Shown in pieces: positions 1 to 64,000 of a stretch of 64,000 nt of DNA. How positions within the stretch are numbered: the first letter of the stretch is position 1; each line of letters starts with the position of its first letter. The stretch lies in the NCBI GenBank assembly GCA_039027495.1, contig JBCCKH010000019.1, forward strand, positions 16,921-80,920, given 5' to 3'. The notes under the pieces were generated by a model. The model was not told the origin of the DNA. It saw nothing but the letters and a program-made list of their open reading frames with translations, and did not search any database. Made by a program: the position numbers and the translations under genes. Source of the DNA: Bacteroidota bacterium (GTDB taxonomy: Bacteria; Bacteroidota; Bacteroidia; Flavobacteriales; Flavobacteriaceae).

Positions 1-455
1 ATCCTCGCCTGACCGGGCGGGCAGGCAGTACGGAATGACACAATTCTGATTCGATCGCAAGGTCGACCTGAACTGCCTGCCCTCCAATCCGGAGGGGTTT
101 CAGGTTCTAATTCTAATGAAAACCCTAAAAATGATGCAGATAATAGATTCCGTATCAAGTACGGAATGACATTCAGGTCTTTTTTCATGCTGTCATTCCT
201 GCGACCACATGCCGCCCTATCTTTAGCGGTGGCGCAAAGCAGGAATCCACAAGGGTATCATAGATTCCGTATCGCACTTCGCCTTCATTTCGACTTCGCT
301 CAATGACCGAATGGAATGACAACCTTTTGATAATGGGTAAGTAGCTGAATGGTTGCTGAGCGTCTATCTTCCGAAGTCTCGTACGGAGGGACAGGGAGTC
401 GAAGCATAATTCAGCAGGACCGAACTGCTTGCCCTCCAATCCAGAGGGTTTCAGC
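1..455. repeat. Cluster of nested REP-like hairpin repeats (probably continues upstream of the window)
   Basis: AGATTCCGTATCAAGTACGGAATGAC at 145-170; GTCATTCCTGCG..GCAGGAATC at 192-247 with internal insert; CTGAACT[gcctgccctccaatccggaggg]GTTTCAG at 68-107 and a near copy at ~421-455; GCTGAGCG..GAGTCGAAG at ~355-404. The same motifs recur at 39.4, 41.1 and 43.0 kb. Confidence 0.85.
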
Positions 456-538
456 TTCTTTTTCAACTTCGTAAGAAACGACATTCAGAAAGGAGTGACA
501 TTTTTTACCTTTGGGGTCTAAACAGTAAACTCCATACT

Positions 539-1471
539 ATGAAACGACTCCTTTTAATGCTTTCCTTCGTCGGTTTGGCTACCAACCTACAAGCGCAAAC
601 GGCTGAAGAAATCAAGGCCGAAATGGCCCCTAAAAAAGATTCCATCGCTGCCATACAAGGTCGGGTTGATGCGTTACAAGCCCAGTTGGATGCCCTTCCG
701 GGTTGGAAAATTGGGGCTTTCGGTACCATTGGTGGTAGTATTTCCGAATTCAACAACTGGTTCGCCCAGGGTATACCGAACAACTCCTCAGGGAACATTG
801 GTTTTACCGTGAATGCGTTTGCCAACCTGCAAGAGGAAAAATTCTTTTGGCGCAATGCAGCCAACGTCAACTTGGCTTGGGTGAAGTTGGATGACCAAGA
901 CGACCCCACCGATGACGATGGTTTTCGCGAGGCTACTGATGTATTCAATATTACATCTCTTTATGGTAGAAAATTGAGCGAAAAGTTTGCGGTATCCACC
1001 TTAGCGGAATATCGAACCACACTTTTGAGTAATGTGAACAATCCGGGGTATTTGGATATTGGTATTGGTGCTACTTGGACCCCAATCAACAACTTGGTGG
1101 TAGTTATCCATCCGTTGAACTATAATTTCGTGTTTAGCGATGAGGATACCATTTTTGAATCTTCCTTGGGTGCGAAAATCGTGGCGGACTATACCCGTCA
1201 AATTGGAGCGGTAAGTTTCAAGAGTAACTTATCCATGTTCCAAAGCTATGAAAGTGGTGATTTGAGCAACTGGACATGGACCAATTCCTTCGCGTACACC
1301 CTTTGGAAAGTGATTGGGGTAGGATTCGATTTCGGACTCCGAAACAACAAGCAAGAAACCTTGAACTTTGTTCAGAATTTGGCCCCAACGCCCGACCCTG
1401 AAGCGACCTTCGATTCCATTGACAACGAACTACAAACCTATTGGACTTTAGGATTGAGCTACTCGTTCTAA
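539..1471 (+). CDS. DUF3078-family outer-membrane beta-barrel protein
   Basis: Signal peptide, short coiled N-terminus, alternating aromatic beta-strands, C-terminal LGLSYSF barrel signature. Confidence 0.75.
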   Translation: MKRLLLMLSFVGLATNLQAQTAEEIKAEMAPKKDSIAAIQGRVDALQAQLDALPGWKIGAFGTIGGSISEFNNWFAQGIPNNSSGNIGFTVNAFANLQEEKFFWRNAANVNLAWVKLDDQDDPTDDDGFREATDVFNITSLYGRKLSEKFAVSTLAEYRTTLLSNVNNPGYLDIGIGATWTPINNLVVVIHPLNYNFVFSDEDTIFESSLGAKIVADYTRQIGAVSFKSNLSMFQSYESGDLSNWTWTNSFAYTLWKVIGVGFDFGLRNNKQETLNFVQNLAPTPDPEATFDSIDNELQTYWTLGLSYSF

Positions 1472-1490
1472 AACCCAGTATTTCTTAAAG

Positions 1491-1518
1491 AAAAAAGCCC
1501 TCAATTTGAGGGCTTTTA
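1491..1518. terminator. Bidirectional intrinsic terminator
   Basis: AAAAAAGCCCTC-aattt-GAGGGCTTTT between convergent genes. Confidence 0.8.
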
Positions 1519-1732
1519 TATTTGGGGCGAACTGCGTTTAAGTATCTTGAAAACCACAGTCAAAAAGTAGGTTAAGTTTATGGTAGACTCGTGGTAACAC
1601 TAACACTTAAAAACAATTTGAAATTAGGTTTTCTGTGGCTAGACCTTAAATTTTTGTTGTGAACGCAGACAAAGTTGTGGTAGAAAAAGTCAAGCCTTGT
1701 CGTTCGTCGACATTCTTGACATTTTGTCTTTT

Positions 1733-2950
1733 TCAGGCGGAGAACCCATCCAGATTTTCAGGATATAAAAAATGATTGTACGGAAATCGGGTAATGTGAA
1801 TGTCTCGAACTTCTTTATACACCCTTTGCCGAAATTCATCCAAATTTTGTTTGTTTAAAGCAGAAATAAACAAGGCACGGTCACCCAGTTTGCCATACCA
1901 TGTATTTTTCCATTCGTCCAAAGTAAAATGTGCTGAGGTACGCTCGGCAACCAAATCGGTTTCGTCGTAATCTTCAGGACGGTATTGGTCGATTTTATTG
2001 AACACCATAATGGCCTTTTTGTCGGCACTTTCGATTTCATCCAAAATTTGATTTACAGAGGCAATATGTTCTTCAAAGTTGGGATGGGAAATATCTACTA
2101 CATGCAACAGCAAATCGGCTTCACGAACTTCATCCAAGGTGCTTTTGAAACTTTCTACCAGTTGCGTTGGCAATTTTCGGATGAACCCTACCGTATCACT
2201 CAACAAAAAAGGAAGGTTGCCAATAACGACTTTTCGCACCGTGGTATCCAAGGTGGCGAACAATTTGTTTTCGGCAAAAACATCACTTTTGCTAATAACA
2301 TTCATTAATGTGGATTTCCCCACGTTGGTATACCCCACCAAGGCGACCCGGACCAAAGCGCCGCGATTGCCGCGTTGGGTTTCCATTTGACGGTCTATTT
2401 TGACCAATCGCTTTTTGAGTAAAGCAATGCGGTCTCGAACAATCCGACGGTCGGTTTCAATCTCGGTTTCCCCTGGTCCGCGCATACCAATACCCCCCCG
2501 TTGTCGCTCCAAGTGCGTCCAGAGTCCAGTAAGGCGAGGCAGCAGATATTCGTATTGGGCGAGTTCCACTTGGGTGCGGGCATAACTGGTTTGGGCCCGT
2601 TGCGCAAAAATGTCAAGGATTAAACTGGTACGGTCCAGAATTTTGCACCGTAACAATTTCTCAATATTGTTTTGCTGGGTAGGGGAAAGCTCGTCGTCAA
2701 AAATCACTGAGCCAATGTCGTTCGATTTCACGTAGCGTTCTACTTCTTCCATCTTTCCACTACCGATATAGGTCTTTGGATTCGGAATTTCCACGCGTTG
2801 CACAAAACGCTTGGTAACCTCCCCGCCGGCGGTATAGGTCAAAAACTCGAGTTCATCCAAGTATTCCTTAACCTTTTCCTCATTTTGGTTCTTATTGATG
2901 ACTCCAATAAGCACCGCTTTTTCGTATGCAATGGCCTTTTTTTCTAGCAT
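1733..2950 (-). CDS. hflX: GTPase HflX
   Basis: GYTNVGKST P-loop, LFATLDTT, DTVGFI, GPGETEIETDRR motifs. Confidence 0.97.
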   Translation of the reverse strand: MLEKKAIAYEKAVLIGVINKNQNEEKVKEYLDELEFLTYTAGGEVTKRFVQRVEIPNPKTYIGSGKMEEVERYVKSNDIGSVIFDDELSPTQQNNIEKLLRCKILDRTSLILDIFAQRAQTSYARTQVELAQYEYLLPRLTGLWTHLERQRGGIGMRGPGETEIETDRRIVRDRIALLKKRLVKIDRQMETQRGNRGALVRVALVGYTNVGKSTLMNVISKSDVFAENKLFATLDTTVRKVVIGNLPFLLSDTVGFIRKLPTQLVESFKSTLDEVREADLLLHVVDISHPNFEEHIASVNQILDEIESADKKAIMVFNKIDQYRPEDYDETDLVAERTSAHFTLDEWKNTWYGKLGDRALFISALNKQNLDEFRQRVYKEVRDIHITRFPYNHFLYPENLDGFSA

Positions 2951-3057
2951 TCAAACCGTAGATTGTCTGCAAAGCTACGTAATGTTTTGAAAGCGTTTTT
3001 TGTATTTTCGATGAGAATCGTAGCCCTGTTAAGGCTTGTTGCTAACCTCACTTTATT

Positions 3058-3993
3058 TTGGACAACCGTTTCACTATAGCGTTTTACAATCTCGAGAACT
3101 TTTTTGATACGACCGATGACCCCCATACCTTGGATAACGATTTTACTCAAGGCGGGAAAAAGAATTGGAACGAAAACCGGTTCCGTAAAAAGACCAAGAA
3201 GATTGCCAATACCATTGCGCATATTGGTAAAGAAGAAAGTTCAATTCCTCCCGTTTTGGTCGGATTAGCGGAAGTGGAAAATGAAAATGTGCTGAATGCC
3301 CTTGTCAACACCAAAGCCTTGGAAGACATTCCTTATGATTGGGTGCACTTTGATTCCCCCGATGAAAGAGGGATTGATACCGCCTTACTGTACAACACCA
3401 ATCATTTTGAGGTTTTGGACGCAGAAATCGTCCCACTTTTCATTCATGAAGCAAATGGCGTACGCGACCATACCCGTGACATATTATATGTATATGGAAA
3501 GCTAAACGGAGAACCCGTTCATGTTTTTGTCAACCATTGGCCTTCGCGGAGGGATGGTGCAAAGGAAACCGAGTTCAAACGCCTAAAGGCTGCTGAAACC
3601 GTCTTGGGTAAAATCGATACGATTGATGAAGAAGTGTTCAACTGCATCGTGATGGGAGACTTTAATGATAATCCCACAGCAAAAAGCATTGAAACCTTGA
3701 TGGAATCACAACGATTCATCAATCCCATGCAAAGTTTGTTGTCTCGAAAAATGGGTAGTGCCAATTATAAAGGACAATGGAGTTTGTTCGACCAAATTAT
3801 TCTATCCCATAGCTTTTTGAATTTTGAACCGGGCACACATAACTATAAAGGCGCACAAATTTTCGCACCGAAATTTCTGCGAGAACGAAAAGGAAGGTAT
3901 AAAGGGACCCCATTTCGTACCTACGCCGGCAAAAAATACCTTGGGGGGTACAGCGATCACTTTCCCGTTTACGTAATTTTCCAGAAAAATTAA
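3058..3993 (+). CDS. Endonuclease/exonuclease/phosphatase family protein
   Basis: FYNLENFFD, LAEVEN, NHWPSRR, MGDFND, FDQI, YSDHFPV motifs; TTG start. Confidence 0.9.
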   Translation: MDNRFTIAFYNLENFFDTTDDPHTLDNDFTQGGKKNWNENRFRKKTKKIANTIAHIGKEESSIPPVLVGLAEVENENVLNALVNTKALEDIPYDWVHFDSPDERGIDTALLYNTNHFEVLDAEIVPLFIHEANGVRDHTRDILYVYGKLNGEPVHVFVNHWPSRRDGAKETEFKRLKAAETVLGKIDTIDEEVFNCIVMGDFNDNPTAKSIETLMESQRFINPMQSLLSRKMGSANYKGQWSLFDQIILSHSFLNFEPGTHNYKGAQIFAPKFLRERKGRYKGTPFRTYAGKKYLGGYSDHFPVYVIFQKN

Positions 3994-4145
3994 AAGAAAG
4001 AAAAGTACTACACCACATAAAATTCACCTTTCACAACAGCTCATCTGCAAACAGTGTGTAGTTCATCGAAATAAAAGGGTTTTTTATCGATGAAAATACG
4101 GCTAAAAATAAATTTGTAGTCCAAATCCTACCAAACCAAGGAATT

Positions 4146-6332
4146 ATGGACTATCCAAACTGGACCAAAACGCATTGCGGGCACCTTTTATTTTTCTGCG
4201 CTTTTGTCTTTTTTACATTCGGGTTTGCCCAAGAAATACATGTGTCATCTGTTGATGATGAACTTACCATTAAAGCGGATTTGTTCGCTGCAATAAAAGA
4301 CTTCAAATCTGAGAACGAAGTTACGCAAGCTAAGCTAGGTGTTTTGTTTTCGAATCACATGAAGTCTACTGAAAATGGTCGAGAGTTGGCGCTGGCTGAT
4401 TTGGGTGAAGACGGAACGCCACTTTTTTACACCACATACGCCAACATTTCCAGCTATGTTTCCAGAGCAAATTCCCTTTACACGGATGGGCTTTTGAATT
4501 TGGGATTGGATGGTGCAGGAATGCAGGTTGGCGTTTGGGATGCTGGCGTAGCGCTGAACTCCCACCAAGAATTCCAGAATCGGGTACGTTCTGGGGACGC
4601 TTCAGGTGATATTAGCAGCCATGCCACTTTAGTCACGGGCAATTTGGTGTCGACAGGGCTTAAACCTGATGCCAAAGGCGTTGCTTTTAAAGCCAACGCC
4701 ATCAGTCATGATTGGACGCGAGATAAAATAGAAGTCGCGGAAGCAGCTGCTCAAGGACTGCTGTTGAGCAACCATTCCTACGGGATTAAATCAGACCGTG
4801 TGCCGGATTGGTATTTCGGGTCCTATATCAAAGTTTCACAAGATTGGGATAAAATCATGTATAATGCGCCCTACTATCTTATGGTAACCGCGGCGGGCAA
4901 CGCACAACGTTCACGCGACAATGCATCGCCTATATTCGGACAAAGTGTAGATGGTTTTGATATGCTTTTGGGTTTTACAACAAGCAAAAATGGTATCACT
5001 GTCGGAGCCGCAAAAACAACTATCGGAAACCAAGGACAACTCAAACATGCAGATGTAAGTACCTATAGCAGCCTAGGACCGATTGACGACGGTCGCATCA
5101 AACCAGACTTGGTAGGAGACGGTGCTTCCATATTTTCAACAACCTCAAAAAACAATTCAAGCTACGGCACCTCAACGGGTACTTCGATGTCAGCGCCAGG
5201 AGTTACAGGAGCTCTGCTATTGCTACAGCAGTATGCCAAACAAAGCTTTGGCTCCTATGTAAGAGCGGCTACCATAAAAGGTTTGGCTTTACACACAGCT
5301 GATGATATAGGCGCAGCTGGACCAGATTACAAAATGGGATGGGGCGTCATGAACGCCATGAACGCTGCAAAAGTGATTCAGAACAACGGTTTTACATCAA
5401 TCATTGAAGAAAACACCTTGTTGGAAGGTGAGGAACATACCATCAACATTAAAGCGAACGGTAGCGAACTGTTGTTGATTTCCATTTCATGGACAGACCC
5501 CCAGGGCAACACGGTGAATTCAGGAATATTGAACGATCCTACCAAGGCCTTGGTCAACGATTTGGACATTCGTTTGGAAAAAAATGGAAAGGTCTTTCTG
5601 CCTTGGCGATTGAATCCAAAACAGGCAGCCGCCTCCGCTACCAGAGGAGACAATTCGGTTGATCCCTTTGAGCGCATAGATGTAGCCAATGCGCAAGGAG
5701 AATATACCTTGGTTATTTCCCATAAAGGAAGTCTTACCACTAGTGAGCAAGCCTATTCGCTAATCGTTTCGGGAGCAAAAGTCAATCAGTGTTCTGCTCA
5801 AGTTCCGGAGGAAGTGGGATTGGAATCCGCTTCGGAAAGTGAATTGTCAATTAGTTGGAAAGGCGTTCCCGATACGCTATATGAGGTGCAGTTCAAAGCA
5901 GCATCTGACGACTACTGGACTTCTTATTTTACTGAAGATGGCACACAGCAATTTGAAAATTTGGAAAGCGAAACCACCTATAACTTTCGCATCCGTTCCA
6001 TTTGTACGGAAAGTGTGGTCTCAGAATTTTCTGAAGAGTACACGTTTATTTTTAACGGAGAAAATACGGTTTTAGAAGAGAATAGTGTCTTCTCCATCGA
6101 TGACAATGTGCTTGAGATTGAAGTATTTCCTAACCCTGCTTCCGATTGGGTGACCATAAATTCAGCATATGCGCCAAATGCCATGTTCGCTTTGGTTTCC
6201 ACTTCAGGAAACACGTTACGCATGGGAAGCGTAACCGAAAAAATCAATGTTTCGGATTTAGCCTCAGGATTATACATTCTAATGGTGCAGGACCTCGAAG
6301 GTATCCGAAGCACCAAATTCTATAAAAAATAA
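4146..6332 (+). CDS. S8 (subtilisin-like) serine peptidase with FN3 domain and T9SS C-terminal sorting domain
   Basis: VWDAG (Asp), SHATLV (His), GTSMSAPG (Ser) triad; FN3-like YEVQFK..YNFRIRSIC; IEVFPNPASD...LASGLYILMV..KFYKK CTD. Confidence 0.92.
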   Translation: MDYPNWTKTHCGHLLFFCAFVFFTFGFAQEIHVSSVDDELTIKADLFAAIKDFKSENEVTQAKLGVLFSNHMKSTENGRELALADLGEDGTPLFYTTYANISSYVSRANSLYTDGLLNLGLDGAGMQVGVWDAGVALNSHQEFQNRVRSGDASGDISSHATLVTGNLVSTGLKPDAKGVAFKANAISHDWTRDKIEVAEAAAQGLLLSNHSYGIKSDRVPDWYFGSYIKVSQDWDKIMYNAPYYLMVTAAGNAQRSRDNASPIFGQSVDGFDMLLGFTTSKNGITVGAAKTTIGNQGQLKHADVSTYSSLGPIDDGRIKPDLVGDGASIFSTTSKNNSSYGTSTGTSMSAPGVTGALLLLQQYAKQSFGSYVRAATIKGLALHTADDIGAAGPDYKMGWGVMNAMNAAKVIQNNGFTSIIEENTLLEGEEHTINIKANGSELLLISISWTDPQGNTVNSGILNDPTKALVNDLDIRLEKNGKVFLPWRLNPKQAAASATRGDNSVDPFERIDVANAQGEYTLVISHKGSLTTSEQAYSLIVSGAKVNQCSAQVPEEVGLESASESELSISWKGVPDTLYEVQFKAASDDYWTSYFTEDGTQQFENLESETTYNFRIRSICTESVVSEFSEEYTFIFNGENTVLEENSVFSIDDNVLEIEVFPNPASDWVTINSAYAPNAMFALVSTSGNTLRMGSVTEKINVSDLASGLYILMVQDLEGIRSTKFYKK

Positions 6333-6412
6333 GACAATGCGATACGCTGAAATCGATATGAAACTTGTTGAAACGGAGTCCAAGCTTCCGCTTCGGAACC
6401 ATATTCGCTTTC

Positions 6413-7129
6413 TTAGAGTTTTTTTATTTCGGTTTCGGCAATAAGGGATTCGTTTCGCATTCGAAGGAACACTTGGGCCGTGGTAATTACATCCAATTCG
6501 CAATAGGTTACGATTCGGTCCAAATCGTTGTCATCATAAAAAACGGAGCGAACCATGCTGCCGTCCATATCTTCTTTTGGGGAGGGAATCTCCAAAACAT
6601 GGGCCAATAGCTTTAAAGAGGTGAAATTTTTATAATCACCGAATTTCCAGAGTTCCATAGTATCCAAATGGGGTACTTCCCAAGGTTTTTTACCAAATAA
6701 GTCCAGCTTGAAAGGTAAATCCAATCGGTTGATGAGCATTCTGCGTGCGATGTAGGGAAAGTCGAACTCCTTTCCGTTATGTGCGCAAAGCAAAAACTTG
6801 GGATGTTGATAATGTTCATCCAACAGGTTCTTGAACGCTTGCAAAAGCGTTTTCTCCTCACCATAAAAGGATTTGACCCTAAAATCCCGTGAATCTGCTT
6901 TCAGGTTGAAATACCCCACGGAAATACAGATAATTTTCCCGAACTCGGACCATATGCCCGCATTTTCATAGAATGCATCGGCTTCAATCTGGTCTTTGCG
7001 CTGGTATCGCGTTTTATGTTCCCAGAGGCTCTGGGTAAGTTCATCAACATCCGCATAGGAGGGAAGTTGTGGTACCGTTTCAATATCCAGAAATAGGATA
7101 TGGTCGAGTGGAATTTTTTGTATCCTCAT
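6413..7129 (-). CDS. PolB-like 3'-5' exonuclease family protein
   Basis: LFLDIETV (ExoI), AHNGKEFDFPY (ExoII), YCELDV (ExoIII). Confidence 0.88.
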   Translation of the reverse strand: MRIQKIPLDHILFLDIETVPQLPSYADVDELTQSLWEHKTRYQRKDQIEADAFYENAGIWSEFGKIICISVGYFNLKADSRDFRVKSFYGEEKTLLQAFKNLLDEHYQHPKFLLCAHNGKEFDFPYIARRMLINRLDLPFKLDLFGKKPWEVPHLDTMELWKFGDYKNFTSLKLLAHVLEIPSPKEDMDGSMVRSVFYDDNDLDRIVTYCELDVITTAQVFLRMRNESLIAETEIKKL

Positions 7130-7205
7130 AAACTGAAAAATAACAAATTAAGGCGCATTTCATACTTGTGGATTTATAAATCGTATATTGTAATTGATGA
7201 AAGCT

Positions 7206-8318
7206 ATGAAATCGAAAATCCATTTATGGATTTGTTTGTCGTTTCTTTTTTTGGGCTGTTCTAATGATGATAACAATAGCGAAACCGGCAACAGTGTATT
7301 TCCTGCGAGCTTTACTGTTATTGGAGAAGATCAGTCTCAAGTGTATCAATTCACCAGCCAGAACGGGTCTCAAATGGGGTCCAGCTCTAGTCTAACCGAG
7401 CAATTGGGCGTCCCTTCAAATTATCTTACCATAAGGCAAAACGACGAATATTTGTCGTTTTATACTTTTTCGGAGGATTCTTTCAGTTTATTTAGATGGA
7501 ATGTTGACCAATCAACAGGGGAAACGTTTGATTCGTTTTATACCGTTTCTACCCAGCGATCCATAGCATGGGGAATTGATTTGGATGATGTAGTGCTCTT
7601 CGGGTACTTTGGACCTTTTACGGCCAGAAATCTTTTTTTGCAAAGAGTGGATTTGGTGGAAGATAGTTTACGGGACATACCTATCGAAGACAATGTAATG
7701 TTGAGCTTTCAACCCCTTTTGCACAACCAAAAGCTCTATCTGTCTTTTCGAGATATGCAGGGTAACAATAAACTAGTACTTTATGATGAAGCCAATGACA
7801 GGCTTAGTCAGGTTTTGGACTTTGGCACAGCCCCATTCAGTTTTTTGGTCGCTGAAAATGATGAGATTGCCGTGATTCAAAACCTTCCTTCTCCTACCAT
7901 GGGATTCTATAACGGAGAAGATTTGACCCTTATCGAAGAAGTAGCTCTGCAAAGGAATTTTCCCCTTGAAATGGGTCCTATTCAAAACGCTTCAATTTTT
8001 GAAAATCGGTTCTATTATAATTTTGTATATCCCCAACCTGCTATACTTCCTGAGGGGCCTGCGGTATACGATTTGCAAACAGGAGAACATGGACTGATTG
8101 ATTTGGCTGGAATCTTAAGTGAGGTAGAAACGGAAGTGGGCCAAAATATAGAGGTCACTACCCAACGCTTTGATGAAGTAAGCAGGGTATTTTTAGTGGG
8201 TTTTGCCGCAACTTCGTCCAATACAATTAGCGGAGGCGTTGTACAAATATCAGAAGACGGAACCCGTTTTGAAATTTTTGAGTTTCCGTTTTTCCCTACG
8301 TATTTTGTTCGCAATTAG
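7206..8318 (+). CDS. Hypothetical lipoprotein, possibly beta-propeller
   Basis: Lipobox FLGC followed by acidic SNDDNN; beta-rich repeats. Start could be 7197. Confidence 0.7.
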   Translation: MKSKIHLWICLSFLFLGCSNDDNNSETGNSVFPASFTVIGEDQSQVYQFTSQNGSQMGSSSSLTEQLGVPSNYLTIRQNDEYLSFYTFSEDSFSLFRWNVDQSTGETFDSFYTVSTQRSIAWGIDLDDVVLFGYFGPFTARNLFLQRVDLVEDSLRDIPIEDNVMLSFQPLLHNQKLYLSFRDMQGNNKLVLYDEANDRLSQVLDFGTAPFSFLVAENDEIAVIQNLPSPTMGFYNGEDLTLIEEVALQRNFPLEMGPIQNASIFENRFYYNFVYPQPAILPEGPAVYDLQTGEHGLIDLAGILSEVETEVGQNIEVTTQRFDEVSRVFLVGFAATSSNTISGGVVQISEDGTRFEIFEFPFFPTYFVRN

Positions 8319-8785
8319 AATAAAGATTGTTGCTGAACAGGACTTTCAAAATCAAGGAGCCACTTTTTTCGCGATAATCCTCCGGCGTAACCCACTAAAT
8401 CGCCGTTACTCCCAATAACTCGATGACAAGGAACCACAATCCATAATGGATTTTTACCGTTAGCCGCAGCTACGGCTCGAATCGCTTTAGGATCACCTAA
8501 TGTTTTGGAAAGTTCTAGATAGGAAACCGTTTTTCCAAAGGGAATTTCTTGTAGTTGTTGCCAAACTTTCTTTTGAAATGTGGTGCCTTGGGGATTGAGC
8601 TTAAGGTCGAAGCGGGTACGCTTTTTATCAAAATACTCCTGAAATTGGTATACTGCATCTTCCAAAACCTCGGGAATAATGCCAACAGGCATCGTTTCGT
8701 CCAGAACTTTTATGCTGGCTAGGCCGTGTTCATCGCCTTTAAGCTCCGCAAGACCAATAGGGGTTTGAAAATAGGCAACTTCCAT
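8315..8785 (-). CDS. ogt: Methylated-DNA--protein-cysteine methyltransferase
   Basis: VPCHRVIG active site; RAVAAANGKNP helix-turn-helix. Confidence 0.95.
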   Translation of the reverse strand: MEVAYFQTPIGLAELKGDEHGLASIKVLDETMPVGIIPEVLEDAVYQFQEYFDKKRTRFDLKLNPQGTTFQKKVWQQLQEIPFGKTVSYLELSKTLGDPKAIRAVAAANGKNPLWIVVPCHRVIGSNGDLVGYAGGLSRKKWLLDFESPVQQQSLF

Positions 8786-9906
8786 CAGTCCATTTCAGTT
8801 TCCTCTTCAATAATGCCCAAGCGTTTGGCACGGGTCTTCCAATTCCGTCGGGCGAGTACTTGAAGGTCTTCTACATTGTCACTCTCGTCCATGATTTCGA
8901 GACCGAGCAGGGTTTCAATCACGTCCTCCATGGTTACCAAACCGCTTACCGAACCATATTCGTCTACCACTAAGGAAATGTGGTTTCGTTGTTCGACGAA
9001 TTTTTCAAACAAGTCGGGAATAGGTTTGGTTCGATTGGTCACCAAAATTTCCCGCTTTAAGGTAGAAAGCGGTTCCTTGCCTTGTTTATTGATAATGGCC
9101 TCCATCAACTCATCTTTGAGGAAAAAGCCCGTGATATTGTCGGCTCGTTCCTTGAACAAAGGAATTCTAGAGAAGCGTAAGGGACGGTTTTCATCAAAAA
9201 ACTGCTGGATGCTGGTTTCTTCGGAGGCTATTTTCATAACCGTTCGTGGGGTCATGACATCTTTGGCCAAAATTTCATCAAAACGCAACAGGTTCTTGAT
9301 AACTTTGGATTCCGATTCTTCAAAAACGCCTTCTTCATGGGCAATATCTGTCATGGCTGTAAAGTCTTCCCTGCTCAGTACGCTGCCGTGATGCCCTTTC
9401 TTACCAATGAGTTTGGTGAATAGTTGAAGCAGCCACAACAATCCGGTCCATTTTAAAATGAACACCATAATGTTTAGGGCTTTTGCCGTAAAGTTGGAAA
9501 GTTGTTTCCAATACGTAGCTCCAATCGTTTTTGGAATGATTTCGGAAGCGACCAAAATCAAAATGGTCATGATGGTGGAAACTACGCCGACCATAAGGTC
9601 TTCGGTAAATTCAATACCAAAGATGCTTCGGGTTTGGGTACCGTACAATTCTAAATAGGCAACTTTTGCTTGCACCCCAACTAAAATTGCGCCTACGGTA
9701 TGCGCTATCGTGTTTAAAGTTAGGATGGCAATGAGCGGTTTATCGACGTCCTTTTTTAGCGCTTCCAATTGTGCCGCGTATTCTTTCCCTTCTTGTTTTT
9801 TTACATTGAGGTAGGTAGGTGTAATGCTTAGTAGCACAGCTTCCAAAATGGAACACAAAAACGAAAAGAAGATGGATATAAAGGCATAGAAGAGGAGAAG
9901 TCCCAT
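8785..9906 (-). CDS. CNNM/DUF21 plus CBS domain protein (hemolysin/CorC-like)
   Basis: FSFLCSILEAVLLS N-terminal TM, SEIIPKTIG, VMTPR, VDEYGSVSGLVTMEDVIE. Confidence 0.92.
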   Translation of the reverse strand: MGLLLFYAFISIFFSFLCSILEAVLLSITPTYLNVKKQEGKEYAAQLEALKKDVDKPLIAILTLNTIAHTVGAILVGVQAKVAYLELYGTQTRSIFGIEFTEDLMVGVVSTIMTILILVASEIIPKTIGATYWKQLSNFTAKALNIMVFILKWTGLLWLLQLFTKLIGKKGHHGSVLSREDFTAMTDIAHEEGVFEESESKVIKNLLRFDEILAKDVMTPRTVMKIASEETSIQQFFDENRPLRFSRIPLFKERADNITGFFLKDELMEAIINKQGKEPLSTLKREILVTNRTKPIPDLFEKFVEQRNHISLVVDEYGSVSGLVTMEDVIETLLGLEIMDESDNVEDLQVLARRNWKTRAKRLGIIEEETEMD

Positions 9907-9948
9907 AGCTTAATTGGTTGATTTAAAAGTAGGGATATTTTTTTTGAA

Positions 9949-10938
9949 TCAGCTTAATAGCCTTGCCACATCTTTGGCAAAATAACTGGCAATAATGTTG
10001 GCCCCTGCCCTTTTGATGCTTAGCAGTTGTTCCATCATCACCGTATCGTGGTCCAACCACCCCTTGAGGGCTGCTGCTTTGAGCATGGCATATTCTCCAG
10101 AGACTTGATAGACCGCGACAGGAACGTCTACTTCGTTTCGAATTTCACGGACAATATCCAAATAGGGCAAACCAGGCTTTATCATTACGATATCGGCCCC
10201 TTCATCAATGTCCATTTGCGTTTCTCGAATGGCTTCAAATCGATTGGCGGGGTCCATTTGATAGGTCTTTTTATCCTTGGGGACATTTTGCATATCTACT
10301 GGTGCAGAGTCCAAGGCATCGCGAAAAGGGCCATAAAAGGCACTGGCATATTTGGCGGAATAACTCATAATACCCGTACCCTGAAATCCTTCGTCTTCCA
10401 GAGCTTCTCGAATCGTCAGAATACGTCCATCCATCATATCGCTGGGCGCGACAAAGTCTGCACCTGCCTGAGCATGAGAAATACACATTTCTGCCAAAAC
10501 CTCCGTCGTTTCATCATTCAAGATTTGTCCATCAGCGACAATACCATCATGCCCTAGGGCAGAAAAGGGGTCGAGGGCTACGTCGGTCATTACCAGCATT
10601 TCTGGACAGGCATTTTTAACTGTTTTTATCGCGCGTTGCATCAATCCGTCTGGATTTAGCGCCTCAGTACCTTTATTGTCTTTTAGGTCATCGGGTACTT
10701 TGACGAATAATAGTACTGCACAAAGGCCCATTTCCCAGAGTGTTTTGACTTCCTTCTCCAGATGGTCCAAACTCATTCGGTAATAGTTGGGCATGGAGGG
10801 AATTTCCTCTTTGACACCCTTGCCTTCCACCACGAAAAGAGGCACTAAAAAGTCATTTGGAGTAATAATGGTTTCACGAACCAATCTTCGGATGGATTCG
10901 TTTTGACGGAGTCTTCTATTTCGGATTAATGGATACAT
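9949..10938 (-). CDS. hemB: Porphobilinogen synthase
   Basis: DVALDPFSALGHDG, SDMMDGR, SYSAKYASAFYGPFRDA, YQVSGEYAM. Confidence 0.97.
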   Translation of the reverse strand: MYPLIRNRRLRQNESIRRLVRETIITPNDFLVPLFVVEGKGVKEEIPSMPNYYRMSLDHLEKEVKTLWEMGLCAVLLFVKVPDDLKDNKGTEALNPDGLMQRAIKTVKNACPEMLVMTDVALDPFSALGHDGIVADGQILNDETTEVLAEMCISHAQAGADFVAPSDMMDGRILTIREALEDEGFQGTGIMSYSAKYASAFYGPFRDALDSAPVDMQNVPKDKKTYQMDPANRFEAIRETQMDIDEGADIVMIKPGLPYLDIVREIRNEVDVPVAVYQVSGEYAMLKAAALKGWLDHDTVMMEQLLSIKRAGANIIASYFAKDVARLLS

Positions 10939-10943
10939 ATGGA

Positions 10944-10971
10944 TTAGTTTTTAAGCTTACAGCTTTAAGCT
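10944..10971 (-). repeat. Four phased heptamers at the 3' end of the four-helix-bundle gene
   Basis: Minus strand: AGCTTAA AGCTGTA AGCTTAA AAACTAA; the first unit contains the stop codon. Confidence 0.7.
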
Positions 10972-11330
10972 CTAAGTGATGCTTTTATTGTTCGAATTAA
11001 AGCAGCTAACATTTTTTTGATTTCGTCAATTTCAGAAATGAGTTTCTTCGCATTCTTGGATTCTATAAAACCGAGCTCTGAAGAAACCAATAATAAATAG
11101 TCCAATTCGTGAGTAGAGCCAGAAGCTATGTAAAGAAATCGAACTAATTCTTTTTCAGTTTCTCTCCCACAACCTTCTGCACTATTAGTAGGGATTGAAA
11201 TGGAAGCTCTTTGAATTTGAGAAATCAAGTTGAACTGTTCAGACTTGGGAAACCCCTGGGTTATCTCATACATTTTAAAAACATATTGATGCGATTTTTG
11301 CCAGACTTTGTAATTCTTATAATTGACCAT
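10965..11330 (-). CDS. Four helix bundle protein (TIGR02436 / 23S-IVP / Avd-like)
   Basis: YKVWQKSH..FPKSEQFNLISQIQRASISIPTNSAEGCGR..RFLYIASGSTHEL signature. Confidence 0.9.
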   Translation of the reverse strand: MVNYKNYKVWQKSHQYVFKMYEITQGFPKSEQFNLISQIQRASISIPTNSAEGCGRETEKELVRFLYIASGSTHELDYLLLVSSELGFIESKNAKKLISEIDEIKKMLAALIRTIKASLRA

Positions 11331-11356
11331 TTGCTTTAAGCTATAGGCTTGTTACT
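11329..11356 (-). repeat. Four phased heptamers at the 5' end of the four-helix-bundle gene
   Basis: Minus strand: AGTAACA AGCCTAT AGCTTAA AGCAAAT; the last unit overlaps the ATG. Confidence 0.7.
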
Positions 11357-11361
11357 TACCG

Positions 11362-12150
11362 CTAAACCTCAATTTCACCAATGAGATAAGGAACGGCTTT
11401 TCCTGATATTTTGACACGGTCTCCCAAGTATTCACAAACCAAATTACCTCCACGTTGGGACAGTTGTTTGGCCGTTAACCTGGTTTTGTTCAGTTTTTGG
11501 GCCCAATAGGGTGTGAGGGTCGTATGCGCTGAACCGGTCACAGGGTCCTCTGGAATACCACATTGTGGAAAAAAGGCTCTTGAAACAAAATCAACGGTTT
11601 CCCCCGGAGCGGTGAAAATCACACCGCGGCAATCAATCTTATCCAACAGGAAAAAGTTGGGCTTTAAGCTTTCAACAACTTTTTGGGAGGGATAGATCAA
11701 CATATAGTCCGTTTTTCCCTTGAAGGTTTCCAAGGGAACTTCCCCAATGGCTTCATTCACGGCTGGGTTGGGTTCGGTTTTCCGAAGCAAATCGGTTGGA
11801 AAATCCAAACAAAGTAGTCCGTCCGTGGTTTTTGTGACGGTAAGTGAACCGCTTCGTTCTGAGTAAAATACAATGGTGTCTGTTGGGTGTCCGTAGTACT
11901 CGAAAAGTACATATGCTGTTGCAAGAGTGGCATGCCCGCAAAGGTCTACTTCGGTTTCCGGTGTAAACCAACGCAATCCATACTGCTCATTCTCTTTTAC
12001 GGAAAATGCAGTTTCGGCAAGGTTGTTTTCCTGCGCAATGTTTTGCATGACATCATCTTCCAACCAATCCTCTAGTATGCAAACGGCCGCGGGGTTTCCA
12101 GTGAAAACCTTACTGGCAAATGCATCAATTTGATAGATTTTTTGTTTCAT
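11362..12150 (-). CDS. PhzF-family isomerase
   Basis: QIDAFASKVFTGNPAAV, NLAETAF, EVDLCGHATLA, EDPVTGSAH. Start reassigned to MKQKIY. Confidence 0.92.
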   Translation of the reverse strand: MKQKIYQIDAFASKVFTGNPAAVCILEDWLEDDVMQNIAQENNLAETAFSVKENEQYGLRWFTPETEVDLCGHATLATAYVLFEYYGHPTDTIVFYSERSGSLTVTKTTDGLLCLDFPTDLLRKTEPNPAVNEAIGEVPLETFKGKTDYMLIYPSQKVVESLKPNFFLLDKIDCRGVIFTAPGETVDFVSRAFFPQCGIPEDPVTGSAHTTLTPYWAQKLNKTRLTAKQLSQRGGNLVCEYLGDRVKISGKAVPYLIGEIEV

Positions 12151-12167
12151 TCTCCGTGAAGATACTA

Positions 12168-13070
12168 TTAAACCCAAGCTTTAGGTTGTTGTAAAACCAT
12201 TGTCAAGCTTTCCTCTCTACTACCTTTTTCGGGTTGGTGGTCGTATTTCCATTGCACATGTGGCGGCAAACTCATTAAAATACTTTCAATGCGACCATTG
12301 GTGCGCAGCCCAAAAAGGGTCCCTTTGTCATGAACCAAATTGAATTCGACATAGCGTCCCCTTCTGATTTCTTGCCAATCCCTTTCTTCTTGCGAAAAAG
12401 ACAATTCTTTTCGTTTTTCCACAATGGGAAGATACGCTTCCAAAAAGCTGTCCCCGACTTCGGTAACGAAATTGTACCAATCCTGTATCGTCATGGTATC
12501 AGTCGCTTTGCAGTAGTCAAAGAACAATCCGCCCACACCTCGGGCTTCATTTCTGTGGGTATTCCAAAAGTATTCGTCACAACGTTTTTTATACGTAGCA
12601 TAAAATTCAGTGTTATGGGCGTCACAAGCTTTTTTGCAAACGGCATGAAAGTGCTGGGCGTCCTCTTCAAAAAGATAGTAAGGGGTTAAATCTTGTCCTC
12701 CGCCAAACCACTGGTCTACGATCTTGCCAGTTTTGTCGTACATTTCAAAATAGCGCCAGTTTGCATGAACCGTTGGCACCATTGGATTTTTTGGGTGCAA
12801 GACCAAACTCAAGCCACAAGCGAAAAAATCAGCATCCGCTACCCCAAAATACTGTTGCATGCTTTTGGGCAGCTCCCCATGCACCGCGGAAATATTGACA
12901 CCCCCTTTTTCAAATACATCCCCGGTTTCAATCACGCGTGTTCTGCCACCTCCGCCTTCGGGGCGTTTCCAAATATCCTCTTGAAATTTGGCTTTTCCAT
13001 CAATAGCTTCTAGAGAAGTTGTGATGGTGTCTTGCAATTGTTGGATATAGGCGTAAAATGCGTCTTTCAT
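12168..13070 (-). CDS. hemF: Oxygen-dependent coproporphyrinogen III oxidase
   Basis: GGGGRTRV, FEKGGVNIS, PTVHANWRYF, RRGRYVEFNL, RIESILMSLP. Confidence 0.97.
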   Translation of the reverse strand: MKDAFYAYIQQLQDTITTSLEAIDGKAKFQEDIWKRPEGGGGRTRVIETGDVFEKGGVNISAVHGELPKSMQQYFGVADADFFACGLSLVLHPKNPMVPTVHANWRYFEMYDKTGKIVDQWFGGGQDLTPYYLFEEDAQHFHAVCKKACDAHNTEFYATYKKRCDEYFWNTHRNEARGVGGLFFDYCKATDTMTIQDWYNFVTEVGDSFLEAYLPIVEKRKELSFSQEERDWQEIRRGRYVEFNLVHDKGTLFGLRTNGRIESILMSLPPHVQWKYDHQPEKGSREESLTMVLQQPKAWV

Positions 13071-13555
13071 GTTGTTTTGATGTGTACGAGTTGCTGTTTG
13101 AACTTCTCCAAATCGGTTTCGGTGGTTATGTGAAAAGATGCTAAGGTCATTTCTTTTAGTACCGCCAAGCTTTTTTCCTGATTCAAGCCATGCTTAGCGA
13201 ACAACTCTCTTCCGATAGCATTGTTATGTTCATCCATTTTCCAGGCCAATTCGGTATTGACAAAAGCATCTTCGTGCCAGTCCGTGATTTTTTTCGTCCA
13301 CAAAAGTACTTTGGGCTCGCTTTTCCACCATCGGAAACAGCGTTTCGCAATAAGATAATTCCAAAGCGCATGTCTAAAAGCGTTTTCCGGACCATTTTGA
13401 TAATGCTTTCGACCATACAATTCCGTGGACAAGGCCATGCATTGCCGGGTGGCCAAAAACGTGGGAATCACATAGGGAAGGTGTGTCAAGGAAAGCCATA
13501 AGAGTTTCCCAAACATTTTGGGTCGTACTTGTTTCAAAAGCTTCACCCATTTCAC
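13067..13555 (-). CDS. DUF6973-like protein
   Basis: [23 protein letters not shown] motif; ATGA overlaps with both hemE and hemF. Confidence 0.7.
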
Positions 13556-14577
13556 GTACCATATGATTTAACCGCGTCAATAAATGCCTTGGCATTCTCC
13601 AAAGGAATATTGGGTAGTATCCCATGGCCCAAATTGGCAATGTACTTGTCCTTGCCAAAGTTATCGATCATTTGTTTGGTCATTCTTTTGATTTCTTCAG
13701 GAGGAGATAGCAAACGTGCAGGGTCAAAATTGCCTTGCAAGGTGATATTCCCACCAGTGAGATACCGTGCATTTGCGGGAGAACACGTCCAATCTACCCC
13801 AACGGCTGATGCGCCAGAATTCGCCATTTCTTTCAATGCAAACCAACACCCCTTACCAAAAACAATTACGGGAGCCTCCTCTTTTAGGGCATCGACGATT
13901 TGTTGAATGTAGGGCCAAGAAAATAGTTGGTAGTCTGTTGGAGAGAGCATACCGCCCCATGAGTCAAAAACCTGGATTGCGTTCACGCCAGCAGCTACTT
14001 TTGCCTTTAGATAGGTGATGGTAGTGTCCGTAATGCGTTGGAGCAGTTCGTGCGCAACCTCGGGTTGCGTAAAGCATAATCCTCGAGCTTTGTCAAAACT
14101 TTTGCTACCCTGACCTTCTACACAATAGCACAAAATGGTCCAAGGGGAGCCTGCGAAACCAATTAAAGGAACTTCATCGTTCAATTTTTCCTTCGTCATG
14201 GTTATGGCTTCCATGACATACCCCAATGCTTCATCAACATCGGGTACGAAGACCTTTTCCAAATCCTTTGCGTTGCGTATGGGATTGGGCAAATAGGGGC
14301 CAAAATTGGGCTTCATTTGAACTTCGATGTTCATGGCTTGTGGAATAACCAAAATATCACTGAACAAAATTGCAGCATCCATTCCATAACGTCGGATGGG
14401 CTGAACCGTGATTTCAGAAGCCAATTCAGGAGTTTGGCAACGGGTAAAGAAATCATACTTTTCCTTGAGCGCCATGAATTCGGGCAAATAGCGTCCGGCT
14501 TGACGCATCATCCATACCGGAGGTCGGTTCACGGTTTCTCCCTGTAAGGCGCGAAGAAATAAATCGTTTTTAATCAT
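13552..14577 (-). CDS. hemE: Uroporphyrinogen decarboxylase
   Basis: [37 protein letters not shown]. Confidence 0.97.
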
Positions 14578-15241
14578 TTTCCTTAAAAAACTTTATGGTT
14601 TGTACCAATACATTTTCCGTTGTAGGCCGATTGGCAATGATGATTTGGTTAAAATGCGGTTTTGCAGCTTCGGCTGTGGTTTCGCCTATGCAAAACGCAG
14701 GACTTATAAAGTTGGGATTCGCTTCCAAATAGCTTCGGATGCCACTAGGGCTGAAAAAAAGAACTCCATCAAAAGCTTGCAAAAATTGTTTTGGTTTGAG
14801 GAGGGTTTCATACCCCACTATTTCTTGATACCAAACGTTATGTTGGGACAAAAGCTTGGGAAGCTCATTTCGCCTCAGATTACCCGAAATGTAAATAAAC
14901 CGATAGGTATGGTGATTTTGAACAATTTTGTTTCCTAGTTCTTCAGCATTTCGAGCGGTTTCCATTACCAAGAGCCCTTCTTGCTCTAAAAATGCCCTAG
15001 TCTTGTCCCCAACGCAGTAGCATTGATACTTTTTTAGGTCAACCCTTGCCCGATGTAATGCATTCACAAAAGCCTTTACGGCATTCTTGCTCGTAAAAAT
15101 ATAATGGGATTCATCTAACGGGAGAGATACTTCCGGAAAGCGGATTTCAATCGCATTGTATTCGACGAAGCCAACCTTCGCATTTAGCAAAAGTTCTTTT
15201 TGCGATGACGAAAGCACTTTAGTGGACAGCACTGTTTTCAT
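14570..15241 (-). CDS. hemD: Uroporphyrinogen-III synthase
   Basis: [29 protein letters not shown]; position between hemC and hemE. Confidence 0.9.
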
Positions 15242-16148
15242 CACGGATGTGTTGCATCAAAATTTTCCCGCCTGAATCCAATACTTCGTTAGCGCAGTGT
15301 TTACCAAAGTCTGAAATATCCTTTTCGGCAATAGTCTTTTCTACTTCGATTTTCTCTTTTCCGTCAAGGGATAGCAAACACCCTTTAAAATAAACCGATT
15401 GGTCTTTTAATTTTGCAATTGCCCCAATAGGTGCAGTGCAACCGCCTTCAAGGGTTCTCAAGAATTCACGTTCAATTTGCGTTTCGACTTCAGTTGGGGA
15501 GTGATTTATTTGCGCCAATGCTTCCTTGCAATAGTCATTGGCATTTGTCGTGGCGACCATCATTGCCCCTTGAGCAGGAGCAGGTATCATCCAGTCCAAA
15601 CTAAGGGCGTCTTTCGGCAGTAGTTTTATCCGTTCCAGACCTGCTTGGGCGAATATCGCGCCTTGCCAATCGTTTTCGATGAGTTTCAATAAGCGAGTGT
15701 TTACATTTCCTCGAAGGTTTACTACAATATGATGAGGATAACGGTGTAACCATTGGGCTTTTCTGCGCAGACTTCCTGTAGCGATGGTAACAGTGTTGGT
15801 TTCAGAGGACAGAAATTCCATTCCTTTATGAACCAAAATGTCTTCTGCTGCTGCACGTTGTAACACGGCGGCTTGTATAATTCCTTCGGGCAGTTGGGTG
15901 GGAACATCTTTCATGGAATGCACTGCGATATCAATTTGACCTTTGAGCAATGCAATGTCGAGTGTTTTTGTGAAGATTCCCGTTACGCCCAATTCGTATA
16001 GGGGCTTATCCAATATTTGGTCTCCTGTGGAAGTAATGGGCACCAAAATCGTATCACAACCCAAGTTCTCTAACCTGGATTGTACTGTCTTTGCTTGCCA
16101 CAAAGCCAATTCGCTCTCGCGTGTACCAATTCTTATGATTTTACCCAT
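15219..16148 (-). CDS. hemC: Hydroxymethylbilane synthase
   Basis: IRIGTRESELALWQA, GIFTKTLD, AVHSMKDVP, GSLRR, EGGCTAPIG. Confidence 0.97.
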   Translation of the reverse strand: MGKIIRIGTRESELALWQAKTVQSRLENLGCDTILVPITSTGDQILDKPLYELGVTGIFTKTLDIALLKGQIDIAVHSMKDVPTQLPEGIIQAAVLQRAAAEDILVHKGMEFLSSETNTVTIATGSLRRKAQWLHRYPHHIVVNLRGNVNTRLLKLIENDWQGAIFAQAGLERIKLLPKDALSLDWMIPAPAQGAMMVATTNANDYCKEALAQINHSPTEVETQIEREFLRTLEGGCTAPIGAIAKLKDQSVYFKGCLLSLDGKEKIEVEKTIAEKDISDFGKHCANEVLDSGGKILMQHIRDENSAVH

Positions 16149-17401
16149 TCGGAATCTATTTCCAGCTGAAAGATTTTTTGAATGATTGCAAGGCTATCCT
16201 CAGTGTCCACATCAGATTTGCGCAGATGATTTGCAAATTGTTTGGTTATTTTTTGGATGAGGCGGTCCGATATGATTTCAGCTTGATCTTGATTGAAATC
16301 CGAAAGTTTTCTGGAGTGGAAGTCAATTTCCTCGGCCTTCATCACTTTTAGTTTTTCTTTTAAAGCGGAGATTACAGGAGCAAATTTTCGGGTTTCCAAC
16401 CATTTCAGGAAATCTGTTTTGATTTCGCTAATAATTTCTTCTGCTTGTGGAATGAATTTCTTTCTTTTTTCCAAAGTTTCGTCGGTTAACTTAGAGAGTT
16501 GGTCCAGGTGAACCAAAGAAACATTGTCCAATTCCTCAACATCATCAGAAACATTCTTGGGCACGGAGAGATCTAAAATCAAGAGGGGCTTTTTGGGATG
16601 AATCAAGGCCTTCGAAATAGTTGGAAGTTGCGCACCAGTGGCCACGACCAGAATATCCGCTTTGCGTATTTCCGTTTGCAACTCTCCGTAATCTTTTACC
16701 TTCAATTGAAACTTTCCCGCTATGGCTTCGGCCTTGTTGCGTGTTCGATTGATTAAGGTTATATGTGAATTGTCGGAATGTTTGATGAGGTTTTCACAAG
16801 TATTTCGACCAATCTTGCCTGTCCCAAACAACAGAATGTTCTTGTCGGAAATGTTAGGGAAATGATCCAAAATATATTTTACGGAGGCAAACGCCACAGA
16901 GGTTGCCCCTGAAGAAATTTGTGTCTCGTTTTTGATACGCTTACTGGCTTGAATGACCGAATTGCACAATCGCTCCAAAAAAGGGTGTGCCATGCCATGT
17001 TTCTTAGATCGGTAAAACCCTTGTTTGATTTGACTTATGATCTCAAAATCACCAAGAATTTGACTGTCCAACCCCGTACCTACGCGAAACAAATGTGAAA
17101 TCGCGTCGTGATTTTTATGCACGTAAGCAACCTCTTGAAATTCTTCAACGGTGCCTTCGGCTTGATCACAAAGCATTTTGATGAGCTGATACGGATGTTG
17201 CGCAAAACCGTAGAGTTCAGTTCTATTGCAAGTGGAAATAGCCAAGAGACCATCCAAACCTTCTTCTTTTGCAGCAGCAATGATATTATCAATGGCAGGG
17301 ACGTCTAAACTGAATTTTCCACGGAGGTCGGCGTCAGCTTTTTTGTAGCTAAGACCAATACCGTAGAACGAACTATTTCTTGAATTACTGGAATTCCTCA
17401 T
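16133..17401 (-). CDS. hemA: Glutamyl-tRNA reductase
   Basis: STCNRTELY, GLDSQILGDFEIISQ, GTGKIG, DLSVPKNV. Start reassigned from 17557 to MRNSS at 17401. Confidence 0.95.
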   Translation of the reverse strand: MRNSSNSRNSSFYGIGLSYKKADADLRGKFSLDVPAIDNIIAAAKEEGLDGLLAISTCNRTELYGFAQHPYQLIKMLCDQAEGTVEEFQEVAYVHKNHDAISHLFRVGTGLDSQILGDFEIISQIKQGFYRSKKHGMAHPFLERLCNSVIQASKRIKNETQISSGATSVAFASVKYILDHFPNISDKNILLFGTGKIGRNTCENLIKHSDNSHITLINRTRNKAEAIAGKFQLKVKDYGELQTEIRKADILVVATGAQLPTISKALIHPKKPLLILDLSVPKNVSDDVEELDNVSLVHLDQLSKLTDETLEKRKKFIPQAEEIISEIKTDFLKWLETRKFAPVISALKEKLKVMKAEEIDFHSRKLSDFNQDQAEIISDRLIQKITKQFANHLRKSDVDTEDSLAIIQKIFQLEIDSEWVKS

Positions 17402-17559
17402 GAAAGGCAATAGATTAGCACAAAAATAGAAGCCGTATATTTGAAAAAATAACGCTAGCGGAACTTTTAATGCCGCATGCGGCACATCTGTCTTCGAGAT
17501 TTGGCAAAAACTCCCAAAAGTGTAGTAAAAATGGTGTTTTTGATGTAATTTTATCAATA

Positions 17560-17578
17560 ATTTAGAGTGGTTCTAAAT
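17560..17578. promoter_or_regulatory. Fur-like operator ATTTAGA-N5-TCTAAAT between divergent hemA and araC
   Basis: ATTTAGA gtggt TCTAAAT perfect 7-5-7 palindrome. From recall it matches the 19-bp Fur box proposed for Riemerella/Flavobacteriia. Confidence 0.65.
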
Positions 17579-17611
17579 AAGAAATTCAGAATCTAATTTT
17601 GTTCACGTTTT

Positions 17612-18490
17612 ATGAAAAGTATCGCTACAGGTTCCTACGATGAAATTTTGGTGGAATCTGGTTTTTTTGTTTTAAAAATTCAAAACGACACCGATGAGGT
17701 AAAGGTGGTTGAACGAGAAATAGATAGCTCTTTCATTCAATTCCATTTTTGTCTAAAGGGAAATTCAAAGTTTCTTTTCAACCAGGGGGGGTATCAACTC
17801 GAGGTTTCCGAAGAAAATAGTCTTTTGCTATACAATACGCAACGCGATTTACCCTTGCACGCCGTGGTCTCTCCAAATACTTGGTTGCTATCGGTTATCA
17901 TGACTATCCGTAAGTTCCATTCTTTGTTTTCGAAAGAAGCGGGCTACATCCCTTTCCTTAGTGAAGAATTCAAAGAGAAAAAGTACTATGGTCAGGAGAT
18001 GGTATCACCATCTATTGCGGTAGTGTTAAGTCAGTTGATGCAATACAATTTGAACCCCTTTATGAAGGAATTGTATGTGAAAGGAAAAGTCTATGAACTC
18101 ATATCGCTATACTTCAATAAAACTCCAGAAGCAGATTTGGAACAATGCCCTTTTCTAGCGGATGAAGAAAATGTGAGAAAGATAAAAATGGCCAAGGAAA
18201 TCATTATTGCACGTATGGCCGAACCCCCAACCCTGAACCAACTTTCTGAAGAAATCGGGTTGAGCCTTAAAAAGCTAAAGGAAGGTTTCAAACAGATTTA
18301 TGGGGATTCGGTTTTTGGATTTTTGTTTGATTACAAGATGGAGTTTGCCCGCAAAATGCTCGAAACGGGCAGGCACAATGTCAATGAAGTAGGGTTGAAA
18401 GTAGGCTATAGCACGGCAAGCCATTTTATCGCCTCCTTTAAAAAGAAATATGGTACTACCCCTAAAAAGTATTTATCTTCCATTGCTTAA
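17612..18490 (+). CDS. AraC-family transcriptional regulator
   Basis: PPTLNQLSEEIGLSLKKLKEGFKQIYG and VNEVGLKVGYSTASHFIASFKKKYGTTP double HTH. Confidence 0.93.
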   Translation: MKSIATGSYDEILVESGFFVLKIQNDTDEVKVVEREIDSSFIQFHFCLKGNSKFLFNQGGYQLEVSEENSLLLYNTQRDLPLHAVVSPNTWLLSVIMTIRKFHSLFSKEAGYIPFLSEEFKEKKYYGQEMVSPSIAVVLSQLMQYNLNPFMKELYVKGKVYELISLYFNKTPEADLEQCPFLADEENVRKIKMAKEIIIARMAEPPTLNQLSEEIGLSLKKLKEGFKQIYGDSVFGFLFDYKMEFARKMLETGRHNVNEVGLKVGYSTASHFIASFKKKYGTTPKKYLSSIA

Positions 18491-18499
18491 AATCACCTT

Positions 18500-19264
18500 A
18501 TGAAACGCCTAACCTTATCGCTTTTGTTGCTTGTTTTATGGAGCTGTTCCAATGCCCAAACCGGGACTGAAGAAAATGCTTCAGAAGAAGTTGTGCCCCC
18601 CAAATTTGTTTTGGTTTTTAGCAAAACTGCGGGCTACCGACATGAGTCTATTGAAAAAGGAACAGAAACCCTTCGCAAACTTGGGCGTGATAACGGTTTT
18701 GTGGTATTGCAAACCGAAACTTCTGAAGATTTCAATGCAACCAATTTGGCGAATTATCAACTTGTGGTGTTTTTGAGCACGACCCAAGATGTCTTGAACG
18801 ATAAACAGCAAACTGCTTTTGAAAACTACATCAAAGGAGGTGGAAGTTTTATGGGCATTCATGCTGCAACTGATACCGAATATGATTGGCCCTGGTTTGG
18901 GAAACTGGTTGGAGCTTACTTTGACGGTCATCCCAACAACCCCAATATTCGCGATGCCAAGATAGATGTGCTTGACAATTCGCATCCTTCTACAGCACAT
19001 CTTTCGAGCACTTGGCAGCGGAGTGATGAGTGGTACAATTACAAGAACCTGAATCCGAAAATGAAGGTGTTGCTAAATCTAGATGAAACGAGTTATGAGG
19101 GCGGAACCAACGGCAAAAACCATCCTATAGCTTGGTATCACGAATTTGATGGAGGCAGGTCTTTTTACACCGGCGGTGGCCATACCAATGAGAGTTTCGA
19201 TGAACCCGCTTTTCAACAACATCTATTGGGCGGAATTCTTTGGTGCTTGGGGGTGAAACCTTAG
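18500..19264 (+). CDS. ThuA-domain lipoprotein
   Basis: Lipobox WSC; VLVFSKTAGYRHESI, GGSFMGIHAATD, DEWYNY, GRSFYTGGGH. Confidence 0.88.
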   Translation: MKRLTLSLLLLVLWSCSNAQTGTEENASEEVVPPKFVLVFSKTAGYRHESIEKGTETLRKLGRDNGFVVLQTETSEDFNATNLANYQLVVFLSTTQDVLNDKQQTAFENYIKGGGSFMGIHAATDTEYDWPWFGKLVGAYFDGHPNNPNIRDAKIDVLDNSHPSTAHLSSTWQRSDEWYNYKNLNPKMKVLLNLDETSYEGGTNGKNHPIAWYHEFDGGRSFYTGGGHTNESFDEPAFQQHLLGGILWCLGVKP

Positions 19265-19269
19265 TTCCC

Positions 19270-20118
19270 TCAAAATACGGGTCGTGCAACTACAATTCCC
19301 GTATTGTTCTTTATTTTTTTTAGATAATCGACCAGCGGTTGGTCGGTGACGGTTACCTCGCCTGTGGAAGAAGCGTGCAATAGATGAATGCGCCCATCTT
19401 TCTCGATAGCCAAACCAGTATGGGTGACATCCAAACCTTTGATGGAGGTTGCAAGCGCGATAATATCCCCAGATTGGATGAGATGTTCTTTTTCTGCAAT
19501 CTGGTTTTGCTGAAGTATGCAAAGCTCCTCTTTCGCCAAACCAGCTTCCACTTCCAAGATGGCCTCATGATTTTCATCAGAGCTGAGAAAGGGATACAAA
19601 TTGCGATGGGTCCCCATAAAATTGATGGGTTTTGACACGATTTCTCCTCCTAGTTCATTCGTGATGTCTTTTACCAAACCCTTTTGGGCATTGTTTCGAA
19701 TCCAGTCTGTAAAATAATGTAGACGAGAAGGATATCCGTTTAAAACACCATCACGATAGCGAATGGTTTGTAAGGCTTGGGTAAAATCTTCAAAGGCATA
19801 TGACTCATTTTTGACCAATTTCCCAAAGGCCAGAACATTTTCCACGAAGGTTGTACAATCCAATCCGCTCAAATTGATTACCAATTGTTCGGTTTTGCCA
19901 ACTTCCAATGTTTTTTCTACATAAGGCGTACCCAAAAACGTCTTTCCAATAAAAATGAGCGAATCCCCTAAATGTTTCCCACGGATGGACTTTACGCTCT
20001 CCATCTTCTCTTTAAAGCGAAGGGAATCTCCAGAAGAGCAAACGACTTGGGCTGGGAGCAAATGTATTCCCCAACAGAATATCACAAAGAAAACAACACA
20101 CCGCATCAAGCAATCCAT
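19270..20118 (-). CDS. DUF1460 / AmiA-like N-acetylmuramoyl-L-alanine amidase (NlpC/P60 fold)
   Basis: FLGTPYV, GLDCTTFVE, SRLHYFTDW, GLDVTHTG, LLHASS. Start may be 20106. Confidence 0.85.
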   Translation of the reverse strand: MDCLMRCVVFFVIFCWGIHLLPAQVVCSSGDSLRFKEKMESVKSIRGKHLGDSLIFIGKTFLGTPYVEKTLEVGKTEQLVINLSGLDCTTFVENVLAFGKLVKNESYAFEDFTQALQTIRYRDGVLNGYPSRLHYFTDWIRNNAQKGLVKDITNELGGEIVSKPINFMGTHRNLYPFLSSDENHEAILEVEAGLAKEELCILQQNQIAEKEHLIQSGDIIALATSIKGLDVTHTGLAIEKDGRIHLLHASSTGEVTVTDQPLVDYLKKIKNNTGIVVARPVF

Positions 20119-20238
20119 TTCTTTAGGTGAAATTAGCGTTATCTATGGAATTATAAGGAAACAAATGGGTGTATTGAAATGTTAAATCAGCTTCAAGTAG
20201 TATTTTTGCAACGCATTTGAAACTATTACTTTTTTGCT

Positions 20239-21270
20239 ATGAAAGGAGTTTTGTTGGTGAATTTGGGCTCTCCTGATAGTCCCACGCCCAAAGATGTCAA
20301 GCCCTATCTCGATGAATTTTTGATGGACGAAAGGGTAATTGATGTGCCCAAGTGGTTGCGCAACGTTTTGGTACGTGGAATCATTTTACAAACACGTCCC
20401 AAAAAATCCGCAAAGGCTTACGCCAAAATCTGGTGGGACGAAGGTTCACCTTTGATTATCATATCGGAAAGGTTCGCCGAAAAGGTGCAACAAAAAATTG
20501 AAATGCCTGTTGCATTGGGTATGCGCTATGGTACCATGAGTATCCAGAAAGCACTTCAACAACTCGAAGAAAAAGGGGTAGATGAGGTGTTATTGGTGCC
20601 GTTGTATCCACATTATGCGATGTCTAGCTACGAAACGGTGGTGGTAAAGACCATGGAGGTACAACAACAGCATTTCCCGAATATGCAGGTGACCACCATG
20701 CCGGCTTTTTATAGCAATCCAGAATATATCAGAATTTTGGCCGAAAGCATCGCGGAAGGCCTAAAGGATTTTGAATACGACCATGTATTGTTTTCATATC
20801 ATGGCATCCCCGAAAGACATATCCGAAAATCAGACCCTACGAAGTTCCATTGCAAAATTGATGGCAATTGCTGTAAGATAAATTCGGTAGCCCATCATAC
20901 ATGTTACCGTCACCAATGTTATGATACCACGGAACTGGTCAAAAATTTTTTGAAGCTTCCTGAAGAGAAAGTGAGCACCTCCTTTCAATCTAGACTTGCG
21001 GGTGACCCTTGGTTAAAGCCCTATACCGATTTCGAGTTTGAACGATTGGCGAAGGAAGGCAAAAAAAGATTGGCAGTGATTACCCCAGCTTTTGTAAGCG
21101 ATTGTTTAGAAACCCTAGAGGAAATCGCCATGGAAGGGAAAGAAGAATTTGAAGAGGCAGGAGGCGAACACTATAAACACATTCCTTGTTTGAATGACAG
21201 TGAAGCTTGGGTTTCTTTGATGGCAGAATGGATAACAGCATGGGAATGCAAAGCGGAGCTTCCGGTTTAA
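20239..21270 (+). CDS. hemH: Ferrochelatase
   Basis: LLVNLGSPDSP, PLYPHYAMSS, FSYHGIP, FQSR..PWLKPYTD, FVSDCLETLEEI. TATTTTTG promoter-like element at 20201-20208. Confidence 0.96.
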   Translation: MKGVLLVNLGSPDSPTPKDVKPYLDEFLMDERVIDVPKWLRNVLVRGIILQTRPKKSAKAYAKIWWDEGSPLIIISERFAEKVQQKIEMPVALGMRYGTMSIQKALQQLEEKGVDEVLLVPLYPHYAMSSYETVVVKTMEVQQQHFPNMQVTTMPAFYSNPEYIRILAESIAEGLKDFEYDHVLFSYHGIPERHIRKSDPTKFHCKIDGNCCKINSVAHHTCYRHQCYDTTELVKNFLKLPEEKVSTSFQSRLAGDPWLKPYTDFEFERLAKEGKKRLAVITPAFVSDCLETLEEIAMEGKEEFEEAGGEHYKHIPCLNDSEAWVSLMAEWITAWECKAELPV

Positions 21271-21324
21271 GACCTTCCCCATAAGCCCCTTGTTTTGCTA
21301 AAAACCGAGGGAATTTAAAAACGC

Positions 21325-22713
21325 ATGGCCAAAGTATTATCAGACCAGTTGGGTACTGAACCTATCGGAAAACTGCTTGTGAAACAAGCGGTTCCTGCAG
21401 GTATTGGTATTCTGGTAATGTCATTGAATGTACTGGTCGATTCTATTTTTGTAGGCAACTGGATTGGGTCCATTGCCATTGCGGCAATTAGTGTCGTGTT
21501 GCCCATCACCTTTTTTATAGCTGCCTTGGGAATGGCTATTGGCGTTGGAGGCTCCAGTATTTTGTCACGAGCCCTAGGAGCTAACCAAAAAGAAAAGGCA
21601 CTTAAAACCTTTGGCAACCAAATCTCACTGACGCTTTTGGTTACCACCACCATGATGATGGTCGGCCTATACTACACCGATAGTTTGATACCGCTCTTTG
21701 GAGGCAAGGGTGCTATTTTTTCCGTAGCTAGGGTTTATTATATCATTATTCTTTACGGAGTTCCTTTGTTGGGTTTTACCATGATGGGGAACAATGTGAT
21801 GCGGGCAGAAGGTAAACCAAAGTTCGCCATGTTTGGTTTGATTCTGCCCTCAGTGGTCAATTTGTTGGCTGACTACATCTTTATTTATGTTTTGGATATG
21901 GGTATGGCCGGAGCGGCTTGGGCCACTACACTTTCCTATGCAGTATCGTCTGTTTATGTGGCTTTGTTTTTTCTGTATGGCCCTTCAGAGTTAAAGATAA
22001 ATGCGGGTCATTTAGTGTTTCAATCTTCCATTCTCAAAGAAATAGGTTCTTTAGGCTTTGTAACCTTGTCTCGTCAAGCGGCGGTTAGTTTCACTTATTT
22101 ATTGATGAACAATATCCTATTCAACCTGGGGGGTGAGGCAATGATTGCAGTCTATGCTATTATTGGTCGTATTCTAATGTTCGCTTTGTTTCCCATTTTT
22201 GGAGTTACCCAGGGGTTTCTGCCCATAGCGGGATTCAACTATGGAGCAGCTTATTATTCCCGTGTAAAGGAGAGTATCAGTAAAGCGGTCTGGTATGCCT
22301 GTGCGTTGGGGTCATTGATATTTTTGGGCCTCATGCTTTTTCCAGATGTGATAACGGGTCTGTTTTTAAGCAACCAACCCCATCAAAGCGCTGACGAACA
22401 GGCCATGAATCAATTTGTGTTGTCCCACACACCAAATGCGATTCGATGGGTGTTTGCGGCCACGCCGATTATTGCACTTCAACTCATTGGCGCGGCCTAT
22501 TTTCAAGCCATTGGAAAAGCGATTCCTGCTTTGCTGTTGACCTTGACCCGACAAGGCTTCTTTTTCATCCCTTTAATTTTACTGCTGCCCAATTTCTTCG
22601 GTGAATTGGGAGTTTGGCTTTCTTTTCCCATCGCGGATGTATTGGCGACCTTGGTTACAGGCTATTACCTACGAAAAGAAATCAAATCCACCCTTGAAAT
22701 GGCAAAAGGATAG
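21325..22713 (+). CDS. MATE-family efflux transporter
   Basis: About 12 TM segments; LNVLVDSIFVG, MRAEGKPK, LPIAGFNYGA, GVWLSFPIAD. Confidence 0.92.
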   Translation: MAKVLSDQLGTEPIGKLLVKQAVPAGIGILVMSLNVLVDSIFVGNWIGSIAIAAISVVLPITFFIAALGMAIGVGGSSILSRALGANQKEKALKTFGNQISLTLLVTTTMMMVGLYYTDSLIPLFGGKGAIFSVARVYYIIILYGVPLLGFTMMGNNVMRAEGKPKFAMFGLILPSVVNLLADYIFIYVLDMGMAGAAWATTLSYAVSSVYVALFFLYGPSELKINAGHLVFQSSILKEIGSLGFVTLSRQAAVSFTYLLMNNILFNLGGEAMIAVYAIIGRILMFALFPIFGVTQGFLPIAGFNYGAAYYSRVKESISKAVWYACALGSLIFLGLMLFPDVITGLFLSNQPHQSADEQAMNQFVLSHTPNAIRWVFAATPIIALQLIGAAYFQAIGKAIPALLLTLTRQGFFFIPLILLLPNFFGELGVWLSFPIADVLATLVTGYYLRKEIKSTLEMAKG

Positions 22714-23136
22714 CTACTCCTCTATTTTGGTGGCAGCTTTACTAATTATTTTCCACTGTCCATCGAGTTTTTTGAGCAGAAACATATCAATAAACCGCAA
22801 GTTGGCCTTTGGGATATAGATTTCCGCTTTGGCCGTGGCGATGTTGTTGGCATAATCAAGGTCGAGAATAGTACCTTCGCGTCCGTTGTACTTTCCTTGT
22901 TCCCGCTTTCCCATGGCAGTGGCATATTGCTGTGGGGTCCACAAAAAAATATCTTCCCCTTCTTTGTACAGGAATAAATCCGCCTCTTCGTAAAAGGCTT
23001 CCAGAATGGCTTCAGGTTCACTGTACGAAGAGCCCCTTAAATATTTATTGAGGGTTTCTTTAATGGCTTCAGTTTCAGATTGTGCTTGTAGCGAAAGGCT
23101 CAAACAGCAGATGAATGGTAATAGAACTTGTTTCAT
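22714..23136 (-). CDS. NTF2-like (lumazine-binding_2/SnoaL) secreted protein
   Basis: Signal peptide; LEAFYEEA, NIATAKAEI, FIDMFLLKKLDGQWKIISK. Confidence 0.75.
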   Translation of the reverse strand: MKQVLLPFICCLSLSLQAQSETEAIKETLNKYLRGSSYSEPEAILEAFYEEADLFLYKEGEDIFLWTPQQYATAMGKREQGKYNGREGTILDLDYANNIATAKAEIYIPKANLRFIDMFLLKKLDGQWKIISKAATKIEE

Positions 23137-23139
23137 GTA

Positions 23140-24303
23140 TTAGGAATTTGAATGGTTTTTTGGAATGATTTGAATCAGTTTTCCGTCGTCTTCGTCGGTG
23201 AGTATGTAAAGCTTCCCCTCTGGACTTTGTCTCACTTTGCGAATGCGCACTCGGTCATCGATAAAAAGTTCTTGTGCACTTTTCACGGTGTCATTTTCAA
23301 TGCGAAAACGCCACAAACTTCCGCGAGACAAACCAGGTACCAATAGATTGTTCTTCCAGAGGGGAAAGTCTTCTCCAGTATAAAAAGCCAATCCGGTAGG
23401 CGCCATGGTATGGGGCCAAAACCAAACGGGCGAGGTAAAGGAAACCCCAGGGAGTTTTGGAGGTTTGTAGTTAGGACTTCGCAATTTTCCCGAAGTCACA
23501 TTGGGCCAACCATAATTGGCTCCAGCCTGCAAAATATTGATTTCATCGCCTTGGATGGTTCCGTGTTCGGAAAACCAAATGGTTTTGGTTTCTGGATGTA
23601 TGGTCAGTCCTTGCGCGGCACGAATCCCCATGGCATAAATACCCGGAATGGCTCCATTTCCAAAATCGGGATTGTCTTCTGGAATGCTACCATCTCGATT
23701 GATACGATAAATTTTACCTCTTTTGTCTTTGGGGTTTTGTGCATTGGGTATTGGAGGATTATCCCTTTCCCAATACAAGCGTTCACCTATGGTGATGTAC
23801 AGTTTTCCATCGGGCCCAAAAAGCATTCCCCCACCAAAATGAAAGTATTCGCGCGCAAAGGGTTCTGCTACCAATAAGGTTTGATGGTTGACCAAAGAAT
23901 CCTTCTCCAATTGGGCTCTAACTACTTTGGTGGTTCGTCCTTTTCCTTTTCGTTTGGCGGCGTAAGCAAAATAAACCCATGGGTTCTTTTTAAAATCGGG
24001 GTCCAACAATACTTCAAAGATTCCTGAATTGTCGCCGATACTGTAGGCTCGAATGCTATCGGTCAAGTCACTTGGAAAACCTTTCAGAACGGTTTTGGTT
24101 TTTGACGCTAGATTAGCTTTGACCAGATTTCCATCCTTTTCCGAAATGAGTGCTTCTTCTTCCGATAAAAAAGCAATACTCCATGGATGGTTTAACCCAT
24201 CGAGTACTATTTTTTTCTCCGGATGATGGGGATTGGAAGATTCCTTTTGTTGGGTTTGGCACCCCATTAAGATGAGGAGGCTTAAAAAAATAAAGTTTTT
24301 CAT
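23140..24303 (-). CDS. PQQ-dependent sugar dehydrogenase (GSDH) lipoprotein
   Basis: Lipobox MGC; LNHPWSIAFL, HFGGGMLFGPDGKLY, SEHG..GDEIN..GANYGWP, RIRKVRQSPEG. Confidence 0.88.
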   Translation of the reverse strand: MKNFIFLSLLILMGCQTQQKESSNPHHPEKKIVLDGLNHPWSIAFLSEEEALISEKDGNLVKANLASKTKTVLKGFPSDLTDSIRAYSIGDNSGIFEVLLDPDFKKNPWVYFAYAAKRKGKGRTTKVVRAQLEKDSLVNHQTLLVAEPFAREYFHFGGGMLFGPDGKLYITIGERLYWERDNPPIPNAQNPKDKRGKIYRINRDGSIPEDNPDFGNGAIPGIYAMGIRAAQGLTIHPETKTIWFSEHGTIQGDEINILQAGANYGWPNVTSGKLRSPNYKPPKLPGVSFTSPVWFWPHTMAPTGLAFYTGEDFPLWKNNLLVPGLSRGSLWRFRIENDTVKSAQELFIDDRVRIRKVRQSPEGKLYILTDEDDGKLIQIIPKNHSNS

Positions 24304-24380
24304 TTCGGGCATTTTACAAAGCAAAGAAGCTTTAACCCGGGCAATTCGCCTTTAAAAAACATGAATCTTAAAACGAAAAA

Positions 24381-25391
24381 TCAGGCTTTGAAGAATGCTT
24401 TTCGATATTGCGAAGGCGTTTTTTGGGTCTGCGCCTTAAAGGCCAAGTTAAAGGAAGTGACATTGCCAAAACCACAGTCAAAAGCCACGCTCGCGATTTT
24501 TTCCTTTTGATATGTGGGCTGTTGCAATAGGTTTTTTGCCTTTTCAATGCGATAATGGTTCACAAAACCCGAAAAATTGGTCAGTTCAGTTTGGTTGATG
24601 GCTTGGGAGAGAATTCTGGGGGTAACATTGAGTTCCTTAGCGACGTTTTCCAACGTCAACGTACTTTCCAAATACACCTCTTCTCGCTGAAAAAGAGTTT
24701 TTAAAGCAGTCATGATTTTATGTGACGCATCCGAATCTAGTTTGGAAGCATTGTACTTTCCCAATTGAAAAGCATGTTTTTGTAGAAAAAGAAAAGAGAA
24801 GATGTAAATCAGCAATGAAAATGACAAGGCGCCGCCAATATAGAATGAGAAAATACCGGAAAGGTGCCCCATGTAGTAAATCCATAAAAAAGCAACCCCA
24901 ATAACCAAATTGCGATACCAATTTGACTTTTGGCGATGAACCTGTTTGCGATAGTTCACCAAAATGCTAAAAGACAAGAAAAGGTAGACTGCCAAATGCG
25001 CAAAAACCAAACAGTAAATCAGGACTCCAACCCCGGAACCGTTATTGGGAATCCATCCAGATGAAAGAGCAAACAAAACAAAGGGAAGAAAGTGTTGCAA
25101 CTGTTTGGAGGTATTTTTTTTGCCTGCCAATAGTACTTTTCCATATAACCAAAGACTAGGTCCAGTTAAGAGTACACCCGATAATCCTAAGTTTCGTTGC
25201 CAAGGCTCAAGGTCCAAATAGACATTGAGTACGGATTTTCCAATGCGGATTGTCAATCCCAGAATCACCAAAGCCAACAAAATATTGGCACTTCGCTCCC
25301 CTTTTTTTAAGCTGAACAAATACACACAAAGGAAAAAGGCTTGGCACAACCCCAAGCAACTCAATATCAATATAAAGACCTCCTTGCTCAC
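24381..25391 (-). CDS. Membrane-anchored AraC-family regulator
   Basis: Multi-TM N-terminal domain; C-terminal LTLENVAKEL..FSGFVNHYRIEKAK..CGFGNVTSFNLAFK. Confidence 0.88.
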   Translation of the reverse strand: MSKEVFILILSCLGLCQAFFLCVYLFSLKKGERSANILLALVILGLTIRIGKSVLNVYLDLEPWQRNLGLSGVLLTGPSLWLYGKVLLAGKKNTSKQLQHFLPFVLFALSSGWIPNNGSGVGVLIYCLVFAHLAVYLFLSFSILVNYRKQVHRQKSNWYRNLVIGVAFLWIYYMGHLSGIFSFYIGGALSFSLLIYIFSFLFLQKHAFQLGKYNASKLDSDASHKIMTALKTLFQREEVYLESTLTLENVAKELNVTPRILSQAINQTELTNFSGFVNHYRIEKAKNLLQQPTYQKEKIASVAFDCGFGNVTSFNLAFKAQTQKTPSQYRKAFFKA

Positions 25392-25473
25392 CCATCAAAA
25401 ATATTAAGAAGGGGGCAAACAACCTTCAATTGTCGATTTAAGTTGTTACTTTCAGCGAAATACTTTTATAGAG

Positions 25474-26577
25474 ATGAGATTTTCGTATGCAGGCTTTATT
25501 TTGCTTTTGTTGATGACCTTAAGTTGCTCAGAAAAAGAACCCATGAAAAAAAACTATCCATTGTTTGTTGGCACCTATACCAATGGGGCAAGTGAGGGCA
25601 TTTATAAAATGTCCTTTGACTCCAGTACAGGACGGATGGACAGCACTATGTTGCTCTCCAAGCTTCCAAACCCATCGTTTTTGGCTATTTCTGGGGACAA
25701 GCAATATTTGTATGCGGTACAGGAAACGGCCGATTTTGATAGTTTGGGCGGAGGTGTTACCGCTTTTTCATTGCAAAATGGGGTTTTGGAGGAACTGAAC
25801 AGCATGGGAACTGGAGGCGCCCATCCTTGCCATGTGGCACTATCGGATAAAGGCCAATTGGCTATTTCAAACTATACCGGAGGCAACTTGAGTATTTTCG
25901 ATTTGGAAGATGATGGGCGTTTGGGAAAACGGCAGTTAATAGACCATAAGAATTTGGATACTGTAAAAACATCCCATGTGCATAAAACCCATTTTAATGA
26001 AGGGGGACTATTCGTTGCAGATTTGGGTTTGGATGGCATCAAACGATATGCCATGAAAGACCATCTTTGGGAACCTGCGCTCCAAGTGTCAATTGAACTT
26101 GTTGATGGTGCGGGTCCACGTCATTTTGTATTCAGCGAAGGTGAAAAATACTTATATGTAATCAATGAACTGAATGCTACCCTAACCGTTTTTGAGCAGG
26201 ATGATGAAGGAAGTTATTACCCTATCCAAACAGAAAGTACGGTCGCTGCAGATTGGGAGGGTGCAAAATCTTGCGCCGACATTCACTTATCACCGGATGG
26301 AAGGTTTTTATATGGGTCAAACCGCGGTGAAAATACCATTGTAACTTTTTCAGTGGATAAAGCGACCGGAAAAATCGAATTTTTGGAAAGAACTTCAGTG
26401 GAAGGTGACTGGCCCCGAAATTTCACCTTGGACCCCAGCGGAAACTTTTTATTGGTAGCCAATGAGCGAAGCAATTCGATTTCCGTTTTCAAAAGAGCCT
26501 CAGAAAATGGAACACTGGAGTTTCTTCATAAAATGGATTTCCCAAGCCCCGTATGTTTGGTGTTTTTGGAAGAGTAA
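25474..26577 (+). CDS. Lactonase family protein (6-phosphogluconolactonase-like), lipoprotein
   Basis: FVGTYT, NPSFL, GAHPCHV, GAGPRH, ADIHLSPDGRFLYGSNRG, WPRNF. Confidence 0.9.
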   Translation: MRFSYAGFILLLLMTLSCSEKEPMKKNYPLFVGTYTNGASEGIYKMSFDSSTGRMDSTMLLSKLPNPSFLAISGDKQYLYAVQETADFDSLGGGVTAFSLQNGVLEELNSMGTGGAHPCHVALSDKGQLAISNYTGGNLSIFDLEDDGRLGKRQLIDHKNLDTVKTSHVHKTHFNEGGLFVADLGLDGIKRYAMKDHLWEPALQVSIELVDGAGPRHFVFSEGEKYLYVINELNATLTVFEQDDEGSYYPIQTESTVAADWEGAKSCADIHLSPDGRFLYGSNRGENTIVTFSVDKATGKIEFLERTSVEGDWPRNFTLDPSGNFLLVANERSNSISVFKRASENGTLEFLHKMDFPSPVCLVFLEE

Positions 26578-26612
26578 CACCCGAAACAGGACTTGCCCTG
26601 AAAGCGTAATAA

Positions 26613-27119
26613 TTAAGATTTGCTAAAAAGGGGAACCGCCTTTTTTTCATTATGGTCTTTCGCAAACCAAGTCATGATGTGTTTCTGAGGCCACCTTCTT
26701 ACTAAAGTGTCCGCCTTTTTATCATACCAAACTGCATCAAAATCTCCTTTTGTAGTCAACACTACGCGCCATTCTTTTTGCAAAAGCGAAGGGTCTTTAT
26801 AGTTGGCATTTAGGCTGTCCCAGTCTATTCCAGAAAGTATTTGAGGGTCAAGATGCGCCATGACTTCTTGCTCACTCAAAATGGCCAACCAAATAGGAGA
26901 AGATAAATGTTCTATGGATAGGTCTTCACGCTTTCCACCCCAACCAATTTTGATATCGGCGCCACCCCGAATGGCATCCACCAAAGCAGCTTTGCTTCCC
27001 TTTAAAACCTCACCGTCTTTATTGGTTTTCAAAACGACCTCCCAAGTATTGGAGCTGGAAGGTTTTTGGGTACACGCCAAGAAAAAAGCCAATAACAGGA
27101 TGTAGCCATACTTTTTCAT
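26613..27119 (-). CDS. Hypothetical lipoprotein
   Basis: Lipobox FLAC; Trp-rich globular domain; no family recognised with confidence. Confidence 0.7.
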   Translation of the reverse strand: MKKYGYILLLAFFLACTQKPSSSNTWEVVLKTNKDGEVLKGSKAALVDAIRGGADIKIGWGGKREDLSIEHLSSPIWLAILSEQEVMAHLDPQILSGIDWDSLNANYKDPSLLQKEWRVVLTTKGDFDAVWYDKKADTLVRRWPQKHIMTWFAKDHNEKKAVPLFSKS

Positions 27120-27206
27120 GATTTCGATTTTTGATGTGAACTACTACAAGGTACGGAAAGACTTTATGAAGAAGTATGGTCTTTTCTTTTCTTTAACCTC
27201 TGGATG

Positions 27207-27593
27207 TTATCCGAAGAAGAACTCATGCAAAAACCGTCCGGGTGCCAAAGTGAATCCACCAGCGATACCAATGGCACCGACGTACAATAAAACCATCTTT
27301 CGTTGATGTGCTTTTACATTTCCTTTTTTTATGGCGGTATAGGCAGTGGGTACTGTCCAAATGGTGAGAAAACTGAACAAATGAATCCATCCGAAATGGT
27401 TCAGAAATCTGCCACCAACATCTGCGGGCATGAAAAGAGTGAGCATGGCGGTAATCAGCATGAGAACCATATAGATTTTGCCCAAACTTTTATGGATTGG
27501 GGTGCCTTTTTTGGCCAAGAGCCCATAGGCACCCAAAAAAATGCAAGGTACTACTGTAATGAGATGCCAATACATTAAGGTTTCGTAATTCAT
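27207..27593 (-). CDS. DUF2306-family membrane protein
   Basis: KKGTPIHKSLGKIY, IHLFS, KAHQRKM..AGGFTLAPGR; ATGA overlap with the upstream gene. Start reassigned to 27593. Confidence 0.85.
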   Translation of the reverse strand: MNYETLMYWHLITVVPCIFLGAYGLLAKKGTPIHKSLGKIYMVLMLITAMLTLFMPADVGGRFLNHFGWIHLFSFLTIWTVPTAYTAIKKGNVKAHQRKMVLLYVGAIGIAGGFTLAPGRFLHEFFFG

Positions 27594-28690
27594 CCTTGGG
27601 TTTTTGCTAAAAATATAAAGGTTGCAACGAGTAAAAGTCCAAAAAGTACCGCTAAGAATATTTTCCAAGCGCTGTACGGACGGGTCCCAGAAATTGTTCC
27701 GTTTTCGCCATTCACGAAAAAGCTATATTCCTTTCCATTATAGCGATAAGCGCTTACGTACACGGGCAACAAGACGTGTTTAAAGGTCTCATCGCTCAAC
27801 TGCATATCCATTTGGGTAACCCTTTGGGTGTCTCCACCAATATCTTGACGACACCATCGTTTGGCAATACCATGGGCAACTTCTTTGGATTGCAAATGCC
27901 CCTGGTTTAAAGGAATGGTATATTTTTCTGTAACGAAACCCGTCAAAAAACTACTGTTAAAAGGCTGGAGTAGTTTCAAATTCCAATGCGCAACTTTGAT
28001 GGGAACCCTACCTTTTCGTTGTTGGGAAGCTTGAATCAAAGTGTCGTCCACAAATCCAGAAACTTGCCCCGAGGTGGGATACCATCGCGTCTTGCGAACC
28101 CGTTGCGAAACCATTTTTCCTTGCGAGTTTCGTACTCTTTTGGTTTCATAATAGTACTCTCCGCGTCGCCCTGAATAGGTAGCAAATAGCTGTGCATCAA
28201 ATGTCCAATAGGGAAGGTAGAGTCCTTTGGTGAACTGAGGGTCCAATGCCGCTTTTTTCAATTTATTCGGAGCAAACCAAAGCCGTTTCACCCAGTTTTG
28301 AAAAATTTGATGCGAACGTTTTTTGTCAATTTGAAAAGGAAGAATTGCGCCGGGTAGTATCCAATCGTCTTGGTAGGCATCTTCGATAACCAAAGGAGAG
28401 TTGCAATACACACAATGCAGGGATTTATAGTTTTCCTCTACATGCTGGGTCGCACCGCAATTTTTGCAATGCAGCATACTAATTTGCTCACTGTGCTTCA
28501 GTCCCCCCATTTCCCTTAGGTAGGGATACAGCTCCAACTCCTCAAAACCCGTTTCGTCAACCGCAATGGATTCCTGATGACCGCAATATTCACATACAAT
28601 GGAGGTAGTACCAGGTTTGTACTTTAACTCTGCACCGCAATTGGCACAGGCTTTCTTCAGTTCGGTTTTTTGGGTTGTTTGACTTTCCAT
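27590..28690 (-). CDS. Multi-zinc-ribbon membrane protein (YdjG-like; often mis-annotated as primosomal N')
   Basis: CANC..CEYC and CKNC..CVYC pairs, LPYWTFD, HVLLPVY..FFVNGENGTISG, single C-terminal TM. Confidence 0.8.
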   Translation of the reverse strand: MESQTTQKTELKKACANCGAELKYKPGTTSIVCEYCGHQESIAVDETGFEELELYPYLREMGGLKHSEQISMLHCKNCGATQHVEENYKSLHCVYCNSPLVIEDAYQDDWILPGAILPFQIDKKRSHQIFQNWVKRLWFAPNKLKKAALDPQFTKGLYLPYWTFDAQLFATYSGRRGEYYYETKRVRNSQGKMVSQRVRKTRWYPTSGQVSGFVDDTLIQASQQRKGRVPIKVAHWNLKLLQPFNSSFLTGFVTEKYTIPLNQGHLQSKEVAHGIAKRWCRQDIGGDTQRVTQMDMQLSDETFKHVLLPVYVSAYRYNGKEYSFFVNGENGTISGTRPYSAWKIFLAVLFGLLLVATFIFLAKTQG

Positions 28691-28795
28691 CTTGTTATTC
28701 CCGCAAATGCAAGAATCTTTTCATTTTTGAAATCCTGTTTTTTACCACTAAGGCTAAAGCGATAGGCGGTCACAGGATTGACCATTGCGAACGGA

Positions 28796-29929
28796 TTATG
28801 AATTCGGTAATGGCGGCGGGGTATTTCCGCCTAAAAATGACTTCAATTCTGCTACTTCATTCAATGGAGCCCAGTTGTCCATTCCTTGTTTCCAAACCAA
28901 ACTATCTCGGTTTATGGTACGTCCTGCAAAAAGCGCTTGGAGCTGCTCAAAAGAAACAGGACCTTGTTGAACACCGTTCGTCGCATAAAAGTATTGGACC
29001 TGGGAAGGCATTGGCGGTGGCACTGCGGCCTTGGTTTGTTGTATTTGGGGTGCAGTTCCCATTTGTGGATTCATCATGCCCCCCATCTGTTGGGCCAACA
29101 CGAAGCCCATACCCATGCCCATGCCAGCACCAGCTGTACCGCCTTCATTTTTTGCAGCGGCTTCAATAGCTTTGGCAGTTTTGAATTTGGTCAATTTGTC
29201 CAAATCCAACTTATCGATTCGGCTGTACTCGAAGATTTCCTTTTTCAAATCTTCAGGCATGGAAACATTTTCGATATAGAATTTTTCCAGGGAAATACCA
29301 ACGCTCTCAAATTCAGGCGCCATGACTTCTTTGCAGGTTTCGGACAATTCCGAAGTATTCGCGGCATACAATTCTATGGGAAGGTTGGCTTCTCCCACCG
29401 TGTCTGTAAAGCGCGTAGCAATCAAACTTTTTAAATGTTCATTGATTTCGTAGTTGGTGAAATTGTTGTCGGTACCTACAATGTCAATAATGAACTTTCC
29501 AGCGTCCGAAATACGGAAGGCATAGGTGCCAAAGGCGCGAATTTCTACTAAGCCAAAACGTTCATCGCTAAGCGTAATGGGACTTTTGGTGCCCCATTTT
29601 TCATCTGTGAACAAATGCGTGTTTACAAAATAGACCTCGGCCTTAAAAGGAGAGTTGAATCCATATTTCCAACCTTTTAAGGTGGCGAGAATGGGAAGGT
29701 TTTTTGTAGTTAGATCATAGGTTCCAGGGGTGAAAACATCGGCCAATTGGCCTTCGTTTACAAAAACCGCGGTTTGCCCTTCACGAACAATGAGCTTCGC
29801 ACCGTTTTTGATTTCGTTCTGGTACCGTTCAAATCGATGGGCGATGGTATCGTCGGTGTAGTCTAGCCACTCGACAATATCAATAAACTCATTGCTGAGT
29901 TTTTCTTTGATTTTTCCAAAAATATCCAT
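28796..29929 (-). CDS. SPFH (YdjI / virion-core-like) protein with C-terminal GYF_2 domain
   Basis: FIDIVEW, LIVREGQTAVFVNEGQLAD, FKAEVYFVN, KWGT..RAFGTY, GAGMGMGMG linker, QQGPVSFEQL..LVWKQGMDNW. Start reassigned to MDIFGK. Confidence 0.88.
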   Translation of the reverse strand: MDIFGKIKEKLSNEFIDIVEWLDYTDDTIAHRFERYQNEIKNGAKLIVREGQTAVFVNEGQLADVFTPGTYDLTTKNLPILATLKGWKYGFNSPFKAEVYFVNTHLFTDEKWGTKSPITLSDERFGLVEIRAFGTYAFRISDAGKFIIDIVGTDNNFTNYEINEHLKSLIATRFTDTVGEANLPIELYAANTSELSETCKEVMAPEFESVGISLEKFYIENVSMPEDLKKEIFEYSRIDKLDLDKLTKFKTAKAIEAAAKNEGGTAGAGMGMGMGFVLAQQMGGMMNPQMGTAPQIQQTKAAVPPPMPSQVQYFYATNGVQQGPVSFEQLQALFAGRTINRDSLVWKQGMDNWAPLNEVAELKSFLGGNTPPPLPNS

Positions 29930-30049
29930 GGGTATAGTGTTTTTAGGTTTTGCGCTTAAAGCTAAAAAAAATGCATTAGGGATACATTCCATTGGTACAA
30001 AAACCGCGAACAATGTTACAATCGGTAGATGAAGTAGTATTTTTAGGTT

Positions 30050-30430
30050 ATGGGAGAAAAGAACGTTTTGGGCACCAAACTTAAAGCCTGCTGTTTTGAA
30101 CCGAAAACAGGATATTATCGGGATGGTTATTGTAAAACAGGTGCAGAGGACATTGGAACGCATGTGGTCTGTGCCATTATGACGGATGCGTTTTTGCGTT
30201 TTACACGTAGTCGTGGCAATGATTTGATAACACCACTTCCTTATTTTCAATTTCCAGGATTAAAAGCTGGAGATAAATGGTGTTTGTGCGTTTCACGATG
30301 GAAAGAAGCCTTTGTTGAAGGATTGGCGCCACCAGTGATTTTAGAAGGCACACATGAAAAAGCGTTGGATTATGTCAGTTTCGAATCCCTTTTGGAACAC
30401 AAATACACGCCCAAGCAAAGCGAGCACTAG
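30050..30430 (+). CDS. DUF2237 family protein
   Basis: NVLGTKLKACC..TGYYRDGYC..GTHVVCA..GNDL..GDKWCLCVSRW. Confidence 0.9.
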   Translation: MGEKNVLGTKLKACCFEPKTGYYRDGYCKTGAEDIGTHVVCAIMTDAFLRFTRSRGNDLITPLPYFQFPGLKAGDKWCLCVSRWKEAFVEGLAPPVILEGTHEKALDYVSFESLLEHKYTPKQSEH

Positions 30431-31443
30431 TTGGGTTTTACCCTGTAGGTAATGTTTCTATTGGTAATGACATTGGAGGTAACGGTCAAGGTAACATCTC
30501 CTGTATCGCAAAGTACGCTGTCATCTACAAATTCCATGCTGCATAATGAGGGAAGTGACGAACCGCTCCCATCCATAAAGCGACCTAAAATGACATCCGT
30601 AGCCAGAGAAGTATCAAGCGGCGAGTTGGGTGGCGCAAAGGCGAAGGTTGTGGTAGTACCATTTGCGGTATAAGTAACCTCACCTGTGATTTCGCTATAA
30701 CTTACGGAATAAGGATTGTTTCCACTGATGAAATTCCCCAGGGTAATGGTGAATTCTTCCTGAAGGCCAGTAGTTCCATTGATAACCGTCGCACGAATCC
30801 CCATTTGATTTCCGGTAATGTGATAGATTCTGAAATTTCCTGCCGTAACAATGTCCGCCGTACTTTCTTGGTCTTGATATTCAAAGGATACCGTGAAGCT
30901 GGTGAAATCAAAAATTCCAGTAGCATTTGGCACGACAATATCAAAACCGGTTGAACCTCCAGCCCCCGAAGGGAAATGGATTCCACAACCAATTTGTGCC
31001 GCATTTGCGTTTACCGAAGTGGCATCAGGGCCTACCGTGGCATCGGTTATGGTCGCAGTATCAAAATCAAAACGCGAAACCAACACACTCGGCGTGCCAT
31101 CATCGCAAACCTGATAGGTAAACGAATCTGGGCCTACATACCCCGAATTGGGGATGTAGGTAAAACTTCCATCTGAGTTCAAGGTTACCGCGCCAGAAGT
31201 TGGGGTCGTCACAGGAGTGGTTCGAACAGTCATGGTATTGTCCCCATTGGCATCTGAATCATTGGCCAACAGGCCATTTCCAGCGTTTACTACCAAAGTT
31301 GCATTGATACCGACTTGGTAGGTGTCATCCGTGGCAATGGGAGCTGACTTCTGACCGAAGAGCGAGCAACCAGCATACAAAAGCGTTGCTAGCCCAAGGG
31401 ATAGGCGCCTTGAAAAAAGCAACTTGAAACTTCGGTCTTGCAT
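30427..31443 (-). CDS. Secreted cadherin-like/Big_9 Ig-domain protein with internal beta-sandwich insert
   Basis: Signal peptide; ATDDTY..GLLANDSD..NSDGSFTYIP..FTYQVCDDG; C-terminal VITNRNITYRV. Start uncertain (31443 chosen). Confidence 0.75.
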   Translation of the reverse strand: MQDRSFKLLFSRRLSLGLATLLYAGCSLFGQKSAPIATDDTYQVGINATLVVNAGNGLLANDSDANGDNTMTVRTTPVTTPTSGAVTLNSDGSFTYIPNSGYVGPDSFTYQVCDDGTPSVLVSRFDFDTATITDATVGPDATSVNANAAQIGCGIHFPSGAGGSTGFDIVVPNATGIFDFTSFTVSFEYQDQESTADIVTAGNFRIYHITGNQMGIRATVINGTTGLQEEFTITLGNFISGNNPYSVSYSEITGEVTYTANGTTTTFAFAPPNSPLDTSLATDVILGRFMDGSGSSLPSLCSMEFVDDSVLCDTGDVTLTVTSNVITNRNITYRVKPN

Positions 31444-31678
31444 AACATTCAAAAGTATTGCTCCAACTGGATTAAATGAAAGATATGTTGTGTCTCTTCT
31501 AAAAAATAGGGTAAACGCAATCAAAATCAATATGTTACAAAAGTAAGTATCGTTTGTTTTCAAGACTGTTAAAGTCAATAGGTCCTTTTTTGAGGTCCTT
31601 TAAACTTTTATCAAACGAGTTGGGGCCAGTGCCCTATTTTCCCTAAATTTAGATTCGACTAATTCAACGCAAAAGAAA

Positions 31679-34600
31679 ATGAAAGTATGCCTAGTAAAGG
31701 CCAGCTCAATACTGCTGGCTTTGGTTTTTATGCCTTTGTCTACGGAGGCACAACGTAGAAAAAACACTTCAACTTCACCCGAGTATCCCGAAGAACTCTA
31801 TTCCAGTTTGAGTTATCGCTTGGTAGGACCCTTTCGAGGAGGCCGCTCCGCGGCAGTTACCGGTGTGCCAGGTGAACCCAACCTATTTTATTTTGGAGCC
31901 ACTGGAGGTGGCGTTTGGAAGACCACAGATGGTGGACGCTCATGGGGTAATATTTCTGACGGATTTTTTGGAGGAAGTATTGGCTCGGTTGAGGTGGCTA
32001 AAAGTGATCCAAATGTGATTTACGCGGGAGGAGGGGAGAAAACGGTTCGTGGCAATGTTTCTTCTGGCTACGGTATTTGGAAGACCGTTGATGCTGGAAA
32101 AACATGGATGCAAATGGGCCTTGAAAAAAGCCGACACATTCCTAGAATAAAAGTCCACCCCACCAACCATGATATTGTGTATGCCGCAGTAATGGGGAAT
32201 ATTTACAAACCCACCCAAGAAAGAGGCATCTATAAAAGCACTGATGGGGGCAAGAGTTGGAAAAAAGTACTGTTTGTCAATGACCAAGCTGGTGCAGTGG
32301 ACCTTACTTTGGACCCCAGCAACCCGAGAATTCTATACGCTTCTACTTGGCGCGTGCAACGAACCCCCTACAGCCTAAGTAGTGGAGGAGATGGTTCTGC
32401 ACTTTGGAAAAGTACCGACAGCGGGGAAACATGGAAAGAAATCTCTAAGAACGAAGGTTTTCCAAAAGATACCCTAGGGATTATTGGGGTAACCGTTTCG
32501 CCAGTTAATTCCGAAAGGGTTTGGGCCATAGTTGAAAACAAAGAAAAAGGCGGATTGTACCGGTCGGATGACGGCGGCACAAAATGGACCCAAGTCAATA
32601 AAGAACGAAAATTGCGCCAACGGGCTTGGTATTATACCCGGGTTTATGCCGACACCGAAGATGCGGATAAAGTATATGTGCTCAATGTTCGCTATCATCG
32701 GAGCACTGATGGGGGTAAAACGTTCAAAACGTTCAACGCACCACACGGAGACCACCATGATTTATGGATAGCACCTGAGAATTCCAATCGGATGATTATT
32801 GGAGATGACGGAGGAGCGCAAGTAAGTTATGATGGTGGTGAAACCTGGAGTACTTACTACAATCAACCCACCGCTCAGTTTTATAGGGTGACCACTGATA
32901 ATGCTTTTCCGTATCGCATTTACGTAGCGCAACAAGACAACAGCACCATTCGCATCAACCATCGCAGCGACGGTGGGTCCATTGATGAAGACGACTGGGA
33001 ACCTACCGCTGGCGGGGAAAGTGCCCATATCGCCATTGACCCAACCAATAATGACATTGTGTATGGTGGGAGTTACGGTGGGTTCTTGACTAGGGTGAAT
33101 CATGAGAACAAGACGGTTCGCGGCATCAATGTTTGGCCCGATAATCCCATGGGGTACGGCGCCGAAGGCATGAAGTATCGTTTTCAATGGAATTTCCCCA
33201 TCATTTTCAGCAAACACGACCCGAAAAAGCTCTATACCTTTTCCAATCATGTGCATTTGAGCACCAATGAAGGTCAAAGTTGGAAGTTGTTGAGCGATGA
33301 TTTGACGCGTAACGACCCCTCTCGATTGGTATCCAGTGGTGGACCCATAACCCAAGACAATACTGGGGTTGAGTATTACTGCACCATTTTCGCTGCAAAC
33401 GAAAGCCCTTTAAAGGAAGGCTTGTTATGGGTGGGTAGTGATGATGGGCTTATTCATATTACCAAAGATGGCGGACAAAACTGGGAAAACATTACCCCTG
33501 CCAGCCTTCCTGAATGGAGCATGATTAACAGTATTGAACCTTCCGCTTTTGACGAGGGTACTTGTTACGTAGCCGCAACACGCTATAAACTGGGAGATTT
33601 CAAACCCTATTTGTACAAAACCACAGACTACGGAAAAACATGGACCAAAATCACGAACGGAATCAATAATGAACATTTTACCCGAGTGCTTCGAGAAGAC
33701 CCAAAACGAAAAGGGTTGCTCTATGCTGGAACTGAGACCGGAATGTATGTTTCGTTCAATGACGGAAGTAGCTGGCAAAAATTCCAGTTGAACCTTCCGA
33801 TTGTACCCGTTACTGATTTGGCGTTAAAAGACAACAATCTCGTGGTGGCTACCCAAGGTCGTAGCGTTTGGGTAATTGATGACTTAACGGTATTGCATCA
33901 GTTGGAAGCTTCCCAAAAAACTTCGAATGCAATTTTATTCCAACCGAAGGATAGTTATCGCACCAAAGGGCGTGCGGCCAAAAAGCCCTCCAAAACGGAA
34001 GGACAAAATCATCCCAATGGTGTGGTGACCCATTATTATTTAAAAAGCTTCGATAAAGAAAAGGATACCATCCAATTGACCTATTTGTCGATGCAAGGAG
34101 ATACGTTGGCCAAGTATAGCTCTTATGCCAAGGAAAAGAAAAGTAAACTTACCGGTATCAAAAAAGGCGGCAACACCCATGTTTGGGATACTCGCGGCAA
34201 GGGAGCTGAAAAATTGAAGGGCATGATTTTGTGGTGGGCCAATTTGAATGGAGCAAAATCCGTTCCAGGGAATTATAAAGTTGCCTTGAATGTGAATGGA
34301 AGCGACCAATCTGAAACGTTCAAGATTTTGCCTGATCCAAGAGCTGAGGTTTCGGTGGCGGATATGCAAAAACAATACGATTTTATTGCTGACATTAACG
34401 AAACCGTAGACAAGGCGCATCAATCCATCAAAAAGATTCGAAAAATAAATACCAAGCTCGATGCTTTCATGAAACAATACAAAGACAATGAGCAAACCAA
34501 AAGCTTGGTGGAAAAGGCCAAAACCATGAAAGAAGGGTTTGGCGCGATTGAAAAAGCACTGTATCAGACCAAAAACCGCAGTAATCAAGATCCGCTGAAT

Positions 34601-34819
34601 TTTCCGATACGGTTGACGAACAAGTTGGCGCATTTGAGTAGTTTGGTTTCCATTGATGATTTCCCACCAACGGAACAAGACATCGAAGTGAAAAATGAGC
34701 TTTCTGGAAAAATCAAAAGTGAGCTGACCAAATTCGACACCATGATTGATAAAGAAATTGAAGTATTCAACACCGAATTCAATCAATTGGGATTGGATTA
34801 TTTGTCTGTTGAAGAGTAA
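31679..34819 (+). CDS. VPS10/sortilin-like BNR-repeat glycosyl hydrolase
   Basis: GPFRGGRS, many SxDxGxTW Asp-boxes, HGDHH, C-terminal helical extension. Confidence 0.88.
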   Translation: MKVCLVKASSILLALVFMPLSTEAQRRKNTSTSPEYPEELYSSLSYRLVGPFRGGRSAAVTGVPGEPNLFYFGATGGGVWKTTDGGRSWGNISDGFFGGSIGSVEVAKSDPNVIYAGGGEKTVRGNVSSGYGIWKTVDAGKTWMQMGLEKSRHIPRIKVHPTNHDIVYAAVMGNIYKPTQERGIYKSTDGGKSWKKVLFVNDQAGAVDLTLDPSNPRILYASTWRVQRTPYSLSSGGDGSALWKSTDSGETWKEISKNEGFPKDTLGIIGVTVSPVNSERVWAIVENKEKGGLYRSDDGGTKWTQVNKERKLRQRAWYYTRVYADTEDADKVYVLNVRYHRSTDGGKTFKTFNAPHGDHHDLWIAPENSNRMIIGDDGGAQVSYDGGETWSTYYNQPTAQFYRVTTDNAFPYRIYVAQQDNSTIRINHRSDGGSIDEDDWEPTAGGESAHIAIDPTNNDIVYGGSYGGFLTRVNHENKTVRGINVWPDNPMGYGAEGMKYRFQWNFPIIFSKHDPKKLYTFSNHVHLSTNEGQSWKLLSDDLTRNDPSRLVSSGGPITQDNTGVEYYCTIFAANESPLKEGLLWVGSDDGLIHITKDGGQNWENITPASLPEWSMINSIEPSAFDEGTCYVAATRYKLGDFKPYLYKTTDYGKTWTKITNGINNEHFTRVLREDPKRKGLLYAGTETGMYVSFNDGSSWQKFQLNLPIVPVTDLALKDNNLVVATQGRSVWVIDDLTVLHQLEASQKTSNAILFQPKDSYRTKGRAAKKPSKTEGQNHPNGVVTHYYLKSFDKEKDTIQLTYLSMQGDTLAKYSSYAKEKKSKLTGIKKGGNTHVWDTRGKGAEKLKGMILWWANLNGAKSVPGNYKVALNVNGSDQSETFKILPDPRAEVSVADMQKQYDFIADINETVDKAHQSIKKIRKINTKLDAFMKQYKDNEQTKSLVEKAKTMKEGFGAIEKALYQTKNRSNQDPLNFPIRLTNKLAHLSSLVSIDDFPPTEQDIEVKNELSGKIKSELTKFDTMIDKEIEVFNTEFNQLGLDYLSVEE

Positions 34820-34836
34820 TTCAAATCCATTATGGA

Positions 34837-34884
34837 TAAAGGGTAAAGAATGTCATTGATATGAAATGAGTTCTTTACCCTTTA
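34837..34884. promoter_or_regulatory. Long inverted repeat abutting the putative promoter of hemJ
   Basis: TAAAGGGTAAAGAA / TTCTTTACCCTTTA 14-bp arms; TACCTTTG (TAnnTTTG) at 34883-34890. Confidence 0.55.
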
Positions 34885-34896
34885 CCTTTGCGGGTA

Positions 34897-35448
34897 ATGG
34901 CAAACTATTACGACTATATTAAATCCTTACACCTCATTTTTGTGGTGACTTGGTTTGCCGGGTTGTTTTACATCCCTAGGCTTTTTATCTATCATATAGA
35001 GGCATCCTATAAGCCTTCTCCGGACAGGGAGATTTTGACCACACAATTAAAGCTGATGACCAAACGACTTTGGTTCATCATCACATGGCCCTCGGCCATT
35101 CTTTGCACCTTTTTTGCCATTTGGCTGTTGGTCATTATTCCAGCCTGGTTGAGCCAACCCTGGATGCACGTAAAATTGGGTTTTGTGCTGCTTTTGATAG
35201 GGTATCACCTAAAGTGCCATCAAATCTTCAAACAATTGCAACGTGATGAGGTCAAGTATACCTCTCGATTCATGCGTATTTGGAACGAAGTAGCGACGTT
35301 GGTTTTGTTTGCCGTGGTTTTTTTGGTAGTCTTGAAAAATGCCTTCAATTGGATTTATGGAGTAATCGGCATTTTTACCCTGGCCATTTTGCTCATGCTT
35401 GGCATACGCCTGTACAAACGCATTCGAGACAAAAACCCGAATGCCTGA
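34897..35448 (+). CDS. hemJ: CopD-family protoporphyrinogen IX oxidase HemJ
   Basis: IKSLHLIFVVTWFAGLFYIPRLFIYH, WMHVKL, RIWNEV. Confidence 0.88.
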   Translation: MANYYDYIKSLHLIFVVTWFAGLFYIPRLFIYHIEASYKPSPDREILTTQLKLMTKRLWFIITWPSAILCTFFAIWLLVIIPAWLSQPWMHVKLGFVLLLIGYHLKCHQIFKQLQRDEVKYTSRFMRIWNEVATLVLFAVVFLVVLKNAFNWIYGVIGIFTLAILLMLGIRLYKRIRDKNPNA

Positions 35449-35516
35449 CTTTTGTGTTTGGAACGGTACCCAAGAATGGTGTGATTATTGCTTAATTTTA
35501 CGAGAAAGCTCCAAAG

Positions 35517-36977
35517 TTGTTCAAAAAACTATCCCTTCGGTCGCGGATATTCATCACCATGATTTTATTGGTGCTGATTGCATCGGTCTTGATTGCCGGG
35601 GTAACCATCTACCAGTATCGTGAACAAAGCAGAGACTACCACGAAAACCGACTAGAGCGAAAGGAAGAGCAAATTCTACAAAGCATCTCCTATGTCCTTC
35701 GTGAAACCACTTATCCGGAAACTTCGGAAAACTTGGAGTACATTTTCATGGATGAGATTTATAAGATTGCTGATGTGCAAAACGTGCCCTTCAATATTTA
35801 CGATTTGGATGGTACATTGGTGAAGAGCTCACGACCAAGCTTTGAAGCAGACTCCATCTCAAATTGTTTGGATGCATCGGTTTTGAACAGTTTATTGGAC
35901 AGTGGCAATAGTCGTTATGTAGAGAAGAAAACTGCCGCCGGAGGCAAGTATCAGGCATCTTACACCTACATCAACGACAGCAAGTTTAAACCAATTGGTA
36001 TCATGAACTTGCCCTATTATGAGGATAATTCTTTTAGCAATATGGAGCTGCGGGAATTTCTGTTCCGCTTGGCCGGGGTATACCTTATCATGTTGCTGAG
36101 CGCCATCGTTTTGGCCTACTTTATTTCTAAATACATTACCCGTTCATTACAGACGATTTCGGATAAAATGAACCAAACGGACCTGACCCAACGCAATGAA
36201 AAAATCCAAATAGACAATCCGAGTGAAGAGATTCGGGCTTTAGTGGATTCTTACAATAGTAAAATTGATGAACTAGAAGAAAGTGCTACAAAATTGGCGC
36301 GAAGTGAACGTGAACAGGCTTGGCGTGAAATGGCCAAACAAGTCGCCCACGAAATCAAGAACCCCTTGACGCCGATGCGACTTTCCGTTCAAAGTTTTGA
36401 ACGCAAATTCAATCCTGAATCTGATGATGCCCAAGAAAAGGTAAAAGAGTTTTCAAACACGCTCATTCAGCAAATTGATACCATGAGCAACATCGCTTCA
36501 GCCTTTTCCAATTTTGCCAAAATGCCGGCACAGCAAAATGAAACATTGAACGTGGTGAACATTGTGAAGTTGGCGTTGGACATTTTCAATGAAAACTACA
36601 TTCATTTCATTACGGATGAGGAAGAAATTGTGGCCAAACTCGACCGCACCCAATTGATACGGGTCATTACCAATTTAGTCAAGAACGCCATCCAAGCCAT
36701 GACCGAAGTCAATTCCCCAAGAATTTTGGTCACTGTGGCTTCCGAAGGCAATCAAGTCAAGATTTCGGTAGCCGATAATGGGGTTGGGATTGCAGATGAG
36801 GTAAAAGAAAAGATTTTTGAACCCAAGTTCACCACCAAAACCAGCGGTATGGGCCTTGGACTGGGCATGGTAAAAAATATTGTTGAAAATTATCACGGGA
36901 CCATTGATTTTACCAGTCAGGTAGAAAAAGGCACTGTGTTCACGGTTAAATTTCCAAAAGAAGTCAAATCTGCTTAA
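35517..36977 (+). CDS. Sensor histidine kinase (NtrY-like, HAMP)
   Basis: Two TM segments, [15 protein letters not shown]-box, NLVKNA, DNGVG, GMGLGL. Confidence 0.92.
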
Positions 36978-36987
36978 ATACACATTC

Positions 36988-37770
36988 ATGAACTACGAAA
37001 ACGTCTATATTGAAGAAGAAAACCATTTGGCCACGGTTTTCATCAATCGCCCTAAAAAACTAAATGCCCTGAACCGACACACCATTGCAGAGCTGTCAAA
37101 CGCCTTTCAGGAGCTGGATGAAGATGTGAATATCAAGGTGATTCTCTTGACCGGTGTTGGCGAGAAAGCCTTTGTTGCTGGAGCAGATATTTCCGAGTTC
37201 GCCAGTTTTTCGGTGGAGCAAGGCCGCACCTTGGCCGCTCAAGGGCAAAACGAACTTTTTGATGCCGTGGAAAAGTTGGGTACACCTGTCATTGCCGCAG
37301 TAAATGGTTTTGCGCTTGGTGGTGGATTGGAATTGGCCATGTCGTGTCATTTTCGAGTGGCCAGTGATAATGCCAAAATGGGCCTGCCCGAAGTTTCGCT
37401 TGGCGTGATTCCAGGTTATGGCGGCACACAACGTCTGCCGCAACTGGTTGGGAAAGGTCGCGCCATGGAAATCATCATGACGGCTGGAATGATTGATGCC
37501 CAAAAAGCACTGTCTTATGGTTTGGTGAACCATGTGGTAACCTTAGAAGAGTTATTGCCAACCTGCAAAAAGCTGGCAAGCAGGATATCGAATAATTCCA
37601 GTGTGGCCATAAAACATGCAATAAAAGCCGTAAATGCTGGTTATAGCTATGATGTTGACGGCTATCAGGTCGAAATCAATGCGTTTGGAACTTGCTTTGG
37701 CACCAATGATTTTAAAGAAGGTACCATGGCATTTTTGGAAAAACGAAAAGCAGATTTCCCCGGTTCGTAG
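36988..37770 (+). CDS. Enoyl-CoA hydratase/isomerase
   Basis: AFVAGADI, NGFALGGGLELAMSC, GLPEVSLGVIPGYGGTQRL. Confidence 0.95.
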   Translation: MNYENVYIEEENHLATVFINRPKKLNALNRHTIAELSNAFQELDEDVNIKVILLTGVGEKAFVAGADISEFASFSVEQGRTLAAQGQNELFDAVEKLGTPVIAAVNGFALGGGLELAMSCHFRVASDNAKMGLPEVSLGVIPGYGGTQRLPQLVGKGRAMEIIMTAGMIDAQKALSYGLVNHVVTLEELLPTCKKLASRISNNSSVAIKHAIKAVNAGYSYDVDGYQVEINAFGTCFGTNDFKEGTMAFLEKRKADFPGS

Positions 37771-37794
37771 TCGTTCATCGACCAATCGAACCCC

Positions 37795-39342
37795 ATGAAA
37801 AGACCTATACTCCTATTATTCTTATTTGTTGCGTTGGTGGGTACCGCGCAAAATATGCCTATCTCCTATGATTTTGGAGAAAAATTCAATGACCGGTATC
37901 GCTATTCCAATTTATTGACCATTGACAACGATGGCAATGGCGGCTACATTTTGGTGCGCGCCTATTTCCAGGGACTTGTGCTAAGACCTAAAGGGTACTT
38001 TATCGAACATTACGATAAAGACCTGAATTTGATAGATGAGTACAACTACAAATTACGCAACAAGGATTTCATTGCAGGTTTTTTGAAGAATGGGCAATTG
38101 AATTTGTTGTTTTTAGAATACAATTATACCAGCAGCCGTTATGAATATTGGGTGCATACCAGTCCAATTATTGATTTTAATTTCCGACCCAAAAAATTAG
38201 TGTCGATTCAATCCGAAGAAGTTCGAAACCCTGTCGGGAAGAACTATTACAACCGTGATTTTTCGAGAGGGTTCACTACGGCCATTCTTTTCAATCAAGA
38301 AAAGACGGGTTTCATCATCAGTACGCATCATAAAAAAGGCAAATCCAACAAACACCTTATCCACCTTTATGGAACGGATTTGAGCAAAAAGTGGGAATAT
38401 GACTTTTCCGAAAGTGTAGAAGAGAAAAATTACGCTTTTGAAAATCTGGCAATTTCCAGCGATTTGAGTTCTGCCTACATCATTGGAAAAGCCTATTTCA
38501 AAAAGAAACGTTTTCGGGTAGACGAACGTAAATTCCAATATGAACTCATCAAATTGGACGGCCAAAGTAGCCTCACCCAACGTTTTGATGACCCTGGAAA
38601 GTACTCCGAAAGCCTTTATCCGATTTTAACAAAAGAAAGACTGGTCTGTACAGGATTTTATGCAGATCGTCGAGATAATCGATACAATGGTATTGGGTTT
38701 TTTGAGTTGAACCCCAACACGCTTGAAGTCCAAACCAAAAAATACAGTCCTTTCTCGCAACAATTCATGCAAGATAAGTTCGGTCGAGAAGACGATAAGG
38801 AAATCAAAAACCTCGTTTTCAAAAATGTGGAAATTGGTTCCCAAGGCGAAATCATGTTCAACGCCGAAGAATACTTTGTATCCGAAAGCATGCAGTCCAC
38901 GGGAATGGGTCAAAGGGTTCATGTAACCCGATACCACCATAACGATATTGTGAGCGCCAAGCTGGATGCCTCAGGCGATATGGTTTGGGTGCGAAACATC
39001 AACAAGACTGAAGTAACCCAAGGGGATGGCGCCTATGCTTCCTATAGTTCTTTCGTTAAAGATGGCAACACCTATTTCTTTATTTGTACCGCAGCTGAGA
39101 ATCCGCAACTGGTCAACAACGAACGATTGATTTTCAAGCAAGGGCTTAGCCGAAATCGAAACGTCTTTTTAATTGCCTTGGACAAAGAAGGTAAAATGGA
39201 GTTTGAGAAAATCATTGACGACAAAGAAGCCCGCTTACCCTTGATGGTATCCATGCCGCTCAAAAACCCTTCTGAAGACAATATGTTGTTTTATGCCAAA
39301 CGCGGCACGAAAAAGCAGTTGGTGAAGGTCGCTTTCAACTAA
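37795..39342 (+). CDS. Secreted hypothetical protein
   Basis: Signal peptide; long open frame, beta-rich; no family recognised. Confidence 0.75.
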   Translation: MKRPILLLFLFVALVGTAQNMPISYDFGEKFNDRYRYSNLLTIDNDGNGGYILVRAYFQGLVLRPKGYFIEHYDKDLNLIDEYNYKLRNKDFIAGFLKNGQLNLLFLEYNYTSSRYEYWVHTSPIIDFNFRPKKLVSIQSEEVRNPVGKNYYNRDFSRGFTTAILFNQEKTGFIISTHHKKGKSNKHLIHLYGTDLSKKWEYDFSESVEEKNYAFENLAISSDLSSAYIIGKAYFKKKRFRVDERKFQYELIKLDGQSSLTQRFDDPGKYSESLYPILTKERLVCTGFYADRRDNRYNGIGFFELNPNTLEVQTKKYSPFSQQFMQDKFGREDDKEIKNLVFKNVEIGSQGEIMFNAEEYFVSESMQSTGMGQRVHVTRYHHNDIVSAKLDASGDMVWVRNINKTEVTQGDGAYASYSSFVKDGNTYFFICTAAENPQLVNNERLIFKQGLSRNRNVFLIALDKEGKMEFEKIIDDKEARLPLMVSMPLKNPSEDNMLFYAKRGTKKQLVKVAFN

Positions 39343-39362
39343 TAGAAGTTTTTGTTTTTGTT

Positions 39363-39653
39363 GTCATTCCTGCGAAAGCAGGAATCCTTTTCTCAACATT
39401 TGGATTACTTCATCCCAGCCTGCCCGACCGCTGACTGGGTTTCTGGGTCTCTTTCCAACAAGCCTAAGATGCTGAAACCAGTTCAGCATGACCGCATCTT
39501 TTTTATGTCACCCTGAACTACTTGTCCGACCGAAGGCGGGGTTTCAGGGTCCTTTTCCAACGAGTTCAAGATGCTGAATCAAGTTCAGCATGATCGCATC
39601 TTTTTTACATCACCCTGAACGCCTTGCCCGACCGCAGGCGGGGTTTCAGGTTC
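39363..39653. repeat. Tandem REP-doublet array (about 102-bp period)
   Basis: GTCATTCCTGCGAAAGCAGGAATC, then alternating GTCACCCTGAA..TTCAGGGTC and AGATGCTGAA..TTCAGCATGAC hairpins; AGATGCTGAA starts at 39467 and 39569. Confidence 0.9.
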
Positions 39654-39771
39654 TTTTCTTATCAACTCAAACCGCAGTTCCCTAAATCCATAAGGGTCAA
39701 CAATCAATTCACATACCCAGGCCGTAGGGGAATTAGCTAGTTTCTCACGTTAAATCTAAAATTTTTTCGCG

Positions 39772-40950
39772 ATGAAATTTCTAAAACTATGTTATGTAAT
39801 TTTTGGAGGAGCCTTAATGTTGCTAACCTCCTGTTCTGACGGGGAAGACGGACAGAATGGCTTGCCTGGGGCGGACGGCTTGAGCTGTTGGGACGCCAAT
39901 AATAATGGGAATGGCGACCCTGAAGAGGACCTTAACCAAGACGGAAACTTTAATGCTCTTGACTGTGTAGGGGCGAATGGTGCGAATGGAATAAATGGTG
40001 CTAATGGAGTAGACGGTGCCAATGGCACGGATGGCCTAAGCTGTTGGGACACCAATGGTAATGGAGTTGCTGATACTGCAGAAGATATTAATCAAGATGG
40101 AAATTTCAATACCTTGGATTGTCAGGGCACTAATAATGGTGATGGTATGGATGGCCTAAGTTGCTGGGACACGAATGGCAACGGTGTTGGCGACGCTGAA
40201 GAAGATAAAAATAATGATGGAAATTTTGATGCACAAGACTGTCAAGGTCAAGATGGATTAGATGGAGAAGATGGATTAAATTGTTGGGATACGAATGGGA
40301 ACGGTCTGGGTGATGCAGAAGAAGATATAAATGAAGATGGCAATTTTGATACCCTAGACTGTCAGGGTCAAGACGGTGCAGATGGTCAGGATGGTGCAGA
40401 CGGTACAGATGGTCAGGATGGTGCAGACGGTACAGATGGTCAGGATGGTGCAGACGGTACAGATGGTCAGGACGGTACAGATGGTCAGGATGGTGCAGAC
40501 GGTGCAGATGGTCAGGATGGTGCAGACGGTGTAGATGGAAATGCCAATGTTCAGCAATTTGAGTACGATTTGGAGGAATTTGCAGACTATTCGTTTTTAA
40601 CTTTGGATTTACCTGACGCTATTGTTACTCCAGAGAACTATGCTTATCTATTTTACATTCAGCATAATATCGGGAATCTTATTTATTCTATTCCTGGACC
40701 TTTATTTGATAATCAAATATATGCGCAGGTATACGTTAGTTTTAATGCAGAAAATATTAGTGTTGAATTTTATAATACGTCGGATAACACAGATGCTAAT
40801 ATTGCTCAGGGTGACTACCTTAAAGTTTTAGTAGTAGCAATAGAGCTTAATAATGGCTCAAAAAACACGGAAAACCTTTTGCAGCAATTAAAAGATTCTG
40901 GAATTGATGTTACGGATTATGAACAAGTAGCTGAGTATTTTGGTCTTTAG
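39772..40950 (+). CDS. Collagen-like surface lipoprotein with four Cys-closed DxNxNG repeats
   Basis: Lipobox LTSC; CWDxNxNG..EDxNxDGNFxxxDC four times; about 20 Gly-X-Y triplets; globular C-terminus. Confidence 0.85.
   Translation: MKFLKLCYVIFGGALMLLTSCSDGEDGQNGLPGADGLSCWDANNNGNGDPEEDLNQDGNFNALDCVGANGANGINGANGVDGANGTDGLSCWDTNGNGVADTAEDINQDGNFNTLDCQGTNNGDGMDGLSCWDTNGNGVGDAEEDKNNDGNFDAQDCQGQDGLDGEDGLNCWDTNGNGLGDAEEDINEDGNFDTLDCQGQDGADGQDGADGTDGQDGADGTDGQDGADGTDGQDGTDGQDGADGADGQDGADGVDGNANVQQFEYDLEEFADYSFLTLDLPDAIVTPENYAYLFYIQHNIGNLIYSIPGPLFDNQIYAQVYVSFNAENISVEFYNTSDNTDANIAQGDYLKVLVVAIELNNGSKNTENLLQQLKDSGIDVTDYEQVAEYFGL
40384..40464 (+). repeat. Three perfect 27-bp tandem repeats encoding GQDGADGTD
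   Basis: ggtcaggatggtgcagacggtacagat three times, followed by degenerate copies to about 40530. Confidence 0.95.
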
Positions 40951-40974
40951 AATAAGGGAAAAGACATCTAAAGG

Positions 40975-41004
40975 AAAAAGACCGGGTTGGCCCGGTCTTT
41001 TTTT
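40975..41004 (+). terminator. Intrinsic terminator
   Basis: AAAAAGACCGG-gttgg-CCCGGTCTTTTTTT. Confidence 0.85.
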
Positions 41005-41062
41005 AAATAGGAACATTTTTCTCTATGGCCTTAATTGCGAAAGCTTTTATAAGGTCAGACTG

Positions 41063-41227
41063 GTCACACTGGTTTCGCTGAAACTTTAGTCAAAGCGCAG
41101 TCGAAGTCCATCTGCAAGAGTTATTTAAGAAGCCCAAGATGCTGAATCAAGTTCAGCATGACATATGAAGGAAGTCTGTTTCGTCACCCTGAATTTCCTG
41201 CCCGACCGCAGGCGGGGCTCAGGGTCT
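41063..41227. repeat. REP-like hairpin cluster
   Basis: GTCACACTG..AGCGCAGTCGAAG, AGATGCTGAATCAAGTTCAGCATGAC (41137-41162), GTCACCCTGAA[..cctgcccgaccgcaggcggg..]TCAGGGTCT. Confidence 0.88.
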
Positions 41228-41314
41228 ATTTCAATCTATAGATACACCTATTCTTCTCAGTGATAAGGACTTTAACGTTTTACAACGCAACGTTCTGCAA
41301 CCCCTTCCGTCTTT

Positions 41315-41788
41315 ATGAAAAATAACAACAGAATGAAGAGAAAATTTCTTACCCCAGTTTTAGCTTTGGCCTTCCTCCTTTTCTTGTCCTGTAATGACGA
41401 CGACAACCAAACCGACACGAACACCCTAGCGGGAGAATGGCGCATAACCGCTATAAGCAATTCTGACAGCCCCCTTGGGCCTATTTTAGAACCCGAAGCA
41501 GGGGAAGAGATTTCCATTCAATTCCAAAACAACGGACAATTTTCAGGGACAACCTCAATCAATGCGTTCAATGGTGATAGCAGTACCACCTCAGATGAAC
41601 TCTTCATCAATGACTTTATTTCTACTGAGGCGCTTGACACCACCTTTGGCCTTGCTTTTTACCAAGCCCTATTTGAAAGTAGTAATGAAAATGCCGGCGC
41701 TTCGGTATTCAGTATGGTAGCTGTAGACGATAATCGTATCAATTTGGAATACAACGATTTCAAATTTATGAGCATAGAGCGCAAGTAG
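41315..41788 (+). CDS. META-domain lipoprotein
   Basis: Lipobox FLSC plus DDD; LAGEWRIT, FSGTTSINAFNG, FISTEA. Start may be 41333. Confidence 0.75.
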   Translation: MKNNNRMKRKFLTPVLALAFLLFLSCNDDDNQTDTNTLAGEWRITAISNSDSPLGPILEPEAGEEISIQFQNNGQFSGTTSINAFNGDSSTTSDELFINDFISTEALDTTFGLAFYQALFESSNENAGASVFSMVAVDDNRINLEYNDFKFMSIERK

Positions 41789-41790
41789 AA

Positions 41791-41826
41791 ATTGGAAATA
41801 ATCCTTAAATTTGGATTATTTCCAAT
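41791..41826. promoter_or_regulatory. Twin GGA-N5-TCC boxes forming a 14-bp inverted repeat; candidate Bacteroidota SOS operator
   Basis: GGAaataaTCC at 41794-41804 and GGAttattTCC at 41813-41823, immediately before the radical SAM start codon. Confidence 0.65.
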
Positions 41827-41829
41827 AAT

Positions 41830-42903
41830 ATGCGTTCCAAAGACCTGAAAAAAGGTCGCGGTGCTCAAAAGAATCCCCCAAATCGGTTTTTAGAAAACGT
41901 CTACGAGGTTCGGGATGATTTTTTAGAATACTGTCGACAAGAGGGCGAAACTCCCGAAAATACCAAAACCCAGTACATACCGGTTTTTCCGAAAACCATA
42001 GTCAATCGTGTAGACAGTCCTGACGTGGGTATGGACTATTCCATGAACCCATACCAGGGCTGTGAGCACGGTTGTATTTATTGCTACGCCCGAAACTCCC
42101 ATGAGTTTTGGGGTTATAGTGCCGGGCTCGATTTTGAACGGAAAATATTGGTCAAAAAAAATGCCCCGGAACTGCTCGAAAAACTGTTGAAGAAAAAGAC
42201 CTGGCAAGCCGCCACCATTGTCCTTTCCGGAAATACCGATTGCTACCAGCCCGCCGAACAAAAGTTCGAAATTACCCGAAAATGTTTAGAGATTTTTTTG
42301 AAGTACCGTCATCCTGTGGGCATCATCACCAAGAACGCGACCATACTTCGGGATTTGGATATCCTTAGGGAGCTTCAAGCGAACAACTTGGTTGGCGTCA
42401 ACGTTTCAGTAACGAGTTTATCTGAAAAAACACGTCGGATTCTAGAGCCTCGAACCGCTTCGATATCCAAACGATTAAAAACCATTCAAACCCTTTCCAG
42501 GCATAATATTCCTGTGAATGCGATGTTGGCACCAATGATTCCAGGCATCAACAGCCACGAGCTTTTGAGTTTGGCGAAAGCCACATCAGCCCACGGTGCC
42601 GTTTCCTTTGGGTTTACTGTAGTTCGGTTGAACGGTGCCATTGGCCAAATCTTTAAAGATTGGATTGAAAAAGCCCTTCCCAGCAAGGCCGAAAAAGTAT
42701 TGCATTTGATTCAGCAGTGTCACGGTGGCAGCATCAACAATAGCGAATTTGGGGTTCGTAACCGTGGTCAAGGTCAGGTCGCGCAACAAATTCATGATAT
42801 GGCACGATTGGCCAAGCATAAATACTTTAAAGGGAAACAGTTTCCGCCTCTAAACAAAGCGTTGCATGCCATTTACAAGGATGGCCAAACACGACTTTTC
42901 TAA
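41830..42903 (+). CDS. PA0069-family radical SAM protein (SplB-like)
   Basis: SMNPYQGCEHGCIYCYAR (CxxxCxxC), SGNTDCYQPAE, ILEPRTAS, C-terminal QTRLF. Confidence 0.93.
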   Translation: MRSKDLKKGRGAQKNPPNRFLENVYEVRDDFLEYCRQEGETPENTKTQYIPVFPKTIVNRVDSPDVGMDYSMNPYQGCEHGCIYCYARNSHEFWGYSAGLDFERKILVKKNAPELLEKLLKKKTWQAATIVLSGNTDCYQPAEQKFEITRKCLEIFLKYRHPVGIITKNATILRDLDILRELQANNLVGVNVSVTSLSEKTRRILEPRTASISKRLKTIQTLSRHNIPVNAMLAPMIPGINSHELLSLAKATSAHGAVSFGFTVVRLNGAIGQIFKDWIEKALPSKAEKVLHLIQQCHGGSINNSEFGVRNRGQGQVAQQIHDMARLAKHKYFKGKQFPPLNKALHAIYKDGQTRLF

Positions 42904-42947
42904 TTTGTTGCGCTGATTCCTTTTAGGATTTCTCTCCCATGAGCTTA

Positions 42948-43184
42948 AGATGCTGAATCCCCGCCTGCGGTCGGGCAGGCAGTTGAGCATGACCTTTCTT
43001 TGTTAACTCTGTACTTATTGAAGATTCTTCAACTTTTTTTGATTCAATATTAAATTGACGTCGGACATCACCTTTTTCTGTCACCCTGAATTTCCTGCCC
43101 GACGTTCAGGCGGGATTTCAGGGTCTTTATACAGTACGAACTCTTTACATCATTCCTGCGAACGCGTGCCACAACTCAGGAATC
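42948..43184. repeat. REP-like hairpin cluster with loop inserts
   Basis: AGATGCTGAATC[cccgcctgcggtcgggcaggc]AGTTGAGCATGAC; GTCACCCTGAA[..cctgcccgacgttcaggcggg..]TTCAGGGTCT; TCATTCCTGCG..CAGGAATC. Confidence 0.88.
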
Positions 43185-43223
43185 CCCTGTGATTTAAACA
43201 TTTTTAAATATTTTTAAAGAAAG

Positions 43224-43250
43224 TGTCCAATACGATGCGACGGTTTCGTC
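43224..43250 (+). promoter_or_regulatory. Candidate ECF sigma promoter TGTC..(16 nt)..CGTC upstream of the yciI-sigma operon
   Basis: TGTCCAA-tacgatgcgacggttt-CGTC resembles ECF41/ECF42 target promoters. Confidence 0.55.
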
Positions 43251-43304
43251 ATATAAATGAAAACGATGTTAAACCGTTCGTAAACGAACACAATCTTAAA
43301 ACCA

Positions 43305-43661
43305 ATGAGCAATTTTTTGTATTTATTTCGAGGTGGGGATGAGGCCTACCAAAAACTATCCCAAGAAGAACGACAAAACCATATGGAAGTTTGGGGTCAA
43401 TGGATGGAGAAACTCCAAGGAAAGGGCCATTTGTTGGATGGGCAACCCCTCGCCGAAGAAGGTATGGTAGTTCAAAATAGGGGCGAGGTGATAACCAATG
43501 GTCCGCATGCCGAGGGCGCGGAGCTGGTGGGAGGATACCTTATTATTTCCGCAAAGGATTTAGCCGAAGCAACGGAAATTTCCAAATCCTGTCCCATTTT
43601 TGATTATGATGGAAGTACAGTCGAGGTTCGTCCAATTCTATCGATGGAAGAACATATTTAA
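43305..43661 (+). CDS. YciI/DGPF-family protein
   Basis: ITNGPHAEGAELVGGYLIISAKDLAEATEI..CP..VEVRP. Confidence 0.88.
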   Translation: MSNFLYLFRGGDEAYQKLSQEERQNHMEVWGQWMEKLQGKGHLLDGQPLAEEGMVVQNRGEVITNGPHAEGAELVGGYLIISAKDLAEATEISKSCPIFDYDGSTVEVRPILSMEEHI

Positions 43662-43718
43662 ACTTTTGAAAAGGGCCATTCGGAATGCGAGTGGCCCGTT
43701 TTCTCAACAGCATTTTTC

Positions 43719-44960
43719 ATGGCCGCCAAAGGACTAAACCATACGGTAGAACATCTTTTCCGAAAAGAATACGGAAAGTTGGTCGCACTATTGACCAATC
43801 GTTTTGGCGCTTCGCATTTGGAACAAATCGAAGATGTCACGCAAGACACTTTTTTAAAGGCCATGAAACTTTGGGGTTATCAAGAAATACCGGATAATCC
43901 AACCGCTTGGTTGTATCGGGTAGCATGCAACGGACTTCTCGATAAATTCCGAAAGGAAGGTAGAATGGACTTGGTTTCTGACGATTTCAAATTTCCCGAA
44001 AAAGAACAATACACCCTAAACGAAATCTCTTTGGAAAACATACAAGACAGCCAGCTTCGGATGATTTTTGCGTGTTGCCATCCAAACTTATCACAAGAAC
44101 ATCAAATTATCTTGAGTTTGAAGTTGATGGGCGGTTTTAGCAATAAGGAACTTGCGGATGCCCTCTTGAAAAAGGAAGAAGCGGTAGCAAAATCATTTAC
44201 ACGAGCCAAAAAGAGCTTTCGGGAAAAAGTGAAAATGATTCAGATTCCCGTTCAAATGGGTTTGCAAAACCGTTTGTTCCAAGTGTTGAAAGTGATTTAC
44301 CTACTATTTTCTGAAGGCTACTCGGCTACCACCGGAACCCAATTTATCAAGCGAGATATTTGTCACGAAGCGATGCGTTTGGCCTTGCTTTTGCGGGAAA
44401 ACAAATACTGTAAACATCCTAATCTGGAAGCCCTGCTTGCCTTAATGTGTTTTCATGCCTCTCGTTTTGACGCCCGGATGGACGCAAATGGCGAACTGGT
44501 TTCGCTTGAACACCATAATCGAAACCAATACAACCAAGAATTGATTCAAATTGGAACGTTTCATTTGGAGCGTGCTGGAGACAACGATATGATGCCCAGC
44601 CAATACCATTTGGAAGCGGCACGTTCGTTTTATCACAGTACTGCGAAACGTTTTGAAGAAACGGATTGGAAAAACATCCTTCAACTGTATGACTTTCAGC
44701 TAAAGCAGCAATTCTCTCCCATGATTGCGCTCAATCGAATTGTGCCTTTTGAAAAAGTCCACGGTGCAGAAAAGGCATTAAAAGCACTCAACGAACTCAC
44801 CCAAAAAACAGATTTTGAGGATTCAGGGTTGTTTTATGCCATCAAAGCTGATTTGCTCAAGACCTTGCAAAAGAAATCGTATGAAAGTACCTTGGAAAAG
44901 GCAATCGCTTTAACCGAAAATGAATTGGTCAAACAATACTTGAGAACCAAGCTAAACTAG
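43719..44960 (+). CDS. ECF sigma factor with long C-terminal extension (ECF42/DUF6596 type)
   Basis: IEDVTQDTFLKA..W..PDNPTAWLYRVA, LRMIFACCHP, YLLFSEGY, TPR-like tail. Confidence 0.9.
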   Translation: MAAKGLNHTVEHLFRKEYGKLVALLTNRFGASHLEQIEDVTQDTFLKAMKLWGYQEIPDNPTAWLYRVACNGLLDKFRKEGRMDLVSDDFKFPEKEQYTLNEISLENIQDSQLRMIFACCHPNLSQEHQIILSLKLMGGFSNKELADALLKKEEAVAKSFTRAKKSFREKVKMIQIPVQMGLQNRLFQVLKVIYLLFSEGYSATTGTQFIKRDICHEAMRLALLLRENKYCKHPNLEALLALMCFHASRFDARMDANGELVSLEHHNRNQYNQELIQIGTFHLERAGDNDMMPSQYHLEAARSFYHSTAKRFEETDWKNILQLYDFQLKQQFSPMIALNRIVPFEKVHGAEKALKALNELTQKTDFEDSGLFYAIKADLLKTLQKKSYESTLEKAIALTENELVKQYLRTKLN

Positions 44961-44963
44961 AGT

Positions 44964-46388
44964 TTATCCCAATTCCCATCCCGGGCGATACTCGCGAGTA
45001 ACCCATTCGTTTGCCTTTTCGTAGTTGGTGATTTTCATGTTTTCACCATCCCAAAGCAATTTTCGTCTTCCAGGATAATCATAAGGCGCCCAATCTCCAA
45101 TTTGTTTCCCTTCTTGCAATACTTTGTATTGATAGGCTTTCACTGCAAGATTCCCCATGAGAACGGTCTCGGTCAAAGGACCGGAACGTGCGAAATCAGA
45201 GGATGTCGTACCGCCGTTGATACAGCAATCCACAAAGTTGGCAATGTGCCCATCCATAGCTCCTGGGACACGCGGATATTTTGGAGCAGGCGATTTATAC
45301 AATTCCATCACCTCCGACGGAATCAAACGCGCATTTCTGGAATAGGTATCACAAATCAGGGTTCCTTTATCACCATAGATAATGGTACCTCCTCCACTAT
45401 CACCAATGGTTTCATCGTCTTTCAGTTCGTCAGGAAGGTCAGGTTTTAAACCACCATCAAACCAATTCAAAGCAATGTCTCCATGTTCAGGATGCTCGAA
45501 TTTCAAATGTATTTTGGATGATGGAGGGCAAGAAGGGCTGTAATCCGCTTCGATAAAGTCACCCACCCAAACGGTAGTACAACTGGCCTCTGCTTCGGTA
45601 GGATACCCCAAATCCAAAACGCTAAAAGGGGTTTCCATAATATGGCAGCCCATGTCACCTAGAGCACCGGTGCCAAAATCCCACCAACCTCTCCATTTAA
45701 AGGGTAGGTAGGCGGCGTTGTAATCTCTCATTTTGGCCGGCCCCAACCATAAATCCCAATCCAAGCCCTTGGGAACTCTTTCCCTTTTGGCAGGAACGGG
45801 TACGCCTTGCGGCCAAACCGGGCGGTTGGTCCAACAATCTACCGTATGTACTTTTCCAATAATTCCTGATTCTACCCATTCCCGCGCAATGCGACTGTCA
45901 TCACTTGAAGCGCCTTGGTTCCCCATTTGGGTCACGATTCCATTTTCTTTGGCCACTTTGGTCATCAACCTTGCCTCTTGAATGTTATGGGTCAACGGTT
46001 TTTCAACGTAAGCATGCTTTTTGGCACGCATAAAAGGTAACGCTATAGAGGCATGGGTATGGTCTGGCGTCGCCACCATTACAGCATCAATATCAGAAAG
46101 ATGCTGGTCGTATACTTTTCTAAAATCCTTGAACTGTTTTACACCCGGATACGCTTCATAGGTGGTTGCCGCGCGGCGCTCATCCACATCACAAAACGCA
46201 ACGAATTTAACTTTCTGGGTTCCAGCAAGGCCATCAATGACCCCCCTTCCACGACCTCCAACACCAAAAGCAGCCACATACAAGGTGTCGCTGGGGGCGG
46301 TATGTTGTTTGCCCAATACAAAGCTGGGTACGATACTAAAAACAGTTGTGGCTTTCGCCGTATTTTTCAAAAATGTTCTTCGTTGCAT
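44964..46388 (-). CDS. Gfo/Idh/MocA oxidoreductase, Tat-exported
   Basis: MQRRTFLK, GVGGRG, VATPDHTH, VEKPLTH, WDLWLGPA, GALGDMGCH. Confidence 0.92.
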   Translation of the reverse strand: MQRRTFLKNTAKATTVFSIVPSFVLGKQHTAPSDTLYVAAFGVGGRGRGVIDGLAGTQKVKFVAFCDVDERRAATTYEAYPGVKQFKDFRKVYDQHLSDIDAVMVATPDHTHASIALPFMRAKKHAYVEKPLTHNIQEARLMTKVAKENGIVTQMGNQGASSDDSRIAREWVESGIIGKVHTVDCWTNRPVWPQGVPVPAKRERVPKGLDWDLWLGPAKMRDYNAAYLPFKWRGWWDFGTGALGDMGCHIMETPFSVLDLGYPTEAEASCTTVWVGDFIEADYSPSCPPSSKIHLKFEHPEHGDIALNWFDGGLKPDLPDELKDDETIGDSGGGTIIYGDKGTLICDTYSRNARLIPSEVMELYKSPAPKYPRVPGAMDGHIANFVDCCINGGTTSSDFARSGPLTETVLMGNLAVKAYQYKVLQEGKQIGDWAPYDYPGRRKLLWDGENMKITNYEKANEWVTREYRPGWELG

Positions 46389-46439
46389 GTGAATTGGTTT
46401 AGCAGTTTCTGAAGATACGAAAAAGGAAGTAAGTTGACT

Positions 46440-47102
46440 CTAGTCTTTGCTGTTCCATTCGGCATAAAATTGGTCCAAAAACGAAAGCATATAATCGTGA
46501 CGCTTTTCAGCAATTCGTTTCGCGGTTTGGGTATGCATTTGGTCCTTTAACAGCAGTAGCTTTTCGTAAAAATGGTTGATGGTTGGCGCGTTGGATTTTT
46601 TGTATTCCGCCTTGCTCATGTTTAAATTCGGAGGAACATCTGGGTCGTACATTGATCGGTTTTTAAATCCACCATAGTTGAAGGTACGGGCAATTCCGAT
46701 GGCTCCAATAGCATCCAATCGGTCGGCATCTTGTACAATACACAGCTCTTTGGAGTCCAATGGAGACTTTCCATCCAAGGAATTCTTGAAGGACATATAA
46801 CGGATAATGTCACAAACATGGGTTATGGTAGGCTCATCAACTTGCTTTTCCGCAAGAAAGCGAGCTGCGATTTTCGGACCAAGGGTTTCATCCCCATTAT
46901 GGAATTTCGCATCGGCAATATCATGAAGCAGCGCTGCCAGCTGTACAACCATTTCATCCGCTTTTTCCTCTTTGGCCAAACGCAACGCTAAGCGATAGAC
47001 CCGTTGCGTATGAAACCAATCATGTCCACCTTCCGCATCGGATAGGGTTTCTTTTACGAATGTTTTGGTGGCTTCTATAAGCGCTTCAGAAGATTGGGTC
47101 AT
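46440..47102 (-). CDS. HD-domain phosphohydrolase
   Basis: GHDWFHTQRV, ALLHDIAD, VQDADRLDAIGAIG, HFYEKLL. Confidence 0.92.
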   Translation of the reverse strand: MTQSSEALIEATKTFVKETLSDAEGGHDWFHTQRVYRLALRLAKEEKADEMVVQLAALLHDIADAKFHNGDETLGPKIAARFLAEKQVDEPTITHVCDIIRYMSFKNSLDGKSPLDSKELCIVQDADRLDAIGAIGIARTFNYGGFKNRSMYDPDVPPNLNMSKAEYKKSNAPTINHFYEKLLLLKDQMHTQTAKRIAEKRHDYMLSFLDQFYAEWNSKD

Positions 47103-47839
47103 GCTCGTTGTACGCCTTTATGAATGATACTTTCCAATTGAGGAATAAGCCGTTCGGCATCCCCAGAATTGGGTATTGGCTCATGTACCTCGAATTTCAA
47201 ATGTGCCCCGATGCCCATGGGAAATTTTCCATATTTCAACAGTTTCCATGAGTTCTTGATACTTATGGGCACGATTAAAGCATTTGGGGCTTCTGTCAAC
47301 AAAACTTTCAGTCCGGTAGTATAGAACTTTTTCGGTTCTCCTGTTCGGCTTCTAGTGCCTTCGGGAAATATTACCGCCGAACGTTTGTGCTCTTCAATAT
47401 AATTTCCCAATTTTTTGAGTTGCTCAATGGATTGTTTCGGGTCTTTTCTGTCGATAAGTACCGACCCCCCATGGCGAAGGTTGAAAGAAACACTGGGAAG
47501 GCCTTTTCCCAACTCTATTTTGCTTACGAACTTCGGGTGATGCTTCTGCATATACCAAATAATCGGAGGGATGTCGTACATGCTCTGGTGATTCGAAACG
47601 ATAATCAAAGGAATGTTGGTTGGAATCTTATGTTTGTTGGTAAAGGTGTACCGTGTTCCCAACACGTTGGTACATCTCAAAATACTCCAATTGAGCCAAT
47701 CCACACTTTTTTTATGGGCCTGATATCCGAAAACATTGAACAAAAACCACTGTAGGGGATGAAACGCCAATAAGGTCAATCCGAAGACAATAAAAAACAG
47801 AATAGTAAGTGGGTATGCAAGTATTTTGGTCACGGTCAA
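47099..47839 (-). CDS. Lysophospholipid acyltransferase (PlsC-like)
   Basis: SNHQSMYDI, FPEGTRS. Start uncertain (TTG/GTG). Confidence 0.9.
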   Translation of the reverse strand: MTVTKILAYPLTILFFIVFGLTLLAFHPLQWFLFNVFGYQAHKKSVDWLNWSILRCTNVLGTRYTFTNKHKIPTNIPLIIVSNHQSMYDIPPIIWYMQKHHPKFVSKIELGKGLPSVSFNLRHGGSVLIDRKDPKQSIEQLKKLGNYIEEHKRSAVIFPEGTRSRTGEPKKFYTTGLKVLLTEAPNALIVPISIKNSWKLLKYGKFPMGIGAHLKFEVHEPIPNSGDAERLIPQLESIIHKGVQRA

Positions 47840-47870
47840 AAAAACTGAACAAAGGGTTAGGGTAAAAATA

Positions 47871-47895
47871 AAAAAACCACCGAAAGGGTGGTTTT
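47871..47895. terminator. Intrinsic terminator
   Basis: AAAAAACCACC-gaaa-GGGTGGTTTT downstream of brx. Confidence 0.7.
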
Positions 47896-47918
47896 ATCTT
47901 TTTCGATTTTATGGAAGT

Positions 47919-48329
47919 CTAGCAATGTTCGTTGTATGCTTCCATTAGATTTTCGGCGATAAGCTCTGCTGGTCTTCCTTCAATATGGTGGCGTTCAATC
48001 ATGTGGACCAACTCACCATCTTTGAACAGGGCCATACTGGGTGAAGAAGGAGGAAAAGGAACCATATGGTTACGTGCCACATCTACAGCTTCTTTATCAA
48101 CTCCAGCAAAAACAGTCACCAAATGATTGGGTGTTTTGCTGTTTTGCAAGCTAAGCTTTGCTCCAGGGCGGGCATTTGCAGCAGCGCAACCGCAAACGGA
48201 GTTTACCACAACCAATGTGGTACCTTCTTTCTTTAGGGCATCTTCAACCGCCGTTGCAGTATATAGTTCTTCGAATCCGGCAGTCGCCAAATCCGCTCTC
48301 ATAGGTTTTACTAACTCTTCGGGATACAT
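47919..48329 (-). CDS. BrxA/BrxB-family bacilliredoxin
   Basis: [33 protein letters not shown]. Confidence 0.93.
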
Positions 48330-48440
48330 AGTAATTCTTTATTTAATTGTCAAAGATACTGCTTTTGTCCCTTTTTCAAAGATGTAATCTTTCCGCAAAG
48401 AACATGGCCCTTAATGGATTATCTTTGTTTTCTTTTTTCT

Positions 48441-49178
48441 ATGATCAAATGGTTCGCCGCTTTTTTGGGGTATTTGTTCTTGCGCCTTCCTGGAGCGTTG
48501 CTTGGTTTTGTGGTGGGCAGCTTGGTCGATGGGTATCGTGAAAGTGGTTCTTCAGGGAGAACAATTTTTCGGGATTTGGGGCGGCAGGAGGTTTCTCCAG
48601 CAGATTTTGAATTGAACCTGTTGTCGCTTTGCTCCATTGTTATCAAGGCAGATGGCCAAGTCAGTCAAAGGGAGTTGGATTACGTGCGGCAATATTTTTT
48701 GTCGACCTATGGCAAGGAAAGGGCCAATGCAATTTTTCGGACGTTTAATGATGTCATTAAGAAAAGAGAGATTTCAGCGGCTCGCATTTCCACCTTTATG
48801 GCGCAGCGTACACGATATGAAGTTCGCTTGCAGCTACTGCACTTTTTGTTTGGGATTGCGCAGGCAGATGGCCAAGTAAGCCAAGCGGAGACCAATAAAC
48901 TCAGGGAAATTGCCGGGTACTTGCGCATTACTAAAAGTGACTTTGACAGTATCATGGCGATGTTTGTCAAATCTGCAGACAATGCTTATAAAATTTTGGA
49001 GATTGAAAAATCCGCTACCGACGATGAGGTCAAAAAAGCCTACCGCAAAATGGCCAAAAAGTATCATCCTGACCGAGTGGTTACCGAAAATGAGGCCATC
49101 AAAAAAGGAGCGGAGGAAAAGTTTAAAGAAGTGCAAAAGGCCTACGAAACCATTCAAAAGGAGCGGGGGATTCCGTAA
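48441..49178 (+). CDS. DjlA-like TerB plus DnaJ co-chaperone
   Basis: N-terminal [11 protein letters not shown] TerB domain, J-domain with YHPD. Start reassigned to MIKWF. Confidence 0.88.
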
Positions 49179-49208
49179 CTTGAGCTTCTTCACCTAACCT
49201 AGTATCGC

Positions 49209-49793
49209 ATGGAGCAATTTTGGTTTTATCTTGAATTGGGCTTAAACCACGTCCTCGACCCCAACGCTTACGATCATATTCTCTTTCTGGTTGCACTGGC
49301 CATCCCGTTTTCTTTTAAAGAATGGAAAAGTGTTTTGGTCCTCGCTACCATTTTTACGGTAGCGCATTGCCTCTCATTAGCCTTGTCTGTATACGAGGTT
49401 TTCACAGTTGATGTAGCATTAATTGAGTTTTTGATTCCGGTTACCATATTGCTAACGGCCCTGTTCAATGGAGTTTATGTAAAAAAGGGTACGATACCCT
49501 CCAATTTGTACCTTCATGGACTGGCCACCGCTTTCTTTGGTTTTGTACATGGTTTTGGTTTTTCCAATTATTTTAAGATGATGATGGCCGAAGAAGATGA
49601 CAAGGTTGTACCCCTGTTAGGTTTTGCGGCAGGCATTGAAATCTCTCAGGTAACAGTAATTCTAGCCTTGTTGGCCTTATCTTTTGTATTGACCCGAGGT
49701 TTCAAGTTAAAACCATCGTATGTTATCTTAGGTCTTTCCGCTTTGGTCATTTGCATTACAATACCCTTGCTGGTCAATACGTTTCCCATTTAA
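49209..49793 (+). CDS. HupE/UreJ-family membrane protein
   Basis: GLNHVLD..YDHILF, FTVAHCLSL, FGFVHGFGF, GIEISQ. Confidence 0.88.
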   Translation: MEQFWFYLELGLNHVLDPNAYDHILFLVALAIPFSFKEWKSVLVLATIFTVAHCLSLALSVYEVFTVDVALIEFLIPVTILLTALFNGVYVKKGTIPSNLYLHGLATAFFGFVHGFGFSNYFKMMMAEEDDKVVPLLGFAAGIEISQVTVILALLALSFVLTRGFKLKPSYVILGLSALVICITIPLLVNTFPI

Positions 49794-49876
49794 GGACTAC
49801 GTTAAATTTCATCGAATAAGGTTGTAGGATACCATCAAAGCGGGTATCTTAGATTTAACACAATGGCCCCAAAAGC

Positions 49877-50314
49877 ATGAATGAAACAAAACAGGAGAAA
49901 TACGACCGGGCTTATTTGCGAATGGCGCGAGAGTGGGGAAAGCTTTCACATTGCAAGCGAAAACAAGTTGGGGCAATCATCGTAAAAGACCGTATGATTA
50001 TTTCCGATGGGTACAATGGGACTCCTACAGGATTTGAAAACTATTGTGAGGACGAAGAGGGTTACACCAAATGGTATGTACTGCATGCTGAAGCCAATGC
50101 TATTTTAAAAGTGGCCTCCTCTACACAGTCTTGCCAAGGGGCAACACTTTATATAACCTTATCTCCTTGTCGCGAATGTAGCAAGCTTATTCACCAGTCT
50201 GGCATAAAACGTGTAGTTTATCAAACAGCTTATAAAGATGATTCTGGGCTTCGATTTTTAGAACGCGCAGGAGTTTTGATTGACCACCTGCCCATATTGG
50301 AAGAGTTGGCATGA
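49877..50314 (+). CDS. Deoxycytidylate deaminase
   Basis: DGYNGTP, HAEANA, SPCRECS. Confidence 0.93.
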   Translation: MNETKQEKYDRAYLRMAREWGKLSHCKRKQVGAIIVKDRMIISDGYNGTPTGFENYCEDEEGYTKWYVLHAEANAILKVASSTQSCQGATLYITLSPCRECSKLIHQSGIKRVVYQTAYKDDSGLRFLERAGVLIDHLPILEELA

Positions 50315-50326
50315 TGAAGAAAAAAA

Positions 50327-51958
50327 ATGGATAAGAAGTACAATTACATATGGCCAACACTTCTCGCTCTTGCTGTAGCGATTGGAATCTTCATAGGGGG
50401 CAAATTGCATTTTGACGACTCTCCAGAGAAGCTTTTTTCAACAAACTCAAAAAAAGACAAGCTCAATCGCCTTATCGATTACATCGACTATGAATATGTG
50501 GATGATATTGATACCGACAGTATTGTGGATGTAACCGTAAACAATATTTTGGGAAAACTCGACCCACATTCGGTATACATTCCCAAAAGTGAGATGGAGG
50601 AAGTTTCTGAAAGTATGAAGGGTGATTTTGTGGGTATTGGCATTAGTTTTTATATGTATCGCGATACCATCACAGTAATTCGCACCATAAAAAACGGTCC
50701 TAGCCATATCGCGGGAATCAAACCTGGAGATAGAATCCTCTTGGCGAACAAGGATACCCTTTTCGGAAAACGAATTCCCAACAATGAGGTGGTTTCAAAG
50801 CTGAAAGGAAAATCAGGGACCAAGGTTGAGCTGAATGTTTATCGGAAGGCTGAAAACAGAAAGTTTAGGGTTTCCGTACGTCGTGACAAAGTACCCATCA
50901 AAAGTGTGGAAGCATATTATATGCTGACCCGAGATATGGGGTATATCAAAATCAATCGTTTTGCGGAATCTACTTTTAAAGAATTCAAAGACGCCATTCG
51001 AAAATTGAAATTGCGGGGCGCGGGCAAACTAGTACTCGACCTGAGGGACAATCCAGGAGGGTATTTGGGCATCGCCGAAAAACTTGCTGATGAATTTTTG
51101 GAAGAAGACAAACTGATTCTTTTCACGAAGAACAAAAAAGGAAGGATAAAAAAAGCCTATGCTACCGATACCGGCGATTTCGAGGATAAACCCGTTTACG
51201 TACTCATCAATGAGCGGTCCGCATCGGCGAGCGAAATCATTGCAGGGGCATTGCAAGACAATGATATTGGCACCATCGTGGGAAGGCGTTCTTTTGGAAA
51301 AGGATTGGTGCAACGTGAAATGGATTTGGGAGACGGTTCAGCAGTGCGGTTGACGGTTTCCCGTTATTACACACCCACGGGACGCTCCATTCAAAAATCC
51401 TATAGAAAAGGCCATAAAGACTACTATCACGAATTCATGAACCGCTACAGTAGTGGCGAACTGGTTTCTGTGGATAGCATAAAAGTAGCAGACTCATTAA
51501 AGTTTAGAACCCCTAAAGGAAAAGTGGTCTATGGCGGAGGCGGAATCATTCCCGATGTGTTCGTGCCAATTGGCAGTAACGAGGAAGAAGCCATCGAAAG
51601 CATGGATGACACCTATGAGTTTTTCTCAAGATTTGCTTTTGAACACTTGGAAAAAGATCGTAAACAATATGCCCACTATTCCAAAAACGAGTTCTTGGAT
51701 AATTTTGTGGCCGACGATATTCTTTTTGATGAATTCATCCAGTTCGTGTTGAATCGCAAAATCAAGTTGGACTTTTATGCTTTTGAGGATAAAATCAAAG
51801 ATTACATTAAAGCAAACATCGCAGAGCAATTGTTCTCTCCAAACCTAGCTGCGCAAATCAAGGGCAAGCACGACACCATGCTCACGAAGGTTTTGGAGTT
51901 GGACACGGCTAAATCCCTTTATGATGGAGATGCAGAAGCCTTAGGACTAAAACATTAG
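50327..51958 (+). CDS. S41-family C-terminal processing peptidase
   Basis: LDPHS, PDZ domain, LDLRDNPGG, SASASEI, SFGKGLVQ. Confidence 0.95.
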   Translation: MDKKYNYIWPTLLALAVAIGIFIGGKLHFDDSPEKLFSTNSKKDKLNRLIDYIDYEYVDDIDTDSIVDVTVNNILGKLDPHSVYIPKSEMEEVSESMKGDFVGIGISFYMYRDTITVIRTIKNGPSHIAGIKPGDRILLANKDTLFGKRIPNNEVVSKLKGKSGTKVELNVYRKAENRKFRVSVRRDKVPIKSVEAYYMLTRDMGYIKINRFAESTFKEFKDAIRKLKLRGAGKLVLDLRDNPGGYLGIAEKLADEFLEEDKLILFTKNKKGRIKKAYATDTGDFEDKPVYVLINERSASASEIIAGALQDNDIGTIVGRRSFGKGLVQREMDLGDGSAVRLTVSRYYTPTGRSIQKSYRKGHKDYYHEFMNRYSSGELVSVDSIKVADSLKFRTPKGKVVYGGGGIIPDVFVPIGSNEEEAIESMDDTYEFFSRFAFEHLEKDRKQYAHYSKNEFLDNFVADDILFDEFIQFVLNRKIKLDFYAFEDKIKDYIKANIAEQLFSPNLAAQIKGKHDTMLTKVLELDTAKSLYDGDAEALGLKH

Positions 51959-52158
51959 TCTTCTTCCAATTTGTCCTTTATTTTCTTGGACGTCATAAAA
52001 ATCAGCAAGATAATAATGGCACAAAGTGATGCCACAATGCCAATAAGGGCTATTGTGCTATCGCCTTGAAATGGGTCGTCGAAGTCTACCATAGTAACAT
52101 TGTAGGCAATCAGGGCGAGGGCAAAAACAATCAAAACTATGGTGAAGGTCTTGTTCAT
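51955..52158 (-). CDS. Small two-TM membrane protein
   Basis: Two hydrophobic helices and a charged tail; fills the gap between convergent genes. Confidence 0.7.
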   Translation of the reverse strand: MNKTFTIVLIVFALALIAYNVTMVDFDDPFQGDSTIALIGIVASLCAIIILLIFMTSKKIKDKLEED

Positions 52159-52177
52159 GATTTCTTTACAAAAAGGA

Positions 52178-52750
52178 TTACAAGAGTTGGTTGATGTTGG
52201 TCGCGAATAACTTTACAGCGATGGCCAACAAAATCACCCCAAATACTTTTCGAATGATTCCCAACCCATTTTTGCCCAGCAATTTTTCAATCCGAGTGCT
52301 GGATTTTAGCACTAGGTAAACAAATATAATGTTTAGGATGATGGCTACCACAATGTTTTCCACGGCATACTCCGCTCTAAGGGACAAAATCGAGGTCATG
52401 GTTCCTGCTCCAGCAATTAGCGGAAAGGCAATGGGCACCACTGATGCGCTTTCCGGTTCTTCATCACGATATAGGCTAATGCCCAAAATCATTTCAATGG
52501 CCAAAAAGAAAATAACAAATGCTCCTGCTACTGCAAAGGAGTTGACATCAATGCCGATAAGCTGAAGAATACTTTCGCCCACGAATAAAAAAGCAACCAT
52601 TAAACTGGCAGCGACAATCGAAGCTTTTTCAGATTGAATGTGTCCAACCTTTTGTCGTAAACCAATGATGATGGGAATGCTTCCCAAGATATCAATTACC
52701 GCGAAAAGCACCATAGTTGCCGTAACAATTTCCTTACCGTTGAAGTTCAT
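52178..52750 (-). CDS. MarC-family protein
   Basis: LFAVIDILG, FAVAG, VPIAFPLIAGAG, KVFGVILLAIAV. Start reassigned to MNFNG. Confidence 0.92.
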   Translation of the reverse strand: MNFNGKEIVTATMVLFAVIDILGSIPIIIGLRQKVGHIQSEKASIVAASLMVAFLFVGESILQLIGIDVNSFAVAGAFVIFFLAIEMILGISLYRDEEPESASVVPIAFPLIAGAGTMTSILSLRAEYAVENIVVAIILNIIFVYLVLKSSTRIEKLLGKNGLGIIRKVFGVILLAIAVKLFATNINQLL

Positions 52751-52874
52751 TTCCAATTTCGATTTTAGCGTGGCAAATGTACTGCCAAATTGCACTCTTT
52801 TGCAACGGGAAAAGTCTTTCACAATACCAAAATCTTGAAGTATGGGTTATTTTTGTGTTATAAGTTCTGAATAG

Positions 52875-53447
52875 ATGTTCCAAATTGGTAAAACCATTGT
52901 TTCTGAAGATATTCTCGACCACGATTTTGTATGCAACTTAACAGCCTGCAAAGGCGCGTGTTGTGTGGAAGGAGCCTATGGGGCACCTTTGGAAGAGGAA
53001 GAGACCGCTATTTTGGAGAACATTGTGGATAAGGTTAAACCCTACCTAAGGCATGAAGGCGTATCGGCTTTGGAATCTCAAGGTGCTTTTGTAAAAGGAG
53101 AAGATGGGGAGTGGGAAACCCCTTTGGTAAATGGAGCGGAATGTGCGTACACTATTTTCGAAAAAGATGGTACCGCCAAATGTGGTATTGAAAAGGCCTA
53201 TAATGAGGGCGCAGTAACCTGGAAAAAACCGGTTTCCTGTCATTTGTATCCTGTACGAACAAGAGCCTATTCTGAATTTACCGCAGTCAACTATCACGAA
53301 TGGGAGATTTGTGACCCTGCCTGCTCTTTGGGAATGGAACTTAAAGTTCCGGTATATCGTTTTGTTAAGGAAGCGCTGATTCGAAAATTTGGAACGGAAT
53401 GGTATGCTGAGCTAGAGGAAGTGGTTGAAAACAGAACTAAATCGTAG
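52875..53447 (+). CDS. DUF3109-family Cys-rich protein
   Basis: FVCNLTACKGACC, KCGIE, KPVSCHLYP, CDPAC. Confidence 0.9.
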   Translation: MFQIGKTIVSEDILDHDFVCNLTACKGACCVEGAYGAPLEEEETAILENIVDKVKPYLRHEGVSALESQGAFVKGEDGEWETPLVNGAECAYTIFEKDGTAKCGIEKAYNEGAVTWKKPVSCHLYPVRTRAYSEFTAVNYHEWEICDPACSLGMELKVPVYRFVKEALIRKFGTEWYAELEEVVENRTKS

Positions 53448-55398
53448 GGATTTCCAAAATAACCTTGGTCCCTCTTGGAGTGGCATTATCGTCAAAAAGG
53501 TCAACGATATGCACATCAAAATTGTGGTGGTAATCCTTGGCGAAATTAGCCAATCGTTCTTTGGTGATACGAATACCTACCGACTTTCGCTTTAGCACCC
53601 TGTTTTCTTTGTTGGCTTCTGCCGCTGTACGCCCCACACCGTTATCCACGATTTCGATTTGAATATGACTGTCCGTTTTCTTTTTGATGTTTACGTGGAT
53701 TTCTTTTTCGCCTTCCTTCGGCGATAAACCGTGCCATAAAGAATTCTCCAAAAAGGGCTGAAGCGTTAGCGAAGGGACCTTGATGTTTTCAGGATTCACC
53801 TCTGGGTCTAAATCAATTTTGAAGTCTATTTCATTGGAGAACCGAATGTTTTCAATGTTCATGTACAATTCAACCGTTTCAAGTTCTTCGGCCAAAGTGA
53901 TTTCCCGAACCGAGGAAGCCTCCAGAATTTTACGTACCAACTTCGAAAATTTATTGAGGTAATGAACTGCATTTTTTTGCTCATTGTTTATGATATACAA
54001 CTTAATGGAGTTCAAAGAGTTGAATAAAAAATGAGGGTTCATCTGGCTACGCAACATGTTCTGCTCCAAAGACAAAACGCGTCTTTCGTTTTTGCTTTGG
54101 TATTGCCGATACAAAATGTAAAGGATGGATGAAATCAAGCCCACTACCAAGGCACTAACCAATAAGGTAGTTTGGTTCTTTTTAAGCCGTAAACGAACGA
54201 TTTCATTTTCCTTGGCCAACACAGAAATCTGATTCGTCTTTTTTTCAGCCTCGTAGCGAACGATAATATCCGTCATGTAGCGAAGGTTGGTAGCGCTTGA
54301 AATTTCTTTGTCGTAAGCGTCTGCCTTTTTGAAATGCTCGTAAGCCGCCTTGTAATTTCCCTGTACCCGTTCAAAATCAGAAAGTTTTTGATAGCCATAT
54401 ACCAAGTTGCTCGGCATATTGTGCGTACGTGCCATGTCAATTCCTTTTTGATAAAAGGATTTTGCCTTTTTGTAATCCCCCAACTCTGTGTGGGCCCAAC
54501 CTGTATTTATGAAAACGGAAGATGTCAAGAAATAATCGCCAAGGTTTTCTGCCAATTCTTGTACGGGTTCCAACAAAACCAAGGCCGCATAGGGCATCTC
54601 TTGTTTGAGATAGACTTGCGCTAGACTGTTTTTACAGATAACACGACCAAAATCCGAGTCAATTTCTTCGTTATAGGCCAAAGACTCGCGATAATTGTCC
54701 AAAGCACCTTCCAAATCCCCTTTTTGCTCCAAACACTTTCCAATATTTTGATGGTTGATGGCCAGTCCAAGTTTATTGTCCAGTTGTTTTTCAAATTTCA
54801 AGGCCCGTTTGAATTGGGTTATGGCCAGGTCGTACTGCCCCAATTTTTCATAAAGGTTGCCAATGGCATTCAAGGAAATATTGACATGCCTTTTGATATG
54901 ATGCGAGGGATTTTCAACATTTTCCGCAAGTTCAAGTGCTCTTTGATGGTGGTCCAATCCTGTTTTGATGGCGTCGGTCCTTTGATAAACCACTCCGAGC
55001 ATATTAAGGCTTAGTACTTTGAATTCGGTATTGTTGATTTGCTCTGAAATGGCTAGCGCTTCGCTATGCAAATCAGCGGCCTTTTTGAATTGTGATGTAT
55101 TGCGATATCGGGAACCCAACTGATTGAGCGCATATGCCAAACCTTCTGAATATTCTTCCTGTTTGCATTGGTCCGCAAAATATCGGATAAGTGCGGTATC
55201 GCGTCTGTGGTTTCGTAGATTTTCATCAATTGGGCCATAGGTCCTTGCGCGAAAGTTGATGACTTTTTCTACTTTCTCTTTGAATTTATCTGGGATTTCT
55301 TGTGCGCTCAAGAAAAGCGGTGTACAAAATAAAAGTACGACAGCACACAAAGCAGGTCGTGGGGTAGTTTTGGTTTTGATCAACAAAAATGTAAGCAC
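53437..55398 (-). CDS. TPR-repeat LytS-type sensor histidine kinase
   Basis: Signal peptide, TPRs, one TM, LRSQMNPHFLFNSLNSI, ELYMNIE, QPFLENSLWHG. Start uncertain. Confidence 0.92.
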   Translation of the reverse strand: MLTFLLIKTKTTPRPALCAVVLLFCTPLFLSAQEIPDKFKEKVEKVINFRARTYGPIDENLRNHRRDTALIRYFADQCKQEEYSEGLAYALNQLGSRYRNTSQFKKAADLHSEALAISEQINNTEFKVLSLNMLGVVYQRTDAIKTGLDHHQRALELAENVENPSHHIKRHVNISLNAIGNLYEKLGQYDLAITQFKRALKFEKQLDNKLGLAINHQNIGKCLEQKGDLEGALDNYRESLAYNEEIDSDFGRVICKNSLAQVYLKQEMPYAALVLLEPVQELAENLGDYFLTSSVFINTGWAHTELGDYKKAKSFYQKGIDMARTHNMPSNLVYGYQKLSDFERVQGNYKAAYEHFKKADAYDKEISSATNLRYMTDIIVRYEAEKKTNQISVLAKENEIVRLRLKKNQTTLLVSALVVGLISSILYILYRQYQSKNERRVLSLEQNMLRSQMNPHFLFNSLNSIKLYIINNEQKNAVHYLNKFSKLVRKILEASSVREITLAEELETVELYMNIENIRFSNEIDFKIDLDPEVNPENIKVPSLTLQPFLENSLWHGLSPKEGEKEIHVNIKKKTDSHIQIEIVDNGVGRTAAEANKENRVLKRKSVGIRITKERLANFAKDYHHNFDVHIVDLFDDNATPRGTKVILEIPTI

Positions 55399-55412
55399 GC
55401 TTTAACTACATA

Positions 55413-56147
55413 TTACAGCATATCCAAAAAGTCGGATTTTTTTTGCCGTGAGACAGGTATTTTGTGATTTGATTCCAAAACAACGTACCCATCGGTTTTT
55501 AGAAACTCCTTAATCTTGTTGAGGTTGATGATATATGAATTGTGTATTCTGAAAAAACTGCGTTCTGGTAAAATTGCGTTGACCTCTTTCAACTTTTTGG
55601 TAAGCAATATTTTTTGCCCATCACTTAAAAACAATGTACTGTAATTGCCATCTGATTCTGCATATAAGATATCCTCATTATTCAAAAAAAGCAATTTGCC
55701 ATCGGTGTTGATGGTTATTTTCTTTTTGGAAGACTCCGCGTTGAAGTTCAAAAGTATCTTTTCAAGCTTTTCGGCAGTATAATTCTTGGCGTTGAATTTT
55801 TTGATTTTGTCAATGGTCAATTCTAAGTCATCCGTATCAATAGGTTTGAGCAAATAATCAATAGCCTCGTTTTTCAGGGCTTGAAGGGCGTATTGATTAT
55901 AAGCTGTTGTGATTACCACAGGAAAATCCTTGTTTTTAAGATTCTTTATAAACTGAAAACCATCCATAGCCGGCATCTCTATATCCAGAAACAAACAGTC
56001 GGGCGTATTGGCTTCCAAATAACGTAGTGCTTCATGGGCATCTGTAAAGGATGCAATGATATCCACCTCGTCACTTAAATTGGTCAATTCCCAACTGAGA
56101 CTCTGCAGAGCTTTTACCTCATCGTCAACAATTACGGCTTCTAACAT
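55413..56147 (-). CDS. LytTR-family response regulator
   Basis: IVDDE, FLDIEMP, DYLLKP, AESDGNYS, FFRIHNSY. Start reassigned to MLEAV. Confidence 0.95.
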   Translation of the reverse strand: MLEAVIVDDEVKALQSLSWELTNLSDEVDIIASFTDAHEALRYLEANTPDCLFLDIEMPAMDGFQFIKNLKNKDFPVVITTAYNQYALQALKNEAIDYLLKPIDTDDLELTIDKIKKFNAKNYTAEKLEKILLNFNAESSKKKITINTDGKLLFLNNEDILYAESDGNYSTLFLSDGQKILLTKKLKEVNAILPERSFFRIHNSYIINLNKIKEFLKTDGYVVLESNHKIPVSRQKKSDFLDML

Positions 56148-56933
56148 GTACGGGGTTATTACTGTAATCAAAAATAGGATTATTTGCCAAATCGAATTCA
56201 AAAGATGTGCTGATGGCAAGATTACGGGTACAAATGGGCAAAATCGTTGCATAGAGCGTCTTGTGGCAATTTTCTCTAGCGAAACCATCTTTTTCCCACA
56301 GCACGCCCCAATTTTTTCAAGCGTAAACCATTTATACAGTAAAAACGACCGATTACACATCGAGGCATGATTTCAAAAAAAGGGTTGATTAGTTTCACCT
56401 TAGCAACGTGATATGTTGAATTCCAGTCAACAGAATGACTGATAAAAATAACGTTGCCCTTCATGCACAAGTTCATCGAAAAGTATTGATATAACCATAA
56501 ACGTACGGCCAGAGCAACCAACCTCTATGTTTAGAAATCGCTTGCACAAACATTCTTGCTGTTCTATGGCGTCTTTGCGACTTTGGATTTTGGGGGAACT
56601 ATCCAAGGACAAAATGTACCCAAAGGCATTGTAAGACGGCCGTACCGTTTAGGTTAATCACATTTGGCTTTCCAAACGGCCATTTTTTATATCGGTAAAT
56701 TTCCACTCTTCAATTTTCTTGTTTAACCTATGCTAAAAAGTCTAGGGAAATAGAATCTTGCTTAAACCCAATGATTATACCTTGCGAACCTAGATTTCAA
56801 CAAGTTGTGTTAAAAACTTTGAGATTGAAATGCTGAAACAAACTTTAGTTTTCGCGTTCATTTTTAAATCTTTGTTAGCCCTACCCTTGGGTATTTGTTT
56901 TTCCTCTTTTAATCAGCACACACACGAAACACT

Positions 56934-57920
56934 ATGTCAGCAGCAGTAGAACCCATTTTAGCCGAAAATGAAGACCGATTTGTAATCTTTCCCATCAAAC
57001 ATCATGATTTATGGGATTGGTACAAAAAATGTGAAGCGTGTTTTTGGACTGCTGAGGAGATAGATTTACACCAAGATTTGACGGACTGGAACAATAAGTT
57101 GAGTGAAGAGGAGCAATATTTCATCAAACATATTCTTGCCTTTTTTGCGGCTTCTGACGGTATTGTAAACGAGAATTTGGCGGAAAACTTTGTGAACGAA
57201 GTACAATATTCCGAAGCCAAATTTTTCTATGGTTTCCAGATTATGATGGAAAATATCCATTCGGAGACCTACTCTTTACTGATTGATACCTATGTCAAGG
57301 ATGAAAAAGAGAAAAATGTACTCTTCAAGGCCATTGAAAACTTCCCGGCTATTAAGAAAAAGGCGGATTGGGCGTTGAAATGGATTGACTCGCCAAGTTT
57401 TGCAGAACGATTGATTGCTTTTGCAGCAGTTGAGGGAATTTTCTTTTCTGGAGCCTTCTGTTCCATTTTCTGGTTGAAGAAAAGAGGACTAATGCCAGGA
57501 TTGACCTTTTCAAACGAGTTGATTTCAAGGGATGAAGGCATGCACTGCGACTATGCGGTACATCTGCACAACAACCACTTGATAAACAAGGTCCCTAAAG
57601 AGCGTATCTCCGAAATTATCGTTGATGCCCTTAATATCGAAAGAGAGTTCATTACGGAATCCTTGCCCGTTAGCCTTATCGGGATGAACGCTAAATTGAT
57701 GACTCAATATCTTGAATTTGTGACCGATAGACTTCTAGTCGAGTTACAATGTGAAAAAGTTTATAACGCCACCAACCCATTCGATTTTATGGACATGATT
57801 TCGCTACAAGGAAAAACCAACTTCTTTGAAAAGCGCGTGTCTGAATATCAAAAAGCGGGCGTGCTCAACAAAGAAAAAGATGCTGATTCCCAAAAAATCA
57901 GCTTCGACGCAGATTTTTAA
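56934..57920 (+). CDS. nrdB: Class I ribonucleotide reductase beta subunit
   Basis: [50 protein letters not shown]. Confidence 0.97.
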
Positions 57921-58047
57921 ATAACCCACCAACTAAACCCTCTTGGCCCCTGAGGGTTTCCATGACCTTAACCTTAAATGTTATTTTTTAACATTTAAAG
58001 CTTTTGGTTAAGCCAATGAAAAGTATCACATAAAAGAAGAGTAGCAA

Positions 58048-60525
58048 ATGTTCGTAGTAAAAAGAGATGGAAAAAAGGAGCCGGTGATGTTCGATAAGAT
58101 CACCGCAAGGGTAAGAAAGTTATGTTATGGTCTAAATGGGTTGGTAGATCCAGTAAAGGTGACCATGCGCGTAATTGAAGGGCTTTATGATGGGGTAACT
58201 ACATCCGAATTGGATAACCTTGCCGCAGAGATTGCCGCGACCATGACCACAACCCACCCTGACTATGCCAAGCTCGCAGCACGTATCTCCATCTCGAACT
58301 TGCACAAAAACACCAAAAAGTCCTTCTCTGAAACCATGAAGGACCTCTACGAATATGTAAATCCACGAACCGGAAAAAAAGCACCATTGATTTCCGATGA
58401 GGTTTTCGAAGTGATCAGTAAAAACGCCGAAACCTTGGATTCAACCATTATCTACAACCGTGATTTTGGCTACGATTACTTTGGTTTCAAAACGCTTGAA
58501 CGTTCGTACTTGCTCAAAATCAATGGAAATATCGCTGAGCGACCACAGCATATGTTAATGCGAGTTGCCGTGGGAATACACTTGAATGACATGGATGCTG
58601 CAGTAGAGACCTATGAGTTGATGTCCAAAAAGTACTTTACACATGCTACGCCAACCCTTTTCAACTCTGGTACACCGAAACCGCAAATGTCTTCATGTTT
58701 CTTATTGGCAATGCGTGAAGACAGTATAGATGGCATTTATGATACTTTGAAACAAACCGCAAAGATTTCCCAGTCCGCTGGAGGTATCGGCCTTTCCATC
58801 CATAATGTCAGGGCTACAGGTTCGTACATTGCGGGAACAAACGGTACTTCCAATGGAATCGTGCCCATGTTGCGTGTATTTAATGACACAGCGCGTTATG
58901 TAGACCAAGGAGGAGGAAAGCGAAAAGGAAGCTTCGCGATTTATGTGGAGCCATGGCACGCAGATATTTATGACTTCTTGGATTTGAAAAAGAACCACGG
59001 AAAAGAAGAAATGCGAGCCCGTGACTTGTTCTACGCTATGTGGATTCCAGATTTGTTCATGAAGCGTGTTGAAGCCGACGCAGAATGGACTTTAATGTGT
59101 CCAAACGAGTGTACGGGACTTTTCGATTCGCATAGTGAAGAGTTTGAAGCACTTTACACAAAATACGAGGCTGAAGGAAAGGGAAGAAAAACTATCAAAG
59201 CTAGAGAGCTTTGGGAGAAAATCCTGGAATCCCAAATCGAGACGGGAACCCCTTATATGTTGTACAAGGACGCGGCCAACCGGAAGAGCAACCAGAAAAA
59301 TTTGGGTACCATTCGTTCATCGAACCTGTGTACTGAGATTTTGGAATATACCTCCCCCGATGAAATCGCGGTTTGTAATTTGGCATCCATAGCACTTCCT
59401 ATGTTCATTAAGAATGGTGCGTTTGACCACAAAGAATTGTTCAAGGTCACCAAACGGGTCACCAAGAACTTGAACCGGGTCATCGATAGGAATTACTACC
59501 CGGTAAAGGAGGCCGAAAATTCAAATATGCGTCACCGCCCCGTAGGACTTGGGGTGCAAGGTTTGGCTGATGCCTTTATTATGTTGCGTTTGCCCTTCAC
59601 CAGTGATGAAGCCAAAAAACTCAACCAAGAAATATTTGAGACCCTGTATTATGCCGCCGTTACCGCATCTATGGAATTAGCCAAAGATGAAGGCACCTAT
59701 TCCACCTACAAAGGTTCTCCAATCGCAAAAGGCGAATTTCAGCATAACCTTTGGGGGATAAAAGACGAAGAGCTTTCCGGAAGATGGGATTGGGCCAAGT
59801 TACGCAAGGACGTCAAAGCGCATGGCGTACGGAATTCACTATTGGTTGCACCTATGCCAACTGCGTCTACTTCCCAGATTTTAGGAAATAACGAATGTTT
59901 TGAACCCTATACGTCCAACATTTACACCAGACGTGTACTATCAGGAGAGTTCATCGTAGTCAACAAGCACCTTCTGGAAGATTTGGTATCTCTTGGACTT
60001 TGGAACGAGAACATGAAGCAAGAATTGATGCGTGCCAACGGTTCTATTCAGCATATTGAAATCATTCCTGAGGACATCAAGGAGTTGTATAAAACCGTTT
60101 GGGAGTTGAGCATGAAGGATATCATTGATATGAGCCGACACAGAGGCTACTTCATCGACCAAAGCCAATCATTGAATTTGTTCATGGAAAATGCCAACTA
60201 TTCCAAGTTGACGTCGATGCATTTTTACGCTTGGAAGAGTGGTTTGAAAACGGGAATGTACTATTTGAGGACAAAAGCTGCGGTAGATGCAATTAAATTC
60301 ACCTTGGACAATACTAAAAAGAAGGAAGTTCCCGTTAGTATAGCAGCAGAGGCCGAAGTTGCCGCTGCAGCACCCAAGGCAGCAGAAACACTGAATGTGG
60401 AAACAACGCCGGTAAGTCAGCAAGAGGTTGACATACAACCCATGACACCGGAAGAAATGAAAGAAATGATTGCACGTGCCAAAGAAGGCCAAGCAGACGA
60501 CGACTGCTTGATGTGCGGCTCATAG
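58048..60525 (+). CDS. nrdA: Class I ribonucleotide reductase alpha subunit with ATP cone
   Basis: VVKRDG ATP cone, [37 protein letters not shown]-terminal CxxC. Confidence 0.97.
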
Positions 60526-60625
60526 TTTGTGCTGAACTTATCAGTATGTGATAGTGTTTATTGATTAGATACCCTGGAAAGGTTCATTAAGATGTTGAAC
60601 ATGTTCCAGGGTATTTTTATGACAT

Positions 60626-60653
60626 AAAAAAAGCCCTCTATTGAGGGCTTTTT
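60626..60653. terminator. Bidirectional intrinsic terminator, preceded by a second hairpin at 60569-60614
   Basis: AAAAAAGCCCTC-tatt-GAGGGCTTTT between convergent genes. Confidence 0.8.
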
Positions 60654-60675
60654 CTTTTTTATCTAATGGTTTACT

Positions 60676-61326
60676 TTACAAAGACCAAGCTCTGTTTTGG
60701 GTTAAAGTCTCCGCATCATCACACGCAACATACTGCCCTGGAATAGGCAAATAGGCCAAAACCTCTTCTCCAATGTATTCCGTGTTTTTATATGACCAAA
60801 CCGTCATATCGCGAAGGGAATTGGCAAATGCGAAGCAAGCAATTTCATCATCCAACACTGCACTTCCTTGTTCTTCGATCGCCATAAAATAGTCTTCCAC
60901 GGCTTCTCCATGTTCCTTTTCCACGTCTTTGGTGCGTTTTTTAAGGTAGGTACTCAACAAAGGGGTAAAACCTTCCTCATCAACTTCTGCTAGTGTTTCC
61001 TTTTGGGTCTCGCTTAATACTTTGCCAAAAAACTTTTCCATGGTCATTTTCATGAAATCTTGATGTTCTTCAGGAAGCACTTCTTTCGCGAAGGTGTCAA
61101 TGAAAACGTGTATGTTCATTTCTGTGGCAGAAGGCGTATCGGTTTTGGGTAAAATCATATCCACTAACGTATGAATGGCTGTACCTTGGTCCTTAGTCAA
61201 AAACTCAGGAAACCAATCCAAAACTTTTTTACTGCTACAGCTCTGTACCAGATTCATAAGGGTGGGAGCGGCAACAGTGTACCCAAAGGCCATTCCCATA
61301 TTCTTGAGCGCTTTTCTTCTTTCCAT
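60676..61326 (-). CDS. Gluconate 2-dehydrogenase subunit 3-family protein, Tat lipoprotein
   Basis: MERRKALK..VQSC, MILPKTDTPSA, YLPIPGQY. Confidence 0.88.
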   Translation of the reverse strand: MERRKALKNMGMAFGYTVAAPTLMNLVQSCSSKKVLDWFPEFLTKDQGTAIHTLVDMILPKTDTPSATEMNIHVFIDTFAKEVLPEEHQDFMKMTMEKFFGKVLSETQKETLAEVDEEGFTPLLSTYLKKRTKDVEKEHGEAVEDYFMAIEEQGSAVLDDEIACFAFANSLRDMTVWSYKNTEYIGEEVLAYLPIPGQYVACDDAETLTQNRAWSL

Positions 61327-63044
61327 TATACGTTTCCTTTTTTAAGTTCTTGTGCAGCGTGATTTGCGGCTCTCGCCGTAAAGGCCATATAGGTTAGCGA
61401 TGGGTTTACACAACTTGCGGAAGTCATGAATGCCCCGTCGGTCACGTACACATTTTTACAAGCGTGTACTTGGTTGTATTCATTTACCACCGAGGTCTTA
61501 GGGTCACGACCCATACGGGCCGTTCCCATTTCATGAATGCCCAGCCCAATGGCGTAGGGTCTATCATACGGTTCAATGTCCCTAGCGCCAGATTTTTCCA
61601 GCATCTGAACGGCTTGGTCTTGCATATCCTTTCGCATGTTGATTTCGTTGTCCCTGATTTCCGCATCGAAGGTAACGGTCGGCAAGCCCCACTGGTCAAG
61701 CTTGTCATAATCCAACATCATCTTGTTGTCGTGATACGGAAGGATTTCACCGAAGGCCAGCATGTTCATGGTCCAGCCTCCAGGCTTCATTAAACCTTCT
61801 TTGAACTCCTTACCAAAAGAAGCTTCCGCTACAAGATTTTCATAATCGCCTCGAGCTGCACCTCCTTGATAACCATATCCGCGTGTGAAATCTTTCATAT
61901 CACTGGCGCCTCCTAGGTTTCGGAAACGGGGAATGTAAATGCCGTTGGGTTTTCGGCCTTTATAATATTTATCATCAAAACCATCCATTTTCCCTTGGGC
62001 ACCTACTAAAAAATGGTGGTCCATAATATTGTGTCCCAACTCTCCACTATCATTTCCTAATCCATTTTCGAAACGGTCAGACTTGGATTGCATCAAAATA
62101 CTGGTCGATGCTACGGCCGAAGCACACAAGAAAATCACTTTCGCCTTGAATTCAAAAGTCTCTTTGGTTACCCTATCAATAACTTTAACCCCAGTTGCTT
62201 TTTTGGTGTCCGGGTCATACATGATTTCATGAACGATGGAATCCGGACGCAAGGTCATATTCCCGGTCCTTTCCGCTGCAGGCAAGGTTGAGGAAAGACT
62301 ACTGAAGTAAGCGCCAAAAGGACACCCTCTTACGCAACGGTTTCTGAACTGGCAGCGAACCCTACCATCGCCCTCAAACTGTTTGTCACTGTTGATATGG
62401 GCGACGCGGCCTGCAGTAATGATTCTACCATCAAAATGTTCTGCTACTTTTCCTCGAACGTGGTCTTCTACACAATTGAGTTCCATCATGGGCTCGAATT
62501 GCCCATCAGGCAATTGGGGAAGCCCCAATAATTCACCGGAGATTCCAATATACGATTCTACTTTATCGTACCAAGGGGCAATATCTTTGTATCTCACGGG
62601 CCAATCAACGGCAACCCCTTCGTTGCCATTGGCGGCAAAGTCCATTTCACTCCAACGATAGCTATGTCGCCCCCACATAATAGAACGACCTCCTACATGA
62701 TAACCGCGCATCCAATCAAAGCGTTTTACCTCGTTGTACGGATGTTCTAGGTCATTGACGAACCAATGCTTTGACGGGGCTTTTACAGTGTATCCCGTTC
62801 TCGCTTGCTTTTCTTGTTTTTTCAAATCCTCCGCGGTCGGTTCGCCTGCATGGGGAAAATCCCAAGGGTCAAGATTTGCGGTCGGATAGTCCTCTCGGTG
62901 CTTTACCATACGTCCTCTTTCCAACACCAAAGTCTTGAGACCATTCTCACAGAGTTCTTTGGCCGCCCATCCACCACTGATGCCAGTGCCCACCACGATA
63001 GCATCATAAGATTCCTGCTCCTCGTTGTAATAAAACTTACTCAT
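61326..63044 (-). CDS. GMC-family oxidoreductase
   Basis: VGTGISGG FAD motif, VGGRSIMWGR, IHEMGTARMG, NPSLTYMA. Start reassigned to MSKFY. Confidence 0.95.
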   Translation of the reverse strand: MSKFYYNEEQESYDAIVVGTGISGGWAAKELCENGLKTLVLERGRMVKHREDYPTANLDPWDFPHAGEPTAEDLKKQEKQARTGYTVKAPSKHWFVNDLEHPYNEVKRFDWMRGYHVGGRSIMWGRHSYRWSEMDFAANGNEGVAVDWPVRYKDIAPWYDKVESYIGISGELLGLPQLPDGQFEPMMELNCVEDHVRGKVAEHFDGRIITAGRVAHINSDKQFEGDGRVRCQFRNRCVRGCPFGAYFSSLSSTLPAAERTGNMTLRPDSIVHEIMYDPDTKKATGVKVIDRVTKETFEFKAKVIFLCASAVASTSILMQSKSDRFENGLGNDSGELGHNIMDHHFLVGAQGKMDGFDDKYYKGRKPNGIYIPRFRNLGGASDMKDFTRGYGYQGGAARGDYENLVAEASFGKEFKEGLMKPGGWTMNMLAFGEILPYHDNKMMLDYDKLDQWGLPTVTFDAEIRDNEINMRKDMQDQAVQMLEKSGARDIEPYDRPYAIGLGIHEMGTARMGRDPKTSVVNEYNQVHACKNVYVTDGAFMTSASCVNPSLTYMAFTARAANHAAQELKKGNV

Positions 63045-63182
63045 GTATTGTGTTTGTTTAATCACTAAATGTATTAATTATTAAATTAATTTTCTACATT
63101 TAAACCCTGTGTTTGTTGAGAATTCCGTACTATAACGTTATAGTTTTTCTCAACTCTTCATAATTCATTAAAAACAACCTAA

Positions 63183-64000
63183 ATGAGGCGACGACGATTT
63201 ATCAATCGAGGAATCCAAGCAAGTGCAGCAATAACTATTTTAGGAGTGAGTTCCTGTAAGGATGGTAAAAAAACAGCTGAAACGACTTCCGAAACCATGG
63301 AGCCAGAACCAGAAACCGCAGACGTGGCGATACAATTGTCTTTGGCCCAATGGTCAATCCATAGAATGATAAAGGAAGAAGGTCTGGACCCCTATGCTTT
63401 TGCCGAGAAAGCAAAACAATGGGGATTTTCTGGATTGGAATATGTGAGCCAGCTTTACGAAAAGGAGCTGGCCGAAAAAGAATTTTCGCAAGAGGCTATG
63501 GATGAGTTCGTTCAAAAATCCTTGGAAGCGAGCAAAGCGCATGAGATGGAAAACCTAATCATCATGGTAGACCATGAAGGTGATTTGTCTTCCGCCGATG
63601 AGGCCGAAAGAAACGAAGCTGTAGAAAGGCATCATAAATGGGTCGATGCTGCCGAGAAATTAGGTTGTCATTCCATCCGTGTGAATCTTATGGGAAGTAA
63701 AGTCGCTGAAGAGTGGACGCCAGCTTCTATTGATGGGCTCAAAAAATTATGTGCTTACGCGGCACCTAAAAATATTGATGTCATCGTCGAGAACCATGGT
63801 GGCTTCTCTTCCGATGCAGGTATGCTCGTTGAAGTGATGAAAGGCGTAGATATGGCCAACTGCGGAACCTTGCCAGATTTTGGGAATTTTTGCGTTGAGC
63901 GTGAAGATGGTTCCTATTTTGAATCAAAATGCATCAAGGAATATGACCGCTATCAAGGCATAACCGAACTGATGCCCTATGCGAAAGCCGTAAGTGCAAA
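63183..64000 (+). CDS. Sugar phosphate isomerase/epimerase (TIM-barrel) Tat lipoprotein, truncated by the window end
   Basis: Manually translated: MRRRRFIN..GVSSC, LSLAQWSIHR, IRVN, VENHGG, GTLPDFGNF. Absent from the ORF track because there is no stop in the window. Confidence 0.88.
   Translation, partial: MRRRRFINRGIQASAAITILGVSSCKDGKKTAETTSETMEPEPETADVAIQLSLAQWSIHRMIKEEGLDPYAFAEKAKQWGFSGLEYVSQLYEKELAEKEFSQEAMDEFVQKSLEASKAHEMENLIIMVDHEGDLSSADEAERNEAVERHHKWVDAAEKLGCHSIRVNLMGSKVAEEWTPASIDGLKKLCAYAAPKNIDVIVENHGGFSSDAGMLVEVMKGVDMANCGTLPDFGNFCVEREDGSYFESKCIKEYDRYQGITELMPYAKAVSA

Follow-up and report, generated by a model that had tools for sequence, protein, structure and literature searches.

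What is a small gene of a family without assigned function doing between two phased arrays of 7-nt units, inside an operon for haem synthesis? In the window, as we call the whole 64-kb stretch of DNA analysed here, this gene (10965..11330, minus strand) encodes a 121-aa four-helix-bundle protein of the 23S-rRNA-intervening-sequence-protein (IVP) family PF05635/TIGR02436 and stands in the order hemA-C-D-E, DUF6973, hemF, phzF, IVP, hemB, CNNM, ogt, along which the gene junctions are tight or overlapping. Its upstream host gene is phzF, which encodes a PhzF-family isomerase (11362..12177, minus strand; Pfam PF02567, E 4e-55) and whose stop codon lies 31 nt from the IVP start; the downstream host gene is hemB, encoding porphobilinogen synthase (9949..10938, minus strand; Pfam PF00490, E 4e-140; NF006762, 488 bits), which starts 26 nt after the IVP stop codon. 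The upstream (5′) array (11329..11356, minus strand) consists of the four heptads AGTAACA AGCCTAT AGCTTAA AGCAAAT, carries the core AAGY at 7-nt intervals and runs into the IVP ATG. The downstream (3′) array (10944..10971, minus strand) consists of AGCTTAA AGCTGTA AGCTTAA AAACTAA, again four heptads, with a core RCTT every 7 nt, and the IVP stop codon TAA (10965-10967) falls inside it. The sense (minus) strand thus reads exactly as in a preliminary description of the locus, and its remarks on the heptamer AGCTTAA at both ends and on arrays overlapping the start and stop codons can be verified directly in the sequence. The AT-rich gene of 121 codons that it pointed out is borne out by the length of the ORF and by a GC content of 0.32-0.37, as against 0.44-0.50 in phzF and hemB.

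The proteins scanned up to ~8 kb from the cassette include no transposase or integrase family, in agreement with what had been described before, and no reverse-transcriptase family was detected among those scanned from 3058 to 20118, which are haem-synthesis or housekeeping proteins save for a 374-aa ORF (7194-8318) without Pfam match. The 64-kb window holds no second copy of the cassette. Scans for sigma-70 promoters and intrinsic terminators and a search for the TAnnTTTG motif returned nothing inside the cassette, no terminator-like site was seen in 9800-12300, Rfam gave no significant or credible match in 9800-12400, and PADLOC defence-system models had no match. The cassette is flanked by the coding sequences of phzF and hemB and thus does not lie in 23S rRNA helix 25 or 45.

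The assignment of the protein is firm in profile searches (PF05635, 123.7 bits, cut-off 33.8; TIGR02436, 123.9 bits, cut-off 24), and the preliminary description was right that TIGR02436 has no assigned function. An AlphaFold2 model (alignment A2; pLDDT 95.5) has four helices (8-24, 35-54, 59-85, 91-120) in the up-down four-helix-bundle fold of 2GSC and 2RLD, to which Foldseek aligned it with TM 0.91-0.96 (2GSC, XCC0516) and ~0.8 (2RLD, BT_0352). TM values of 0.76-0.87 to Avd (4DWL/8UB7) agree with the Avd-related fold that had been proposed. The protein, with a pI of 9.2, also matches the PHROG family 'Avd protein of DGR' (E 7e-10) and stays below both Avd cut-offs (NF033474, 31.6 bits vs 80; PF22296, 28.6 vs 40). 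R41, S45, N49 and E52, which do not vary in alignments A1 and A2, form the motif R-x3-S-x3-N-x2-E that Lin 2006 and Zhang and Ye 2013 pointed out (quoted in PMC3936711). 2GSC and 2RLD contain five chains each and a pentamer has been described for an IVP-type protein (PMC4990558), so that by analogy the window protein is probably a homopentameric toroid. Since dN/dS among the IVP orthologues is ~0.07, the pattern of substitution indicates that the gene is functional and under strong purifying selection.

Periodicity of the flanks

Within the window by itself the periodicity is modest and suggestive only. AGCTTAA is not enriched window-wide (11 found vs 8.6 expected). The 10-mer AGCTTAAAGC has exactly three copies in 64 kb, all inside 710 nt; we rejected the third (11661-11670) as a meaningful repeat and attribute it to chance, because it encodes E-S-L-K-P in frame in phzF and is missing from the closest relative. 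Period-7 self-identity is 0.46-0.52 in the upstream and 0.71 in the downstream array. Measured over the whole intergenic flanks, self-identity on the upstream side ranks in the top 2.5%, and on the downstream side in the top 1.3%, of window positions; measured over the best 28-nt sub-window and compared with control windows of related loci, it ranks in the top 8% and 0.6%, respectively. TRF reported one period-7 array in the whole 64-kb window (10950-10976, 3.9 copies).

Whether the periodicity is significant, a question raised in the preliminary description, is decided by the inclusion of relatives: period 7 ranks first in 49 of 58 upstream and 56 of 58 downstream flanks, compared with 82 of 1160 control windows (7%). 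The flanks of paralogues, to which the same description had drawn attention, are periodic as well, and this turns out to be a family-wide hallmark: in an independent sample of 78 distant members the best period was 7 or 8 in 63 upstream and 71 downstream flanks. Because these periods dominate the flanks of relatives and appear in few control windows, the comparison of sequences indicates that the periodicity is real. Among 133 family members from several phyla the dominant flank period is 7 nt and sometimes 8, and where TRF found arrays on both sides the periods were 7/7 (56 genes) or 8/8 (15 genes), never 7 against 8. The modal array length is four units (192 arrays), 31 of 44 IVP genes lie between co-oriented genes, and strand polarity is fixed, with the G-rich arm on the 5′ side in 28 of 29 and 39 of 47 scored genes.

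Across genera, the AAGY-NNN units of orthologues stay in phase with the ATG. Orthologues that share 60-75% identity have widely divergent units (AAGCNNN, ACAGTTT, GCGGTTT), and paralogues within one genome each have a different, private unit. Among near-identical genes the upstream array ranges from 4 to >8 units and the downstream array is constant at ~4, so arm lengths are unmatched. The repeat-armed layout recurs in contigs of viral collections, in Nostoc punctiforme and around homologues of Xanthomonas XCC0516, where the arrays flanking the IVP gene are GGGAATC. Of all arrays in 660 kb of DNA, 62% are no more than 60 nt away from an IVP ORF, although IVP genes plus flanks account for ~5% of that DNA, and 52 of 136 arrays are orphans away from IVP genes. 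In the literature consulted we found no link between IVP genes and flanking heptamers except for the case of Coxiella. Arrays on the kb scale were observed in myxobacterial and Chloroflexi contigs.

Could such arrays be non-functional by-products, that is, slippage-prone 7-nt SSRs that accumulate beside small genes by happenstance? Heptameric repeats are more frequent in bacteria than expected, with polymerase slippage as a proposed cause (PMC4692102), copy number varies among near-identical relatives and among Coxiella strains, and there are the orphan arrays. However, the concentration of arrays next to IVP ORFs, and their presence on both sides with the same period, inverted and with fixed polarity across phyla, fit this explanation poorly; only a single period-7 array exists in 64 kb, and neutral slippage does not predict complementary partners. 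We therefore hold it to be very unlikely. The window arrays do resemble the heptameric SSRs GGGAATC of Xanthomonas and GGGGA(C/T)T of Nostoc (PMC4692102). Both are tandem 7-nt units in about four copies between co-oriented genes, and the SSRs are transcribed and often form convergent (inverted) pairs. STRR heptamers of heterocystous cyanobacteria, reportedly described by Mazel et al. in 1990, share the tandem heptads, the copy number and the co-oriented neighbours. Studies of such SSRs ascribe the preference for four units to G-quadruplex formation and do not tie the repeats to IVP genes (PMC4692102). At the window locus this cause was rejected: the AAGCNNN units are not G-rich and cannot form quadruplexes. 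They also differ from the SSRs in not being dispersed, with one array in the 64-kb window.

Pairing of the arms and its possible readers

The preliminary description had presented the arrays as phased 7-nt repeats. The phasing holds; a reading as simple direct repeats does not, for the two arrays are inverted and mutually pairable. RNAfold predicts, in both the MFE and the centroid structure, a long-range hairpin (10953..11350, minus strand) in which 11333-11350 of the 5′ arm pairs with 10953-10970 of the 3′ arm, AAGC-C-UAUAGCUU-A-AAGC with GCUU-A-AAGCUGUA-A-GCUU, giving 4+8+4 bp with two 1x1 mismatches (16 of 18 positions). The predicted stem closes a 362-nt loop that holds almost the whole IVP ORF, covers the IVP start region and ends 14 nt upstream of the hemB ATG. 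The flank-to-flank duplex of the window has an energy of -25.5 kcal/mol (z ~-2.4 vs dinucleotide shuffles), the folding energy of the whole cassette being ordinary (z 0.2), and across the family the mean duplex z against shuffles is -3.1.

The two arms of a gene co-vary. Cognate arms pair better than non-cognate ones (-24.3 vs -18.7 kcal/mol, P < 2e-4), also in a metagenome set (-36.0 vs -21.7 kcal/mol, z -19), and the inverted relation of the arms surpasses the direct one (-36.0 vs -27.3 kcal/mol, P 2e-5). Units that are not palindromic display the inversion plainly, as in Flavobacterium with ACAGTTT upstream and AAACTGT downstream. Within the AAGY/RCTT class the gain is marginal (-25.1 cognate vs -23.3 kcal/mol non-cognate). 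Any 5′ arm of the AAGY class pairs with almost any 3′ arm, so that the variable spacers show little compensatory change, and the repeats leave arm alignments ambiguous in register. In a test for G-U wobble pairs, sense and antisense energies were equal in the genome set (P 0.49), and in the metagenome set the antisense came out a little ahead (-38.9 vs -36.0 kcal/mol, P 0.009); the test is a weak one because both arms are strand-skewed, G-rich in the 5′ and C-rich in the 3′ arm.

Complementary termini that form a stem around an ORF are also a characteristic of 23S rRNA intervening sequences (IVSs), and those carrying an S23p/IVP ORF occur in Leptospira, Coxiella burnetii, Brucella and Haemophilus. 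The Coxiella 23S IVS encodes a member of the same ORF family and has 3-4 tandem heptamers (GACAGAT) in a 28-bp terminal stem, which RNase III cuts at the first repeat (PMC4990558). Like the window cassette it is an element inside a longer transcript, with the ORF within stem-forming complementary termini and tandem heptamers in the 5′ arm just before the start codon, their number being strain-variable in Coxiella. Unlike the 23S IVSs, which lie in helix 25 or 45, the window cassette has a protein-coding operon as its host transcript. In Coxiella the ORF is in decay and probably not translated, whereas strong purifying selection acts on the window ORF (dN/dS ~0.07), and RNase III cleavage, shown in Coxiella, would act here on a shorter stem (16 bp against 28 bp). 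A second parallel is Avd of diversity-generating retroelements (DGRs), a basic protein with a four-helix-bundle protomer whose RNA stem-loop adjoins its own gene; in the Avd pentamer every one of the five protomers touches an 11-bp RNA stem-loop, by way of flipped-out bases (bioRxiv 10.1101/2023.10.23.563531). It differs in sharing only ~13% identity with the window protein, and the genes scanned up to ~8 kb from the cassette include no reverse transcriptase. To our knowledge, heptad arrays are not a described feature of DGRs.

The reading that we favour, with a probability of roughly 0.45, is that of an IVS-type cassette in which the two arms pair as a periodic RNA stem, subject to processing, to binding by the cassette's own pentameric protein, or to both. 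The cassette would be co-transcribed within the haem operon, from hemA through to ogt, in keeping with the close gene junctions and with the lack of promoter-like or terminator-like sites inside it, and in this RNA the purine/G-rich 5′ arm would pair with the pyrimidine/C-rich 3′ arm in an imperfect, periodically interrupted stem that loops out the ORF and serves as the cis-acting element of the cassette. Such a stem could be a site of double-strand-RNA processing, as in the 23S IVSs with the same ORF that are excised by RNase III, and would probably serve the encoded pentamer as its cognate ligand as well, just as the Avd pentamer grips its RNA stem-loop via regularly flipped-out bases. Cleavage or binding might then uncouple the cassette RNA from the messages on the phzF and hemB sides and set the expression of IVP itself. 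Several observations argue against a stem: in the window it is short (16 bp, two mismatches) and the whole-cassette energy is ordinary, support from G-U pairs for a stem on the sense strand is lacking, arm lengths are unmatched and spacers show little compensation. Moreover, the constant period of 7-8 nt and the fixed polarity are both left unexplained by a plain stem, and units of four conserved core positions and three free spacer positions resemble a protein site more than a helix.

These last features would be accounted for if the arrays were single-strand iterons in the manner of TRAP, each heptad offering one site to an IVP subunit (AAGY upstream, RCTT downstream) on RNA or single-stranded DNA. 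Pairing of the arms would then be incidental or competing, and binding would autoregulate IVP and/or modulate translation of hemB. The conserved 4-nt core and variable 3-nt spacer in ATG register across genera, the constant 7-8 nt period with ~4-5 units beside the gene for a pentamer (2GSC and 2RLD, five chains each), the fixed strand polarity of the arrays, the small covariation of spacers and the RNA binding by Avd-family pentamers all suit such sites, and GGGAATC not only flanks the Xanthomonas IVP gene but has ~186 other sites in X. campestris (PMC4692102). Yet units diverge among orthologues of 60-75% identity, so that fast co-evolution of specificity would be needed; the arrays are complementary, which would oblige a single protein surface to recognise two different strands; and the modal copy number is 4 rather than 5. 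TRAP itself is a beta-sheet 11-mer that recognises triplet cores and controls a ligand-dependent switch between terminator and anti-terminator. Both systems have a ring oligomer encoded near phased short RNA repeats with conserved core and variable spacer, but the folds are unrelated, and at the window locus the two arrays are mutually complementary and no terminator or anti-terminator for attenuation was found in 9800-12300. Taken together, we consider iterons a doubtful explanation. As to the proposal that the heptamer arrays are cis sites, their association with the protein is well supported and binding of IVP to the arrays plausible, whereas the TRAP-like attenuation that had been suggested along with it is not sustained.

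The favoured reading of a processed and/or protein-bound stem has consequences beyond this operon. The very large family TIGR02436/PF05635 has two crystal structures and lacks an assigned function, and bacterial heptamers, known for decades, are likewise without one. Both occur jointly, in a fixed architecture (equal periods on the two sides, inverted arrays, fixed polarity, ~four units) that spans rRNA intervening sequences, haem-synthesis and accB-accC operons and cas operons. If the pentamer binds the stem and RNase III cuts it, an autonomous, self-processing RNA module would be inserted widely and harmlessly between essential genes, and genes annotated as 'four helix bundle protein' in operons or defence loci would be hitch-hiking cassettes instead of components of those systems.

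History at the haem-operon site

Orthologues with 58-97% identity are found just upstream of hemB or beside hemE/hemF in the Flavobacteriaceae genera Flagellimonas, Allomuricauda, Croceivirga, Croceitalea, Seonamhaeicola, Lutibacter, Flavobacterium, Aequorivita, Gillisia and Snuella, and IVP divergence tracks that of hemB (Spearman rho 0.53). Comparing the phzF-hemB junctions of relatives for empty sites, as had been advised, revealed one in a congener, Flagellimonas eckloniae, where 5 nt separate phzF from hemB, in keeping with the otherwise tight junction of the preliminary description. No target-site duplication is visible between the filled site of the window and this empty one, and a deletion explains the empty junction equally well. 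In another congener (L148) the cassette is on the other side of phzF; this can be explained because phzF is itself a variable neighbour in many genomes. A further relative (L018) has the cassette tandemly triplicated, and the junction there is explained by unequal crossing-over at a shared TTAAAGCT. As far as can be judged from these comparisons, the cassette is old and vertically inherited, and has later been lost, shifted, tandemly amplified or reduced to arms without ORF in some lineages.

Vertical conservation at the site counts against a recent mobile insertion, which the preliminary description had considered in viewing the arrays as ends used for insertion and excision; the same slot across genera, dN/dS of ~0.07 and the lack of a transposase and of a target-site duplication do not support it. 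A DNA-level mobile element, with the inverted arrays as terminal inverted repeats, IVP as a DNA-binding accessory factor and catalysis provided in trans, seems to us improbable also in a more general sense. It could draw on the patchy distribution of the family (rRNA genes, cas operons (PMC3936711), Xanthomonas accB-accC and the haem operon), on a cassette GC below that of the neighbours, on the clean empty junction, the cassette beyond phzF and the tandem triplication, and on a TIR-like symmetry in which the G-rich strand reads inward from both ends and no RNA-strand (G-U) signature is seen. On the other hand, the position is stable across a bacterial family and divergence tracks hemB, no transposase or integrase was found within ~8 kb, and the 64-kb window has no second copy. 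The triplication and the shifted position are explicable as described above, and each paralogue has a private unit, not the shared ends of a trans-mobilised family.

A wider role, which we regard as unlikely, would make IVP pentamers the dedicated trans partners of intergenic 7-8-nt tandem repeats across many bacteria, among them the Xanthomonas GGGAATC repeats, cyanobacterial repeats of the STRR type and the kb-scale arrays of myxobacteria and Chloroflexi. The IVP gene would sit between an inverted pair of its own repeat in a RAYT-like manner, and IVP would read a periodic stem or strand in transcripts or DNA and thereby act in processing, stability or spread, the haem-operon cassette being a domesticated single-copy example. 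That IVP might disperse IVP-type arrays is purely speculative.

REP/REPIN sequences and their RAYT genes, which were reportedly treated by Nunvar in 2010 and by Bertels and Rainey in 2011, resemble the IVP cassettes in having a single gene between inverted short repeats and orphan copies of the repeat between co-oriented genes. RAYTs are HUH tyrosine transposases of known catalytic mechanism and REPs are single palindromes, whereas IVP has no recognisable catalytic domain and is flanked by tandem 7-nt arrays. Both kinds have paired derivatives without an ORF, on the IVP side in one relative (L026), where both arms persist, with pairing still predicted, and enclose a 24-codon relic of the ORF; the arms have outlived the ORF.

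An IVP gene within the haem operon

The element at the haem locus is classed as an intervening sequence (IVS)-type cassette in a protein-coding operon: the gene for the 121-aa four-helix-bundle protein IVP (10965-11330, minus strand; hereafter the ORF) with a heptad array on either side. The tightly packed operon, all on the minus strand, is headed by hemA (16133-17557), followed by hemC, hemD, hemE (13552-14577), a DUF6973 gene (13067-13555), hemF (12168-13070), a PhzF-family isomerase gene (11362-12177), the ORF, hemB (9949-10938), a CNNM/CBS gene and ogt. Most gene junctions are overlaps, whereas spacers of 31 nt on the upstream and 26 nt on the downstream side isolate the ORF, whose GC content is lower than that of the neighbouring genes. 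A scan of the cassette region found no promoter-like or terminator-like sites, which supports co-transcription with the operon. The DUF6973 and PhzF-family genes are themselves embedded within the haem-synthesis operon; the former is retained in the Flagellimonas-like clade (38-73% identity), and genera differ in having phzF, lacking it or placing it on the opposite side of the cassette. Divergent from hemA, at the operon head, lies an AraC-family regulator gene (17612-18490, plus strand), a candidate haem-gene regulator.

Membership of the PF05635/TIGR02436 family is clear from profile searches (~124 bits for the ORF vs cut-offs of 34 and 24), and the ORF scores under the cut-offs of both Avd models. 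AlphaFold2 predicts a four-helix bundle (pLDDT 95.5) on which XCC0516 (2GSC; TM 0.91-0.96) and BT_0352 (2RLD) superpose, Avd (4DWL/8UB7) being a more distant structural match (TM 0.76-0.87, 13% identity).

In at least 10 Flavobacteriaceae genera, orthologues lie before hemB, or beside hemE/hemF where the operon differs. Their divergence tracks that of hemB (rho 0.53) and hemF (rho 0.44), and their median dN/dS is 0.07; from this stable slot, parallel divergence and low ratio we infer that the gene is old at this site, vertically inherited and functional. By the criterion of the preliminary description, which had proposed a mobile cassette as one possibility and named vertical conservation at the site as contrary evidence, a recent insertion is thereby refuted. 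An empty phzF-hemB junction, which that description had proposed to look for among relatives, does exist in Flagellimonas eckloniae, with 5 nt between the genes. In F. myxillae the cassette sits between hemF and phzF, in Maribacter HTCC2170 it is absent, and frameshifted or truncated copies occur in several genomes. A DNA-level transposon would fit a patchy distribution and also the empty site, but no transposase, integrase or reverse-transcriptase families were found among the proteins scanned within ~8 kb of the ORF, and neither a target duplication nor shared ends were seen; we regard this origin as improbable, and a mobile-element reading of the haem site is without support.

Heptad arrays flanking IVP genes

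The heptamers upstream (5' array, 11329-11356) and downstream (3' array, 10944-10971) of the ORF read base for base as previously described. AGCTTAA is not enriched over the whole window. By period-7 identity the whole flanks fall within the top 2.5% (upstream) and 1.3% (downstream) of window positions; set against control windows, their best 28-nt sub-windows rank in the top 8% and 0.6%. The periodicity statistics inside the window, taken alone, are modest. The downstream array is the sole period-7 tandem repeat that TRF reported in the 64 kb. The ORF is also bracketed by a 13-nt direct repeat, TA(T/G)AGCTTAAAGC; the 10-nt core recurs unchanged inside phzF, a third copy that was rejected as a coding coincidence. 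Elsewhere, the window contains a 102-nt unit repeated 2.3 times in tandem (39421-39658; 83% matches, with internal GC-rich palindromes) and nested GATGGT/GACGGT-rich tandem repeats with periods of 9, 18, 27, 45 and 120 nt (39973-40538), which look like a region coding for a collagen-like or Asp-Gly repeat protein.

The significance of the periodicity, on which the preliminary description had depended, is settled by the relatives. Scanning a single genome for each species yielded 63 loci. In the 58 intact genes used for flank periods, upstream flanks had 7 as their best period in 49 cases and downstream flanks in 56, whereas the control figure was 7% (1,160 windows; Mann-Whitney P ~1e-35). Contigs from metagenomes, scanned with an alignment of diverse members, added 78 genes at 38-54% identity, a period of 7 or 8 dominating the upstream flank of 63 and the downstream flank of 71. 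According to TRF, run on all 133 genes, periods always agree in those genes that have arrays on both sides (7/7 in 56 genes, 8/8 in 15), no gene pairs 7 with 8, and the modal length is four units. The same layout occurs in contigs of a viral collection. Of the 136 period-7 arrays in the 660 kb of DNA that was fetched, 84 are 60 nt or less away from an IVP ORF, although such regions make up ~5% of that sequence. The proposal that the arrays are cis elements of IVP is thus supported as an association; the mechanism is argued by analogy. Neighbours on both sides are co-oriented for 31 of 44 family members in the metagenome sample, and genes of the family have been observed inside cas operons (PMC3936711).

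Predicted pairing of the two arms

The arrays had been described as phased repeats; they are phased, but not merely so, since they are inverted copies of each other. The inversion is obvious in Flavobacterium loci with ACAGTTT/ACGGTTT upstream and AAACTGT/AAACCGT downstream, and in one locus with GGTTTGC upstream and AACTGTC downstream, because these units are non-palindromic; the window unit contains AGCT, and its arrays therefore look direct as well as inverted. Cognate arms form better predicted duplexes than shuffles (mean z -3.1) and than non-cognate arms, both in one comparison (-24.3 vs -18.7 kcal/mol) and in the metagenome set (-36.0 vs -21.7 kcal/mol, z -19), where an inverted relation of the arms also outscores a direct relation (-36.0 vs -27.3 kcal/mol, P 2e-5). 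Spacer covariation between arms is weak inside the class to which the window arrays belong (AAGY cores upstream, RCTT downstream, every 7 nt), and neither the genome nor the metagenome set shows a G-U strand signature in the arm duplexes. For the window cassette, the MFE fold and the centroid fold agree in pairing 11333-11350 with 10953-10970, so enclosing the ORF by a short predicted stem of 4+8+4 bp with two single mismatches.

The closest experimentally studied object is the Coxiella 23S rRNA IVS, whose ORF is of the same family and which carries three to four tandem heptamers in the 5' half of its 28-bp terminal stem, the first repeat being an RNase III cut site (PMC4990558). In the closest structurally studied protein, Avd, all five protomers of the pentamer hold an 11-bp RNA stem-loop, with flipped-out bases inserted into inter-protomer crevices (bioRxiv 10.1101/2023.10.23.563531). 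Taken together, these precedents lead us to propose that the two arms of the operon transcript would pair into a periodically interrupted stem, which would be an RNase III site and probably also the ligand of the encoded IVP pentamer. Such a stem would uncouple the cassette RNA from the messages on either side and control IVP expression; as only 14 nt separate the 3' arm from the hemB ATG, it may in addition define where the hemB message begins.

Arm composition is polarised: of the genes scored in two sets, 28 of 29 and 39 of 47 have their G/purine-rich arm on the 5' side and their C-rich arm on the 3' side. This polarity, the 7-8-nt period and the four-unit mode point to a protein reading the repeats and are not explained by a plain stem; single-strand iterons, with each repeat read by the protein, are therefore kept as a serious if less probable rival, one compatible with the stem. 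Neutral slippage as the source of the arrays would leave their matched, inverted and polarised partners unexplained and is very unlikely.

Array turnover and cassettes in other operons

In an uncultured Flavobacteriaceae MAG the cassette stands three times in tandem between hemF and hemB (L018 5001-6194; 398-nt period), copies 1 and 2 differing at one base and copy 3 at 16-17 positions. The copy junctions fall in TTAAAGCT, an 8-mer common to both arrays, which points to unequal crossing-over, with an assembly artefact also possible. A second paralogue of IVP, located upstream of hemE, exists as an ORF-less derivative (L026 3641-3940; cf. L023 1-500, L035 1600-2230) in which ~290 nt between two short direct repeats are gone and a 24-codon relic remains; its GGTATCN/TACCAGA arms are both kept and still predicted to pair. 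The upstream array varies from 4 to >8 units among genes 94-98% identical, matching the variable IVS heptamer copy number of Coxiella strains (PMC4990558). Several Flavobacterium genomes have orphan heptamer arrays, with no detectable IVP ORF, at other haem-operon junctions (L041 3544-3674; L044 3908-3973; L036 4023-4064; L034 6880-6936), some with units resembling those of the resident cassette, others unrelated, e.g., (TTTAGGA)n.

Homologues of XCC0516, the crystallised family member, occupy the accB-accC junction of the Xanthomonas acetyl-CoA carboxylase operon, with four GGGAATC units upstream and four of the complement ATTCCCN downstream (L162/L163 2924-3373; L165 2983-3433). GGGAATC has been reported at ~186 sites in the X. 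campestris genome, with no link to XCC0516 drawn (Rehm et al. 2015, PMC4692102); the XCC0516 homologue has this same repeat as its arms. Already known are the gene family, its occurrence in rRNA intervening sequences and within operons, heptamers in one IVS, and heptameric repeats as a genomic oddity. Apparently new is the general rule that IVP-family genes lie between arrays of about four 7-8-nt units which are inverted, polarised and of equal period; the literature searched describes neither this rule nor the XCC0516-GGGAATC link, and subscription journals or database comments may differ.

Far more repeat than any cassette requires is found in a Polyangiaceae MAG, with kilobase-scale alternating (TTCAGGT)n and (GACCGCT)n blocks beside an IVP gene (L057 4641-6405), and in a Chloroflexi MAG with long (GGCTGAC)n arrays (L061 3637-3788). 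Nostoc punctiforme pNPUN02 carries five GGAGTCA units upstream of its IVP gene and the complement downstream. Two plasmid copies in Nostoc PCC 7120, identical in protein (L167 1501-1960; L168 1504-1960), keep a downstream array of six CCTCTGC units but lack one upstream; with insertion-sequence transposase genes nearby, the 5' arm may have been lost to IS activity. In the plasmid collection, nearly all relatives of IVP are from heterocystous cyanobacteria (Nostoc, Calothrix, Trichormus, Anabaena, Scytonema), the organisms from which STRR heptamer repeats were originally described.

Follow-up and report, generated by a model that had tools for sequence, protein, structure and literature searches.

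Mini-hairpins of 20-33 bases apparently gained and lost at the loop tips of intergenic repeat hairpins in a marine flavobacterium

The window analysed here, a 64-kb stretch of DNA from a marine Flagellimonas/Muricauda-like flavobacterium, contains four intergenic spacers with REP/BIME-like hairpins that carry a 5′ GTCA tag (Table 1; L numbers are those of related sequences). These host hairpins are imperfect palindromes of 25 nt with an unpaired 5′ tetranucleotide, are arranged in inverted pairs and arrays, and were sorted by their stems into five families, A-F. Hairpins of hosts A and B follow one another in opposite orientation, and the pattern repeats every 88-102 bp. Known REP, BIME and REPIN elements are likewise intergenic imperfect palindromes (20-40 nt) found in inverted pairs or clusters. 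Their tag, however, is GTAG or CGTC, whereas the foot of the hosts reads GTCA (CGTCA in a few) and the sequences inserted into them start with CCTG. REP/BIME repeats are served by RAYT (TnpA-REP) HUH enzymes; a gene for one was not detected in the window or in ~300 kb from relatives.

At least three types of insert fill the host loops, all at one point, after base 3 of the 5-base apical loop, and no target duplication accompanies any of them. T1 is CCTGCCCGAC-N(1-6)-CAGGCGGG (20-23 nt), T2 is CCTGCCCTCCAATCCGGAGGG (21 nt) and T3 is 33 nt long. Each begins with a 5′ C(C/T)TG(C/T)CC tag, behind which lies a small hairpin of the CCC...GGG type, the only one that the T1 unit holds, and a CYTG with a YCC..GGR hairpin of differing stems is common to T1, T2 and a variant in L006. 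The four spacers hold 10 insert copies, and dozens more lie in related loci. All copies listed in the original prediction, which was made from the letters of the window, are present, and empty hosts (146-170, 39468-39492, 39570-39594 and 41138-41162) do coexist with filled ones. The predicted unit of ~21 nt needs correction to 20 nt (CCTG...GGG), as fixed by the empty site AATTT|ATTTC of L064 and by a 20+20 tandem of T1 in L042. The proposal that the inserts are themselves hairpins is not convincing for T3, which when alone folds weakly (-2.7 kcal/mol, z -0.13). The common CCTG(C/T)CC end does not extend to two other fillings of the same loops, a 24-nt GAGCG..AGTCGAAG hairpin and the 32-nt hairpin at 204-235.

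Table 1. Host hairpins and loop inserts in the four spacers of the window.
Feature	Position	Strand	Remarks
Host C hairpin (GTCATTCCGTA..TACGGAATC), loop filled by 23-nt T1 variant CCTGCCCGCCCGGTCAGGCGAGG	3..25	-	Other host arm just upstream of window; full hairpin in L114
Host F hairpin GTCGACCTGAA..TTCAGGTTC	62..107	+	T2 inside at 76-96; orthologous loop empty in L115 and L113 (alignment A3)
Host C hairpin, empty, loop CTTGA	146..170	-	Same loop holds 23-nt T1 in L115, 24-nt E-type hairpin in L113
Host D hairpin GTCATTCCTGC..GCAGGAATC	192..248	+	32-nt hairpin insert at 204-235; empty form is 39363-39387
Host C hairpin filled with E-type hairpin, in which further pieces are nested	263..320	-	
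Host E hairpin (GCTGAGCG|GAGTCGAAGC, + strand)	355..405	-	33-nt T3 inside at 363-395 (-); orthologous site empty in L109 (alignment A4)
Degenerate host F hairpin	418..458	+	T2 variant CTTGCCCTCCAATCCAGAGGG at 428-448
Host D hairpin, empty, loop GAAA	39363..39387	+	
102-bp tandem array, 2.3 copies, BIME-like	39419..39658	+	Filled host A and inverted empty host B
T1 copies in 102-bp array	39419-39438, 39521-39540, 39623-39642		3 (decayed), 3 and 1 mismatches
Host B hairpins in 102-bp array, empty	39468-39492, 39570-39594		
Host B hairpin GTCATGCTGAA..TTCAGCATC, empty, loop CTTGA	41138..41162	-	
Host A hairpin GTCACCCTGAA..CTCAGGGTC	41183..41226	+	Exact T1 CCTGCCCGACCGCAGGCGGG inside at 41197-41216 (+)
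Host B hairpin	42949..42993	-	Exact T1 inside at 42960-42979 (-)
Host A hairpin	43080..43125	+	21-nt T1 variant CCTGCCCGACGTTCAGGCGGG inside at 43094-43114
Degenerate host D hairpin	43149..43185	+	Loop filling of 16 nt

Relatives that have diverged by 5-13% contain exact empty sites at the same loops, and such a site exists for each of T1, T2 and T3 (alignments A2-A4), fixing the exact boundaries of the units. At 43080-43125, where the window reads AATTT[T1-21]ATTTC, the loop is empty in L064 and also in L063, L040 and L117. The 41183-41226 site carries an identical T1 in L040, L063 and L064 and is empty in L117. At 42949-42993 the loop is filled, as in the window, in L011, L040 and L117, and L063, L064 and L120-L122 have it empty. 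One loop (146-170) is found in three states among relatives: empty, with T1, and with an E-type hairpin. A single array in L040 contains four empty hosts A and two filled ones with different T1 variants. Sequence comparison indicates that the loop inserts are mini-hairpins of 20-33 bases gained and lost exactly at the loop tips of intergenic repeat hairpins.

All related sequences come from metagenome assemblies, in which repeats misassemble easily. Chance resemblance or an assembly artefact has nevertheless a negligible probability, given that the T1 and T2 patterns gave no match in dinucleotide-preserving shuffles, that the same structures recur in many independent assemblies from different projects, and that the junctions are exact to the base. 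We consider it improbable, to a lesser degree, that composites with T1 are functional cis-elements (protein-binding sites or RNA structures whose two-tier stem is bulged) and are maintained by selection, with empty forms representing decay or a different functional class and mobility being a by-product of repeat turnover. Conservation of T1 at orthologous sites and across phyla would fit such a role, as would the composite of host and insert, which folds into an outer and an inner stem separated by a 5′ asymmetric bulge. However, copies decay freely (three mismatches each at 39419 and 39521), T1-bearing hairpins lie in both orientations relative to flanking genes, and presence varies among close relatives at the same gene junctions. 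The T1-bearing hairpins matched no Rfam family, and no terminator-like signal specific to filled forms was found.

The original prediction had counted the copies at 39418, 39520 and 39621 as separate variants, but these copies (39419, 39521 and 39623) all belong to one 102-bp tandem array and are therefore not independent events. Much of the copy number is non-independent for the same kind of reason, namely this array, amplification of a MITE-like repeat (see below) and insert variants that track host families. Private variants are common to neighbouring copies in L115, and likewise in L117, and E-type units are nested inside host C. At the ortholog of 42949-42993 a derived loss restored the canonical B loop TCAAG, not the excision product AAC|CAG, so that in this dated loss gene conversion seems to have replaced the loop, and not a clean excision. 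This one polarisable loss and one polarisable gain resemble copying from hairpin to hairpin where stems are shared, not cut-and-paste, and every polarisable gain or loss within the clade is explicable by homology-guided copying. Of the predicted site- and orientation-specific integration, what stands is the discreteness of the units, their precise gain and loss at one loop position, and an orientation relative to the host GTCA tag that is constant except in two contexts.

These observations would be compatible with an absence of dedicated mobility. Polymerase stalling at hairpins would lead to template switching to other hairpins, shared stems would allow loop swapping by gene conversion, and a few bases of microhomology would let a mini-hairpin be copied occasionally into an unrelated loop. 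T1 would then persist as a favoured stable GC-rich mini-hairpin or through horizontally transferred composite repeats. Besides the association of variants with hosts, the private variants and the restored TCAAG loop, the occurrence of both seamless gains and seamless losses, the CTG frequently found directly 5′ of CCTG at the left junction, and the absence of an enzyme gene from the window and the loci of relatives all favour this scheme. We nevertheless regard it as rather unlikely, because T1 is identical in at least 12 contexts without flank homology and across phyla, and stays exact while adjoining stems decay: at the site orthologous to 41197 it is 20/20 identical in four genomes, whereas the adjoining host 3′ arm and loop vary at ~5 of 14 positions (counted by eye). 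Exact T1-T1 tandems and T1 within T1 also argue against it, as does the near-constant orientation relative to GTCA in unrelated hosts.

Exact copies of the T1 20-mer lie in at least 12 junction contexts that are unrelated to one another; they come from other Bacteroidota, Melioribacter, Marinimicrobia and a MAG titled Deferribacteres, low-GC genomes of the FCB group. Of 50 matches in low-GC FCB genomes, 32 are bordered by an inverted repeat of 5 bp or more, in contrast to 2 of 16 high-GC matches, which look like chance. Since the loci from other phyla were picked for containing T1, ratios of empty to filled hosts outside the clade are biased. In the MAG titled Deferribacteres, a MITE-like repeat of ~150 bp carries zero, one or two tandem copies of T1, and one copy of this repeat has a T1-like 24-mer in its second hairpin; in L030 a T1-like unit is nested in the centre of another T1. 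The presence of the same 20-mer in many unrelated hosts and phyla excludes a single ancestral event spread by duplication alone. Because unrelated hairpins in other phyla contain the 20-base unit without a single changed letter, T1 has the behaviour of a mobile DNA unit, among the smallest so far known.

The original prediction knew of no named element with this behaviour; a close precedent, however, exists in Nostocales. Small dispersed repeats, SDR1-8, were reportedly described by Elhai and colleagues in 2008 (Genome Res 18:1484) from Nostoc and other heterocystous cyanobacteria. Recognition of very small mobile repeats in cyanobacteria dates from that year; neither a mechanism nor a transposase is known to us for them. 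By description, SDR elements are small-hairpin units of ~21-27 nt (T1, at 20-23 nt, and T2, at 21 nt, are of this size, whereas T3 reaches 33 nt), enter short palindromes precisely, at one fixed position, nest within one another (here T1-like in T1 and E-type in host C) and are present or absent at orthologous loci. SDR targets are the HIP1 octamer or heptamer tracts (insertion of SDR5 into the HIP1 palindrome is cited in PMC4390886), whereas here the apical loop of GTCA-tagged REP-like hairpins serves as target and one unit is letter-identical over several phyla. As the taxon is Flavobacteriaceae of the FCB group and not Nostocales, T1-T3 would be at best an analogue of SDR1-8. Hairpin-tip mini-hairpins would be a second system of very small mobile repeats, phylogenetically distant from the cyanobacterial one.

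REP families with simple and long self-complementary loops side by side have been described (Di Nocera 2013, PMC3733652; Quentin 2018, PMC6006769), among them the GTAG-3 REPs of E. coli and the GTAG-14 REPs of Bradyrhizobium, and 'atypical secondary structures' are noted for Y1 subclasses 2.4 and 2.6 of Bacteroidetes (PMC3733652; PMC6006769). This literature treats complex loops as variants and not as separable inserts with empty orthologous sites. Yeast mitochondrial GC clusters and the hairpin and double-hairpin elements of fungal and sponge mitochondria (PMC4478555; PMC2800124) are also small GC-rich palindromic modules in AT-rich spacers. They vary in presence among close relatives, merge and shuffle, and change mostly in the loop while their arms are conserved. 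They differ in being organellar and in following no hairpin-tip insertion rule, and the yeast clusters are 30-50 nt long with a putative AG target duplication. Whether they move by a DNA or an RNA route is debated.

An RNA intermediate has been proposed for some mitochondrial hairpin elements. In the present case a small hairpin RNA would be reverse-transcribed and inserted at nicked loops, which would suit the lack of target duplication and the uniform sequence across hosts; the bAvd/23S-IVP-like four-helix-bundle genes that form variable cassettes in these genomes are a very indirect hint in the same direction. We consider this route very improbable, as no reverse transcriptase was detected in the window or related loci, and neither poly-A or template-end signatures nor a master gene were found. 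'Peel and paste' elements of the IS200/IS605 type and their miniature derivatives resemble the inserts in seamless insertion and loss without target duplication, in hairpin dependence and fixed orientation relative to the target strand, and in the tandem copies expected of them. They depend, however, on a left-end and a right-end hairpin that differ and on a specific target of 4-5 nt next to the left end. T1 is a single 20-nt unit for which no cognate tnpA was found, and no conserved tetranucleotide was found beside it (left flanks include TTT, CTT, CTG, CTA, CGC, ATC, GTC, AGA and GAG). The features of a DDE-type MITE are lacking: no inverted repeat is formed by CCTGCCCG and CAGGCGGG, the two arms of T1, and the exact empty sites show no duplication.

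The explanation we favour, with an even chance of being correct, is that T1-T3 are separate, very small, non-autonomous mobile DNA modules whose founding insertions are rare and which spread mainly by duplication and loop swapping. The modules occupy the single-stranded loop tip of their hosts, directly behind loop base 3, and keep one orientation relative to GTCA. In a first tier, rare founding insertions would reach new unrelated hairpins, also across phyla. Their likeliest agent would be a trans-acting structure-specific enzyme for single-stranded DNA (HUH/Y1-type, such as RAYT/TnpA), or else horizontal transfer of composite repeats. The enzyme, an intermediate in single-stranded form and the direction in which founding events ran are inferences. 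Counted against the scheme are that 20 nt is too short for the two end hairpins needed by IS200/IS605 elements and that covariation for T1's own fold is thin, with one compensatory pair (CCTA..TAGG). In a second tier, frequent spread and loss follow from tandem duplication, amplification of larger repeats containing the module, and non-reciprocal copying (template switching or gene conversion) between stem-sharing hairpins. The 102-bp array, the association of variants with hosts, the private variant of L115 and the return to a canonical B loop show this second tier at work; the data likewise show the discreteness of the unit, its exact junctions, its presence or absence at orthologous loops and its many unrelated contexts.

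The stronger claim that T1 is a 20-nt mobile unit, letter-identical across several FCB phyla and inserted by an enzyme at single-stranded hairpin tips, is a tentative one. If true, T1 would be the smallest transposable unit known, its target rule would be new in resting on structure and not on sequence, and its mechanism might be common to cyanobacterial SDR elements. The system offers clean empty and filled orthologous sites and a strictly defined 20-nt unit that recurs in several phyla and follows a simple target rule, the tip of a hairpin loop, which makes the mechanism accessible to phylogenetic profiling and simple oligonucleotide biochemistry. REP-like hairpins are shown to be modular: their loops act as hot spots for the building-in and exchange of other hairpins. 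This turnover remodels spacers beside variable genes, with potential effects on termination or mRNA stability. Annotators should bear in mind that what is called a 'complex loop' in a REP family may be a separable insert.

Founding insertions may involve an enzyme acting on single-stranded loops. A HUH or GIY-YIG gene, the candidate named in the original prediction, is absent from the 64-kb window, and no candidate mobility enzyme was found there or in ~300 kb from close relatives. The T1-rich MAG contains a gene for a Y1/HUH protein of subclass 1.2 (L007, 6217-6654). This subclass is restricted to Cyanobacteria and Bacteroidetes, and purely by this taxonomic coincidence it is a candidate for the T1 enzyme.

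All three types of mini-hairpin insert reported in the original prediction, T1 (20-23 nt), T2 (21 nt) and T3 (33 nt), were located in the window together with empty hairpins, every copy, filled or empty, lying in one of four intergenic spacers (see table), and shuffled window sequence gave 0 matches to T1 and 0 to T2; that the pattern is an artefact we regard as barely credible. T1 has conserved arms, CCTGCCCGAC and CAGGCGGG, around a variable centre of 1-6 nt. As single strands, T1 and T2 are predicted to leave CCTG unpaired ahead of a CCC..GGG stem (for T2, predicted folding energy -6.0 kcal/mol, z -3.25), and host plus insert to form an outer stem, a 5' bulge and an inner stem. The claim that the inserts are themselves hairpins thus held for T1 and T2, and failed for T3, which alone gave no convincing predicted fold. 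Nor do all inserts share a CCTG(C/T)CC end, as had been proposed: the E-type hairpin (GAGCG core) filling a host C loop and the 32-nt hairpin filling a host D loop lack the CCTG tag. At a comparison locus, L030, a T1-like unit is nested in the centre of a T1. We rejected a longer element as the origin of T1, whether as its footprint or as its fused ends, since no left-arm-only or right-arm-only copies flanking a long insert were found.

Inserts, host hairpins and related features (window coordinates unless a source is named)
Feature	Character	Position or source	Strand
T1	exact 20-mer CCTGCCCGACCGCAGGCGGG, sequence match	41197	+
T1	exact 20-mer CCTGCCCGACCGCAGGCGGG, sequence match	42960	-
T1	1 mismatch	39623	
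T1	3 mismatches each	39419 and 39521	
T1	21-nt variant	43094-43114	
T1	23-nt variant	3-25	-
T2	CCTGCCCTCCAATCCGGAGGG	76-96 and 428-448	
T3	longer insert	363-395	-
Empty hairpins	same families as filled	146-170, 39468-39492, 39570-39594, 41138-41162	
Intergenic spacers	hold all copies, filled and empty	1-538, 39343-39771, 40951-41314, 42904-43304	
Filled host C	E-type hairpin	263-320	
Insert in host D	32-nt hairpin	204-235	
Host A stem	CACCCTGAA		
Host B stem	CATGCTGAA		
Host C stem	CATTCCGTA		
Host D stem	CATTCCTGC		
Host F stem	C(A/G)ACCTGAA		
Host E	conserved core GAGCG-N-AGTCGAAG; short covarying flanking stems CACT/AGTG, CATT/AATG, TGCT/AGCA, GACT/AGTC	355-405, 41095-41109; L113 6885-7020; L111 7345-7500	
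T1 context	GTCATTCTG-T1-AAAGAATC	MAG titled 'uncultured Deferribacteres' (CAJVYQ01)	
T1 context	GTCATCCTGAGTTCATC-T1-GAAGGATGA	Neomarinimicrobiota	
T1 context	GGCAGCGGAGTC-T1-GAAGCC	Cyclobacteriaceae MAG	
T1 context	further contexts	Melioribacter, Roseivirga, other Bacteroidota	
PF05635 small gene		10965-11330	-
PF05635 small genes		L107 8780-9142; L111 1946-2305; L113 20427-20792; L115 8505-8867	

The hosts are hairpins of ~25 nt with an unpaired 5' GTCA and several stem families, of which A alternates with oppositely oriented B in the manner of BIMEs. Loops of families A, B, C and F are 5 nt long (CTTGA, TTTAT, CTGGT), and in them the insert, T1 or T2, always follows base 3 of the loop on the GTCA strand. 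Relative to GTCA, the orientation is constant everywhere except at two loci of one MAG (L014, L035). Variant and host are matched, T1-20/21 occurring in A and B, T1-23 in C and T2 in F. E-type units are nested within E-type units in relatives; their core stays constant while the stems differ yet remain complementary, and a core akin to it, GAGTTCATC-GAAGG, is a T1 host in Marinimicrobia.

In protein searches the window fell within a clade of Flagellimonas/Muricauda-like Flavobacteriaceae represented by MAGs only. We compared it with L115 (95% nucleotide identity), L040/L118/L119, L117, L064/L017, the L063/L120/L121/L122 group, L011, L107, L111 and L113; L114 and L116 belong to the same assembly as the window. 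At 43080-43125 the window reads AATTT-T1-21-ATTTC and L064 reads AATTT-ATTTC; the two differ by exactly 21 nt, without duplication, and the site is also empty in L063, L040 and L117. The site at 42949-42993 holds an insert in the window, L011, L040 and L117 but none in L064 or the L063 group. T2 in the hairpin at 62-107 is absent from L115 and L113, and T3 in the hairpin at 355-405, shared with L107, is absent from L109. Within a collinear module, the hairpin at 146-170 exists in three states of one loop: empty in the window, with T1-23 in L115 and with an E-type hairpin in L113. Of the six host A hairpins of an array in L040, four are empty and the other two hold T1-20 and T1-21, respectively. 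Four genomes share an identical T1 at the site that corresponds to 41197, although the adjoining host arm has diverged. The inserts are established as discrete units whose gain and loss occur exactly at the loop tip. An 86-bp unique spacer (42994-43079) separates the B and A hairpins downstream of the radical-SAM gene; it occurs in the window, L063, L117 and L120 but not in L064 and L040, where the hairpins are ~11 nt apart.

A distance tree from two gene segments gave (L011,(window,(L040,(L117,(L064, L063 group))))), its rooting taken from a separate analysis rather than from the two-segment distances. On this tree the empty state orthologous to 42949-42993 is derived, by one loss. The empty allele has the canonical B loop TCAAG, where clean excision would give AAC/CAG, a form present elsewhere (39468-39492); the loss is accordingly best explained by a different B copy having replaced the filled one. 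The other polarised changes are at two L117 sites, while at 43080-43125 gain and loss are equally parsimonious. In L117, T1 was lost from the final host A hairpin ahead of the META-domain gene, and the adjacent B hairpin acquired a unit nearly identical to the one downstream in L117 itself; in L115 two adjacent host C hairpins have a private T1 variant in common. Together with the match of variant to host, these patterns show that most turnover in the clade is duplication and non-reciprocal copying between same-stem hairpins. The three T1 variants at 39418-39642, initially counted separately, are members of a 102-bp tandem array (39421-39658) and so represent a single event followed by duplication.

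With each species represented by one genome, a wider scan located the exact T1 20-mer in 62 stretches. Matches in high-GC Actinomycetota and Proteobacteria were set aside as chance, being in coding-like DNA without flanking hairpins; a rough estimate, not computed, puts chance expectation in the 596-Gb scan at a few to some tens in GC-rich genomes. In low-GC genomes T1 sits at the tips of quite different hairpins. Carriers of T1 with complete or nearly complete genomes include the MAGs GCA_039180565, GCA_039815265, GCA_038532455 and GCA_039820925, the CAJVYQ01 MAG and Roseivirga OZ257241, whereas an exact T1 is missing from most cultured Flagellimonas. In CAJVYQ01 it is a module within a ~150-bp MITE-like palindromic repeat, 29 of the 31 copies seen having one T1, one having two exact tandem T1 and one being empty (GTCATTCTGT-AAGAATC); a T1-like 24-mer occupies the second hairpin of one copy. 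Spread of a single event by duplication or gene conversion, which the original prediction had set against its own reading, is inadequate: copying guided by homology does not account for identical units in at least 12 contexts that lack similar flanks, and some insertion mode independent of flank homology, plus horizontal spread, is required.

The proposed site- and orientation-specific integration into loops thus survives as to discrete units, exact gain and loss at loop tips and unrelated contexts, but not as the main source of turnover within the clade, which is mostly duplication and copying. We prefer, at roughly even odds, a two-tier model of rare founding insertions combined with duplication and loop swapping. 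Tagged mini-hairpins would rarely be inserted into single-stranded loop tips, most likely by a trans-acting enzyme specific for ssDNA structure, and would then spread by duplication and loop swapping. HUH chemistry would fit because of the seamless junctions, the strand and orientation specificity and the tandem copies; IS200/IS605 elements fit poorly, since their target tetranucleotide and second end hairpin are both lacking in the T1 system. The main rival, that template switching at stalled forks accounts for everything, is rather unlikely in our estimate. Selection for a cis-function ranks lower, as improbable, and a terminator scan did not single out filled hairpins.

The window is ordinary chromosome, encoding heme biosynthesis, ribonucleotide reductase, two-component systems, a radical-SAM protein and a collagen-like repeat protein. 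Pfam labels on 37 scanned window ORFs and on the identical loci L114 and L116 were of housekeeping genes only, and the scanned ORFs, a set that excludes the long ORFs at 31679-34819, 58048-60525 and 61326-63065, included no transposase, nuclease or reverse transcriptase; insertion via RNA is ranked as very improbable. The HUH or GIY-YIG gene suggested as a candidate was not found in the window, and a HUH/Y1 motif scan with tblastn over 975 kb of retrieved DNA gave a single match, subclass-1.2-like and away from T1 (L007 6217-6654). No Rfam family matched the window at gathering thresholds, or 39300-43350 in a permissive scan; viral contigs gave 0 matches to T1 and 0 to T2, and a plasmid collection yielded no relevant match to the array unit. 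The L007 region (6060-6830), in a T1-rich MAG, holds a Y1/HUH transposase-like gene of 145 aa (DHLH...YIRNQKQHH) between ~150-bp direct repeats rich in small hairpins, an arrangement resembling a REPtron.

The SDR elements of Nostocales (Elhai, 2008) are reportedly 21-27-nt hairpin units inserted into the HIP1 palindrome and into each other. They are the closest precedent, and the insertion of one of them, SDR5, in HIP1 is cited in PMC4390886. The view that no named element behaves in this way therefore gives way to that precedent, and holds to the extent that our literature search found no account of this loop-insert system for Bacteroidota or the FCB group: the feature is real and of a kind already known. 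In REP families simple and self-complementary loops coexist (PMC3733652); there the complex loops were described but not read as insertions, whereas here loops hold separable inserts. Y1 subclasses with 'atypical secondary structures' are known from Bacteroidetes (PMC6006769). The behaviour of mitochondrial GC clusters and hairpin elements is analogous to that of the inserts.

Other variable features were seen among these genomes. The collagen-like gene (39772-40950), with 9-nt and 120-nt internal tandem repeats and hairpin arrays on both sides, is missing in L011 and L117 and present in L040 and L120, and L011 also lacks the META-domain gene; recombination break points may lie in the arrays. 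Small 23S_rRNA_IVP/bAvd-like four-helix-bundle genes (PF05635) are present or absent at differing gene junctions among close relatives, for example between sufB and sufC in L111 only, and behave as mobile-like cassettes of ~450 bp, flanked by short word repeats unrelated to the hairpins described here. Upstream of a DUF3078 gene, a TIG/Big_2-domain gene edged by dense hairpin repeats occurs in L111 (8396-9652), L113 (7990-9261) and, upstream of the window start on the window's own contig, L114 (5785-7260), and is absent from L107 and L115.
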